Numbered from the stretch's first letter, positions 1 to 64,000 are shown. The stretch: DNA of 64,000 nucleotides from Raillietiella orientalis (GCA_036172245.1 JAYWIR010000006.1:868001-932000); one strand, 5' to 3'. Numbers and translations: made by a program. Notes: generated by a model not told the origin, from the sequence alone.

Positions 1-3000
1 TTCGTAGATTGAATTCAGGTGTGCCAAGTTCCACCTTATCTCCAGGAACGAACATACAAGTGTATTTGATGTAAGTCGTTGTATTCAAAGAGAGAGAGAT
101 TTCGTGAGCGATTGTATTTATTGATGTGCTGAATTTCCGATGGAAACATATTATTTTTTCTTTCGAACTTATATGCCTTGATTTTATGCTCATGCTGTTT
201 TTCGCTCTTCCACGAGGGGAGGGAACAGTTCTTTTACCACATAAGATTCGCATACGGAATCGGATTTTGCAACCAAAGAATGAACGGGAGACAGAAAATT
301 TTGCTTCACGACCAAATCTTTGCACAATCTCAATTTGCATTATGTACATAATTACTTCCAGAGACTACATTGCATTATTATTGTGGATTCTCTTTCTTTA
401 GAGTAGGAGAATTTCGGCTGTAAGAATACTTTCCGCACTCGCACATTCTATTTATATGTTGGAACCCTATCTATTGGTTGACAGTTTTTTGAAAATAAAA
501 GGATCTGTTTGAATGCAAGACCTGCTTATCAGAACAAATTAACTTGCACTACCTTTAATTGGAAGAAACATCTTAAAAAATACATGATCGGCACTATCTT
601 TGATTTCATTTCAATTTGTTTCCAATTTCGTGATTTTCGTGATATCTCACTTGAAAACTGACTTTTTATTTATCAACTTTGCCGCCATGATGTGCATTCA
701 AATGCAAAAACACATACCGTTCCTTATGCCAATTCTTACTTGAAACGTTGTTACAGAATATTTTGTAAACTGTCAGTTTTCGTTGATCACGTTTGCTTCC
801 AGTTTTTGCAGATTCCCAATTAGAAGCACAGACATTTTTCAAACAATCGTTATTCCAGCATTTCAGTCCCTAGATCCAGTTTTCCAAAAAAAAAAAAAAA
901 AAACCAGCAATTTTCCTCCTGGTATCTTTCGAGTTTGGAAAACATGCAACTTTATGTTCCTTGGAAAGTCTGCGATATTTTCTAAAAGATGTTTAAAACA
1001 ACTGCGCGATTTAACTTGCTGTATTTTATTTTTTTGCATTTTTTCTTTTGATATATGTACCTGTGTCATTATGAAGATGCGAATGAACTTTTGTAATGCA
1101 TTCAACAAACCTCAACAGGTATCTAAAAACTCCAATTTCTCATTTCAAGCCTTTTTAGTAAAACAAATATGAAAATACATAATTTGCTTATTATCTATAT
1201 TGATCTATCCATGGGGCGATTTCGCATCACTCATACACCGTGTGAGTCATTTGTGATGAGATTATTGTTATTTGTTCCATCAAGTTGTAGTGCTTTGATT
1301 TGAGATAGACAGTGGTCAGGAGAACTGAAGATCTGAACATCAAGTTTCGTCTCTCCACAACTTCAAACCCATCGCCCACATTTCTCTTAGCCTTGAGAAG
1401 ACATCTATGCAACTAAACTCAGTACAACTGTCTGTTGCAGTGGTAGTGAGTGAAAATTCGCATACAGAATGATGCAAAACTGATGAGCAAACAAATTACA
1501 TAAGAAGGAACTTTCGGAAGATGCGCTCGTGAAATCTGTGTTTTCACTTGGCACGTATTTCTGAAGACATCAGTTTGTTTCCATTCCAAAAAACTGCATT
1601 CTTTGCCTTTCACCATAGAGGAAACACACACATAAGGCAACTTGGTGACCGCAAAATTAACTCCCTTACCGTTTCTAAGAAGAAAGGCAGTGGTGTTTTC
1701 TAGTTGAACACCTCTTTGATTGCGGTGCTCCGTGGAACGCATGCACTCCACAAACTGTGCCGTAGAAAACACACAGCTGCATGTATGGTTCCATGTCTTA
1801 TTCCGACACGATTCTTGGAACGAATTTGTGTGCAGGATCTGTGGCCAGTACCAGTGTATCACGAGCCTCTTATCTTGTCTTCCAGCTGACCGATGTTTTG
1901 CACAGACAATGCAAACGAGGAATCATCTGCGCAGATGAGCGCCCGGTACATTTAAGTTGCTGCGAAAAAAATGATGGTGAATGACACTATCGTTTAGCTT
2001 CGTTTCAGCAAACAGCCATTTTTTTTGTTTTTGCTGCATTCTTTGCCATTTCTAATTTTTGTGTCGACCCCATCCTCCTTCGGAAGTTCAGTCTTCGAGA
2101 AGCCCTCCTGCGATCAGCCAACCAACTGATCGCCTGCGAAGGAAAGTTCCGTTGCTGAAAGACCGCTCCTGCTGGGCTTCAGGAGAGTTCCAGTTGGAAT
2201 GACTGGAAGGGAGAAAGCCGAACCTCAGAGCGCGGCTGCCGTCGCTTTCGTGTCATTGCAGTTGGAGCTTGCACGAGCTTTCTCCCGTCTCTCGATGCTT
2301 CCTTATGACTTCCTTATCTGTTCCTTTCTGGGGCGTTCAGCTTCCGGCGTTGTGCTTCCCAGGATCCTTTCATTCCTGCCGATGCAAGATACAAGAAGGA
2401 CTGTCGCCTGACTCTGGTTTGAAAAGAAACGCCTCCCCAGGGGGATCCTTTTGTTCGCAGCATGCTCCTGGAGTGCACCTTCCTAGGAAGAGTCGGAGGC
2501 TGCGTTTCCGAGGACACGGACCAGATGGCCACGGAAACTTCCTATGGTTCTTCTTCTTCCTCTTCCTGGAAGACCGCGCGGCTGTTGTTCCTCTACCTCC
2601 TGAAGATGGAGGGAAGAAGATGGCGTGACGTCTGCAAGCTTCGTTCCGTGGCTTCCCCGCATCGCCTTCCGGAGGCTGGATGCGAACGTTTCATCCCTTC
2701 GTGGAACGGGTTGATGAAGTCGGAGGAAATGCAGAACGTCCCGGTCCGCAGCGTCGCGACGCGGGTCCAATAGGAGGCGCCGCTCCACACAGCCTCCAGC
2801 CTTCCTCCGGCTCGTCTGCAGTTCCCCCCCCCTGCTCTTTCTCCCCTTCGGCATCAGCTGCATTGTCCTCAGATCTCCCGCAGAACACTGGCGGCTGCAG
2901 GGGGCAAAGAGGAGCCGAGACCTCCCCACTCGCGAAGGCGGCCCTCCCGCGTGTCCCTCGCCGCGCAGCCGAGTCGAGGACCGCAGCGAGGCGTGCTCCT

Positions 3001-3238
3001 TCGATGGCAGGAAGAAGGGGATTCCGGAGAGTGGAGGAGAAACGCGCGCCCAGCGGCGTCCCACGCGCTCTGGTGCCGCGAGAAAGGCGGGAGGTCACCT
3101 CGCAAACCTTTCCTGAGGTGCAACCGTCTCCACAAGGCGGCAGCAACTGAGGTCTGCTGTGGCGGAGGTAATGGACGCAGGTAGCCACGGACGAAGAGGA
3201 CTCGGGGGAAAGGTTCGTGAAAGGGCAGGGTGTGAGGA

Positions 3239-3284
3239 TTCTTCGGAAACATCCAGAACGTTCGTTCTGGATGTTTCCGAAGAA
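3239..3284. repeat. Perfect 22-bp inverted repeat (palindrome with 2-nt spacer)
   Basis: TTCTTCGGAAACATCCAGAACG-tt-CGTTCTGGATGTTTCCGAAGAA; followed by a second small GGATGTTT...AAACATCC stem. Confidence 0.95.
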
Positions 3285-3480
3285 AAAACGGATGTTTCCT
3301 GCAATAAACATCCATGTTTCTTCCATTAAAAATCAGTGGTTCATTTCAGACCGTCTACGCCGGATGGGCCGTCTGATTCGTAACTGCTATGGAGGCCAAC
3401 TGAAGTTCCCCAGTGTCTTTTGATTCCTGCAGCATTCCTGCATGACAATTTGGAATAAACACGGTACCAACTTCCAAGAT

Positions 3481-4315
3481 TCAGTCCAACTGCAAGAATC
3501 GCAGCTGTGCCTTAAGATTCAGGATGTATTCCCTCTCTTTAAGAACTGATTATATCAACTGGCTATTTTCATTTTGTAGTTGTTCAATTTCTCTCTGTTC
3601 TTCCAATGAGAGTACTGCTTCTTCTGAGAGATGCTGACACTTTTTTAGCAACTGTACTAATTCCTGCAATTCTAAATGTTCTTGCACCAAATGCTGTTTC
3701 ACTTCTGTATTGTATTTTTTGAGTTCATCTTCCTGAAGCGACAACAGCAGACATTCCTTCCTGAGCTTCCCTGTATTCTCATGATCAACAATACTAGCAT
3801 CCTTTGGTTCCTCTGGACTACTTTTCTCTATGTTGGCCTGCTGTCCTTGTTGAAATTTTCGCAATTTTCTCTCGAGTTGTGTTGTAACACGCTGTACTTC
3901 CCATAACTGTTCTTCAATAGATGATGTACGTTCCTTCTTGTAAACTTGTGTGAAGATGGTTGAGCAAGGATTCTTGTTTTTGAATTTCCTGCTGAATCAC
4001 CAAAGGGCTTGTTAACTGGTCAGTGAGGGTGGCACCAAGTGGTGGAAGGTAGCGGCTAAGAGAAATTTTTAGAAAAACAGCCTCTCGATTTTTTAGCAAA
4101 ACAGCTAGGATGTGAGATGGCATTTAATCTTGGACCAAAGGAGCCAGCAAATTACTTAAAGTACTCAGGGTTAGGGTTGCATTCTTCTCCAAAACATGAT
4201 CCCAATGAGCACACAGCCAGCTAAGCAATAATCGGCAGGATGACTGGAGGCGAGGAAGCAGGGCATCTGCATAACTGTCAGACTATCATTTTTGCAGTTG
4301 CATGCTTTTTCAGAA
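3481..4315 (-). pseudogene. RALBP1: Disrupted RalA-binding protein 1 (RLIP76/Rlip) fragment: RhoGAP C-terminus, Ral-binding domain, C-terminal coiled coil
   Basis: Stitched minus-strand translation: ALLPRLQSSCRLLLSWLCAHWDHVLEK...LAPLVQD*MPSHILAVLLKNREAVF...IQQEIQKQESLLNHLHTSLQEG/(frameshift ~3920)SSIEEQLWEVQRVTTQLERKLRK...NENSQLI*SVLKEREYILNLKAQLRFLQLD*. This matches the RALBP1 motifs LLISWLxxHxDHV, EIRRQExLLNxLH, EExLWEVQRxxTxLKRKLR and ExIIxLRxQLRxLQ. Internal stops at 4124-4126 and 3550-3552; no introns. Confidence 0.85.
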
Positions 4316-4329
4316 AGAGTAAGAACCCG

Positions 4330-5527
4330 AACCGAAAGGGCGATCATGAAGGTAGGGCGGATGCTCAGACCCTCGGGGTACTGGGACGACGCGCTCTCAG
4401 GTCCGCGCGTTCGCTTCTCCCCGAGGGATTCGGGGATTTCCGGATGGCTCCTTCCAAACTAGGATGGCGACGGCTGGCTCGGGAGACTCTGGACAAACGC
4501 GCGCGACGGTTCCCTGTCCAGCGGAAGCCGCCACGTCCGAGGGAACGCGAGGGACGGCAACCCCTCTCTGTCTTTCACCTCCTCGAGCGCACTGCTCGGG
4601 ACAGGGGACAGGCGGCTGAGTTTTTCTCGCGACGGAGGGTTTTCATGCAGGCGGAAAGTCCGCTTTTGCAGGGAAAGCAAGAGGGAATAGGGGAGGGAGG
4701 TGGAGGGCCGACTGGCCAGGCCACAAGGAGCGACCCGGGATCCTCCGCTTTGCAGCCAACTCGACTGGGACGAGCGGTGGTCCGGCTGCGTCCTCCCTGG
4801 GGCACCAGGCGAACGGGAGACTTCACTGGCGGGTCTCCGGAAAAACTGAGGTCTGTTGCACTGGGGTCTCCCGTGCAACGCCTGCCGGCATCACACAGGG
4901 ATATTTGGACCCGAACTGTGCCAGGTGTGGGGAGCGGAAATCCCTCCGGCACCTCCTAGTGGACTGTGTTGCCTTCCGGCCCCTTTGGAGAGGCTTTGCT
5001 GCTTTCCTTGGAATCCCTGGAGGCAACACCAGAGGCGTTTTAAAGCGCCTCTTCCAGCGCGACGCCCTCAGGCCGGCCGCATCCCAAGCAGCATTCTGAT
5101 GCCCACGGGGCGGGATCGTAGCTGCATGGAGCAGCAATGCCAGAGAAGACCAGGACGACAAAAACGTCATCCATTTTGCTGTCCTCTTCATGGGGGTAGC
5201 GTCACGATGGCCCCATTTGGAAGTCTCGAAACAGAAACTTGCCAGCATCCTGCAAAGGACGAAGACACCCCCCAACACACAGTGATCTCTTCCTGACCTC
5301 CCAACTCACTTTTTGACTGTATGTTTGTTTTATTTTTTTGTTTTTGTTTTTTTTTTCTCTTTCCCTGTGCTGCCGAGACGAACCCTGCTGGCCTGCGCGC
5401 CAGTTCCCGGCAGGTTCCTTCTCGTAGTTATAAGTATGGTGACGGGATCAAACGTCCTACCACAGACGTTTATGTTTATTTTTTCTAAATAAACGCCCCG
5501 GCGTGACCGGGTGTCAACCAGTAAAAA
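4330..5527 (+). mobile_element. L1/Tx1-like LINE, 5'-truncated 3' fragment (ORF2 zf-RVT region + 3' UTR)
   Basis: Frameshifted LDWDERW...LLHWGLPCNA...LDPNCARCGERKSLRHLLVDCVAFRPLW (zf-RVT CxxC..HLLxDC); T-rich 3' UTR, AATAAA at 5488, terminal hairpin, short A run. Confidence 0.85.
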
Positions 5528-5635
5528 CTCCTTCCGTCTCCTCTGCCCTTCTTGTTTTTCCGATTCCTCTGGAAGCGAGGAAGAAGGGGCAGGGTCCGAG
5601 GAGAAGCTTTCGTGACTTTCGGGATCCAGGGTTCA

Positions 5636-6330
5636 GAACCTGATCACGCCGGGACGTTTATTTTGGAAAAAACAAAACAAAACAAACTATCAGCTAGAGG
5701 GGAAAAATATCCCCTCAAAAAACAAGAAATGCTCCCCCTCCTCTCCCCAAAAGTTTCTAAGGGTGAGCACGGTAAGCAGGTCGGTTTCCAAGAAGTAGGG
5801 AAGGGAACAGAGGGAGGGGACAATAAATAAATAAAAAAAGACGGGAGGGTAGGGACAGAGATATTTGGTATTAGACGTTCCTTCTCTTCTAGAAGCGACT
5901 CTGGATGGTTGTAATCTCCCTGCCGACTTCTTCTGGCAGTTGAGGTCATTTGCTGATGTCCTCATGAGGGCTGCTGCTGTGTTAGTGGCCTCTTTGCTAA
6001 GTACTGGACTCCAAAACATGGCGGACTGCCACTATGGTGCGGACGCAACAGATTGCTGCGATCACAGCACCCTTCTTCAGCCCACTTTCTGTAAAGGAGA
6101 GTTGCAGCAAGTCTTTAGCAGCATCCTGCGATCGACGGAGCGCCGAAGCGAGTCTCCGCCACAAGTCCTCGAGGGCCGGGATCCAGGACGGGAGCGCATC
6201 GTTCTCCCGGATATCCTGTACCAGCAGGCGTGTTAGGGAGGGAGGAAGGGAAGTGATAGTGCGGGAGAAGTTTCCCGGAGGTCGGGTCGAGCCGGATTTC
6301 CTTGGGACCTTGGATGATTGTCATTCGGCC
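5636..6330 (-). mobile_element. L1/Tx1-like LINE 3' fragment, tail-to-tail with the previous copy
   Basis: Minus strand ends AATAAACGTCCCGGCGTGATCAGG, the same terminal motif as 5488-5513; pyrimidine/T-rich UTR; degenerate ORF2 C-terminus upstream. Confidence 0.7.
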
Positions 6331-6334
6331 ATGC

Positions 6335-8165
6335 TGGGTCATGCTGGGGCATGCATACATTTATTGCGCACAGTAATGAAAATACATCGGTATGGTGGAG
6401 CCGTTGCTTCTACCACGTGCAAGGAAGCTGCCGAAGAGCGGCACGCAGACCGGAGAGGTCTGCATTGGCAGCGTGGCGAAAATAGAAACAGCAAAAAAAA
6501 AAAACGAAAACATACAAAACAGGGGACAGGAAATGTTACACGGGGAAGGGACCGAGGACGGGATCACGGTATGCTGCCTGGAGTCCTCTGCATCCTGCTC
6601 AGAATGCTGAGAAATTCTGTTCGTGTCTCACTTAGGTGGGACCATCTCGAAGCGGTCCTCAGGAAGATCCACGCCCGATGGGTGAAGTCCCTGCCATTTC
6701 GGCCTCTTCTCATGGAGTTCGAGGCCACCATGATCCCGTGAGCACATCAGAGGACTGCGAGGAACGCGGCAGTGCGGCACGCGCGAAGAGCGTTTGAAGA
6801 TGTTCCTGGAACTGTCCACTGGGGATCCTAGGGTCGCCGCGAGACCGAACCTCAATGGGGACAGAGGGTAGCACAGTCCGACAGCAGGTTTGGGAGGATC
6901 TTCTTCCCGCACCTGTCGCACTGAGCGTCCATGCTTCCCCACCGTGTCCAGTGGCGAAGGCGCGCTTTGCACGGTATTCCCCCATGCAACAGCAGAAACG
7001 CCAACTCCCACTTGAGGAGGGAGAGCGCCACTGTTCCAGCACGCTGGGAGCCACTTCACCTCCGGAGGGACGTCGAGCAGCTCCGCCCAGCGTGGAAGTC
7101 CTTGGGGTGGGACACTCGGGATCGCAGCATCCGTCACCTCCCGAGTTGTCCACACCCCTAGAAGTTCCTTCCTTGCTGCTATGCAGGACGTCACTTCCCG
7201 CCTTGCCAGGATTGCGCTGTTCCTTGCGTCCCTTAGGGAGGGCAGCACTGGATCAAGGAGAGAGGGGGGTACCTTGGATAATGGAAATCCTTCTGGGTTT
7301 TTCTGTTTTCGCTGCTTTCCTTCCAGCTTTTTTTTTGTTTGTCAAGAAGTGCTGAAGAACCGTCCGCTCCCTCTTTGACACCTTCCACGCCACCCGAGGA
7401 TGCGTGCAACCCTTCAAGTTAGGGGGAACTCAGGAGAACCGCTCCCTCCTTTTGGAATTTATTCTCTGGAAGGGTCCCTCCGGAGCAGAAAACGGGGAAG
7501 GAGGGGGAGGAGAGCTCCTGCCTGATTCCCGACAGGATGAGGATGTGGCTGCTGGGTCTATTCGAGGAAACTTCCACCCCCTCCTCTCCTCTCCATTTCT
7601 CCCTCGGGAGGCGTGGGTCTGGGGGTGCGGAATAGCGTTGTCGCCCTTCCGGAACCTGCCCGGAGGATGAGCAGACCCCCGGAATGAGGGAAAGGATGCT
7701 CCTTCTGTTTCCTCCTCCTCTGAAGAGACCCCGAAGGGACTCTTTCCAGTTTTTCCGAATTTCTCGAAGAGAGCAGAGCGCTTCTCGTACTCTGGAGAGG
7801 CATCAACCAGCTCCATGGAACGCAATGTAGGGTTCCTCCCAAGGTGGGGGACGGGTCCGTTCTCACAGCCAAAGAAGGTGGGTGGGAACCCCGAAAGGAA
7901 CAGGTGCTCCTTGATGCCTGGAAGAACTCCGGAGGACCAGCTTCCGATCCCATCCAGCCTATTAGGGCATCCGGGGGTTTCCGGCTTCGACCGGTGCTGC
8001 AACCGGAGCCCACAGGTCAACCAGCGTCATCCTGCCGGGGAGAACTCGAAGCCCACGAAACACTCCCCGTTTCTCGGGGATCTATCCTTCCCCGGTCAGG
8101 ATTCGAACCAGCAATGCGTGATGCCACACGGCCGCCAACACGGGCTGTTCGGCGACGGGGGGTCG
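6335..8165 (-). mobile_element. L1/Tx1-like LINE ~1.8-kb 3' fragment (post-RT region, zf-RVT, 3' UTR)
   Basis: LHGGIPCKARLRHWTRWGSMDAQCDRCG..NLLSDC zf-RVT. The 7700-8120 part is homologous to 40905-41480, 50175-50760 and 62340-63010. 3' UTR hairpin at 6439-6453 and AATAAA at 6360-6365. Confidence 0.8.
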
Positions 8166-9559
8166 CGTGATCTCTGCCTCTTTTTTACTCCCCCTCCGCT
8201 TCTTCCGAAGGTCCCTGCCTGCTCGAGACATCCGGTTCTCCGCTTGGGAAGACGTGGGGAGGCGGAAAAGTCAGCGGGTTCTGCCTGGGGAGGGCAAGTG
8301 GTTGGCGGGGACGCTCACAGATGGCACACTGATCGCGCGCGGAGGCACGGGAAAGCAAAAAATGGGAAGAAAAACAGAAGACGAAAAAGGGAGGGAGGAA
8401 GGAGAGGGAGGAGGAGGCGCAAAGCGTCGGAGGCCGTGGCGAGAAAGCCCAGCCGTGGCGAAAAGACTGGCAGTGGCGGGATGGGGAAGGGGCAAAGAGC
8501 AAAACGAGGGAGGGACGGCGCGAGGCGTAGGGCAGGAGGGAGGGTGGGAGGGAGAGGGGAGGGGGAGGAGGCAGAGACGGACCAAGCGAGGTGCACGTGC
8601 TCGTGTGCACGCGGAGAGAGAGCTGCCGCCACCGCGACAGACGTCTTATCTCGGTCGCCGCGGAGTTCGCAGCCAGCAGATCCGTGCCAGACGGTGCCGG
8701 CGACGCCGTGCTCCCCGCGCGAGGAGCCGCTCCAGGTAAGCAAGCCGCTTGGTGCTCCGGGGCTGGAGGAGCGTCCCATTCCTCGGCGAGCGGGCCCACC
8801 GCGGATGGGGAAAAAACCTCGCAGACCCCTCGGCCGCTCCCACCGCCGCCCCGTTTGCCTTCTATCGAAGGGACGGGGAGGGAGGCGGCTCGTCTCGTCT
8901 TCCTCCCCCTCCTCCTTCACCTCCTTCCCCCAGGCTCCCTCATCCAGCACGGTGAGGGGAGAGCGCGCGCGTGCCGTTGCGACAACGTGATGCCCCGGCA
9001 ATCCTCGCCCATCTCCGCACTCGCCTTCTTGATGGATGGGGCGGAAGGAGTGCCTCCGGCAGGAAGGAACAGGCAAAGGAAACGCAACGTTACGGAGCGG
9101 CGTCGCTCTTGGCAACGCCTCGGGGATCGGAGGGGCTTCTGAGTCGTGGCTGAGACGGCGGAAGCTGGGGAGGCAGGGGCTGGAGAGGAGGCTGCACGGC
9201 TCTCTCCCGGACCTCGCGAGCCACTCCCGCGTGGTCGGAGCTCCCTCGCATGCTCTTGGGGTTTTCACCTCTTCCTCCTCCTCCCCTTTCACCCGTGGTC
9301 TGAGTCCTCCCCCTCGGAACGCTTTGCGCGCGGCAGGAGTCCCCTCGGGATACAGAAAAAACTCCCGTTCGGGATCACAGAGAAGCCCCGGGAGCCGTTC
9401 TCCTCCGGGTCATGGTCCTCCGAACCTGGAAGCAGCCGTCTTCCTCCTGCTTCCCCCGGGAGATGTGCGGATGCTCCCCGTTGGACCAGAAGAGGTTGAG
9501 CGCGCGTTTTCGTCTCCTTCGGGGGGGGTTTCTGCAGCGTTTGAGGCACATCTTCGCCT

Positions 9560-12500
9560 TTCGGTGACTCGGGACCGCGTTCGAGAAGACGCCGCCCGTT
9601 CCGCACGTGACCGCGCGTGACCTGTCGCCGCGCCATCTCACGCCCGACGTCGTCAGTATCCCATGGTGTCCTCCGATGCGCCACCCCGCAGCATGGGGAT
9701 GGTTGGGGATGGACCCTTGTCACGGCTCGGATCGGTAAGGGAGAGCGCGCCTATTCTTTTGCGCTCCGAAGGTCAGCAGCAGCGCGCTGTCGGACGCGCA
9801 GCCTGGAAGAACTTCTTCGTCCAAACTGGCGCCGGACGCTCCTGGATCGCCCCGTAGACGAGGGAGTGCTGAAAGGCCCGTGGCAGCGGAAAGAGTCTTT
9901 TCCGTCCCATTTCGTTTTGTTCCTGGGAGGAGGGCGGTTCGTGCGGCGAGGAGGACGAGGCAACGGCAGTGATCTGCCCCCTCTTTTGCCATCGGAACCC
10001 TGAGGGTTCTCAAGCGCGTCCGGGAGGCCCTGATCCAGGACGGGGCAGGGCCATCAGAGTGCATGGAGATCTCTCAGAGCCCTCCTGTACCGTCGATTCG
10101 GAACTCCCTCGTCTCTATCCCGGACCGGAGGGAGTCCCCATTCCTCACCCTCGGGAATGGGGCCGGTGCGAGGGGGACTCTTCGGGAGCCCGAAGGAGGC
10201 GCAGGCACTACCGCCTTTGCACCCTCCGGACCCCTTCTCGCTCGTGCGAGGGGACCTCACCAGACGGAGCAAGGTGGGAACGAGGACCGACGGTCAGGGA
10301 AGGGTCGTCTAGGCGACGAGGCGAGAAGGGATCTTCTGAGATGCGTAAGCTCCCGTTCCCGGACCATCCAGAGAGGCAGGAATCCTCCGCGGGAAGGGTC
10401 CAGGAGTTACGCAGGCGGCGAGGAACCCACCCACTTCCTTCCTTCCCCTCTTCCTCTCCCTCCTCGAGGCGCAAGCTTGGAGAACGTAGCCGCGGCAACT
10501 GACCGAGTCTGCGAGGAAAAGAGGGGCGCTCCTCGTGGTCATCGACTGTCCGGCAACACGCGCTGAACTTGACAGTGCCTTTCCGTACCGAAAGAAAGAG
10601 GAAGGGGAGGAGGCGGGAAATCTCTGCTGCTCCCCCCTTCCCGGACCTGCTCGCGGGTCGCCTTTGCCTCCAGAAGGTCAGAGATGAGCCGCAGCCACCC
10701 CCTCTTCCCCCCTCCGAAGATGAAGAAGATGCACCTGGGGTTCCACCCTCGCTTTTGGGGACTTCTCTTGCCTCGGAGCAGAGAACGGGGAGGGAGAGGG
10801 AGGGGAGCTCCTCTCTGATTCCCAAAGAGATTAAGAGGCGGTCATTAGGTCGACTCGAGGCGAACTTTCACTCCTGCCCCTCCTCTCCATCTCTCCCTCG
10901 GGAAGCGTGAGCCTGGGGGGTGCGGACTAGCTTTATCGCCCTTTCGGAGCCTCCCGGGGGATGAGCAGGCCCTCGGACTGAGGGAACAGGGGCTCAGAGG
11001 GAGAAGCGAGAGGCAGATGGCCTTCGCCGTGTCTCCCTGCTCTCCACATCCCTGGTCAGGGTCGCCTCTCCCGTGGATGGGGGAGTCTCCCTCGGTTGCC
11101 AGGCAGTGCCTTGGGCGAAGGAGGGCACCACAATCTCCTCCGGACGCCTCAGAGGAAGGAGAAGGGGAGGGTAATCTCCTACCGTTTAGCGCATGGCATG
11201 ACCCTTTCTCTGGGAGAGGCGGAGGGATGGGCACTAGGGGATGAGCCGAGAGCTTCCTGGATGCCGAAGAAGGGACACTCTCCCTTCCTCCCAGGCTTAT
11301 CCTAGACGGCGAATCGGAAGGGGAGCCCGGGGAGGGGATGGGGACCATCCCCTTTCCGCAGGGCAGGGATTGTCGGGAGTGACCTCCCACCTTCGCACAT
11401 CCCAGAGGCGATGGAGGGAGTCAGCGCGCCGGCTCGGGGACTTCCAGAAAAGTCCTGGAGGCTGTGCGGAGTCCATCCTTCTAGATTCCTCGAGATTCCC
11501 CCTCCTCCTTCTTCGTGCCGCATTCCCATCCTCCTGCCGCTCTTCTGCGGGACTGGTAGTCCAGAGGGACGCCGCGTCCTCCAGAGCCTCGTCTGAAGAC
11601 CGTGGGACGGCGCACGCGCTGCGCCACCTCGAAGAGATAACTCTCTCTTTGCTCCTCCTTCTCCTCCCTCCCGCCCCCTCCTTCCCTCGCGTGTCTTCCC
11701 GGACGCTTCCCGCAGCAGCAACATCCGCGGTGGAGCACGCATACCCTCTTCGTCCTTCCGCCCCGAGCCCTGAGGCACCCTTGAGACGCTTCCTTCCGGT
11801 GGAGGTTCCCTCGCTCCCCGTCCCTCGTGCTACCCCACGTTACTGACCAACCGGAGTGCTCACCACCCGGAAGAGAGGTTCCTTCTTTTGCTTCCGGGTC
11901 CTCGTTCCGTCTACCCCCCCTCCCCCCCTCCGAATCCGAGACCGCATTCCAGGAAAAGGAGTCAAGTCGCCTCCAGGGGGGCGCGGAAGGCGGCAGGACC
12001 GCCGCGAGAGCATCGATTCCTCTTCCCTACCCCTTCCCTCTCCAGGAATCCCTCGTCCCCAGTCCCCAGATCTCCCCTCTCCCCTCACGTTTGACCGGAA
12101 AGGGAGGAGTCGTGAGGTTTCCTCCGCGAGGGTCAAAGGTGAAAGGGGATGGGGAGGAAGGGGAAAATCCTGGAAGGTCTCTCTGCGTTCGCCTCTTCCG
12201 TGAAGGGGAAGAGGAAGGAAGGTAGGGTGTGGGGAAGTGGGGGACCATTCCTAGCTGGACTACCTCCCGGGTCATCGCTGGGACGATCTGGAGAGGGATG
12301 TACTCCTCCTCCGAAATCGCTTTTCGATCCTGGAAGTTCGTCGAGGCAGTCCAGACGAGGCGAAATCCTCCTCCCCTTTTTCCGAGCTGAGCGTCTTGTA
12401 GGATCCGTGCCGGATGTGCCCTGCATCGGCCGCCGTCGGAGGGCCCGGGAACGGCTGCTTTCCAGGCGTGAGGGAGGGAAGGCGGAGATCCGCGATGCTT

Positions 12501-12600
12501 CCTGGGAGATGCCTCGGAGGCGCCTCCAGAATCTACCCCCCGGCTCGGGTAGACTCCGGGCTCGACTCTGGGGATGACTGCCAGGGAGCAGAAGGAATGA
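9560..12600 (+). mobile_element. L1/Tx1-like LINE 5' portion: degenerate ORF1 (zinc knuckles) followed by APE endonuclease remnant
   Basis: ORF1-like GWxLVx..ERAYSFALR near 9700; decayed knuckle KGRL..LRCVSSRS/PDH..RSYA at 10300-10415 (direct homologue at 14340-14474); Pro/acidic tail; LQES motif and YxxS-like APE features at ~12040-12310. Confidence 0.6.
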
Positions 12601-13059
12601 CGCGGAAGCACAGCGGCGAGGAGATGAGGGCGGGACCTCAGATGTCTGGGCTTTCCCGCGCAGCCACCGAGGAGGCAAAAAAAAAAAACAGCTGCCGCCT
12701 GAGAGGAGGCGTCTCTTTGCGCACGCGCGCTCACGAACCGACGACACCTGCGTCTTCGCGTTTCCGCCAGCCGCCGCCTCGCGGCGCCACTCGACGAGCT
12801 TCGTCTGCAGTGGCCCCCCGCTTTCCAGGAGCCCTGGGCTGGCCGTGCAGGGGACCCCGCGCGAAGAGTGTAGAGGAGCAGCCACTTTCAGGGAGAGAGT
12901 CCCTTCCGAGAGAGACCTTCCGGCGGGAAGAAGCTGCAAGAAAGGTAGGCGTGCGCGCTCCGGCGCCGTGGGAACGCTGCTGCCACGCGTCTCCTCTCAC
13001 TGCGCTGTACCATGGACTTCCTTCCAGGCGCGAGTTCTCCTTCCCTTCAGAAAGAAAGA

Positions 13060-13060
<1 letters not shown>

Positions 13061-13119
<59 letters not shown>
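13061..13119. repeat. (AC)n microsatellite, ~29 units
   Basis: Uninterrupted AC run, followed by a short (GCA)n. Confidence 0.99.
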
Positions 13120-13122
<3 letters not shown>

Positions 13123-13599
13123 CAAGAGCAGCAGCAGCAGCAGAAACCCCCGCTGAACCGTCAACCCACACTCTTTCCTTCGAGCGGACGCAGGAAACCC
13201 AGGGTATTCCCCCCCCTCTCCTCCATCTGCTCTTTTCCCCTTTCCGCTCCTCCCATCAAGCGAACTCTGCTGGGCGACGATTCCGCCGCGCCGTCCTCGT
13301 TTCCCGAGTCCCGTCGCCTCGATCCGGCCTTGCATAGGGTCGAGGCATCTCCGTCCAGCACGGTGAGGTCCGACCTCCTGCATGCGGCTGCGCGTCGTCA
13401 GGAGTCTGGAGCGAGCCTCTCGCAGACAGCGGCCGGCGCGAAGAGGTCAGTCTGGGGATCCCCAGCCGGAGGCGTTCGCGTTCGGGAGCCGCTCGGATCG
13501 CGCGAGGGAGAGGAAGGGGGAAAGAAAGAAAAGGGAGCACCACCGCCGCCGCGTGCCACCTCGAAGTTCTTTGCCCCGCAGGCCACTCTTCCTCCCGGA

Positions 13600-14475
13600 G
13601 CGCCCGAAAGATGAGTAACTCCCGAGTGCCGGCGCGCAGCCGGCACTCGGAGTCTTCGGTTCGCTTCCCGGGCGTTACCTTGAAGCTACGAGGCACAGGT
13701 GTTCGCTGCCACACTACTCTTCGGGGCAAAGATCGAGGAGGTTCAGGCATCTTTGGGAGAGAGCTAGTGGCACGGGACGAGCGGTGTATCTCCCGTGTAT
13801 GCCGCGCCATTAATCATCGGTTGTCCACAAGCCCAACGTTCCAAGGACGGCACCTTTCCCGGCGTGGAACGCGATACGGGAACACGGAATGCGAGCGGAG
13901 TGGAGCCCCGTATCAGGGAGGGGAACGGGCCGCCTCCCGAGATGAATTCGGTGGCAGAGATGCCTCTGCTCGTCCTCTCGAAGAGGAGTCCAGAGGGAGC
14001 CGTCCAGAGGGAGCCGTCCAGAGGGAGCCGTCCAGAGGGAGCCGTCCAGAGGGAGCCGTCCAGAGGGAGCCGTCCAGAGGGAAACCGTCCGTCGCTCGCG
14101 CGCGTTCATCCCGGAGCACTTAACGGCGGGAAGCGCTAATTAGAAAAATCGAGACGTTATCTGAGCCGGGACGCGCCAGTTCGGGAACTCGAGATTTGCA
14201 TCCTGACAGTTCGAGGCAGGGACAATCAGAATTCTATCACGACTCTGGACGTTCCGTTCTCCGGTGCTGCAAACGGCGCAATATTTGCCTCCTCCCCCTC
14301 CCCTCAGTGCATTTCGCCCGTACGCAATTTCATAGGAAGGGAAGGGTCGTCTAGGCCAGAAGGAACCTTCTGAGATGCGTAAGCTGCCGTTCCCGGACCG
14401 TCCAGAGCGGCAGGAATCCTCCGCGGGAAGGGTCCGGGAGTCACGCACGCGGCGAAGAGCCCACCCGCTTCCTTG
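13600..14475 (+). mobile_element. L1/Tx1-like ORF1 relic
   Basis: FGRELVARDERCISRVCR parallels the 9700 ORF1 motif; 14340-14474 is a diverged direct repeat of 10299-10441 (RCVSCRSxDx zinc-knuckle region). Confidence 0.55.
13988..14090. repeat. 14-bp minisatellite (GTCCAGAGGGAGCC) x6 plus one variant and a partial unit
   Basis: Six exact head-to-tail units from 13988, then GTCCAGAGGGAAACC and GTCC; no spacers. Confidence 0.98.
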
Positions 14476-15899
14476 GTACTCCGCACCGATCGGCGTCTGC
14501 AGGATTGCAACGACGCCGCATCCATGTTGTAATCCTGGAGACGTTGAGGAACAGTGGCTCTGCAGCACGGAGTAAACACACACCCAGCCATGATTGCGGC
14601 GTTCAGGCGTTTGTACAGTCCAGCGCAAAATGCAAACGAAACAAACGCCTACAGTAATACTCGTACCTTCCGATGCGTGTGTACACATGCTTGGAGCATC
14701 ATTTCCGTGCGTGCTCACATACCTGCACGTGTGCTCCTGAAAGCACATAGTCAGAGACGATCGCGTTGTTTATTGCCACTTCCTGCTGGGTGTTTTGTTT
14801 GCTTGCTTTTGCTTGTTTTGGAACTTTCAAGTCCAGTTTGGATTTTTGTTCAGCGTGCACGTGGATCCGTTTCCCCTCGCCCATTGGCCAGTTTGAACGC
14901 ACCCCTAAATTCTAATTAGAAAAAAAAAAAGGGGGTGGTGGTGGTGGGATGCGGCTTTTACGAAAGAACCGAATGAAACCAGATCACTCGGGGAATTGGA
15001 AAAAAAGAAAAAAAAAAATCCCAAACTGCGCAGTTTAGAAATTCTAACACTTCGTTTTTTCTTGAAGGGAAATAACTTTTATAGGGCCCATGGTAAGAAG
15101 ACACGGAGCAAACAACAACAGCAAGAAAACAAAGGCCAGCATTGAAAACATTTAGCAATAATCAAGGGATGATGAAAAATCATATTGGGTTTTACCAGTA
15201 AATGCTGCGAGCAACAGGTGTTCCCTGAAGTTAAGGGAGAACAATTAAGAACCGCTCTGCAAAGGGAGAAATGTCTTTCCTTGCAGGATAGCAAAAGGTA
15301 GGAAATACATGTTGCAGGCTAATGGCATCCAATAGCAACCGGACTGCGATATTAGTCATGCTTGTAAATGCACCATCTTACGTTCCTTTGGTATGTCGAG
15401 TTCGGCAGCATGAGATCGCAGAAACTTGCAACACTTGCTTGTATGATTGATGGCATTTCTCGATTTCCTAGGGAACGCTTCTTGATCTGAAAATCCACAC
15501 ATGTACATACGTATATAAAAAGGTACGATGCATGTGTATATGTCGTGCCTTTTTTCTTTTTTTTCTTTTTTCATGATTTCCCCGTGTTTGCGTGGTTCGT
15601 AGCGGGGGGTTTCCACGAGTCGTCGAGTCCTACAAGATGGCGGCAGGTTGCAACTGGTTCGGAGCTGTCCGTTACGCATATATGATGACCCTCGATGTTA
15701 ATCTGCCTGATTGATCCGCAGATGCACTGCAGGAATCATGCACTGCACCGGGAGCAACGCAATCACCGTCTCGGAAGGAGTCTTTGTGCTTCTTATGCTC
15801 CATCATGGCAGGAAAAAACGGAAGGAAACGGCCTCATCTACAGAGATGGAGCTGATTCTACCTGGCTTTCCTTCGCTCCCTCAAGATCCAAATTCAAAG

Positions 15900-16400
15900 A
15901 AGTTTGATCCGAGCTTCTCACGAAAAAGAGCTGGAAAGGAGAGGGTGCGCGAGAGTCAACCATGACGTCGGCCCTCCGTTCAGTCGACGGAAGATTAACA
16001 AGATCAGGAGCAACTTGGCCTTTCCCAGTCAGAATTTCAACGCTCCAGAGCGAGATCAGCTTCAGCAGTCTTTGAGAGAGGATCGGTCTGAATTTCCTCA
16101 GGCATACTTCGGACAGCACAGTGTGGCGACCGCTTGCAAGCAAATCCCCCTGGAAATCTCCCAAGCCAGCCGTCCGGTTGAGCGTCTCAGAAGTGGTAAT
16201 TTGCTTGCAGTAATCACCCAGGCGACGTGCTCCTCTAATTCTATAGAGATGCGTCAGGTGCGTTGAGTCTGTGCTTTCTGTGCACTTTCCGTAATCACCA
16301 TGGAGTCCACAACACGGAAAGACGAATCCTTTCGGCTGTAGCCCGTGTGCTGGACACCGAAACACCGGGGCTCGGGCACCGCCAGCTCTGGCTGCTGGTC
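15900..16400 (-). mobile_element. Degenerate APE endonuclease relic (CR1/L2-like)
   Basis: Motif order THLYR...LGDFQGDLL...ILTGKGQVAPDLV resembles YRxP / GDFN / PT..xDL of LINE APE domains. Confidence 0.4.
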
Positions 16401-16599
16401 GGTCTTCCAGAACCGTTCCGAGCTTCTTCCTCTACCGGAAAATCGGCGCACCAAACGCACGTTCTGGAAATTCCTTCCAGACTGGCAAGGAAGCATCCGA
16501 ATGGGTAAACAGTCCTTGAAGATTTCAGCTGCTCAGAAGAATGGCAATGTAAATCGAAGCAGATCTTATTCCGCGTTTGCTCCGGCGCGACCTCAAGGT

Positions 16600-16990
16600 T
16601 TCGCTGCTTTCCCGCGAAGTTGGATCGGACCCTTCCGCAGCGAAATTTCGCCCGAAATTCCCTCGCCCGGGATCCACCTGCCTGCTTTCTCCCCGGAGCG
16701 ACTCCTCCGACAGAACCCTCCGGAAAAGTGATGGGGGGGGGGGGAGGGGAACTGGTCGGGAGCAGCCTCAGCCGGAGCGAACAACGAAAGCCACTTCGGA
16801 GGGTATGCGCGAAGGATTGCATGGCGCGCGCACTCGGAAATCACCGCGGAGGCGAGACGAAGATCTCTGGCGTAGAGCTTGGAAACGAATTCCCAACGAC
16901 CATCTTGAAGCCTTTGCGTCGTTAAGCGGGGAAGCAGCGAAGATGAAGGCGGAGCGATGCTGTGGTTTTGGACAAACGTGCTAATCAAAT
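16600..16990 (+). mobile_element. Degenerate LINE RT N-terminal relic
   Basis: KPLRRVCAKDCMARALGNH...PTTILKPLR...AVVLD has the spacing of RT subdomains 1-3. Confidence 0.35.
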
Positions 16991-17714
16991 CAGATAGAAT
17001 CATGAAGAGCGCTGAAGAGAGAGCTGTTCAGGGATGAAATGCATCACTTTGTGGATTGCGAAAAAGTAATGACTCGTCTTTCCATTATGGCACTGACGCA
17101 TTTCATTCTTATCTTTATTTTTGAAGAATCCCATCCTTTAACGAACAGCAGCTATCGATTGAAATCAAGAAATTCTCTAAACTCCGGAAGAAGGCGGAGG
17201 AAAATTGGAAAATGAATCCCTGGTGATTGCTGTCCTCCCGGGTCCGGCGAAGAAATCACCGGCTCTTTTTGAGACGCTCTCGGTCCGTTGCCAAGAAACG
17301 AGAGCAGGGACCCAGGAGCGCATGCGCGTCCCTCGTCTCTTGCGCCCGCGATGGGAATCACCGAGCTGACAGTGACGGGAGGATGCGGCGTGAGAAGTAA
17401 ACAAGAACGAGGCTGATAAAATCTCGAACACGTGTGAGCGCTTGCGTCAGCTCGGTCGTGATCTACTCAGAGGACAAATCAACAAGGTTCCGCTTCGGAG
17501 CTTGCTCTCAATTCTTAATCTTTTCATCTGTATTCTTCTTACAAGGGGGCTATTTCCCCCCCCCCCCCCTTCTTCTTCTTCTTCTTTCGCCGGACTGGTT
17601 TTCCCTTTCGTTTGTTCCGACCCATTGACCCAATAGCAGTAAGCGAGGAAACCGTTGCCGCAGCGACACGGGGCGATTTTTGTCTGTGTCTATGTGTGTG
17701 TATGTCACTTCTGC

Positions 17715-20600
17715 TGACGAACCCCTCGTCAATTTCGGAAGCAAGGGCGTTTCCAAACGAGAGAGAGCTCCTATTCTCAAAGGCTTTGTCCTTCATACCA
17801 CAGAACGCTCACCCTCCTCCTTCAAGGAGTTCGCGCGCTTTTCGAACACATCCGAGAGGGAGAAGCGTTCCTCAGAGGACCGGCCAGGAAGGGAAGCTGA
17901 GCTCTTCTCCATTTTCCTCGACCAAGCCACGTTCCAGATGACGAGCAACTCAAGGATGCGGAGTTTTCTCGTAGCTCGGGCGTGAGGTGTCAGCGGACAA
18001 CCGCTTCTTGGCCACGTTCATCGTCATAGCTCCGTTTTCCCTCTCGCAGCTTCCGTTCTTCACCCTCAGCGGAGTATTTTCTTTCGGAGTGGCGTTCGCG
18101 TCCTTGGCCGCTCTTCCTTTCTTTTCCCCGAGGCACTGAGGAATCTCTGCAACGGATGATGAAGGAGGAGAAAGCCATGAAGATCAGTGCGGAAAGCAAA
18201 CAGATCGCCTGGAGAGAGCGGAAAAAATCTGGATGCCGCTGCTGCAAGCAATGGATTACGTAATCGCCACCTTTTCGTTTCCTTCCGAGTTTCTGTTCCG
18301 GATGGGATCGCTGCTGCTTCCAGTTTCCTCCCCTGGATGCCTCGCGCGCGCTCCGGAGTGCGCCTTGCAGAGAGCTTCCAGTTTCGACAGACATGGACCC
18401 TCGGAGGCCCTCTGCATCGAGAGACCGATGTTAATTCCCACCATCCTTTGAATCCTTTTAATTTTTTTCTTTGTTTTTTTCGGTTGATGAGAAAGAGTGA
18501 AAATAATTCCTCGATTGCGCCGTGGGCGACGGAGGAAAAGGGCGATGGCGAGGCCGCAATGTCTGCTGCTGTCCCTGCCCGTCCTGATGCACCCATTTCC
18601 TTTTTTTTTTTTTTTATCTTGGAGATGTATTTGATGTATCTGGAGGCTGGTCACGATTGCTTGGAAGCTTTTTGAAAACCAAGGGATTCCTGGCTCTTCT
18701 TTTCCTTCGTCCGTGTATTCAGGGAGAGCAGCTCCCGAGCAGGAAGGTGCCGAATCGCCCTTCGGCGGCACTTCGAGGGATGACTGCCTCCTTCTCCGAG
18801 AACCGAAGAACGAACCACGCGCGCGATACTCATTGTAGGGAGGGGGGTGGGGGGTTCCAAGTCCATATCGTGATCCTTGCTTGGATGATGCTGGATTCGA
18901 GTGAGAGGCACGGCTGTCGTCCATCAGTGAGTTCGCACTTTTCGAACACATATCCGGGAGGAGCAAACAGCGATTTGTGACAGCTTACGATTGGAGGAAG
19001 GCGAAAGACTCATCTTTTGATCTGTACATCCCTGGGAGTAGCTTGGAGAAACTTCCGGCCAGAATAAGACGACGCCCAACTGCTTCGGTTTTTTTCTTTT
19101 TTCTCCTCCTCCACACTGACTGTCATCTTTCTAATCTTGCGCATTTCGGCTTTCAACTTTGAAAGTTTTATCGCTTCGTCTAGTCTCCTCATCTGTTTTA
19201 ATCTTCCCTGGTTGTCAATCGATCTTGCGACTAGGATCGATACTGTCAGAGAGAGAGAGAGAGAGACGGAAAAAACGAAGGAACGCCCCTGGACATCTAC
19301 ATGAACACGCATATAATCTCGTGTTTGTGGTTTCGTTGACTGGCGACAGGGAAAAACGAGGCAGTCGGTCATCTGGGAGTTCGGTTGCCACGGCAGAGGT
19401 GCTGCGGCTTTGTTTGCAGGCCTGACGCAGACAAGACATCCGCAGACACCTTCGCGTGCCATCGAAATCATCCTTCCGAGCTCCGGACTACAACATCAGC
19501 AACGCGACTTAGAAATGCTTTTTAACAGCATCCCTGTTGATCGACCGATCCTATCCGCCTCTTCTGCGGGGATTCTGGTTGTCCTTCTGGAAACGCATGC
19601 TCTGCGGATGCATCTGCGGATCTTTGATCACGTGTGGATCTGTGGACGAAGCGCCGTAGGATCCACTGCTCACAGACTCGCTTGTTTCCGTGACTGCTCC
19701 TCTGGACGATACATTCCGTAGTGGACGATTTCCTTTGTAGATTCTTTCTGGTCTTGGGATCACGGTCGCTTCAACTTTTCGTCTATTACCCATTCCTCAC
19801 ATTTCAAGGGGAAGTAAAAATAAATTTCTGCCTTTGCTGCCAGGAGTCCCCGTTGAATTACACGATTGCGACTGCCTATCATCATGGCTCATTGATGATG
19901 ATGAGACGCTTTGTTACTTCTTAGGAGAGGAAGACCGATGATACCTCCCCACGGATAGTCGCTTCAGCTTTAGCAGGAAGACTTTCGTTGCGCAGCAAGG
20001 TTTCAGCGGTGGGAGGGAAAACTCTCCATGAAATTTCATCCCCTCACTCTCCCCAATGGGAATCGAAGTCCCAGTAATCCAGGAATCCTTCTGATGCTGG
20101 AGAAGAGCTCGCGGATTCACTTCGATGCGCTTTCACGTGTGTGTACCGCACCATGGCGGCTTCCCTCGAAGGATGCGTGTCCTCCTCACAATGGGATGCT
20201 TTCCGGGCTGTTGTCTTCGAGAGCGCTCGTCTTGCTCCGGAAGGGGATGCTGGGATGGGCACTGACCTTGCCCCATCTTCTGACAAAACAGGAGGTCTCT
20301 GTGTCCCCTGCGGAATGAAACCACGGGACGCGAGCAAGCGCTGAACGTTCCCGGACGATGCTTCCTGAAGTTTTCCGAAGGGAGCAGTTGTCGATCAGGC
20401 GGAGGCATCCGCTGGACCGATGCTCACTGGATCAGCACGGTCGTAAAAGAGGCGAGCTAGTGGGATATTGTTGTAAGAGGGGTTGCCCTCGGCACGCCTT
20501 CGTCGTACCGAGGGGCCAACGGAAGTAGGGATCCTGTGATAGGGAGACGGGAAAAATTCCAGCAGGGCTCAAATTCCCGTCCTCCGAAATGATCACTGCG
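17715..20600 (-). mobile_element. Mosaic of L1-like ORF2 relics (APE-RT linker and RT domains)
   Basis: TPGSKG..ATVIPRP..GNRPL..PHVIKDPQ..ALLML*SGARKDDFD (RT 0-3) at ~19400-19900; 17921-18065 is a diverged direct repeat of 21829-21968. Confidence 0.5.
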
Positions 20601-21499
20601 CGCTGTCGACGGCCATGCTTTGCGCCGCAGAAGGAAGAGAGGAAGCTGAAAGTGTCCGCCAGGAGCTATCGAATCTCCGTTTCCTCGATGTAAGCCGTGC
20701 GAATTCCCGATCCCGTGAAAATTCAGGAGCCGCGAAGGAGAAAAAGGGTAATGAACTGGAAGCTACGACGACTTTCCTGCCCCCCTCTTCCCCCACGGAA
20801 GAAACCGGAACAACGGAGCCATCCCAACGAAGCTTTAAATTGCTTGCTCCCTCAAGAGGATCACTAAATTCTAGGAGAAGGTCTCGCGATTCAGGCGCCT
20901 CAGAGCCATGCGGAGATCAGCGCGGTTTTCCCCGAAGCTAAACTACCCTCTAGATGAAGTGCATCGCTGAGCGAGGGAGGCTGAGGAGTCAGAGCTCTTC
21001 TCCCTTCATCGAAAGAAATAAGGGACCGGTCGAAGGCTACTCCCTTCCCTGGCTAGATCGGTGATTCTTCGGGATTCCCCGAGCCTTCGCGCTTCTCATG
21101 ATTCGCGCGATGGTTGATGCTCTCCATGTTTCTCCTACACTCGCGGCTTCTCGTTCTTTTTCTGCGTCCCGTGCCCCGCCTTCGCGTCGCCTCCTAGATG
21201 CCCTACTGCCTCCTCCTGCATGCTTCGCAGCCGTCTTTCTGCCCAGTTTTACATCATTCACCGGTGTTTAGGGTGTTGAGCGTGCCCCGTGCGCGGCGCA
21301 GCCGTCGTTTGTGCGAGAAGACGAGGCCACGTTTGCCCTTTCACGGGTCGAAAGTCCGGACAGGAACCTCGTCCGCTGGATGCCTTCCTCAGGGAGTCCT
21401 TCATCTCCCCTTCTTCTTTGTCTTTTTACGCGGCATCTTCAGAAGACATGTGCTGGCATCTCGTAACCTCCGCCGGCGCCTTCTCCGCGTGCCCCTCCA

Positions 21500-22330
21500 A
21501 TGCGGCACTTCCGCCCCTGATCTCTCACGGCTGCGATTCGAGTAACGTAAACGCAAGATGGCTCTTCCTGTTATTCGGAGCGACCAAACCATTCCGAGAC
21601 ACACTCCATCTTGGGAGCGGATGGGTTGGCGATGCTCCACTTCTTTTCCCTCCTTCTCCCTCCTCATCCTCTTCCTCCTCCTTCCCTTCGACACGCTCGT
21701 GTCGTTGCGTGCAGCTTCCTCGACGGAGGTGGGTCGAGATCCTCCTGACTGGGACAGGGAAAAATGCGAGTCAGGATTCCTTGGCCCCGCCCCCTCCTGC
21801 TCCATGAAGGAAGAGGGAATGTGCCCGATCAAGCCGCGTTCCACATGATGTGCCAACCAAGGCTGCAGAGTTTTCTCGTAGCTCGGGTTTGCGGTGCGCT
21901 CTTCGGCCACGTTCATCTTCACAGCTCCATTTTCCCACTCAGTTGCGATCGCAGCTTCTTTTCACTCTCTTGGAGTTCATCTTCTCTTGGAGCGACGTTC
22001 GCCTCCGGGGACGCTTGTCTACGGGGAGAGCAGAGGAGGGACGAGATCCTCAGGATCAGCAGGAAATCCCAGCCGCGCCTTCGAAAGTCTCCTGAGAACG
22101 GCAGCCTTCCAGAGAGGGAAGGCAGCTACTGAAAGGACCAATGGCGCTCCTGCAAAGATTTTTTCCTTCCCTTCCCTCTGAGCACTCTCGAAGGCGAAAG
22201 CGTTTCTCCTCCCCTTGCCAATCTCTCCTCCTCCTCATCATCATCGAAGTGTAATATCTCCTCCTCATCGGGATTTTTACGCTGACCTCTTTGGATGGCG
22301 GGGGTCTCAAACTCCATACCTTTTGCAGGA
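21500..22330 (-). mobile_element. L1-like ORF2 linker relic
   Basis: ENGAVKMNVAEE..PSYEKTLQPWLAHHVERGL, homologous at DNA level to 17921-18065. Confidence 0.5.
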
Positions 22331-22573
22331 GAGAGAAGAGAGAGAAACGAGATCGGCGCGCCTCCACGGCGAGGATGATGACTGCCGACGAGGAAGACCA
22401 GCAGCTGCTAACGTGCTGAAGCACGATCGTCTCGCATCTTCGGGAAGAGCGAATCCTTCCTCTACCTCTTTCTTTTCCCGCTGCTGTGGTCGAAGCCGCC
22501 TCAGTGACACCCACCGGAGTGCCACCAGCGTGCCCCCTACCCCCGGATGTGAAGAGGCCACCGCCGCCGTGAG

Positions 22574-22664
22574 ATGGCGATCGTCGCCCTGCTATCTGTG
22601 CTCACCGCCTCCACCTTGGCGGCTTTGCTGCTGTTCAGGGAGAAGATCGGCAACTTGACGAACG
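22574..22664 (+). CDS. Probable exon 1 of CH/filamin-repeat gene: hydrophobic N-terminal anchor
   Basis: GAGATGG start context with upstream in-frame stop; MAIVALLSVLTASTLAALLLFREKIGNLTN; donor G|GTAGGA in phase 1, matching the phase-1 acceptor at 23852. Confidence 0.55.
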
Positions 22665-23852
22665 GTAGGAAGGGGTCCCGAGGGTTGAGGGGTCAGCTGC
22701 AAGGAGGGTCGAAGGAAGAGGAAATGTGGAAAAAGAAGAAACCGGGGATGAAAATTTATTGCCCGAGACTTGGTACCCTTCTGCTCTCTTCCGAGAGGAA
22801 TGAAGCAGAGCAACAAAAAAGAGGGATCCTTGAGAAGGGAGGTCGACTTCCTGCAGCTTCTCCGCGCACTTTTCTCTCTTACCCTTCCCTCGAGAGAGAT
22901 CTTTCAGGAGCTCTTGAGAGCGAGGGGAGTCGAACTGCCATCTCTGCCATCCCTGAAGCCTCCCTTCGGACTGTGCCGCGCGGCTGTTCTGTTCTTTAAA
23001 GGGGAATCCGCTCTCATCCCAGCCTGAACGCCCCTTTCCCTTTTTATTTTCTCGCCATCCTTCTCCCTCCTGATACGCGTTCCTTTCCGCAGTCTCCCTT
23101 GCAAAAATTCTGCAGAAGGGAGAGAAGCCATGGGCCCACAGTTCAGGGGGGACGACCCTTCTGGTAAATGGAAAAGCAGGGCATCACCTCTTCCGCAAGC
23201 CCTCTACCCCGATGACCTTCATGGGCAGTTCCTTTCGTCCCGAGACATCGGCGGAGGGGACAGAGGTCGCCGGTGGTTTCTGAGAGCTGCGGCCATTCTC
23301 CGGCGCTCCTCACGCCTCTTCTCTACACCGGATGCGGGAACCTCTCTCCTCCCCCTTCTTCTCTCACGGGCATGCCGCCCTCGTGGAGGGAGGGAGACGG
23401 AGCAAAAAATTCCTCTCTGGAAAGTAGTTTTCCGGAAGCTTCTTAACTCTCCTCCCTTCCTCTTTCCCTTACCAGAGAGCTTCGATCGGAGATGGGGACG
23501 GGGGTGGACGCCGACGGATTTACTGGACGGAAGGCGAGAAAGGAGGAGTGACAAAGCCTCCGCCGACACGGTTCTTCCCCGACCCATACTGACAGAGCTT
23601 TCCAGACGCGCTTCACTGCCATTCCCTCCCCATTTCAAACTCAGAGACCCCCAACCCCTCATTCTTTCATCCCTTTCCCCTTTCAGAGTTCTTTCCCCTA
23701 AAGTTCCGCAGGAGCCGCATTGCCTCGGAGGTTTCGTCCGCCCTTGCCTCCGCCTCCGCCTGCAGGAAGCCGTCCCTGGTGACGCGCCTGCGCAGCATCC
23801 GAATCCCCTGGATCCCGCTGCTGGACGCCGCCGAGGAGCTCTTTCTGTGTAG

Positions 23853-24169
23853 GTGCCCGTCCCGCGGCCCTCGGCCCCTCCGCGTCCGGCGGTGGCGCAT
23901 CATTCCGCGCACGTGTGTGGACAGGTTGCTTCCCGGAGCGCTCCAGGAGAAGAGCGTGCCTGGAGTGGGCCAACGGGCTGCTGCGAGGTGAGGAACCACC
24001 CGCGGAAGACCTGGGACCAGGCTGGTCGGACGGGGAGCGCCTGTGCGCCCTGCTGTGCTGCCTGGACGCCTCCTGCGACTTGCACCCGCAGCTGCTGCGC
24101 CGGGAGAGCGCCTACCGCCGGGTCAGCTTCGCCCTGCGGCACGCCAGGAAGGCTTTCGGGGTGAAGACG
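23853..24169 (+). CDS. Exon 2: calponin-homology (filamin CH2-like) domain
   Basis: Acceptor CTCTTTCTGTGTAG; FRARVWTG..RRACLEWANGLL..DLGPGWSDGERLCALLCCLD..VSFALRHARKAFGVKT; donor ACG|GTAGGC. An alternative acceptor at 23924 gives the same frame. Confidence 0.85.
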
Positions 24170-24228
24170 GTAGGCGAGGGGATAGAAAGAGGGGCCTTCC
24201 ATCCACCCCACCCCGAACTCTTCTCTAG

Positions 24229-26388
24229 ACTCTGACCGCCAACGAGCTGATCTACTGGTCGCCCGAGTCCGAGAAGAAACTGGCGCAGCTGCTTTGGGGC
24301 CTGCGTCGGTCCTGGAGGTCATCGGGCGGGAAGGGAGCCACTGCCGGCGAATGGACGTCTCCTTGCGGCGTCCTCCCCGCTCCGCCCTGCGGAACCGCCG
24401 CCTCATCCGGCCCGGCCGCTCACGCGCCCAACGCGACCGGGCCAGGGCTCCTCTCCGCCCTCGCTCGCGTCAAGACCACTTTCGCAGTCAGGAACCTGCG
24501 GCCTCCCGAGGTTGACCTTGTCCTGGACATCCGCGGGCCATGTGGCGTGCGGTACAGCCAGAGGGTGACCTCCCGCTCCCCTCCCAGGATGAAGTCCGAG
24601 GAGCAGGGGATTTTCCTGCGCTACACCCTCCGGGGTGCGGAGGCGCGAGTGGACTACTCCCTCCCGCTCCCCGGGACCTACTCCCTGGGAGTCATCGTAA
24701 ACCGGAGGCACGTGACGGGCAGTCCCTTTTTACTGGAGGTCGAGGAGCCCCCGGAACCCCGCAGGGCGGACTCCCTGTCGCCCTCCCCGAACCCGATCCC
24801 CTCTTATTACGAGAAGAGGAGATCCAGGAACTCCCCTGCCCTCCTTTCCGGGACGCGGACGCCGTCCCGTCCCCTCAAGGGGAGGCTCAAGCACATCCCC
24901 TCCTTCGAGAGTGACCCATTGCTGCCCGCACCCTCGGGGGACGCGTATAGGGAGCCGCCCAGGAGGACGCAAAGCTGCCTGGAACGCTCAAGCGTCGTGG
25001 GCGTCGCCAAATGGGCGCTGCTCAAGCGCAAGTCCTCCTCCTTCTGCGGGGGAGCAGGAGCCTCCCCATGCCGCCCTCCCCCTCTCCTCAACGGCTGGAA
25101 CGACGTCGCCGCCCTGGAAAACCTCTTCAGACGCCTCCCGCCTCCCCGCTGCGAGATGGGAGGCACCCGGAGCTGCGAGTTCCCGGCGAGCTTCGCCTCC
25201 AGGTCGATGCCCGCGTCCCCGGGTCCCGATGCCCCTGGCGTGGACCACCGTCGCGTCTCGCGGTCCTGGAGTGCGTCCCACCTGTTCCGAGAGGGGGCAT
25301 CGAGGGGCTTGGATCGTCTCCGGGCTCCTTCGGCCTCCTTGTGCTCTCGGAAGGCGGCTGAGACGCCGCCGCCCTCGGACGACCTCCGGGAGGCAGCTCT
25401 CGAAGACACCCCGGCCCGAGCGCGCAGGGATCACCACCGTCCCCGAGGCCGCCTAGGTGAGTGTCCCAAAGGGCGGATCCAGCTCCCCCACCATCCCCTT
25501 CTTCCCCATCTCCCAGAGGACTCCGTGCGGGAGGAGCTCAGAAGCGGTGTGTGCAGTTTCCTGGGGGGTCGCCGGCCCGCGGAGCTGGGGATTCCTCCCC
25601 CCACGGGGGACCCGGAATCATCCGGCCGAGGCGACGACGGGGCCTCCAGGCGGGAGCAGTCACCAGACCGCTTCTTCCAGCTGAGATCCGACCATGGCGA
25701 TGGCAGCGCGCAGGAGGAGGAAGCCCTCATACAGGAGGTCCAGGAAGCCTCCCGAAAGCTCCTCCTGCCGGAGAAGCGGTCGCTCTCTTTGCCATCGATG
25801 CCCCCGCTGGGAGCGCCTCAGGCGGTGGAAGTGGCGGCGGCTCCGCACCCTGAGGAAAACATCTGTGCCGACGCCCGAGAAGCACGTCTTCCGGGGTCAC
25901 CATGCCCCCCGGCGAGCTCCAGCTGCATCGTCTCCGAGCGCCGGAAGTACTGGGACGACCTGCTGGCGGGAGGGGGGGGAAGCCCCCTGCTGCGCCGGTG
26001 GTGCGCCCCGCCTCAGAAGATGCTCGTCAAGAACCGCATCCGGAAGTACCACAGCGTCTTCGAGCCGACTTCAGGAGGGCCTTCGAGCCACCAGAGCTCT
26101 CTAGAGTCCCTACTGAATCCGGGCAGGGGAGAACGGAGGGTGGGGTTACGTAGGGCAGGAAGCAGAGGCGGTTCGGACGGAGACTGCCTCGCCTCCTCTC
26201 CCTCCCCGTCCCCTCCACCGCCTTCCCTAGAGACCGTATGCCCTTCCTCCCTCTCTCCCTCCTCTGGCGATCCAGGGGACCCCAGCGCGGACTTTCAGAG
26301 GAAGCTGCGCCACTGGAAGACGCTCTCCGGCTCCGTCGAGGTGCACGAGGGCGCCTCCCCGACCCCAAGGTCCCACGGCGACCACTGA
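24229..26388 (+). CDS. Exon 3: end of CH domain, one filamin (ABP280) Ig repeat, long Ser/Pro/Arg-rich tail
   Basis: 59-nt GT-AG intron 24170-24228; TLTANELI.. continues the CH domain; ATGPGL..TTFAV..LDIRGP..VDYSLPLPGTYSLGVIVNRRHVTGSPFLLEV is a canonical filamin repeat; 720 codons open; AATAAA at 26419. Confidence 0.88.
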   Translation, partial: TLTANELIYWSPESEKKLAQLLWGLRRSWRSSGGKGATAGEWTSPCGVLPAPPCGTAASSGPAAHAPNATGPGLLSALARVKTTFAVRNLRPPEVDLVLDIRGPCGVRYSQRVTSRSPPRMKSEEQGIFLRYTLRGAEARVDYSLPLPGTYSLGVIVNRRHVTGSPFLLEVEEPPEPRRADSLSPSPNPIPSYYEKRRSRNSPALLSGTRTPSRPLKGRLKHIPSFESDPLLPAPSGDAYREPPRRTQSCLERSSVVGVAKWALLKRKSSSFCGGAGASPCRPPPLLNGWNDVAALENLFRRLPPPRCEMGGTRSCEFPASFASRSMPASPGPDAPGVDHRRVSRSWSASHLFREGASRGLDRLRAPSASLCSRKAAETPPPSDDLREAALEDTPARARRDHHRPRGRLGECPKGRIQLPHHPLLPHLPEDSVREELRSGVCSFLGGRRPAELGIPPPTGDPESSGRGDDGASRREQSPDRFFQLRSDHGDGSAQEEEALIQEVQEASRKLLLPEKRSLSLPSMPPLGAPQAVEVAAAPHPEENICADAREARLPGSPCPPASSSCIVSERRKYWDDLLAGGGGSPLLRRWCAPPQKMLVKNRIRKYHSVFEPTSGGPSSHQSSLESLLNPGRGERRVGLRRAGSRGGSDGDCLASSPSPSPPPPSLETVCPSSLSPSSGDPGDPSADFQRKLRHWKTLSGSVEVHEGASPTPRSHGDH

Positions 26389-26799
26389 TGGCCCCGCGTG
26401 GGAGACGCACCAGGCGGGAATAAACGCAGCCTCCCGTCTGTCTCCAGAGCAGACGCTCCCCCCGCCTCTCCTTCCTTCCAGAGAAGCCCAGGGGAAATCA
26501 CCGCGCTGGCGCTCCCTTTTCTTCTTCCGGAAGAGGGCAGCGCGCTCGGCATGCGGGAGACCACCTTAACTTCCCGCCGGGACTTCCAGGAGCCCCGGGT
26601 CTGGGGGAGTGGGGGGGAGAACGGGAAACACACGATTTCCGATACTCAGCTCACCATCTTGCCGGAGGGAGGGAGGGAAGGTGATGTCAGCTGTATGCTG
26701 GGGCCAAAAAGGTTCCACACGGCCGAGTGGTGCTGCGCCACGAGAAAGAGGGCACAGCGAGGTCGTGTGACTTCCTGTCCGAGGAAGGGGCGCGCGGAT

Positions 26800-27550
26800 C
26801 ACTGACTCTCCTGCCCGCTCCCGCTTTTGGGAAGGCGGACGGGCAGCTGCGGAACGCGGTCTTTCCCTGAAGCACATCTCCCTTTCCCAGCGCACACGGA
26901 GGGCTGTCCGGGGAGCAGCCCGCTCTTGGACCCTCTCTTCAAGGAGCAGCGGGCTCCTGGACCGAGATCTTCTGGGTCTCGGCCTTCCCTGCGATTGCAA
27001 CGCTAGCACGACCGCGTCCAAGCGCGGCGAGACTGGCAGGTCATGACGTCTCTCCAGAGAAGCCCGGAAAGTCCAGCGGTAGCCAGAGCAACGTCGCAAC
27101 ACTCGTCAACAAAACGGGGTCACCGGGAGAGAAAAATGTGCCGCACTCTTGCAGCTGGTGTCTTCTGCCTTCGTGCAGGACACTGGATTCGTGTCGCTCC
27201 GTTGCTCCGCTGTTTGGTTGTGCTCGTGCTTCCCACTGTTTAGTCTTTCCCCTTGGGCTGCAATGATGTCCAGGGACGCAAGGGTGCCGCCGACACGAAG
27301 GCCTCGCGAAAGAAATGGTCCAGACTGCAAGCAGAAATCTGAATTTGGAACACTCCTTTTTTTCCGTCCCCCCCATCTCACCTCCCTAAGCCATCCTGTC
27401 GCCAACGCTTCCTTCTGATGGGACGCGGCAACCTCAGACAGTGTCGCGTCCTTCAGGAACACTCCCCATGACAGAGCTGCTGCTCTCTCTCGTCTTCTGA
27501 GACGGCCGACATTAGTCCTGAAGATGTTCACTGATCCAGTTCCCGAGTTC
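26800..27550 (-). mobile_element. L1-like APE C-terminus/linker relic
   Basis: CSLDHFF resembles SRLDYFF, followed by a helical linker-like region; frameshifted. Confidence 0.35.
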
Positions 27551-27593
27551 CCATGACTGGATGACCTGCCAGTGGCCAGCAGCTCTCAGATAG

Positions 27594-28030
27594 AAGGCAA
27601 GGTGGTTTTTCACCCGGATAGACCTGGGCATTTATTATTGAAATTTTAACAGAACAAATTTTTATAATAAAGTCTTTATGTTCATTCAGGCAGAACGTGG
27701 TTCCGTCTGTCTTGCAACACCTGTCTTTACCGGCCCGCAGGCCGGTGAGGTCCTCGCCGCAGGCGAATGGGATTCGAAAGCAACACAAGAACAAAAAAGA
27801 AAAAACGAAGAAGGGAGGACAATGTTCTCTGGGAAGGGGAGGAAAGGCAAGGTGGCTTTCCACCCGGGTAAGCTGGGGCTTTTATTATTAAAATTTTTAC
27901 AGTGAAAATTTCATAATGAAGTCTTGTCTTTTCCAATCTCATTAGAGTTTTTTTTTTTTTTTTTCAGAACACAATTTCTGGCTGTCTTGGGCACTTGTCC
28001 TTACCGACCCGCAGGCCGGTAAGGTGGTGG
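27594..28030 (-). mobile_element. Two tandem L1/Tx1-like 3' ends; the distal 238-bp copy (27606-27843) is flanked by a 12-bp direct repeat
   Basis: Both units carry CCGGCCTGCGGGYCGG, AATAATAAA and CCGGGTG; CCACCTTGCCTT occurs at 27844-27855 and 27594-27605 (minus strand). Confidence 0.8.
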
Positions 28031-28279
28031 AGCCTTCACATCAGGACTATTGGCTCCGGGCAGGCTGCTCCGGAAGAGTCCTCAGTTGAGGTCGCCATTG
28101 CTGAACCTCTCTTGCCGACGGCTCGATCACCGCCCCGGTGGCAGCACGTTCCGGAATGGCCAACCCCCACCCCCATCCCTGGCAAGAGAAGTTTCCTCTC
28201 CCTTCAAAAGAGCCCCCTCGTTCTGCTGCCTATCCTGATGCCTCCTCAAGAGGTTGGCTTTGTTTTTGCCTCAAGGTAA

Positions 28280-29950
28280 GACCCAGAGCGCTTGCTCGGG
28301 TGGTAATCAGACCACTTGGGTGTCAGCCGAGGACCACCAGCCGGAAATCCACGGATGCGACGGAAAGCGCAAAGGTGCGCGAAGAACCACGACCTCCCTG
28401 CGCGGGAGCCGCTGGCGCACTTCTCCAAGAGGGACAAGAAGAGAGATCCCGACGCGTCCTTGCTGCTGCTCCTTTGCCTGCTACGCGGGTTCCGCGCGGC
28501 CTGCGCATGGGAGCAGGCTTCTGGCCCGCGGGAAGTCAAACGGGCAGAGGGGCTCTCCTCGCTCCCGCCGCGCACTCCCGGACGGCTTCCCTCCTCGACA
28601 GTTTCTGCGGGGAGAGCGTCTGAGATCACGGGCGTTCCCATCCGCAGGCTCCGGAAGAAGGATCGCCGAGCCGCCGCCCTCGGGAACGAAGGTGGGCGGT
28701 GGAGCGTTTCCAAGTATCGGGTAACCGCGGAGGCACACGCGGACGCCGAGCTGGCACGCGGCCAACCCTCCTGGGGCTTCGGGACTAGTAGGGAATGGGA
28801 GATCCATTGCGGAAAACTTTCCCGTCGGGGATCACGGAGATGCCTGCCGCTTCCGCATTCCCATCGGCACATCCTACCCACTCCGGTGAATTTCAAAGGG
28901 AGAGGAGCACTCGCGCGTAAAAGACAAAGAAAAAGAAAAAAAAAATGCGATTTAGGCTCGATGAGACGCGCGTCTCTCGTTTCCCGGGTACCTCGCTGCG
29001 TTCTTCGCCTCATCATCTCCACGCAGAACCCACAGGGAAGTTTGCTTGTGCGCCATCGCCACAGCCCCGCCACCAGGAAGGTTCGCTTCGCTCCTCCTCA
29101 CGAAGGGCCGATCGCAAGTCTCATCTTGCCCTCGTCTGGCTCTGCACTCTGAGATTTCGAGCCAGGAGGCGTCCGGCGAGCTGGAAGTCGGCAGTCAGTT
29201 GGATCGGTCCACGCCGCCCCCTGCTCTCAGAAGACGCTCCGGAGACTGCAGGCGAAACGTTCGTTTAGCAGAAGTGACGGACTGCTCCTTGCGATGTGGA
29301 AGTGGAATTTGCTGACCACCTGAGCTCGCAACAGCATTCATCGAAGGTCATTCGGCGGGAAAGCATTATTTTTTACTCTCTTTCTCCCGCGCCTTCCGTC
29401 CACGACAAAGAGGAGCAGCTTCCGGCGCGGTCGGGGCGCGCGTCCAAGATGGTCGCAGAGAGCCCTCGTCTTGTTTTTTGCTTCTTTCACCCCACCGTCG
29501 CGCGGCGCAGGGCTGCTCTTTGCGTCGCCGGTCCGGTCCCCGCTGGAAGCGTTTCGAACTGGCAGCGAAGTGGGAAAACTTGTTTGACCACTTCCGCCCA
29601 AGAGCGCCTGGGACTCGCAGGGTTTCGAACTTCATGAAGAAAAGAAAATTTCTCCGAGGAGCGCAGAACCTTCCTATCCACTTGGTGAATGCGAGAACCC
29701 CCCAAACGTGGATGGGGGAGGGGGGGAGTATTCTCTTGTCGGCGTCGAGACTCGGAAACGAGATCACACCTGGGAAGGTCGGAGCAGCGAGAGAAGACTT
29801 TAGCAAAGCAGCCCCGGCGGGCCACGATGGCTAGAAGGCAGCTGCGTGGACAATCTGCTTTGTGTTCCAGGCAGTGCCGTAGACCACGGAAGCATTCCGG
29901 ACGCGGAGCTTGTCGCGAAAGCACCGCTTCCCGGTCTTTTGGATACGATC
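28280..29950 (+). mobile_element. Mosaic of L1-like ORF2 relics (RT N-terminus and post-RT GGLG region)
   Basis: EVKRA..PDGFP..KLSRR..LP..FKGR at 28530-28905; ISSQEA..-like preamble at ~29150; KTCLTTSAQERLGL at ~29580. Confidence 0.5.
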
Positions 29951-30167
29951 AAAGTGCAGACCTGTGACCTGTGACCGCAAAACTGCGACCTCTGCTGGAG
30001 AAGAAGAAGGCCGTTTGTTGCACAGTTCAGGGTTTGCAGGCAGATCCGACGATCCGGTCTGTAAGAAGAACACGCAGGGATGCGAGTGGAGCCCGATGTT
30101 GTGTGATTCTGCAAACTCGTTTCCCCGTTGAGACGCGTGACCCCGCTGGCTCAAAGGAAGTTCGGCT

Positions 30168-30490
30168 CAACCCCGAACGATCGAAATCCCGAATGTCGAA
30201 ATCTCCAAAGATCATGCAAAAATAAATGTATGCGTTCATATATCAGTATACATTCATATACAATGATTGTACATGAAACAGATGTATAAATATCGTATTA
30301 CAAACATGTATATTCATCAAACGATCAAAATCCCGAAAACATTATACACGTAAGTATATACAGTAAGCATGTATATTTATTTTCATGACCTTTATAATAT
30401 ATATTAATCTTCATATGAATACATGTATCAATGTGTATATTTATTTTTCAATCATCTTCCGGAATTTTTCCACGTTCGGGATTTTGACGG
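30168..30490. mobile_element. AT-rich MITE-like remnant with inverted subterminal AAATCCCGAA repeats
   Basis: AACGATCRAAATCCCGAA at 30176 and ~30320, inverted TTCGGGATTTTGA at 30475-30487, AT-rich non-coding core. Confidence 0.55.
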
Positions 30491-31879
30491 GCCTATGGTC
30501 CAACTTGTAGCCTCTCAGGACGTCTGAGAGAAAGCGCATTCACCCGTGGGTTGCGCCGGTTATGACGAGGTCTGCTGCAAGAAGTGGAGCCATAGACCTG
30601 AGTGCATGCCTATTTTTTTTTTTTTGCCTTCCTTCTTGCTTTTGATCTATTTCGACGTTGCCTCGTCAGGGAATCTGAAGTCGGGGGTAAGCGAGTCTGT
30701 CGGCCGTGTCGTGTTATGAGGTAGCACATTCGTGAGCGGTGTCGTTGGCTGATTCTTGAGTGGGACACATTCCTGCCACGTGGACTGGAGACCCGTGGCG
30801 ATTTTCCAATGACGGATTGCACGTGCCCTTCCGTGGATGGGAAAACTTGACCAGAACCCTCGAGCACCCTCCTGCAGCAGCACCGAATCGAGCAACGGGT
30901 CTCACAAGCTCCACTGCTGCTGGAGCTGAGTCTGTCTCAGGGCTTCGTCCGTGATGGACACTTCTCCATAGCGCTCGACGCATCGATGTAGGGGTCGTAA
31001 CGAGGCAGAACGGTCGAAGCGCCCGCCCCCTTGCTCGACTCTTCGGTTCCCGGCGCTTTGTTTTGCCTGATATCCAAACAAATCAAAGAGTTGAAAAGGT
31101 AAGGCTCGTTCTTGTGAACCGATCAGGTCCTGGCTCTAGGCTACCTCCACTGCACTCGTGGGGCGTCCAGATAACATCAAGCGGATGCTTTCTTCATGCG
31201 CTGATGCTGTTTTCGCGTGGCATGGGCTGGTCGGTCTTTCGCTTTGCTCCGTGGCTGCGCTCGAAGCTCCCACTCCGTGGCTCCTTTTTTGGGCGCAGCA
31301 TGGTGTGACCATTCATTCTGAACACCGATTTGGCAATGGCACGCTCTTTCAACCTTCGGATGGAGAGTGAGGGATCAATAAATCCGAGCAATCGAATGCG
31401 GAGTCACTGCCAGTGAGAAGGAGAGAGGGGAGGGGGGGGAGAGAATTCAGGACCAGACGGAAGTTATCTGCAAACTTGGTCTTCTGTTCCTTTTGGATGG
31501 AATTCGCTCGAGGCTGGCACGGTCAAAATCCCATAGGGGGAAAACAGCTTACCGAGGTCCTCTCCATGCATTGCTAACCAGAGTCGCAGGCGGTCATGGG
31601 ATAGATAACTTTTTCGTTCCCAGATGGCTTCCTGAAGACTCTTGGAAAATCTGCGGCAGAGATGCGAAAAGAGCGAGGACACGTTGGACACGTTTCCACT
31701 TAATTACCAGATGGCTCCTTCCAGATACGGAAAAGTTTCCGCCGTTCTCATTCCTCGAAAAGCAAAAAAAAAGAAAGAAAGAAGGGAAGCAGAACCGATA
31801 TCGGACAGTTCATCTTGTTTGTAAAAGATCACAAAAAAAAAAGATCTCATCTTTTCTTTGTACTCCGAAAAATGAACCA

Positions 31880-32390
31880 AACCAAGCCCGCTACGGCTTT
31901 CCCTTCCCCCCTCTCTCCCCTCGAAAACACCTCGTAGGTGTCTTGTCACACCGTGCTGCACTCGTACCATTCCTGCGGTGCACCTCGGAAGAAACAAAAC
32001 GCCGTCTGCGTTTCTGCGTGTGTCCTCGGAGGTCGGTCCGAGGATCCGTCCTTCCGCGAGAATCGCACCGAGCACTTGACAACCACGCCGAGCGCGTGAT
32101 GCAGGAACTCGGTGTATGTGTGTGTGTGTGGGAAGAGGGGAAGAGGTCGTCACCGATTACGTCTGCTGCAGATCTGTCGACCTTCCTGGCTCCAGTAGGT
32201 GGGGAATCACGAGCCCCCTTGTCCCGCGTATCCGACGTCTGCAGGCATGCCGAGCAGCTCAAGAAACCTTGCACGGCAACCCTGAGTGTGCGGGCCCTAC
32301 AGGGAACCAACCAGAGTGTTTGGAGAACCATTATCCCTCCAAGATCCCTGGCGGTTGGATTGACACCCTGTTGCGCGGGGCGTTCATCTA
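31880..32390 (+). mobile_element. L1-like RT core relic (subdomains 4-6)
   Basis: RSVRGSVLP and ITSAADLSTFL lie at the spacing of GVRQG..SP and YADD..FL. Confidence 0.45.
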
Positions 32391-32439
32391 TAAAAAAAAA
32401 TAAACATACAAGTCAATGGCAGGACTCTTGATCTTGCTA

Positions 32440-32900
32440 CGTTACAAATGTAACTATAAAAACCTGATGGGAACCGGCTCGCAGGCCGGCGAGGTTCGCC
32501 TCGGCAGCAGAGGGGAAGGGGGAACACACACACACAAAAATTAAAACAAAAAAAATATATACGAAAAAAAATTTGGGAGCGTTCGGGAAGGGATCATTGG
32601 GTGCTGGAGGACGTCCTCTGCATCCTATGCAGGATGCCGGCAAGTTCCTGTTTCAGGATCCCCAGGTAAGACCATCTTGACGCTATCCAGATGAAGAGGA
32701 CGGCACGATAAATGGCGTCCCTTCCAGGATGGTAACCTTGGTCAGAAGGATTCCCTGGATCTCCGTCCTCTCCGCGAACTGGACAACCTGGCTGCAGGGA
32801 GTCAGATCCTGGCAACCGGATGGATTCCTAAACGGGCACACAGCCGAGTCAAGAGGCGAAAAGAAAAGAGCAGGTGCTCTCTCTGCTTTGCACATCTCAA
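32440..32900 (-). mobile_element. L1/Tx1-like 3' fragment
   Basis: 3' UTR GCTGCCGAGGCGAACCTCGCCGGCCTGCGAGCCGGTTCCCATCAGGTT closely parallels 5369-5417; T-rich tract; degenerate ORF2 end. Confidence 0.75.
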
Positions 32901-32909
32901 GGTGAGAAG

Positions 32910-33370
32910 TTCCTAAGGTGTTCTGGAGCCCTCCGGCTGTTCCAGGAGAATCGCGGCTGCTAGCGGCTCCCTATTTCCTGAGCACACCTGCAAGGTAAGA
33001 AGATCGCCTCTTCCTTGCCATGCAGGTGACTTCGTCTCCCCGGTCACCGAGCCTCTCTGGGAGTCATCAGCGTGACGTTTTTGGAATCCATCCCTCCGTG
33101 GAGCTGGAAGCTGAGCCTTGAAGGAATGTTGCTCTGAAGACGACCGGCGGAAGAGGTTAGGTTGTTTCCCTAGCTCCCGCGCCTGTTTTCTCCCACGACT
33201 GCGTGCCTTCCTCCTCTTTGGCAACAAATTGGAGATCATCCTTCCACGAACTCTCTTCCTTCTCCTCCTTCTGGTGTCTCCTCGCCCTGAAGAACCGTTG
33301 CGGAGTCCACTCAGGAACCTAGGCTCTTCTCTTTGAATTTCGGTCGCGTAAGAATACCGGCGGCCTTTGA
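32910..33370 (-). mobile_element. L1-like APE-RT linker relic
   Basis: KARSRGRKQARELGKQPNLF..RRDG resembles the RSR...GEKxxxxF...DG linker motif. Confidence 0.45.
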
Positions 33371-33899
33371 GAAGCACCCGTGACGATCACGTGACCGGGA
33401 GCGAAAACTGGTCACGCCCTGTTGTTGGGAGTCGCGTGACGCGATCGGGTTTCGAGTCGCCTCACCTTGCATCAGAGCAATCGTCATTCGAAAGCGAAAT
33501 CATCTGCTCTGATCCGGGGACCTCGCGTCTCGCAAGCTCTGAAGAGCGATTGGTGCAAGAGGGTCTTAAATGGCGCAGGAAGAGCTTCCGAAACTTCCCT
33601 CCGATGCAAAAGGAAGGAAAAAAAAAAAAAGGAAAGGAAAGAAAAAGAAACACAAGTTCGCAAGAATGCACAGACCGGCTTCGCAAGAAAAAACTAAACG
33701 TGCCACAGGGAAAGCGGGAGGGAGTACAGAGCTGATATTGCCAGAAGATGGACACTCGAGAACCGCTCCCACCAAAGTGGAAACCAACGACTTTCATCTC
33801 TTGCTCCTTCACTTCTCACCTCCACCACCACACTGCCAGAGGTGGATGATCAGCTAGCTCGGAGCAAAGGGATAGAAACAGCATTCGTCCTGGCCGAAG

Positions 33900-36370
33900 A
33901 AGGGATGAGCTTAAGGTTAAGGGGAGAAGGCCAGGTGGTGCAAACGGAATCACGTGCTGTTGGAAACAGTGTGGGGAAACGAATGATAAAGTTTCCGGGT
34001 CCCTCTTAGAGTCCAGACTTCCATGAAACCAGGATAAGACTACCTTCCCATATGTGAAGTCTAATGAAGATATCCCAGAGGCAACCCGTCTCGAAAGTAA
34101 ACAAAGTGGCTCTGATCAAATCTCCTGGGAAGGGTTATAGGGAACGAAACAGCTCCCTGAGAAGGACGTGTGGCCTCAGGTTGGCTCATTTAAAGGATTA
34201 ACAAGTGTTCCCAGCGGTCTTCTGCAAATCGGGCAACACTCGAAAATGGTGCTGAGCGTCTATCGGTATGTCGAAGTTTTTCGGAAAATTGATGCTGTTA
34301 GACGGTCGACCTCATCTGCGGAAAATCAGGATCACTTTCCCGTTGGGTTCTTGCGAGCCCGAAGTGCCGGAACCGGTCGACTTTGCTCTGCGACAACGGC
34401 AGGAATGCGAGAGGGGGGCTGTGGAGGTCCTCAGCCACTAATGCAGCTTGCGTTGTGTGAGTGGGCGCAGCGTCGGCTCTGTTCGAAGAGCCAGGAGTAC
34501 ATCGGAAGGACTGCAAGTGAACAAACAGCATTTCAAGAGTTGGGCTTCTGTGGATGACTGTCTTTTCCTTGTTGGACACAAGAGCAAACAAAAGGGGCAC
34601 TATGGAGGCAGTGATTACTGTGGAGCAAGATCGACGTCCAAAGTCAACTCACTGATGGTGCAGCATGCAAAATCCGGAAAGCTCAGGACTTTAGTGTAGA
34701 AAAGCAAATCAGGTCTGTAGGGCTGTAAGCCCAACAGACCTGATTTGGCGAAACACTGGTGGCGACCCCATAGTGGAGAGCATACAAAGTGGGGACGATG
34801 GAAATCCTTTTGGGTCCTTCTGTATTCGCTGTTTTCCTTCCTGCTCTTCCTTTTTTTGAATTTTTTTCGGGAAGTTTGCTAAATACTGAAGAACCGTTCA
34901 TCTCTGTAGGGTAGGACGGTTCTTTATGACCTTATCCATTCCACCTGAGGGTGGGTGCCACTCTTCAAGTTATAGGGAGTGTCCGGGAGGGGACCATCCT
35001 ATGAATCCAGGAAGGCTCCGGCGGAAGGAGTCGTTTCCGTTGTCCTTTTTGTGATCCTGGAATACCACAGAACAACACAAAGGGAGCAGAAAAGGGAACG
35101 AAATCAAGCAACGGTGTGCGAGACAAGACGTTCCTATGGGAACCCACAACGGAAAACCCACCTTACAAAGTGTTCCTTTGTATTATCCAACGAAATCCAA
35201 GAACGTCGCAGAAGATATCGGATATCCAAGTACGCCTCGCACTCAAGCGAAGTGAGTTGTAGACCTGCTAGGGAAATTAGAAGATGAAACGGATTCTCCT
35301 TGAGAAATTATATGGGAAGCTTCAATCTTTGAAGAGAAGTTTTCAAGCCTCCTACCCATGCGCTCAAAAAAAAAGAAAAGAAAAAAGGACGTACATAAGG
35401 CTGTAAGTACAAGGGTAACACCACGTCTGTGGACCATGCCTTTATCGTGTTGGATTTTGCTGCGGAAGTGAAGCCTGCCAGTGAGAATTTAGGACGAACT
35501 GCAGAGACTGCACCGTTGAGGCTCACAGTGCAATACAACGCAGAAAGTGGTACACGAAATTTATGTGACGAAACCTGCCGGGAACACGGAGGAATCGAAA
35601 TCCACATCTCGGGCTGCGAAGCATGAGACCGAGTCAGCACCCCAAGGAAAAACCCATTGTGGGCCCTCCCTACACAAATGGTTTTCCTGCACGCATTCCC
35701 ACGGTTATGATTCTCATCCATTTGAACTTATTCGTAGCGGCAGTCCTGGCTAGAGGACACTGAATATACCTCAAAAAGAGTCGGATACCAGCCAGCAGCA
35801 CTGTTCGATATCCAGCATCCAGAGCAAGACAGACAGCGGTGCCAGTACGGCAGCTCACACCTAGCAGCAGTGATCCAGAGTGTATCTCAAGACCTTGGAA
35901 CCTCAACCAAACGAATCCAAATTCGTTGCAGAAAACTCCTTTATGGTAATCAGAGATGAAAGATCGAAGCGAAACGGTACGGTGGAACGGGGTCCACCGG
36001 AGGGTTCTCCTCTCTTCCTTCCAGCTTCCACCAGCACTCAAGGAACCGTCCGCTTAGGAACTCACGTTTTCCACGTCATCCGAGGGCGCGTGGTAAATCC
36101 TCATGCATGTTGGAGGGTGATCCACGGAGAGGACCACCCTATGAACCCAGGAAGGGCGGGCGTTCCTCTCACGCGTGGGAGGGAATCCCGAAGGGAACCA
36201 TTTCTTCCTTATTCTCACCGGAAGGACTCCCAGGATACGTTCGCTTCGCTTTTTCTTCTCTTAAGGGAACCTGAAAAAGAATCTGCTCTTGGAATTCCTC
36301 CTCCGGAGAACATCCGCTCCCTGTTTCCTCCTCTGAAGAGAACCCCGAAGGGAGACCAGCCATCATTCGA
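33900..36370 (-). mobile_element. Cluster of L1-like ORF2 relics (RT core ~33900-34560; post-RT pieces ~34750-35110 and ~35750-36370)
   Basis: CCTTCCTGGATTCATAGG..CCCTATAACTT.AGAGTG segment shared with 41400-41480 and 7390-7430; GGGGTTCTCTTCAGAGGAGGAAAC segment shared with 7710-7740 and 62760. Confidence 0.6.
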
Positions 36371-37429
36371 AAGAAACCGTAGCCACACGTCCGCCAACGC
36401 GGGCCCCAAAGCAGGGAAGTCTCAGAACTGCATCCTGTTCCTTGTATGAAGAATACCGGGAAACCTGGAATCCGCTCGTCTCTTGAGATCTCAAGGATTC
36501 CATAGACTGCTAGGATACCTCGGTTTCCAAAGAAAGCCTCTGGTCAGGTGGCTGGTGACAAGAGGCTTTTCGCTTTTCTGCAACCATGCTGGAGCGAACA
36601 AGAGGACTTTGCCCCGAGTTCCACCCTGACAGCTGCCGAAATGCTTGCTCTTTTGTTCTGTCCGTTTAGAGGTCAGTTAAACCCGACGGAACCGTAACTG
36701 GCTCCGCCGTAACAACATCGGGTTTCTTTCTGCTGCTAGAACTCGCCACTGCAGGTCAGTGGTGTCCCCGTAGCAAGCAACAGCAACGAGGAAAATTTCC
36801 CATCTTTCGTTATCGAGGTTTCCCAGTTGGGGTTGAGGACAGCAATCCCCAATATTGCAACGCGGCACACCGCAGTGTTCCTCTTCTTCCTTGAGACTTT
36901 CCCTTTCCTTCGCCATTCCTGTTCAAAAACGCATTTCAGAGATCAGCGAAATGAGTTGACGAAATAAAGAGAAATTCACATATAAAGAAATATATCAGAT
37001 GAATATACATTCACATATATATATTTATTGATATATATATATAGATAGATTAATAGACGGATTAACACGTATCATGAAGATTGAAAAAAATAAAAGCATA
37101 GGCTTATTATGTGTATTCACATACATCAAGTGGATATATAAATACCGAATTTTTAAGAATGAAAAATAATAAGGCGACGAAAGGTCAAATAAAATGAAAT
37201 GAAAAGATAAATAAAATGAAATGGAAGGTCAGTGTCATTCTCATGGAAGCTGGCGTTTGATTCCCTTGGAGGCGCGTTGCTGGAGTTGCATTAGGGATCC
37301 CTGACAGTCCGTGAGCAGCTTCCAGCTCGAGAAGGGAAACGCCATCTTTACGATGCTGAGGGCGCAAATCAGCTAGGATTTCAGGTTTCCTTTTTTTGTT
37401 GGCTTTGATTCTGAATGCGAAAGCATCTC

Positions 37430-38330
37430 AGGAATAAGAAGTGAGCGACAGCAACGAAATCTCTTCCACAGGAGGACTCGATATCACAGGAAAAGGAAAG
37501 GAAAGGAAGGGGCCAAGAAGAAAGAAGCCAGAGCGAATTCTGGCCGCATTCTGTTTGCCGCGTGCCCGCACAGTTTGTTTCCAGTTAGAATATCCTTGAG
37601 ACTGCAGCTTCAGCAGCAATCAACCTGCATTATAAATTCAAATTCATTGTCACGTAATAGCATGTCATGTATTCCCCGAGATTCGCCCTCCGGGAATTCT
37701 TGTTCCGAAGGCCTAAAAACCATCAGCGCTCGCACATCTGAGCAGCCATATCGCCAGGAAGAATGCCAGTGACGTTGCCATTATCAGATATCAGGCAGGT
37801 ATGGTTGCTATTGACGATTTGGTACAATGTTCAGTCTTTGAACACGCCTGCTTCAGGTTTTTCATCTCCGACTTTGTTTGTTCGTTTGTTTGTTTTTAAA
37901 AAAAAAATCCAGTTCATTCAGTTCACTTTTTCTCTTTTTATATCAGTGTGCTCTCTTTTCCTCTTCTATCGAAGAAGGAAAGATGGACCTGATTTGGTCA
38001 GCACCCTTGCAAACAACGGGCATTGCTGCCCGAGTAGAAATTTCGCTGAAGGTATTAAGCAACCGGCAGGAATGCAAAAAAGAAATATGGCTGCCCAGCC
38101 GTAATGACACTTCCGGCTGGCACGAAGGATGCTGAAAAGGTAAATGGTGTTCGGATTTCTCGCTCCTCCGAGTACAGAGCAGCCAGCGATCGTGCACAGG
38201 AGCCAATGCGAGCAATCAGCTCGGCCCGTGGAACGCCGTGATTCCAGAAGCGCCAGGATGAAAGTGGATTTAGGCACCAGGCGCTAAGGCTGGAAGCTAA
38301 CCGAGTGCCAGGTCTCAACGGTGCAGCAGA
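37430..38330 (-). mobile_element. CR1/L2/Jockey-like RT relic
   Basis: HGVPRAELIARIGS...SFVPAGSVI..PYFF parallels xGIxGxLLxWIxS...GVPQGSVLGPxLF. Confidence 0.45.
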
Positions 38331-40079
38331 TAACCGGGACGACCCAACGTACATTCCCCGATGCTCCACGGCTGTACATTCTCTTCAGGGAAGCGAAATG
38401 GCATGCAGGTGGACCTATGTGACGCGTTTCCTTCTACCAACCCCTGGATGAATGTAGTGTACGACCTCGTCAGAGAGAGAGGGAGAGAGAGAGAGAGGAA
38501 AAGTAGTCGCAGATGCCAGCGGAATGATAATGGACCATCGATGCAGAATTTCCATTCCAGTTGAGGAGAGCCCTAAGTGGTAGTGTGGAGCTGTGAATCA
38601 CCTCAATTTTCCACACTCGCTGTTTTTCTGTCATGCACGGAAAAGGATTCTGTGTGCTCGATGGCTCACGGTATGCTTCAGATCAGTGAGAGCAGAAAAA
38701 TTAGAAAGGCGAATGGAACGGTTCACAGAGCGTTCGGCTGCAGCGTGTGAAAGGAAGCAAGGAGGAGAGAACCGGTTTCCTAAACGCTGCTCTCCGAAAC
38801 TCATCCGCTGGGTCGGAATCTGCGATGATCTCGCGTGTTTCTGGGAAACCTCGCTTAGGACTGCAGAGCGAGATTGGCTTCGGAAGAGAAGGTACAGCGG
38901 CCGATGCAGTCCTTCGAACATGGATACCGCAGGACCGAGCTGGAACTCGAAGATGCAGATGACCAACCTGCATCCGCTCCGCGCGACTCTCCGAGAGCAG
39001 ACCGCGAGGATTGACGCACCGCTCCCAACCGGCGGATCCCTCTTGCCACGGTTTCGGTGCTCATCTTGAGGAAGCCATGCTGTTTGCTTGGTTGCTCTCT
39101 CTCTCTCTCTCTTTGTTCACGAGGGAAGACGCTTTCCTTCGTTTCCTCTTGTTTTCGGAGCACAGAATCCTCGTTTCGTGCTATTGCTTTGTCCGAATCT
39201 GCTCCTTCCTTTGGCCGAAAGGTGAATTTCTTGGTGATGAAACTTCTGAAGACGGCAGACCTTAATGATGCGGGAAAACAAACAAACAAACAAACAAACG
39301 AACCGTTCTTTCCATTTTGATGGGAAGCAGAAATTCTTTTTCCTTTTTTTCGGCACACGAAGAAGGTGCTTGTACAAATAGAGCAGGAGCGAAAACCGGA
39401 TGCCAGAGGTGAGAAAGTGCAATCATTCTTTTCCTCGTGATGTCAGACAAGTTGTACGACTACAATTCGCAGCACAAGATCTATCTTCTTTGGGAACGAT
39501 AAGCATCTACGAGACTAATCTAGGAAAATTGAAAGCAGTTCTCATCCAAGAGGTCCATATACACCCGGTAAAAAGGTGCCGGATAAATTTCTTAGTTTTT
39601 CCCTCCAGTGCTATTCACCGATAAATATGCCTGCTAGAATGATCCTTTAAATCTTGATTATCTTTTAAATCTTGAACTGAGACATTTTAAATCTACAATG
39701 GATGCATATGCTTGATTTGCCTTGATGGATGCGGCATCCAATCCCGGTCTCTTTCATTTTGATGCTCTTTCCAGAAAATCTCAAGAAGCTCAGGTGAATC
39801 GCTCGTGGTAATACCCGACGCTCGGAACACATGGCTGCGACGACTCTTGATTGGGCTGACGGGCAAGCTCTGGAGTTCAGCTGCATCCGACAGAGCACGT
39901 ATCATCCAAGAGCATGAACCTCCAAGTACTGCCATGTTCAAAATTGTTGCAAAAAATGTGCCAGAAAAGCCGTTTCGAGACAGAGGAACACTGAAATGAA
40001 ATAAGATACTCCTACACAAATATGTTGTTGAAAACATCGGACGGTTCGTCAGAGGGAGGAACTGCAAGCGAACTGCGGT

Positions 40080-40900
40080 CTCAACTAAGCTCGCTGAGGC
40101 ACTTACCCCCGCCGCCCTCCCCAAAGGAACTCGTCACTAGGAGGAAATCCTGGACAACCCCTCGTGTTTGTGGACAGCTCCACGCTTCCCCTGACGTGGC
40201 AGGGCTCCGCATTGCAGCTGTGGCACCGTGCGATCCCATGCGACGCGCGGGTCCATCACTGGACGAGGAGGAGGGAAATCCTCCCTCTCCTGTTGCCGGT
40301 TTGCGTCGTTGCCCTCTTAAGTGTCCAGGAACGCGTCGCTGCGGCCCTCCTACTCCCGATGGCCAACGGCAGAGAGGGTTTTGGGGCGGTGCCTCTTCGA
40401 GAGTGACTCGATGTCTCCTGCAGCTTCCCTTGCAGTTCCGTGCTGCCTCCGTGGGATGGCGGCGGCGAGAAGCCGAGCCGAAAGAGGCCAGTCGAACGGT
40501 GAGGTCATCGCAATCGCCTGCTCCTTCGTGAGGAAGGCGACCGGATGGCCACATCTCTGCCAACAAAAGGAGGAAGCGGACCACATTCTCCAGAGGATGC
40601 GGAGGATGCCAGGAAGAAACCCATGATCCTTTTCCTTCCCCCATCCCCCTCAACGTACTTTTAAACCAAACTTTTGTGTGTATGTGTGTTTTTTTTGTTT
40701 ACCCCTTCCCCCACTCCTCCTGTGCGGACCTCATCGGTGAGCCGCTCACGAGAAGCGGCGCTTTCGAGGCGTTTCCCTTCGTGGTGTTGATGGGAAAAAA
40801 AGAAATACGAAGAAAGGCATTTTTATATTTTATATGACCGTTTTTTTTTGTAAATAGTTTTTTCACAATAAACTCCCCGACGTGACCGGGTGAAGATAAA
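40080..40900 (+). mobile_element. L1/Tx1-like 3' fragment
   Basis: WHRAIPCDARVHHWTR is homologous to the 6950 copy; T-rich UTR; AATAAACTCCCCGACGTGACCGGGTG at 40867-40892. Confidence 0.8.
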
Positions 40901-40904
40901 GGAT

Positions 40905-41500
40905 CAACGCCAGAGACATGGGTGAGTCGTGGGTTTCGAGTCCCCCCCGAACGATAACGCTGGTTGGCTTATATTCGGGTGTGGCACTGGTGGAAGCCGA
41001 AAAACCAGATGTCCCTGATGGGTGGCCGGGATTGGAAGTCGACTCTCTGGGGTTCTTCCAGGAATCAGAATCAGGGATTCCGGTTCCCCTAGGGGTTTCC
41101 CTCCGGTTGTGGAAGTGGACCCTCCATTTCGTGCCATGGAACTGACTCCTTTCCAGAGTGTCAAGAAAAGTCCTGCTCTTCTCGGGGAGCGCCTTTCAGA
41201 GAAACTGGGAAGCATCCTTTCGGGGCTGTCTTTAGAGTAGGAGGAAACGAAGAGGGGTGTTCCCTTGCGGGTTCCTTTCGGAGAAGGAAACTAGGAGTAG
41301 CTCCCTCTGGATCGAAAGGGTCCCTCCGAAGAGAATAAGAAGTTCCCTTGGAGGTCCACCCCGCCTCCAAGCTTAAGAGGAAGGGACTCCTTCCCCCGGA
41401 CCCTTCCTGGATTCATAGGTGGTCCCTACGGGGCTATTCCCTATAACTTCGAGAGTGACACGCACCCTGAGGTGGCGTGGACAGTGTTCAAGAGATTCGT
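40905..41500 (+). mobile_element. L1/Tx1-like post-RT ORF2 fragment directly abutting the previous 3' end
   Basis: DNA homology to 7700-8070(-), 50260-50760(+) and 62420-63010(+); TLHFVPW motif. Confidence 0.75.
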
Positions 41501-42949
41501 GAGCCCCCAGGCGAACGGTTCATGAGTAATTAGCAATTCCCTCTTCGCCCCTCCCCCCCAAAAAAAATTAGCTGACGGGACCCCTGCTGCAAGATGAACG
41601 TGCGAATAATCTCCACCGAGAAGGATGCTTTCTGCCCACATTTTTTAACGACTGTCCTACAAATTTGTGGCAGTCACGTGGTGAGTCCGCACCACAGTCC
41701 ACAAGGCGAAGCGGAATGATTGGGTGTGGTCAAGCGTGAGGCATGGCGGTGGCGCTGTCGTCTGAAGCAGCGGGAAAGCGTCACAGCTTTGCCACACAAA
41801 GGCACATCCCCGTCGTGGAAACGGAAGTGTCAGCACACGTGCAGCATGTCTCCGCTGTTCCCTCCCTTCTTCTTCCCTGAACGTAACGTTCAGGATCCAC
41901 ATCGAAGCAGTTGTGGATCTCTCTTCGAGGTACAGCCTGGATCACGTAAAATTATGCTTGAATTCTTTGAGGTCACAACCTGAGCAAAATTCCGATTGCT
42001 TGCGGTTGTGAAATGTTTTCATGAGGTTCCTTGGAAACGGATCTCGTTCACTTTGACATACGCCTAGGATCTTTTTCCTCTCACGTCTGCATGTAGCAAT
42101 CTGCTTCCGACGAGAATGCAGCAAAGACGAAAGTTGCATGTAACTCTACAAAAAAAACTTCTAGTCTTTCGAAATGCACTTCCGCGCTCTCCCCTCCCAC
42201 AGATGCATGGATGTCATTTTTTTGTGTGTGTGCACTTTGACATTTGCTAGGCACACAAAGGTGGAGGCACTCTATGCTCTGGAGACATGGATCACAGAAA
42301 GAAAGCTTCATTTCTGAAGATAAGTTCTGGAGGTAACTAGCTTCAACCTCTTTCCTGTACGCTGGTTTACACAGTGAGTAATGGATAGGTGGTCATCGCT
42401 CAAAGAGGCTTGCTCACCTATCAGGATGATCAATCTGTTTTCATCGCCTAAATGAAATCCGAAAGGTCGAATACGCCTCGCGAGACCGGAACTCGGAAAC
42501 CCATGGAAACGCACTCGCAAGTAAACGCGGAAATGAAGGCGCATGCATCCAGTGAAAACTCATTGCCTCGTGATATGAGCTGCAGATGCCCTCCCCGCAG
42601 CACAAAGAAGTCATCGCTCATGTCCGGAAAATCGGAAAATCCGAATAGCGAGGAATTCGCTCCAGGTGGCCATCCCTTAATAAAAAGCCGCTCGTCCCTG
42701 GTCTCAGTCCACAAGCTCCAGTCATGTCATCGAGGAGTATGTACTAAAAATGTGCAAAACCCTCAGTAAGCTTCGTACAAGTTACCGTCTTCCTGCAACA
42801 GATTTCAATCCTTGCAAAAAAAAAAAATCCAAACAGTTCATGGGAAATTCACGATCTTAGCTGGTCTTCACTTGGAACCGAGCTGCAGGAACCCCTGAGC
42901 ATGAATTCCTGATGATGAGTGGTCGACTTTCTCTCCGTTTTCTGACCGC

Positions 42950-45300
42950 TAATTGCCGTCTCAGGTTCGATACATGCAAGAGCATCCTCAAGGAGATGCA
43001 TATGTAATTTCAAATCCAGCAATGGACGCGAGGATTCCAAAATCGATGATCCTCAATATCGATGATGCCTCCTTCCCTCCAGAAAGAGTTCAAGAAGCTC
43101 AGGTACGTTGCTGATAGTAACGTCAGAGAAGATATATGAGGAGCAAGTTTTTCCCAGCTCGGCAAACGAGGCACACAACTGTCAGTTCACAGCAGCACAC
43201 TGAAAGGCATCCTAAATCAAGGGAGGGATTATTTCGACGAGTTTCCTTACGTATCCCTTTCGTTTCGTTTGAGTCATGCTTTGAGATGAGAACAAGCTGC
43301 GAGATAAACGGGATTCGTTGACTCTTGGTCTTCTACCTACGAAAGCTCCCCAAAGTGATGGATATTTGAATTGGCCTTCTTAGCAAAGGTGCTGCAACCA
43401 CAGTTAGGTAACCAGCGACCTCCTTCTGATGAAAATTAATGTCAACCTTTAAACCGTCAGCAAAGATTATAAATGTGATCAAAACTTTCTATTGGAGAGT
43501 TATCAGGACGAACTCTAGCAGAGTGTTCTATTTGCCCTTAGCCCATTCTGAAGCTGCAAATGCGTTGAGACCTTGTGGGATATTTGGGGCTTCTTCTACG
43601 TCATATGGGCTTCCTCTACGTCAAGAGATGCCATCACAGCAGTTTTTTGGAGCAAAGGAGGCGAAGGAAAAAAATGCCAGATTTGAAAGGCTAAGATCAA
43701 TCAGTAAGAGCCTTTTACTTTCCCATGGTGAACACTCACTGTTCAGTCCTAAAAATTCATCATCCTGGGATACGCGCTGCTGCAGTTTCGAAACCTCAAA
43801 AATAAAATCTCACAGCTATTGCAAGGATTCTGGATGTTTGCACGAGATGAACTCATCTCAAGTTCAAAAGATAGCATCCTATTTCACTGTGAGGATTTTT
43901 TTTTTCTAGAAAATTCAGACTGCGTCTCAAAAAGACCTCCCAAGCGATTGAAGACAAGCATCATCGTCCACAATCTCTGATGCGAACCACGGATGTATCC
44001 CTTTAATGCCTGCGCATCAATGAACAGCTTCACCGGACACACCTCAGGTGACATGGACATGGAGAAAGCAGCTGCCGAGTCCGAAGATGAATTTGTTGTT
44101 AATCGACTAATGGAATACGGAAATTCCATAGCCATGTTTAAAACCACCCCCAAAGTTCGATAACTTGGATACGTAAAATCCCGATATGGATGGAAGCGTG
44201 GGATTTATTGACCTAGATTTAATAAGCTGCTTTGTTTTTTTTGGCCTGCCACCTAGCATTCCATTTCTCTTTTTTTTTTTTCCTCCGTTTTCACCACATG
44301 GCCTCAGTGAACAACTCGTGTAATAATAATAGTTTTCCTTTCGAGCTAGATGGGAGGCATCAGGTACAAGTCTTATATTTACATACAATGCTCATTCCAT
44401 GTGCGCATCTCGTGAACACTTCCGCTTGGTAGAATCACTCGTTTCTAAGGAAGGCAGCCGCTTCTTCTCCGAGCGTTGTCAGTGCTGTGGGACACTTGAG
44501 GAAGCACAACTGATTTCATTGCTCGGCAATTATGAGTGGCCGTGGACAGCACTGAGCCCCCTTGCAAATTGTTCCAGTGCAGCACAATAAAGACAACCTT
44601 GAACAAGGATGCTGGCTGGTCCCAGCACCTGCTGTGGGTTGATCCTCTACTCCATGACACTGGGAAATGAAACGGCGCGGACACACGCTGCTGGGAAGTT
44701 TTCTTGTACGTTTTGAAAGCAGGAGCGGAAAAGTTGCGATGTTCCTCGAAGCTGAGGAGATCAGCAAAGCTCACTCCAGCGTTTTCCAGGGCTTTCGTGG
44801 ACCCCCACGGAAAATCAACAGCTGTTCGGTGAATCCGTTTTATCTTCCGGCACTGCCATCCGGCAAGAAAGCTGGTGGCTGTGCCGGAGATCGAGAGCGC
44901 CTCCCGAAGAAGGGAAGGGAGTACCTGCTGAACCATCACAATGAGGGAACCTTGTTGTGTCCATGCTTGTTTGGAAATGCCTGCTTGAAATCTTGCACAA
45001 CATGAGCTTGAGAAGTCTCAGTCCTGCACCCGCGGGCCATTTCCCATTTCCCTGGGATAAGACCCGAGGGTGTGTTCTTTCCTCAGAATGGAAATCGGCA
45101 GCGAGCAGCCGAAAGCAAACTGCATGTGTTGCTGGTTGGACCCCTGAGCCCCAGCCGAAGTGCGGCTGCAAGGATGCGCTGCTCCAAGAAGACATTGCGT
45201 TTGACAACGCCTCCGCTCCACAATGAGCCATCGCGATCGCACACCTCATTACCTCTTAATGAGCTCCTGGATAACTTTCGAACTTGAGCGCCAAGAATGT
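42950..45300 (-). mobile_element. Degenerate non-LTR RT relics (CR1/L2/RTE-like)
   Basis: AVMASLDVEEA..NIP..VAAPLL at 43380-43650; VDFPWGSTKALE..QQRV..ASLF at 44600-44830; 43075-43105 is repeated at 39770-39800. Confidence 0.45.
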
Positions 45301-47339
45301 GCTATGGAAACACTGAGGACTGCAACATTTGTAACACAGGCGCAGTACCGTTGCCTTATTAACTGAATTTAAAGGAATGAAATTTGACCTGATACCCTGG
45401 CAGCACGCCCCTTCGCCTTCAAGAACTTGAGATATGCAGAAAGCACACTGTATTCCTGCAGGTCATCCACATGTCCACTACTGTTGTGTTTGCAAAAGGA
45501 AACGCATTTGAATCCTCGACCTAATGTGAATCTTGGTACTTACTCACGCCAGAGTAAGATTGCGGCCTGCAACCCAAGCAACGACCATCGCCTCCTCTCT
45601 TTCCGATCATGCTCTTTGAAACCTGAAGATGCGGTGAAAACCAGGAATCTCATTCCTATCTCCACTGAAGCAGAATTCTATTTATCTATTTTTGGATCGA
45701 TCATCTGAAGTTGCGTTTCGTAAAAACATAAGGTCGACAGAAGCGAATGGTCGACATGCCTTGGTTTTGGGACTCCCCGCCCAGGATCCAAATCACTTCC
45801 TTGTCGTGTCCTCACGCTGAAGAACGAGGTGAGCGAAATTTGGTCCAATCCACGATGCACGGAAAGAACAGAGCTTCCAGGGAAGGAGCACGAAGACAGG
45901 ACATCGCGCTGCTCGAGTTCGAAACCTCGATTCCGAACACTCAGATCTCTCTATAAAAGTGAGACTGTTGCTGAGTTTCCGAACTCCCTTCGAAAGAACG
46001 GGGATGTGCGTCTGCTTTTGAGCCTTCGTCGTGATGAAAGGCTGTGCAGTGGTGCTAATACATGACTGATTCTTTGAGAAACTCCAATTTTCCATCATCA
46101 ATCAAGGATGCTGTCTCATTAGAGCTCTACCTCTTTGTTTGCTCATCTGATCATCTTACAGGCAGCCACCAGGAATGGAACGTGAAATTTTCATCTTCAA
46201 TCCTTGTTTTTGTGTGTGTGTTGTAACAGTTTTGAATTGCAGCCTCTTATCTGATGATATTTCGTGAAGTAGTTCAAAGCAACGCAGAGCAAACATCTAG
46301 CACAGCGCCGAATGCCGCAACAAGCCTTCGTCGCTCACGGCCATATTTGTGTGCATGAGGTATTTGAGTAGAAATGGCTTTCGGTACACACTTTTCGGGA
46401 GAAGTAAGAAGTCTTCTGGGTGAACTTCGATGGATGATCCAAAAGCCAGAAATGACGATGCGTGACTGCGGACAGTTCGGCACGAGTGGTGATTGCCACA
46501 GAATGCGACTGTATCGCGCTGCATCACGAAAATGATGAGAAGATTCAGCCACAGGGTCCGCAAGCTGTGGAAACCTCAACTGATGTTTCCAAACCGATGC
46601 GTAGCTCCTGATCACCAGAACCAACATCCGCGAGGAAATGGAAGGAGGAAACCAATGAAGGGCTCACTGGACAAGGCCATCTACCGCTATGTGATGAACC
46701 TGCTATCGGTCGGCATAACGGCATGGAGGAGCAACGTACCACCGGACACTCAGAATGATGACCTCCTGATGTACTGACACAGAGGAATCCTGGGTGGCTC
46801 CAGTATGAAGTTTCGGGCAGGCAACAGCCAAGACAAGCTCTGCAAAGCATGCGGAGACAGGTAAACCTAGCTTCATGTTCTCACCTGCCGACGCTGCTTC
46901 AGGATCGAACAGCCTTCAGTCGACCTCGAAGGTGAAGATCTTGGCGGGAGTCGTTTGAAAGAAAAGGAAAGGTACCCCGAAACAATCCCGTGGTCCGCAC
47001 CACCACCGCCCTCTTCATCGCGAGCATCATGATAAGAAGGGGGAAGATGCGGAACACCGGAGCAATAGTGCCTGCGACGGACATCCTCCAAGGAGTGATT
47101 CGGAAAGAGATTGGAATCAGGAACTGCAACTCACACCTTGAAGAAGATGGCGGATTCTGCCCAAGTGAGCGAACTGGACACCAGACCCTAGTCACTTCCC
47201 CAACAGAGCAAAATCCTGAACGTGAAGAAAAGAAAGTGACACCCAGTTGCTTGAAAGTTTGCTTGCAGAAACACTCGACAAAGTCCCTGAGAGATGTGTG
47301 AATGGTGGATTTGTATGGAGGATGTTTAAAACATTCGCA

Positions 47340-48040
47340 TTATTGCTTGTCAGACCTGAGGAAAAGCTGAATGCACTTTGAAAAGCATTTCCACAAGGCT
47401 AGGAGCGCAAGCCTCCAGAAGAGCGGTGCACCCTGTAGTGTGGGATCGAGCAGCTGGAAATTCCCATTTTCACCAAGCAACTTTCCATGCTGCAGGCCGA
47501 TTGCAAGCGTTCTTCCCCTAATGAGGAATATCCGAACAGATGGTAGTGCTGTTTGTGAATGTCCCGTGGAATCAAAAACCAGGTTCTCTTTTCCTCTGCA
47601 AGAATCGGAACCTCTTTCTTTTTCGCGAAGGACCTCCATGGATGGCCAATCGAGTTATCTGGCCGATAACTTACACCCTACAAACTGCTTCCGTGTGGTA
47701 GCTGGTTATTTCCGTCTTGCTTCAGCTAAGAGTCTTCCTCCTGGGAAATGACTTTTTGTTCGGTGGAATGCCCCCCCATCCCAATTGGTAGATTGGAAAA
47801 GGACGGGAGTTTCAGCTTTCGGTGCTCTGTGGTCCAGCTTACTGAGAAAGCCCCTGTGATTCTCGAAAGGAAAACATCCTGCTGCAGAAATGCTGGAACT
47901 TTAGTAAAACGAAGCATCTCAATGGTTGCTGGACAGGACTGGAAATCGGAAATTTGCTTCATTCATGACCACCCAAATTCATTGCGAGGATTCGCACTCG
48001 GTTTGTCGCTGATTTCTTTTCCAAACAAGAACAAATGAAT
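47340..48040 (-). mobile_element. CR1-like ORF2 C-terminal relic
   Basis: LDWPSMEVLRE resembles the LxWxSLExRR motif of CR1-group ORF2. Confidence 0.4.
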
Positions 48041-48059
48041 AGGACGTGAGGATCACCAA

Positions 48060-49830
48060 ATCGATAAAGATTTCAGGGAGAAAAGAAAAAGAAGAAAGGA
48101 AGCCGACGATCCTCTGGACGGCTGCATAGAAGGACAGGGAGGGTGTAGAGGAGGAGACAATAAATACATAAATAAAGGAGGAGAAGGAACGTAGGGTCGC
48201 AGTTCACACACTTGGCGTGTCTTCTGTGACCTGCGTCTAGTGGGTCTATGCAGGCGTTGGAATGCCCTACTTTCTTTCTCTTGAACTACAACCAAGGGAG
48301 ACTCAAAAACCAAGTAGAAATGGAGCGAAAAAGAAAGAAAGAAAGAGACAAGACCAAAAAAGAGAGACGGAAGTCAAAACATCGTCCTTGGTCACACGGA
48401 CGGTCGAAGGTCTCCCGTGTGACCGGAGGCGATATTTAGGAAATGTCGTTGAGAACGAGAGAGAATGAAAGACGTGAGGGATTCGAGAACACGAATCGGG
48501 AGCACAGAAAGGGAGTCCAGACTTTCGAACGGCAGACCAGACTTTCGACCTTTGTAGGGCGACAACAAGCACATGAGGTCCGTCGGTAACCTCGAGTTGG
48601 GTGAAAAAGGTCCTTAGCAGCTTCGCTGTGCCGCTTACAGGAAGGGACGACAGGACAAAGCGACGGGTGCCGTTGGATGTGCCTGCCGTCCAATCCCAGC
48701 GCGAATCGCACCAATCGTTGCTGTCCAAGAAGGGTGGTCATCATCCGAGCCTGAGACCGTTTATCGGAGAGGAGGAATCTTGGAAGTTTTGGTTAGTTAG
48801 TGTTAGAAGTTAGTGTTCCAAGGCACCGATTACAAGGTTTGTGAAGCGGAACTCGGCAATGCGAAACATGGTTTCGTTGTCCCGACCGTTTTCCCCCGGT
48901 TGCGCCGGTTCCTTTTCCAAATAAAGGAAAGGCAACCGGCCGCGTGGATAACGAAATCCACGAGTCCATCGGAGTTTCAGGATGAGGAGGAAAACCACCG
49001 ACCCGCAGGCCGGCTGCGCAGAAGAACAGGAATGGGGGCGGGGGACAAGAAATCGATAAATGAGAGGGGATGGAGGCGCATGGGGTCACCAGTCACACCT
49101 CCCTGCGTGTCTCCCGTGACCTGCGTGCGATGCAGGAGGCGCTCTTCCTTCGTTCTGGCATCATTCAAGGACCGCTTCGCCGCATTCCTCATCGGCGAGG
49201 CGTCGAGTTGGGCGGCCCTTCCCCTCGCCGGTGCTCCTGCGTGTTCCGGGACGACGGGGTCCTCCCGACGCAACACGGGACCGGGAAAGCAGAGGTCCCG
49301 CGTCAAGCGGCAGCGCCGCGGCGGCTCTTTCGCACCGTCCCGGTCTCGTTTCCGTGCTCTCTGGAAGGCTCCCGGAAAGCTGTCGCAGTTTGGAAAAACT
49401 CTGTCCCTGGTCCAGAGATGCCACCGCCGGTTTTGCGGGGAGGACGCACGGCGAAACCTCTTCCCCGTGCCACCATCTGCAGGGTGGGCACGGAGGTATC
49501 GGGATCGCAATGACCTACGGCGGCGGAATGTCCGGTTATCTTGCCCACGGAAGCGGTCCCCTTCTTCCCCTCTCTCCCTCCTCCGGCGCGGGTACCGGGC
49601 GTCACTGCCTCATCCAACTGGCCCGTCGTTCCTCCGACTCGCCGGTTTCTCCGCTTCTGCCACACAGTGACGAGATCGTCCACCGTCTGCATGGGATAAG
49701 GAGAGGCGATTTCCGGTGACCAAGCTCTGCTCTCTGTTGCAGTCCCTCCGGGACCGTCGCTAGGTTTTTTCCGGGAACAGGAAGCACTGAATACGATGAC
49801 TTGATTGTTGGGTTCTGGGGCACCGACAGA
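48060..49830 (-). mobile_element. Two tandem L1/Tx1-like 3' fragments (~48885-49830 and ~48060-48790)
   Basis: RRWHLWTRDRVFPNCD and WCDSRWDWT zf-RVT-proximal motifs; UTR hairpin at 48998-49013; terminal ACCGGCGCAACCGGGGGAAAA at ~48888-48910. Confidence 0.65.
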
Positions 49831-50164
49831 AGATTCAGACTGACCTCTGTTGTTGACTGGGTCTGAGGTTACGAGGACCTGTCTTTCAAATATCGCTCGT
49901 GTTCCACTGGAGAAGTTTCAAGAGGGGCGTCGCCCGATGCTACCGGACAGCAGTTCCAGAAAGACAGCACATCGCACACGCCTCTCCTTGAGAAAGCGAA
50001 CGCGTGTGGCAAAGTGCCTGTCTCACATGGTACAATGACCTGCGGGTCTGTGCATGCATTCTCTCTTAAGCAAAGTTGCCTAATGGACATGCAGTGTTTT
50101 CATTTTTTTTTCTTTTTTTCAAAGCGCTGCACCCAAATATATTTTCTCCAAATTTGAAGATCTA

Positions 50165-50760
50165 CCTCTTTCTCTTCTGCCCGCGCTAGCAGCCGTGTTG
50201 CTCCTCGCGTGGTACCCAAGCGCTGAGGGTTCGAATCCCTCCCAGGGCAGAATCGGCGCCGAGAATGGGGGGTGCTTCGTGGTTGTCGTTGAGCGCCGGA
50301 GGCACTGGTGGAAGACGGATGCCTCTGTTGACCGGCCGGGATTGGATATTGACCCTCCAGGGTCCTTCCGGGAATCACAGAGCCGCTTCCCTTCGCTTCG
50401 GGGCTCCCCTCCGGTTATGCAAATCTTACCATCCATCGGGGGACGGACCCTCCATCTCGTGCCATGAAGCTGGTTGACTGATGCCCCTACAGAATATCAG
50501 GGAGAGCACTGCTCCCTCCGGAAAGAATCCTTCGGAGAAATTCGGAAGCGTCCCGTCGGGGTTCTCGTCGGAGGAGGAAGATACAGGGAGCGTTTCCCTT
50601 GAGTGAAAGAAATAAGTAGAAACCCCTTCCTGGAGACCCCACCTGCAAGATCTTACCGGATTTTACTCCAAAGCATGAGAGGAACGGACTCTTTCCTCCA
50701 GAGTCCTTCCTGGATTCATGGGGTGATCCCTTCGGGGTCACCACCTAAATGGAAGGGAGA
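50165..50760 (+). mobile_element. L1/Tx1-like post-RT ORF2 fragment
   Basis: Homologous to 7700-8165(-), 40905-41430 and 62300-63000. Confidence 0.75.
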
Positions 50761-50829
50761 ATCAGCATGGCAAAGACGTGGGCTCAGCTTGCCTAAATCC
50801 TTCCCTTGAGTGTGGTCTTCCCCGCAGAT

Positions 50830-51300
50830 GCACGACATTCAACTCGGATTCTTCCTTACGCGAGTCTTTAGAACTCTGGCAACGACCCTCGCTCGCCCTC
50901 TGGAAAGTTGAAGGCAGCTTCAGATAGTCGGCGTAGAAAAGTCCGAGTCGAGCCGTTCCGCTGCGTGCGCACCTCGTAAGAAAACCTGCCCGCGTCCTCG
51001 ACCACTGGCTTTTCCCTCCCGGGTCGACACCGGGTCCATCCGAATCTCATCTGGGATAGCCACGCCATCGTTGAAGACGGAATCGCCGGCTGACTGTCGG
51101 GTGTCCCGAGAGGCAGGAGGGCGACCTGCTCCGCCTGGACACGACCCCGCAAGCGGGTTGTGTTTGGCTTCAAGGGAGATCGCACGGGAAAGCCAACATG
51201 ATGGAAACAGAGCGGGAAAGCTCTCGGAGGAGGCAAGGTGATGGATCCTTCGGCTTGAAATACTGCGCACGAGAGGACGCTGCAAGCTCGAAAACAGCGA
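50830..51300 (-). mobile_element. L1/Tx1-like ORF1 N-terminal relic
   Basis: VGFPV..FGWT..RFSYEVRT parallels motifs at 9700 and 13660-13800. Confidence 0.4.
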
Positions 51301-51519
51301 GATGGGAATCGAGGAGGATGGCGAAATTCCGCGAGATCCCTCAGCGAATCAGGAGGGTGGGGAAAAGCTCACTCCCTCAACGCTCCTGGAGGATGACCTC
51401 CAGCCTTCCGGACACATGCGGAAGATGTGGGCTGGCGAGAGAGAAGGTGCATTCCGGAAGATGCGATAAATGTGCGTTTTTTTTTCTTTTTCTTTTTTTG
51501 ATATTCGGATCCTGATTCT

Positions 51520-53640
51520 GTGATCAGCTCTTCGGTTGCAGCAGAGCAAAGTGGCTACGGTTGTTCCTGCCACTTTACAATCTTCCTTTCTGTGATCAGT
51601 TATCATTACGCTTTGGGTTGCCTCGAGGGCAAAGCCACAATTCTCAAACAAAGGTGGCGGCAGTCAGCACTGGCAGCGGCAAGCAGCGTTCCTTTCGCAT
51701 TTTAGAAACTGATCTTTGCAAATGGATTTCGTACAACGAGGAGACGCTGGCCATTGCAGGCAACTTCTTTTGCTCCGCTAACTCAGTCACCAGGATGTGC
51801 TTGGCGGCAGTAGGAGCAAGAGGTGCTGGCCCGATCTTTCCTTAGAAAGAGCTTCCAGTGCTGGCGATAATCCGTATTTCCCGCACCTCATTCAAACCAA
51901 CGCCCCTCACCAGCTCCGAGCTGCGACCCGTCCAAGCTGACGGAGCGCACTCCAGATCCCCATCCTCAGGATGCAAGGAGGATTAGTGGTTGCTAACGCT
52001 TCGAAGTCGATCCTCGAGATCTCGGTGGACGTCTGGCCCGATTCCGCTGACAACAGATCCGTTCCTCCGTCTTATCACGCGTCCTTGCCGTGACGCCATC
52101 GTATCCCGACTCGACACGATGCTTTTTCAGGGGGGAACGGAATGCTGGCATGCGGATCTGCGCCCAAACAGGCATGTAGATTTTCTTCCAGGTTTGAGAG
52201 CATTCAGGCACGCTAAAGACAAAGGTCGGTATGTCCTGGTGGAATGTCGCAGAGGATCCGATGTGGCAAAAAGAGAGCTCAGTGGCCGTTGCCAGGGAAG
52301 CGAAATTTGTAAATTTTTCCTAGGACGTTATCTGTTTCGTGATCTTGATGCAAAAATACACACAGTCCTGAGCCAAAGCTGCAAAGGAGATAAAGGTTAT
52401 ATGAATCACTGTTTGGAAATGGCATGTGCACGAAGAGAAGAAAAAAAACATGGCTTCCCGTCTGCCGAACTGCAAACTGAAAAGGAAAAAAAAAAAACAT
52501 TCCGAAGAATCGAAAGCTCCACACCCTTATGAAACAAAAGGAATGATTATTTCTCAGAACGCAGCCCATTCCATTAGCTCCTTAGCTGTAGCTTTCGCGG
52601 TATCTGGGAGCCGATCCAAGGTCAAGTAAAGAACTGCTAATTTGCCGCAAATGTGCCATTACATGACAAAGAACACAGAAAGGAAATCTTGAAATCAGCA
52701 ACTGGGACTGCAAAGAACGACTCCAGCATTATCTGTTGAACGTTGCAGCTGCACACATATTTTGCGTGATAAAAACCGATTGCCATCGGTGCTCCTGCTA
52801 GGGAGGATTCGACTTTGGTGCACCGTAGGAAGGGAAATGGACGATTTTTTGTGTGCTTTGGTTTTCACTGTAGACGGCAGGAGTGCTGACTGCATCCAAA
52901 CTCACCGTTGAGAAGGAAGATTTGCTCTAACGGAAGCTGAGACTCTCGTTCTCCTAACGCGGCAGCTGCCCCCGGTGGCAGCGCAAAGACAGTTCACCAT
53001 TCGGTCTCCAGCAGACTAGCTACACTTCTGCCTCACAACATTGCGTCTGCGGTGCTTGGTGCGAAATCTTAGCTCTAGGATTAGAATTGTATGTTACTCT
53101 TTCTCTCTCTCTCTCTCTATTTTCCTCTAACCTAGCGATCCACGAAAATCACGATACTCAGACATCGATTCCTCCTGATAGAGCGGCTTGAACCATGCAG
53201 GGATGGCTGACTCTCAAAAAGCACCGTACCATTCTTCCTCCTCCTCCACCAGACAAACTCCCGCTTCCTGATGATCCATGCGAGTGCAACTTCCGGGATC
53301 CACCTACTGGATCATTCCCATCTCCCCAGGAAAGTCATGCGACCACATCAGCGTCCTTTCTCGTTTCCCAACACGGAATTCCCAACCCCAAGAAGTCATC
53401 AAAACTTGCAAAAAGGAAAAGAACACCAGCACGAATTCGGGCGATGCCTTGTAGGTGCAGCTCCGGCGAAGAACTTGTGATGAGGATTTCGTCTGGCCAA
53501 AGTTTCATGCGAAGATGGAAACCTCGTGCGACTACCCAAGGAGAAGGCAAACACGCAAACTCCGTGATATGAATCAATAAGGAAGCAAAACTTCTTCTGG
53601 CCGAGCAGCACCCGGAACACGGAATTTTTCGGAAGGCAGG
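51520..53640 (-). mobile_element. CR1/Jockey-like RT relics (51520-52420 and 53150-53640)
   Basis: TRTYRPLSLACLNALK (NYRPISL..K); G*IGP..LY..ELWL..NPK; GVLFLFASFDDFL..DADV. Confidence 0.5.
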
Positions 53641-54279
53641 CGCACTTTCGTCAAACGCAACACACCTCAAACACAAACACACGCACGTGGTTTGCAGTGC
53701 GCTGTGCGCACCACCACCACCGTGGAGAGGGGAGCTCTCCGCATTCGTCATTCCGACGGACACACTCCACCGCCACCTCGAGTGCACGTCCTCAGTAGGA
53801 TTCGAGGCGTCGGCAGCTCTTGGAAAAAGACTCCATCCTCGGACTACTGGCAGTACCCACAACGGTGCTGATGACGCAAAATTCTTGCGGTAACCTGCTG
53901 GCAACCATCTCTTCGTTACACAAGAACGTGGAGAAGAAAGTTTTTTTCTTTGTAACCGGGTCTAATGAGTTGGATGAGGAGGCCGTTCTGACTACGGCAG
54001 TGTCACCACCGTGTCAATCTATGCCATGTACTACCAATCGCTCTCGTGTGTGCACGAGAGTGAGCGGCTTGCCGGTTGGAGAGCGAACTGCGTCGCTCTG
54101 GTTGAGGTTGGGTGGGAAGCGACCTCGAGATGAGAAATAGGAGGAAGGTCGCGGGTTTTTTGGGGGAATGCCAAAGGCGTGACGTTTACCATTCTTCAAT
54201 CCTGGGAAGTCGTGTGAGTTCTCATGCACTCATCTTAAGAGGCCTCCTCATCATTCGCTTTCATCTTTTTTTTTTTTCT

Positions 54280-55000
54280 TCCTCAACGTGACAGTTTGCG
54301 CCTGCGTTCTTCTGCTGTTCCGAACGAGCGGAACCCGTCCGCCGCAGCCAGCTGACTCGTCCCCGTCAGGCATCCTTTCTCTGCGCAGGGTGGGAATTCC
54401 GATGGAAGCTTCTCGGTGGGAGAGGATCTTCCTGGTCTGGACGACGCGATTTCCCCCTCCTCTCCTACCGAATCAAGGAGCAGCACCTCGTCGCAAAGGA
54501 ACGCAGGGCCGACGTGAAGAGCATCTCCGGCATCTTCACTCGGGATTCCCCTCAGATGAAGTGCGTCCTCATCCAGGTGGTCAACGTCCTCCTTGAGTCT
54601 GGCGTTCCGGTCCCAGGAAGCCGATCGGAGCCGTCGGAGGACGTTCGGAGCGGTGGGGATGGGCTTGGGGGGGGAGGGGGGGTTGGCGTCGACAGCCTTG
54701 AACGAGGCAGCTCAGCTAGCGGGACGCCTCCTTGTGGGTGGAGGAGGTGCTCGTCGTCGGGGTTGCGCGCAGACTCCCTCTTGCGCCGGGTACTCTATCC
54801 TGGGCTCGGCCGCCGTTCGGCAGCGGTGTGCACAAGGCCGGGGGAAACGACCAGGGTTCGCCCTTTCCTTCGGAGACGCCGTGCTCACGCCCTCCGGACC
54901 GTGCCCGGGGGGGCAGTCGCCGTTGCGAAAAAGAGGTTCCGGAGGACCGGTCCGTGCCCTGCTCGTGGAGAGGAACCATCCCTCGAAAGGATCTTGGACT
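54280..55000 (+). mobile_element. L1/Tx1-like ORF1 relic
   Basis: VLIQVVNVLLES...RVLYPGLGRRSAAVCTRPG matches the VxxVPxE...VxYxGQxxxCxxCxxxG layout of Tx1-type ORF1. Confidence 0.55.
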
Positions 55001-55859
55001 TTTCGAAATTGGGATGGCTTCTCCCCGAAAGGGGTCGGGTGGAGGGATGATCCCGTCTCTTCCTTCGATCCGCTGCGTCATCTGACGAGAACGAGAGCGT
55101 AGACGCCCAAAGCACGTGGCATGCCCTCGGGCGAGTTGTACCCTCAGAAGGACGTGGGAAAGGGTGGGAACATCTATGGTCAGTGGGACATCGGGCAGGG
55201 CCGAAGAGAGTCCATCGACATGTTTCCTGTCCGGATGTCGCTGGACCCGCGCAACTCTACGAGTTCCATGCAGCCGGCTGGCCTGCGCAGGCAGCATTCG
55301 CGATGAGACGCCACCTTGGCGTCTCCAGGCTCATAGGGGCGGGACCCTACCGCCGAAGGAGGCTGTCCGAGAGCATCGAGGGGGAGGATCCACAATCGTC
55401 CACAGACCGGTCTCATCCGGCAACCCGCCTTCCACCGCAGCTGACCCTCCTCGAAGGACGTCCCGTGGTGCACCAGGGTGCTGAGTTGTCCTGGAGGCGG
55501 ACAGTCAGCATCTTATCCTGGCAACCACCTGCACCTTTTTCATCCTTCTGTTTTTAGCAGGAGGGGCTGACATCCTGTGGAAAAGCGGAACCCTAATGTC
55601 TTCTATGCTCGCCACGCAAATGCTCACGAACACTGGGAGAGCAAGGACACAGATGGCGCTTCCGACTCGCACTTTCGGATGACCCTACTCTCGTCGTGGA
55701 GCTCAGCGCCACGTGGACTGCAGCCCAGCGGCAGTCGAAATGCATTTTGGAGGATCCGTCCGGAGATCCCTGTCCTCTGCGACTCTCGCTGCCACGGCCT
55801 TTGGAGGTGACAATTCATGCCACGGCATAATGGCTAACTCTGGCAGTCACACATTCCTT

Positions 55860-56970
55860 GCCGCAGCGCTGCCTACCCTCAGGTCAAGCGACGGCAACTG
55901 CCTACTCTGTGGTCAAGCGACGGCAGTTGCCAACTTGCGAGCTGAGGGCTTTCCTGCACTGTCGCAGGGTAGGCAAACCTCCCTCGCGAGCTGGTGGATG
56001 CTGCCGCTCTACGTATACTGGCGACGGGACTCTTTCAGTGGAGCCGCATTCCGAGTGCTGCCCTTTTTCAGAGGCACTTGTGGTCCCTCCCCGATGCCTG
56101 GACGCTTCCCGCCCTCCTGGAAGCAGGCTGCGTTGCTCTTCCTGCACTGGAGTGCAACGGGCGCCGACACCCTCGTTGACGGCACAGGTTGCGTCCCTGA
56201 ACTGCGACAGGTGCGAGTAGGCGGAGTCGACCTCCGACGCACCTGCTTTTCGACTGCGGCACCCTCCTCCGGGAACCGTGGCGGAGCGCTCCTGCACCAG
56301 GAGGACACTGCTCGCCACCTGCTGCAGCTCTTCGCCCTGACAAGGACTCTCGACGGGCCGCGCCGATCGCAACCGTCACAGCGCCATTGTTACGGCCCGT
56401 CATGTGCTGGAGGCGACGACGACGTGGCCAAGGGAGGTCACCGGGATGGCAGCCACCTCCAGCAGCCGCCCTGGAGGAGATCGTCGGCGTCCAGCGCCGG
56501 ATGGAATGGCGGACACCGGTGAACCTCCTCCCCAGCCTTCCTTAACGTTTTTTCCCACCTCATCCCCCTCTCCCTTTCGCTTCGTTCCCTTCCCCTTTTT
56601 GGATGCATTGATCTTGGTGTGTACATTGCATACAACTCCACGGATCCTCTCTCCTTCTTTGGAACCGTCAGGCCGTTGGAACCCAGAAGAGCGGCGATTC
56701 AGCCATGCTGTGCTTTCTGGAATCAGGCACAGCCAGCGAGTCAGCTCTCCCGGAGACCTCTGGAAGCGAACCAGGACTACCCGGATGTTCTCATTTTTCC
56801 TTCTTCTGCTGTCTCTCTTCCCCTCTCCCGTTCCGGACTTTCTGATGTCTCGACCTGCGTGTCGACGGACCCTTTCCAGGAACTTCTTTTGTCTTCGGTA
56901 GGGAACCAGCGTGTTTCCAACTGCTTTCTGTTTATGAAATAAACGTTCCCGGACGTGACAGGGTGAAAAA
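55860..56970 (+). mobile_element. L1/Tx1-like 3' fragment plus a second short 3' end (~56640-56970)
   Basis: NCDRCE*AES..HLLFDC zf-RVT; hairpin TCGAC-CTGCGT-GTCGA at 56850-56865; AATAAACGTTCCCGGACGTGACAGGGTGAAAAA terminus. Confidence 0.8.
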
Positions 56971-57389
56971 CTACGCCGAGGAGCAGTGCATTACGAGTGA
57001 AGCGTGAACCTAACGACAGGATTCACAATGAATCTGGAAACGGTAGTCATCATCATCAGGGCTTCCAGCAGGATTCCTCCGATCGCCGAGTTGGACCGAG
57101 CAATGAGATGGGATGCAACGAGATCGAACCTATGGAGAAACTTTCGAATGTGACCGTCCCTCCCGTTCGAAAACTTGAAAATTTCCGTCCCCTCACAAGG
57201 CCTACAAATTCCACGTTTCCCATCTGAGCGAATTCTTTGTTTCTTTCCTCGAAATTTAAAAGGATTCGTTTTTTGTGTGTGTGTGTGTGTTTTTCTCGTA
57301 AATGACGCGCGCTGGAGTATTCTAGCGAAGATCAGCGACACTTCGCTGTACTACGATTTAATTCGTTCGAAAGCTTGTAGATTTCGTGG

Positions 57390-57660
57390 CGGTAGGGGAG
57401 TTGCTCCCAGCGGTCTCCTGGAGAGCACACTCGTTGACTGGACCTGCTTCCAGAAAGCAGAGCAAGGTTGGGTCGCCGCTGTTCCTGGGTTCGAACTCTC
57501 TGGTGGTTCCAAGGAAAGGAGGAATAGGATCGGCGGAGCTCGTAGGTGCCTTTCGCGGGTGCCATTGCGCACGGACTCGAGAACCTTCTCCGCGTCGCGA
57601 GACGCCCAAGCAGGAAAGAGTCCCCACGCAGTGTCCCGAGCTCAAGCAAGTCACGTCCTG
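57390..57660 (-). mobile_element. L1-like ORF2 end relic, inverted homologue of 56643-56790
   Basis: AATQPCSAFWKQVQ..LSRRPL versus AAIQPCCAFWNQAQ..LSRRPL. Confidence 0.65.
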
Positions 57661-58379
57661 TAATTTTCGATTTCCTTCTTGAGATCCACGAACCTTCTTC
57701 CATGCTGATGCTCCCACAGCGCAGGTGTTTGGGTAAGAAGGAAGATGTCTCAGGGTGTACAGCAACGAACTGAAACAAGAAAGGACCCTGCATGTTGACA
57801 TCCGGAGGAAGTGGGCGACCAGTGAAGGTGAAGAGGGAAAAAATCGGTTGACATTCTATGTGAGTGAAAAAGAGCGCCTTTAGGGAAATTTCTCCTACGG
57901 AAGAGAAGAGATTCCAGTGAAAGCAGGAGGAGACACACCGATCTTTACGTGGAGATGGCGGTCGGAAGAAACGTTGAAGCAGAAGCGGTGAGAACGCTTG
58001 CAAAAGGTCATCCAGGAAGAAATCCAGGAAGAAAGAAAGAGCGTGTGTCTGATGAAGAGCAGGACACAGAGTAGAAACATCTGCAACTGGCTGGATGGGA
58101 CCCCAAGTTAAAACGACTGACTCCTTTGAATCAAAAGAAGCGATAAAAGATGCAAGAGTTTCGAGGCAGAGAACCGTTATTCAGCAGTGTCCCGGACTCA
58201 TGCTGTTCGAGGTCTCTGGCTGGTATCAAACGGGGTCGAATGCCTTCCAGATAACGAGAAGGGGGAAGAGGCGCTGTTTTGGAACCGTTATAAACATTTT
58301 CTTATGAATGATATAAGGTAGGGTCTGCTCGGTGTATAATACACAGCTGCGGTATTCAACTTTTCCTTTTTCCAACCTT

Positions 58380-59590
58380 TCTCAGCATAACGGTGGGTTG
58401 GCTGAAGGTTTGTCAGTGCGAATGATGATTCAGGATTTCTGACAGCGGAGAGTACCGGTAGCGACTATCATACCCCATTCTGGAAGAGAAAGACCAGCAA
58501 AGGTCAAGTGAAAGGCTCGAATTGGTAGCTAGGGTGGCACCCCACCTTGACAGCGTTGCTCCGCTGAAGACAGGAGATCTTTGCCTGCATTGGAGAGCCC
58601 TTCAGATGAGAGGCTCCCGGAATGCGATATTCGGGAAGGATTCAGGATCCAGGAAGCAACCCTGAGGAAGCCAGGATGCATTGAGAGAGGCTGCATGTAT
58701 AGAGAAGTTCGGGGACTGACTGCAAGTCATGATGCCAGAGCAGGTGGGATGTGCTGGAGAAATGACGTCCTGCCCTCATGAATAAGGTGAAGCGATGTCG
58801 CTGAGGCTACGACGTCCTCAGTCGGAAAAAGAAAGTCCGCAAGGGAAAAGGACCTGCCGAGGGACATTTGTTTTTGGTTCGCTCTGCTGTCTATCTGCCG
58901 GCAGGAGCTCAGAAAAGAAAGAAGGAAGGGAGGAGGAGGAAAGTAGTAGAATAATATGGAACCTTCTGTCTGTCTTTCTCTTGCTGTCCCGTCAAGGTAA
59001 TCACATGTTTGATAAGATAGATACTGTGAGACGAGTGAGGAAGCACGGATCTCACGAGTCTCTTCCAGAGCATCTGTGGTCTTCAAGGTGCGAACTCGCA
59101 CCCTCAGAAAGCTTCCTCAGCGGAAGCAGCGAGCTCAGACCTCAGAACGAATCTCGTTCTCTAGGGACCTGCTCAATCACAAACCCTATTTAGTTTCCTA
59201 GGCTTCTGCCTAAGAAACTACATAGCGGGAAGGAAGTCGAGAAGTCTTGCTGTTCCCTGGAGAAGTTTTTTTTTCATTTTAACGTTGCTACAGGCATGGC
59301 GATGGGTCCATCGGACCCATCGCCATGCCTGTAGAGATAAAGTGCCCCCCGTTCCTTCGCTTTTTCTCGTCCTTCTATGAGAACATGAGGGCGTGGCCAT
59401 TACTGCACCCCCGCAATGGCTCCCAAATGCCGCCAATGTCTTTGCAAGTCCAGTGCGCGTGGATACGTGTAAAGGCCAAGTGGCGGGTGCACTATTAGAG
59501 ACCAGAGACCGAGTGGCCGTATTCAGTCGTTTCAGTTGATTTTTCATCTTTGAGAGCAAACTCGCTCGAGCGTGGCCAGAAAGCACGTTC
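58380..59590. mobile_element. Two RT N-terminal relics (58380-58800 +; 59220-59590 -)
   Basis: VATIIP..ERLPECDI..Q on plus; NQLKRLNT..SNSAP..LAKTLAAF on minus (RT domain 0-like). Confidence 0.4.
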
Positions 59591-59672
59591 CTAAGCGTTG
59601 CTTAGAAACGAACGAGAACTTCCAAAATATAGAAAGTCGCACATCCAGCATCGTCCGAATCAACCCTCGTTG

Positions 59673-60115
59673 ATGGGGGAAAGTGCTGTTCCAATGCCGG
59701 AGCAGCTGGCCGAGACCTCCCCTCCCGATCCAGGAATATGCACTGGAGAGGAAGGACCCTCTCTTTCTGACTGCTCCCCCTTCCGAGACGAAGATACGCT
59801 CGAGGATCGCGCGAGCGAAGAGGAGAGCGGAGGGTGCCGGATCTGTTACTCTGCGGAGGTGAGTCCGCAGAACCCTCTGGTCAGCGCCTGCCGATGCAAG
59901 GGCACCGTGGGCCTCGCCCACAACGACTGCCTGCTGCAGTGGATCAAGGACTTCCACCACGAGACGTGCGAGCTGTGCAGCACCAGGTTCCGCTTGGGTT
60001 TCAACCCCGCCGGAGACAGGGTCATCCTGGAGCACTCCTGCGAGAGCGAGCGCTGGGAGGCCATCAACGACAAAGTGATCAAGCCGCTCCTCAGGGCGAG
60101 TTTCCTCCTGATGAG
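59673..60115 (+). CDS. Exon 1 of RING-CH (MARCH-like, C4HC3) E3 ubiquitin ligase
   Basis: CRICYSAEVSPQNPLVSACRCKGTVGLAHNDCLLQWIKDFHHETCELC is a full RING-CH consensus; GC3-rich codons; donor AG|GTACCT. The start may be 59673 or 59694. Confidence 0.92.
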
Positions 60116-60202
60116 GTACCTTTCCCCACGGACCTTCGTGAAAAACCGCTACATTTTTTCTCCTTCCTCTTCTTCTTCCATTCTTCCCGCCTCCCTTTTT
60201 AG

Positions 60203-60464
60203 CGTGCTGCTGAATTCCTTCCTCATCCTCATAATCCTGGTCCTCGTTTCTCACTTCCCGCGCGAAGAGGAATTCGACCGAGACGTGTGTCTCGTGGCCG
60301 AAGAAAGAGACGACTGCAAAGCTGCGGACGGCTGGGGTGGAGGGAACGCGGAGGCTGAAAGGTGTCCCCTGCCGGAACGGTGGCAGTGCGTGGATCCTCT
60401 GGAGCTGCTCTACCACGGAAGGCGCCCGCACCTGGCGTGCAGCCGTAGGATCCTCGTTCCATGA
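60203..60464 (+). CDS. Exon 2 of RING-CH ligase: TM helix and Cys-rich C-terminal segment
   Basis: 87-nt intron 60116-60202 with a strong pyrimidine tract ending TTTTTAG; splicing gives LLRASFLLMSVLLNSFLILIILVLVSHF; stop at 60462-60464 and AATAAA at 60471. Confidence 0.85.
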
Positions 60465-60999
60465 GTGTGGAATAAACCTGCAGGTTCCGGAAGCAGGTCC
60501 TCTTCGGCAGACCCAAGTCTGGAGCGTTAGGTGGCTCTCAGCTGCTTCCAGTCCGAAGACCGGGTTGAGCGGGTCCTCAGAGGAAGTTTCCCAGCTGCGG
60601 CTTTGCCCGCCAGGGGCTCCCGAGAGGGAGGCGAGGAAAAGAGGCAGGGAAAGCGACCAGAGGAGGATGGAAAAGGTGCATTCCCAGGAATCATACCTTC
60701 CGTCCAAGTTCCTTCAGGTTATGGATACGATTGCTCTCGTGGTTCGGGCCCGCTATAGTGATGGAGCATGCGCCAATCAAGAACGGACTTGGCACGCGCC
60801 TGCAAGCAGTGGCGTCTGCCGGCATCCACCGTTCCTCCTCCTCTTGCAACAAACGCCGCCTTTACTCATAGGCGCATCTCCGGATTTATGAGGCTCCCGC
60901 ACGTGGAGCCCGATACCCAAGGACGCCAGGGACCGTGTTCCCCTGAGCGCTGGTGCCTCTTCCGGCAACTGATCAGACGCAAAATCGGATTCCGAGTAA

Positions 61000-63010
61000 G
61001 GAATACGAAATTCCAAAAGGCGGAGGATTGCGCGCGTGGGACTCGAGAAACTTCGAGTGTCCTACCAATCGATAACCAGACCGCATTCTAGGGATCCGGT
61101 GAAAGGAGGAGCAGGAAACGTAAAGAGGAGGATCTTACAGGGGAGATGGAGCGATCCGTGTCGAAGTGGACAAAGAGTAAAATGGCTCAGAGAGTCTCCG
61201 GTAAATTTTCTTACCGAAGTGAAAGTGAAATCAGATTGCAGGTTAAACTCGCTGGGAACGCGAGGCTCTCGTTTCCGTCCACAAAAAATGGGTCAAGTCT
61301 GGAAATGTCAACCCGACGGTGGAGGGTGTGGTCCCCCAGTTTTCACGATTCCAGGTACGCATCCAAACATTCAGGAGCGAAACATCGGACCACCAAGATG
61401 GTCTGGTGTTTGGACAATGAACCAAAGTTCATGGAAACGATCCAGCTGGTGGTCTAGACGGGCGGCTAGGAGGCAGAATTGGATCCGATAGCTCTCCGAA
61501 GAAGAAGGGTCGCTACCGGTCCTCTCCGCTGTCAGAAATCCTGAATCACCATTCGTACTGACAAACCTTAGGCCAACCCACCGTTATGCTGAGGAAGGTT
61601 GGAAAAAGGAAAAGTTGAAAATTCGCTTACGGGCCCTCCCTCTGATTCCGCTCGCCCGAATTGAGGAACTCTCGGCAAAGGGAGGCGACCTGGTGGCTCG
61701 GAGTGCCTCAGGATTGCATCTCGCCACTTTTTTTTCGTGGGCAGGAAGTAGTGGACCATGGTCATGCTCCGCCTACCCAAGTTACCGTGGCGCCCCAAAA
61801 CACCTCCTCCCTTGCAGAACCACCCCCTGCAATCTCAGATGGGGCATGCAATCTCTGATTCCTGCAGCATATATGAACACAAGGCTTATGTATACATCGA
61901 AACAATGGTTTGGTGGAGGAATGGACTTTGGTCCAATATATAAAAATGAGGAAGATTATAGGTATATTCATGAAAATGGGAAATATTTTCTGAATTTGCT
62001 TTGGCTTGGATAAAGGCCAAAGTCTATTGCATCTGATTGTGACCGGGAACAGATGCCAAGGAAAATTTGGGGGCACCATAAAGAGGGGTCCAGAAGCCGT
62101 GGAAGGCCAAATGCGGAGTGCAAGAGCTGAAGGTAAGGGAGGTGAACCTCGCATGAGGTGAGCTCCTCCTCTTACCGAACTTCTTTCCCAGCAACCATTC
62201 CGGAGCCTCGAAGGGATACCCTTTGAAGGGTATATCATGGTTACGAATCCAGCAAAAGTCAGCACAGGACGGTTGCCAGTGAACGATCGGATGGCCCACG
62301 TCCCCCACTTTCTGTTCCGGCCCGCGTCGGAGGTCAAGTGGCTGAGGTCTCCTGTGGCGCGTGGCGCGTAAGCGTCGCGGGCTCGAAAGGAGGAGAATGC
62401 TGGGAAGGAATCGACTCCGAGAGATGGAGGTGCGTCGTGGGTTCGAGTTCCTCCTGCAAGATGACGCTTGTTGGCCTACATTCGGGTGCGGCACCGGTAG
62501 CAATTCGAACCGGATGCCCCTGATGAGTGGTTCAGATTGGCAGTCGACCTCCAGGATCTTTCCAGAAAACAGAATCAAGGAGTCCTTTCGGGTTTCCTTT
62601 CGGTTGTGCAAAGGAGCAGACCCTCCTCTTAGGAGGGAGGAAACCTCCGTCTCGTACCGTAGAGCTAGTCGGTTGATGATGCCTCTCTCCAGAGTGCAAC
62701 GAAGCGCGCCCCTTTCTTCGGGGAGCACCCTTCTGAGACATTTCGGAAAAGTCCCTTTGGGGTTTTCTTCAGAGGAGCAAACAAGGAACGGTTCCCTTGC
62801 AGGGTCTCTCAGGAGAAGAAAAAATGGAGCGAGCGAATAAGGAAGAGAGAGAATAAGGAAGGAGATTCCCTTCGGGGTTCCCTTCGGAGACAACCAGGGT
62901 GGAGGTGTTCCCTTCGGGGATCCCTCCCCAGGCGTGAGAGGAACGGATCTTCTTCTCCGGAGCCCTTGCTGGATCCACAGGGTGGCCCCTGCTCCGAGGT
63001 ACCCCTTCTT
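61000..63010 (+). mobile_element. Long L1/Tx1-like ORF2 relic (RT core through post-RT region)
   Basis: GVPQDCISPLFF at ~61700, KYF..LG at ~61980, GLGL-like region at ~62340, then homology to 40905-41430 and 50175-50760. Confidence 0.7.
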
Positions 63011-63948
63011 TATCTTGAAAAATTAGCAAGCATTCTCTGTTGGCGTGGAACAGCGTGAGAGAGCTGCGTGAGCCGCTAGGCACGACGGCTCTTGAGGCGC
63101 TCAGAGAACCAGAAAAAAAGTTGTAAGAAAAAAAGCGAAGATTTCTCGTTCTTGAGTGTCCAGTATGTTCCTGACACTGCAGAAAATCAGCCAAATGCAG
63201 ATGGTTGCCCCCCCCCCCCCTCCCTTTTTTTTTCATATCCCTTCAGTGGCTGTGCATGACTTCTGGAGTTGCTCACACAAACTACGAGCGATGTGCACAA
63301 GAAACGAAATGTGATTTGGGGTCTCGATCTGGGTAGCTGCACAGCGACTTGACTAGTCCCTGTACCGAATCTTCGAACTGCCCAACATCAGAACCTTTTC
63401 AATCACGTATCTTCTCGGAGAATGGTTTCGGAGGAATGGCGCGCGATTGAATTAATGTCAAAGTTCGAGCTTGAGCTGCTCTGCCAACACTTTGCTTGTA
63501 ATCTGATTTTTCGAAACGAACAGGGACCACTGACGCGACCAGACTGTAAGGAGTAACCAGCAGCTCTTTGCAGTGGTGTGTTACTGGGGTGCACCGAGAA
63601 CGCCTCCGGCAGTCATTTCACGTTTTCGAAGGATGCGGAAAAGCCACAAGTGGCTCCGTCGCTTGCGCTAGGCTTCCTTCATGACCCCTAAAAGAACGGC
63701 TTTTCCACAAAGGCATGGTCCAATTCCAATCTTTGGAATTGGGTCGTGCTTTCGTGGAGCAGTTGAGGTCAGTCGCGGAGTGAACCCGCAAGGATGCTTC
63801 ACCCAGAATTAGTGATAGCATAGATTGACCACAGAATCCTTGAGGATACCCCAAGGCACGAGAGAGCGTCCAAGTTATGGATCATGAGGTTAGCCCATGA
63901 TCTGTCAAGCATCCGTAATCAAGAAACTTGAGAGCAGCTTGTGAAATT

Positions 63949-63969
63949 TGTGTGTGTGTGTGTGTGTGT
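63949..63969. repeat. (TG)n microsatellite
   Basis: About 10 TG units. Confidence 0.9.
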
Positions 63970-64000
63970 CCTGTCTATCTGGGAGCTATCCAAGTCACAT

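Follow-up and report, generated by a model that had tools for sequence, protein, structure and literature searches.

Ten related retroelement tails in a single stretch of the genome of Raillietiella orientalis share a homologous site in their 3′ UTR, at which seven of them keep a small hairpin with the loop CTGCGN (CUGCGN in RNA). Together with a terminal block further downstream, this site forms one of two conserved islands. There is about an even chance that the hairpin represents a cis-acting RNA element that is under selection in the 3′ UTR of a LINE and would likely be read, along with the terminal block, by the element's own ORF2 protein. What carries this reading is that the two islands are found at 60–66% identity in copies whose ORF tails are 32–49% identical and whose remaining UTR is near-random, which argues for selection in the source lineages.

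Architecture of the tail copies

The sample comprises ten tail copies from one 64-kb window, meaning the whole stretch of DNA that was analyzed (GCA_036172245.1 JAYWIR010000006.1:868001-932000). Going from 5′ to 3′ in element sense, the ~240-nt 3′ UTR runs from the ORF stop through a T-rich tract to the hairpin and then, across ~90 variable nt, to the terminal block, which is herein also termed the box. The features of the individual copies are as follows.

5387..5404, plus strand: hairpin of c5393, GCTGGC-CTGCGC-GCCAGT, with the loop at 5393-5398
5369-5374 and 5409-5413, plus strand: outer stem of c5393, GCTGCC pairing with GGCAG
5481..5519, plus strand: terminal box of c5393, AATAAACGCCCCGGCGTGACCGGGTGTCAACC (nhmmer 33.7 bits; leave-one-out E=5e-8), where inter-copy similarity stops
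4620..5273, plus strand: ORF2-like C-terminal tail of c5393, with one internal stop, ending ~120 nt 5′ of the hairpin
~4917-4967, plus strand: CX2CX7HX4C knuckle of c5393 (zf-RVT E=0.22)
6439..6452, minus strand: hairpin of c6448, CGGT-CTGCGT-GCCG, with 4 bp; the MFE structure is a competing double hairpin
6579-6938, minus strand: ORF tail of c6448, located by tblastn
6323-6359, minus strand: weak box of c6448, missed in leave-one-out
27729..27746, minus strand: hairpin of c27740, ACCGGC-CTGCGG-GCCGGT (z=-2.3; hold-out CM E=0.0073)
27605-27643, minus strand: box of c27740 (leave-one-out E=0.069)
27999..28024, minus strand: hairpin of c28014, CCTTACCGGC-CTGCGG-GTCGGTAAGG, with a 10-bp stem (z=-5.4)
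27855-27893, minus strand: box of c28014, with the c27740 unit directly after it (tandem)
32473..32490, minus strand: hairpin of c32484, GCCGGC-CTGCGA-GCCGGT
32358-32395, minus strand: box of c32484
32609-32722, minus strand: ORF C-terminus of c32484
48997..49014, minus strand: hairpin of c49008, GCCGGC-CTGCGG-GTCGGT (hold-out CM E=1.6, the third-best non-training match)
48884-48925, minus strand: weak box of c49008, missed in leave-one-out
56850..56865, plus strand: hairpin of c56855, TCGAC-CTGCGT-GTCGA (E=6.3 with the hold-out CM, within the noise)
56931-56975, plus strand: box of c56855 (leave-one-out rank 1, E=0.092)
56143-56410, plus strand: weak knuckle-like frame of c56855
40733..40751, plus strand: homologous site of c40735, with a different small hairpin, GTGAG-CCG-CTCAC
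40860-40900, plus strand: box of c40735
40393-40611, plus strand: ORF C-terminus of c40735
5770..5786, minus strand: decayed site of c5775, ACCGAC-CTGCTT-ACCG
5631-5669, minus strand: box of c5775 (leave-one-out E=0.0065)
48105..48122, minus strand: decayed site of c48115, GCCGTC-CAGAGG-ATCGTC
47985-48028, minus strand: very weak box of c48115, missed in leave-one-out

All seven CTGCGN-loop hairpins listed in the original prediction were located in element sense, the one at 6448- with 4 bp only, and the three sites that it had called decayed (5775-, 40735+, and 48115-) lie at the homologous position in the alignments. The exact CTGCG is kept in 7/10 copies, and the hairpin is missing from the other three. 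The GTGAG-CCG-CTCAC hairpin, which c40735 carries in place of the CTGCGN hairpin, may reflect decay or a lineage-specific replacement. c56855 is regarded as a putative member of the family on the basis of its box (leave-one-out E=0.092) and its spacing.

Conserved islands of the 3′ UTR

Over all ten copies, the mean pairwise identity amounts to 66% in the 16-nt hairpin core, 69% in the hairpin loop, and 60% in the terminal block, as opposed to 24–32% in all other segments of the UTR (flanks, intervening UTR, and upstream tract), with the values of the islands being inflated since MAFFT anchors on any shared word. The original prediction had named a hairpin no better conserved than the flanking UTR as an outcome that would refute it, and the comparison shows the opposite. 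The structured cis signal that had been proposed for the retroelement tail stands insofar as the hairpin is far better conserved than its surroundings. It does not stand as the one signal of the tail, since the hairpin is one of two islands and lies 120–159 nt from the 3′ end; it is the terminal block that occupies the usual site of stringent-type signals, the hairpin being internal. Likewise, the description of the flanks as poorly alignable applies to most of the UTR (24–32%), but neither to the 3′-terminal island nor to 5393, 32484, and 6448, which align throughout (50–68%).

The terminal block is of the type AATAAACGCCCCGGCGTGACCGGGTGAAAAAC, with the order AATAAA..CCGGGTG..AAAAC. Searched with an nhmmer profile of the block, the window shows a single site for each of the ten copies and no further match above noise. 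When each copy is left out in turn, 7/10 blocks are the best non-training match (E 5e-8 to 0.092), and the blocks of c6448, c49008, and c48115 are not recovered. Five of the seven intact copies have 120–126 nt between the start of the loop and the end of the box; for the remaining two, the distance is 135 and 159 nt. Within the block there is possibly a covarying hairpin of 4 bp, ACGC-CCCG-GCGT, with the variants AAGC/GCTT, ACGT/ACGT, and ATGC/GCAT. It is 72.5% paired compared with 10–35% in slid registers and contains three double-change cells, a count reached by 34/500 shuffles. A CCCGG/CCGGG pairing of the box was tried as well and discarded, as it exhibits no covariation.

The layout of the block bears on a different role of the hairpin, namely that it serves 3′-end formation, stability, or export of the transcript, as an auxiliary of AAUAAA or as a protective structure, and has no part in RT recognition. 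The conserved AATAAA of the box is located ~25 nt before inter-copy similarity ends, and ~25 nt before the cleavage site is the usual distance of an AAUAAA; furthermore, the hairpin lies 76–121 nt upstream of the box start and is preceded by a long U-rich tract. However, neither poly(A) nor an A-rich tail or microsatellite follows the box at any of the ten ends, which argues for a start of reverse transcription within the terminal block instead of on a poly(A). In place of the AATAAA, c49008 and c48115 have GGAAAA and c6448 has ATGCAT, yet c49008 and c6448 keep the hairpin. A transcript-related role of this kind is considered unlikely; it and RT recognition do not exclude each other.

In several copies, a T-rich tract of 30–45 nt (U-rich in RNA) follows the ORF stop and precedes the hairpin. 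A poly(A) tail or an A-rich region might be its pairing partner.

5320-5360, plus strand: T-rich tract
32530-32575, minus strand: T-rich tract
6480-6520, minus strand: T-rich tract
27770-27800, minus strand: T-rich tract

Folding and covariation of the hairpin

The inner helix of the hairpin is 73% paired over the ten copies, and three of its six pairs are changed on both sides. The compensating changes that had been predicted are present, with C-G turning into U-A in c5393, and G-C into A-U as well as C-G into U-A in c56855. The claim of a covarying stem is upheld by these three compensatory pairs, but its support is moderate at n=10, since the covariation score is reached by 26/500 shuffles and the percentage paired by 13/500, in a control that related sequences may surpass even when they form no structure. 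With both helices taken together, 64% are paired in the true register compared with 29–46% in slid registers, for a structure that was derived from the same ten sequences. Two of the three compensatory pairs originate from c56855, which yet reaches only E=6.3 with the hold-out CM. Overall, the covariation appears real but thin. The non-Watson-Crick pairs of the intact stems are six G-U and no A-C, which would fit a hairpin in the sense-strand RNA, the count being biased by selection because G-U was allowed when a stem was called intact.

RNAalifold recovers the hairpin de novo from the seven intact copies. It also proposes a third helix in the variable region, which was judged by eye to be trivial A/U-rich pairing and was set aside. 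A CM built from the seven hairpins scores its training copies at 24.7–31.2 bits and the best other site at 15.9 bits (E=0.23). With a CM built from three copies of one subfamily, the top three non-training matches are 27740 (E=0.0073), 28014 (E=0.14), and 49008 (E=1.6). The proposed hairpin is the MFE structure in 5/7 copies, and only c28014 (z=-5.4) and c27740 (z=-2.3) are clearly below shuffles in folding energy. Two copies, c5393 and c6448, have a competing fold of greater stability; in the latter, it is a pair of hairpins that takes CUGC into a stem (z=-4.45). Folding of the hairpin in vivo is predicted from these models. The additional outer stem (G)CTGCC/GGCAG(C), noted earlier for two copies, is indeed intact in c5393 and c6448, and it is decayed in c32484. 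As a feature of the whole family it was rejected, being 53% paired and confined to one subfamily.

The same alignment allows the site to be viewed as a plain sequence motif, CCGG-CCTGCG-CCGG, that a protein of the host or of the element recognizes in single-stranded RNA or in palindromic DNA, the hairpin potential being a by-product of the palindrome. Consistent with this, the CTGCG loop and the central G-C pairs are near-invariant (at columns 45-56, 9/10 copies have G-C), c5393 and c6448 have a fold more stable than the proposed hairpin, and the inner stem contains three compensatory cells only. On the other hand, CTGGC/GCCAG and TCGAC/GTCGA replace CCGGC/GCCGG with complementarity being kept, which a fixed DNA half-site would not tolerate, and the six G-U pairs without any A-C, selection-biased as this count is, break the symmetry of the DNA and keep the pairing of the sense-strand RNA. 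A mere motif is therefore an improbable explanation.

Occurrence of the hairpin in the window

The pentamer CTGCG is common, with 189 sites in the window, so that it is the hairpin form that counts. The whole window was scanned for CTGCGN between complementary arms, with G-U allowed. Seven such hairpins have a stem of ≥5 bp. In 200 dinucleotide shuffles, the number averages 1.16 and never exceeds 5, with 0/200 reaching seven. At ≥4 bp, the window has ten, and the shuffles average 2.99 and go up to 10. The count of seven takes in a hairpin at 19445-, which is outside the earlier list, and leaves out c6448 with its 4 bp. When the words in hexaloops of the window are ranked, CTGCG comes first once TG/GT microsatellite words are set aside.

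The hairpin at 19445- has no terminal box by nhmmer, is absent from the CM matches, and shows no other feature of the family. It was rejected as a family member for want of a box and a CM match and is treated as a chance hairpin, which is probable given that about one is expected by chance and that no other family feature accompanies it.

It is highly improbable that the hairpin has no function at all and that the similarity is left over from a GC-rich palindrome of common origin, possibly boosted by anchoring in the alignment, with one or two hairpins added by chance. In favor of this view, chance alone predicts ~1.2 such hairpins in the window, the one at 19445- stands without any other family feature, c56855 scores within the noise of the hold-out CM, and word anchoring by MAFFT inflates the identity of the islands. 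Against it, 66% in the hairpin core compared with 24–32% in the flanks and 32–49% in the ORF tails is hard to obtain by neutral decay, a box that can be detected independently lies at a constant distance, and 0/200 shuffles reach the observed number of hairpins.

ORF tail and identity of the element

Four copies (c5393, c6448, c40735, and c32484) share an ORF C-terminus, and their four tails are the only matches in the window to a profile of its last 38 residues. The frame of c5393 reads DPNCARCGERKSLRHLLVDC and ends with VASRWPHLEVSKQKLASILQR. Searched by tblastn, this tail matches the region upstream of 6448 with 32% over 125 aa (E=2e-10, including the knuckle and interrupted by stops), upstream of 40735 with 41% over 75 aa (E=7e-10), and upstream of 32484 with 49% over 35 aa; upstream of 56855, the match is weak and knuckle-like. 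The knuckle CX2CX7HX4C is clear in c5393, and interrupted or weak in c6448 and c56855. With ORF tails being 32–49% identical, the copies derive from diverged lineages.

Counted back from the hairpin, the homology of the ORF tail extends over ~490 nt in c6448, 340 nt in c40735, 240 nt in c32484, and at least 770 nt in c5393, and the coding tail is absent in six copies. A common 3′ end with a varying 5′ cut-off is a hallmark of non-LTR retrotransposons. The common 3′ end and the differing 5′ cut-offs seen here lead to the reading as a LINE, and the copies can reasonably be taken as 5′-truncated LINE tails. As for a partner SINE, no tRNA-like head was found in the window, in which six copies are without the coding tail, nor did an Rfam scan at gathering score bring up a 5S or 7SL head.

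The assignment to the L1/Tx1 clade, which was part of the original prediction, is not borne out in the window, where no RT or endonuclease is found, zf-RVT is below threshold (E=0.22), and poly(A) is present at 0/10 ends, the last point being weak evidence since old tails can decay. No Pfam match to an RT or an endonuclease was obtained in 158/158 stop-to-stop ORFs of ≥130 aa, in 118 element-strand ORFs of 60–129 aa upstream of the hairpins, or in six read-through frames of 3 kb, all copies in the window being truncated, so that a full-length copy elsewhere could carry these domains. The sole family found on the knuckle CARCGERKSLRHLLVDC is zf-RVT, with 12.6 bits against a cutoff of 27.5.

A search for homologous proteins of the c5393 tail ORF found none, phmmer against 1.84 billion representatives gave one match (E=9.4e-4), and comparison with PDB sequences gave unrelated matches only (E≥0.19). 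A metagenome scan with the pattern of the terminal box yielded 120 loci, apparently all by chance. One of the 120 scores at E<1e-3 against the box profile, none has the AATAAA context, and two have an upstream CTGCGN hairpin, at 66% and 74% GC. No Rfam family, retrotransposon 3′ elements included, is matched in the window at gathering score (0 matches). When 5270-5530 and 27590-28060 were scanned permissively, the only matches were unrelated ones with E≥0.27, none of them on the hairpin or the conserved core of the box.

Comparison with known LINE tails

A stem-loop in the 3′ UTRs of human L1 and Alu is reportedly the subject of one study (PMC5135761). The stem-loops of L2-type tails lie within the last tens of nt of the 3′ end. 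Eel UnaL2 and zebrafish ZfL2-1/ZfL2-2 of the L2 clade resemble the present family in that their 3′ UTR contains a stem-loop whose loop is conserved and whose stem varies but stays complementary, and in that there is no dependence on a retained poly(A). The position differs, with the hairpin described here being 120–159 nt from the end, in contrast to the last tens of nt in UnaL2 and ZfL2. Here, moreover, no terminal short repeats are seen, a CCHC knuckle is located in the ORF tail, and there is no sequence or Rfam match. Recognition by the cognate ORF2 is the expected role in those systems (PMC4176376), and here it would be expected by analogy.

For ZfL2, binding of ORF2 to its own 3′ stem-loop is described (PMC4176376). 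R2 and SART1 are named as stringent-type elements in the same source. Their retrotransposition requires the whole structured 3′ UTR and more than a terminal hairpin, to which the UTR with two islands described here is loosely comparable. These site-specific insect elements differ in belonging to other clades and in having no sequence similarity to the present family, for which there is no Rfam match.

In stringent-type LINE and SINE tails, the nucleotides of the loop are conserved and changes in the stem are compensatory, as set out in PMC3747384. Within the L1 clade, in which a poly(A) 3′ end is usual (PMC3747384), the same pattern of loop and stem is reported for one monocot lineage (PMC3747384, PMC3472496). 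If the L1-like reading is right, this lineage (Ohshima 2012/2013) is alike in its conserved 3′ hairpin, compensatory stem, and conserved loop. It differs in that its last 45 nt are the conserved region, in its UCU loop with flanking CGAG, and in ending with poly(A); the tails analyzed here have a CUGCG loop, an internal hairpin, a separate terminal block, and no poly(A) kept. A description of a tail element with a CUGCG loop was not found in the literature searched, a route by which absence is not provable.

Clustering of copies and other features of the window

The copies are clustered, with five pairs within 1 kb compared with 1.4 expected (P about 0.016). Same-orientation pairs closer than 1 kb are 6448 followed by 5775, 28014 followed by 27740 (directly abutting), and 49008 followed by 48115. 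5393 and 5775 form a tail-to-tail pair, 112 nt apart. The clustering could result from insertion near existing tails, from a duplicated UTR, or from a repeat-rich intergenic region.

5519-6359: copy cluster
27605-28024: copy cluster
47985-49014: copy cluster

A second family of dispersed repeats, with 64–75% identity over 150–400 nt and no Pfam match, is observed in the same window. One of its copies begins right at the end of the c40735 tail.

7700-8100: second repeat family
36160-36350: second repeat family
40883-41250: second repeat family
50300-50590: second repeat family
62400-62800: second repeat family

The window matches to Pfam that reach the curated score are ordinary host genes. They are listed along with two matches just below the Pfam cutoff.

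23783-24232, plus strand: CH domain, curated score reached
3553-3996, minus strand: RLIP76 (short match), curated score reached
59595-60461, plus strand: RINGv, curated score reached
24229-26385, plus strand: filamin repeat, just below cutoff
61492-62010, plus strand: coproporphyrinogen oxidase fragment, just below cutoff

The CH domain is accompanied by a filamin-like ORF of 719 aa (together 23783-26385, plus strand). No database homologue of this ORF was found at E≤1e-5, which indicates that the host is poorly represented in databases. A look-up in a protein atlas gave filamin-like clusters below 0.9, with no informative taxon. A perfect 14-nt minisatellite, GTCCAGAGGGAGCC × 6.8, and an (AC)29 microsatellite are also seen, at 13988-14082 and 13061-13119, respectively.

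Proposed mode of recognition and its implications

If the hairpin is indeed a selected element of the tail, then by analogy with UnaL2/ZfL2, R2, and SART1 the ORF2 protein would recognize a structured tail consisting of the hairpin and the terminal block, and this recognition would select the element's own RNA. Target-primed reverse transcription would then start at the 3′ end, meaning in the terminal block, with no need for poly(A). Accounted for in this manner, the element would end at CCGGGUG..AAAAC without a retained poly(A), with the AAUAAA and the possible 4-bp hairpin lying within the block. The CUGCGN hexaloop is possibly a C1-G5 pseudo-triloop, for which IRE, HBV epsilon, and TAR provide analogies. 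A more specific version holds that a lineage with an L1/Tx1-type ORF2 tail uses a bipartite stringent signal, made up of the internal CUGCGN hairpin and a structured terminal block ~125 nt downstream, and reverse transcribes without poly(A); this version is tentative and must be called doubtful.

Nothing is overturned by such a tail, since conserved loops and covarying stems are expected in most LINE clades. Should the L1-like assignment hold, the family would be one more case for judging how frequently stringent rather than poly(A) recognition of 3′ ends occurs in the L1 clade, and if the bipartite L1/Tx1 reading is true, it would constitute a second, independent stringent recognition in this clade, with an unusual two-part architecture. 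The bipartite reading might also explain the same-orientation pairs of copies, provided that the tail itself is a preferred target. No Rfam model matches the hairpin, which, if confirmed genome-wide, would become a new RNA family for the annotation of retroelements. The two-island layout offers a concrete target for mutational tests of RT recognition in LINEs.
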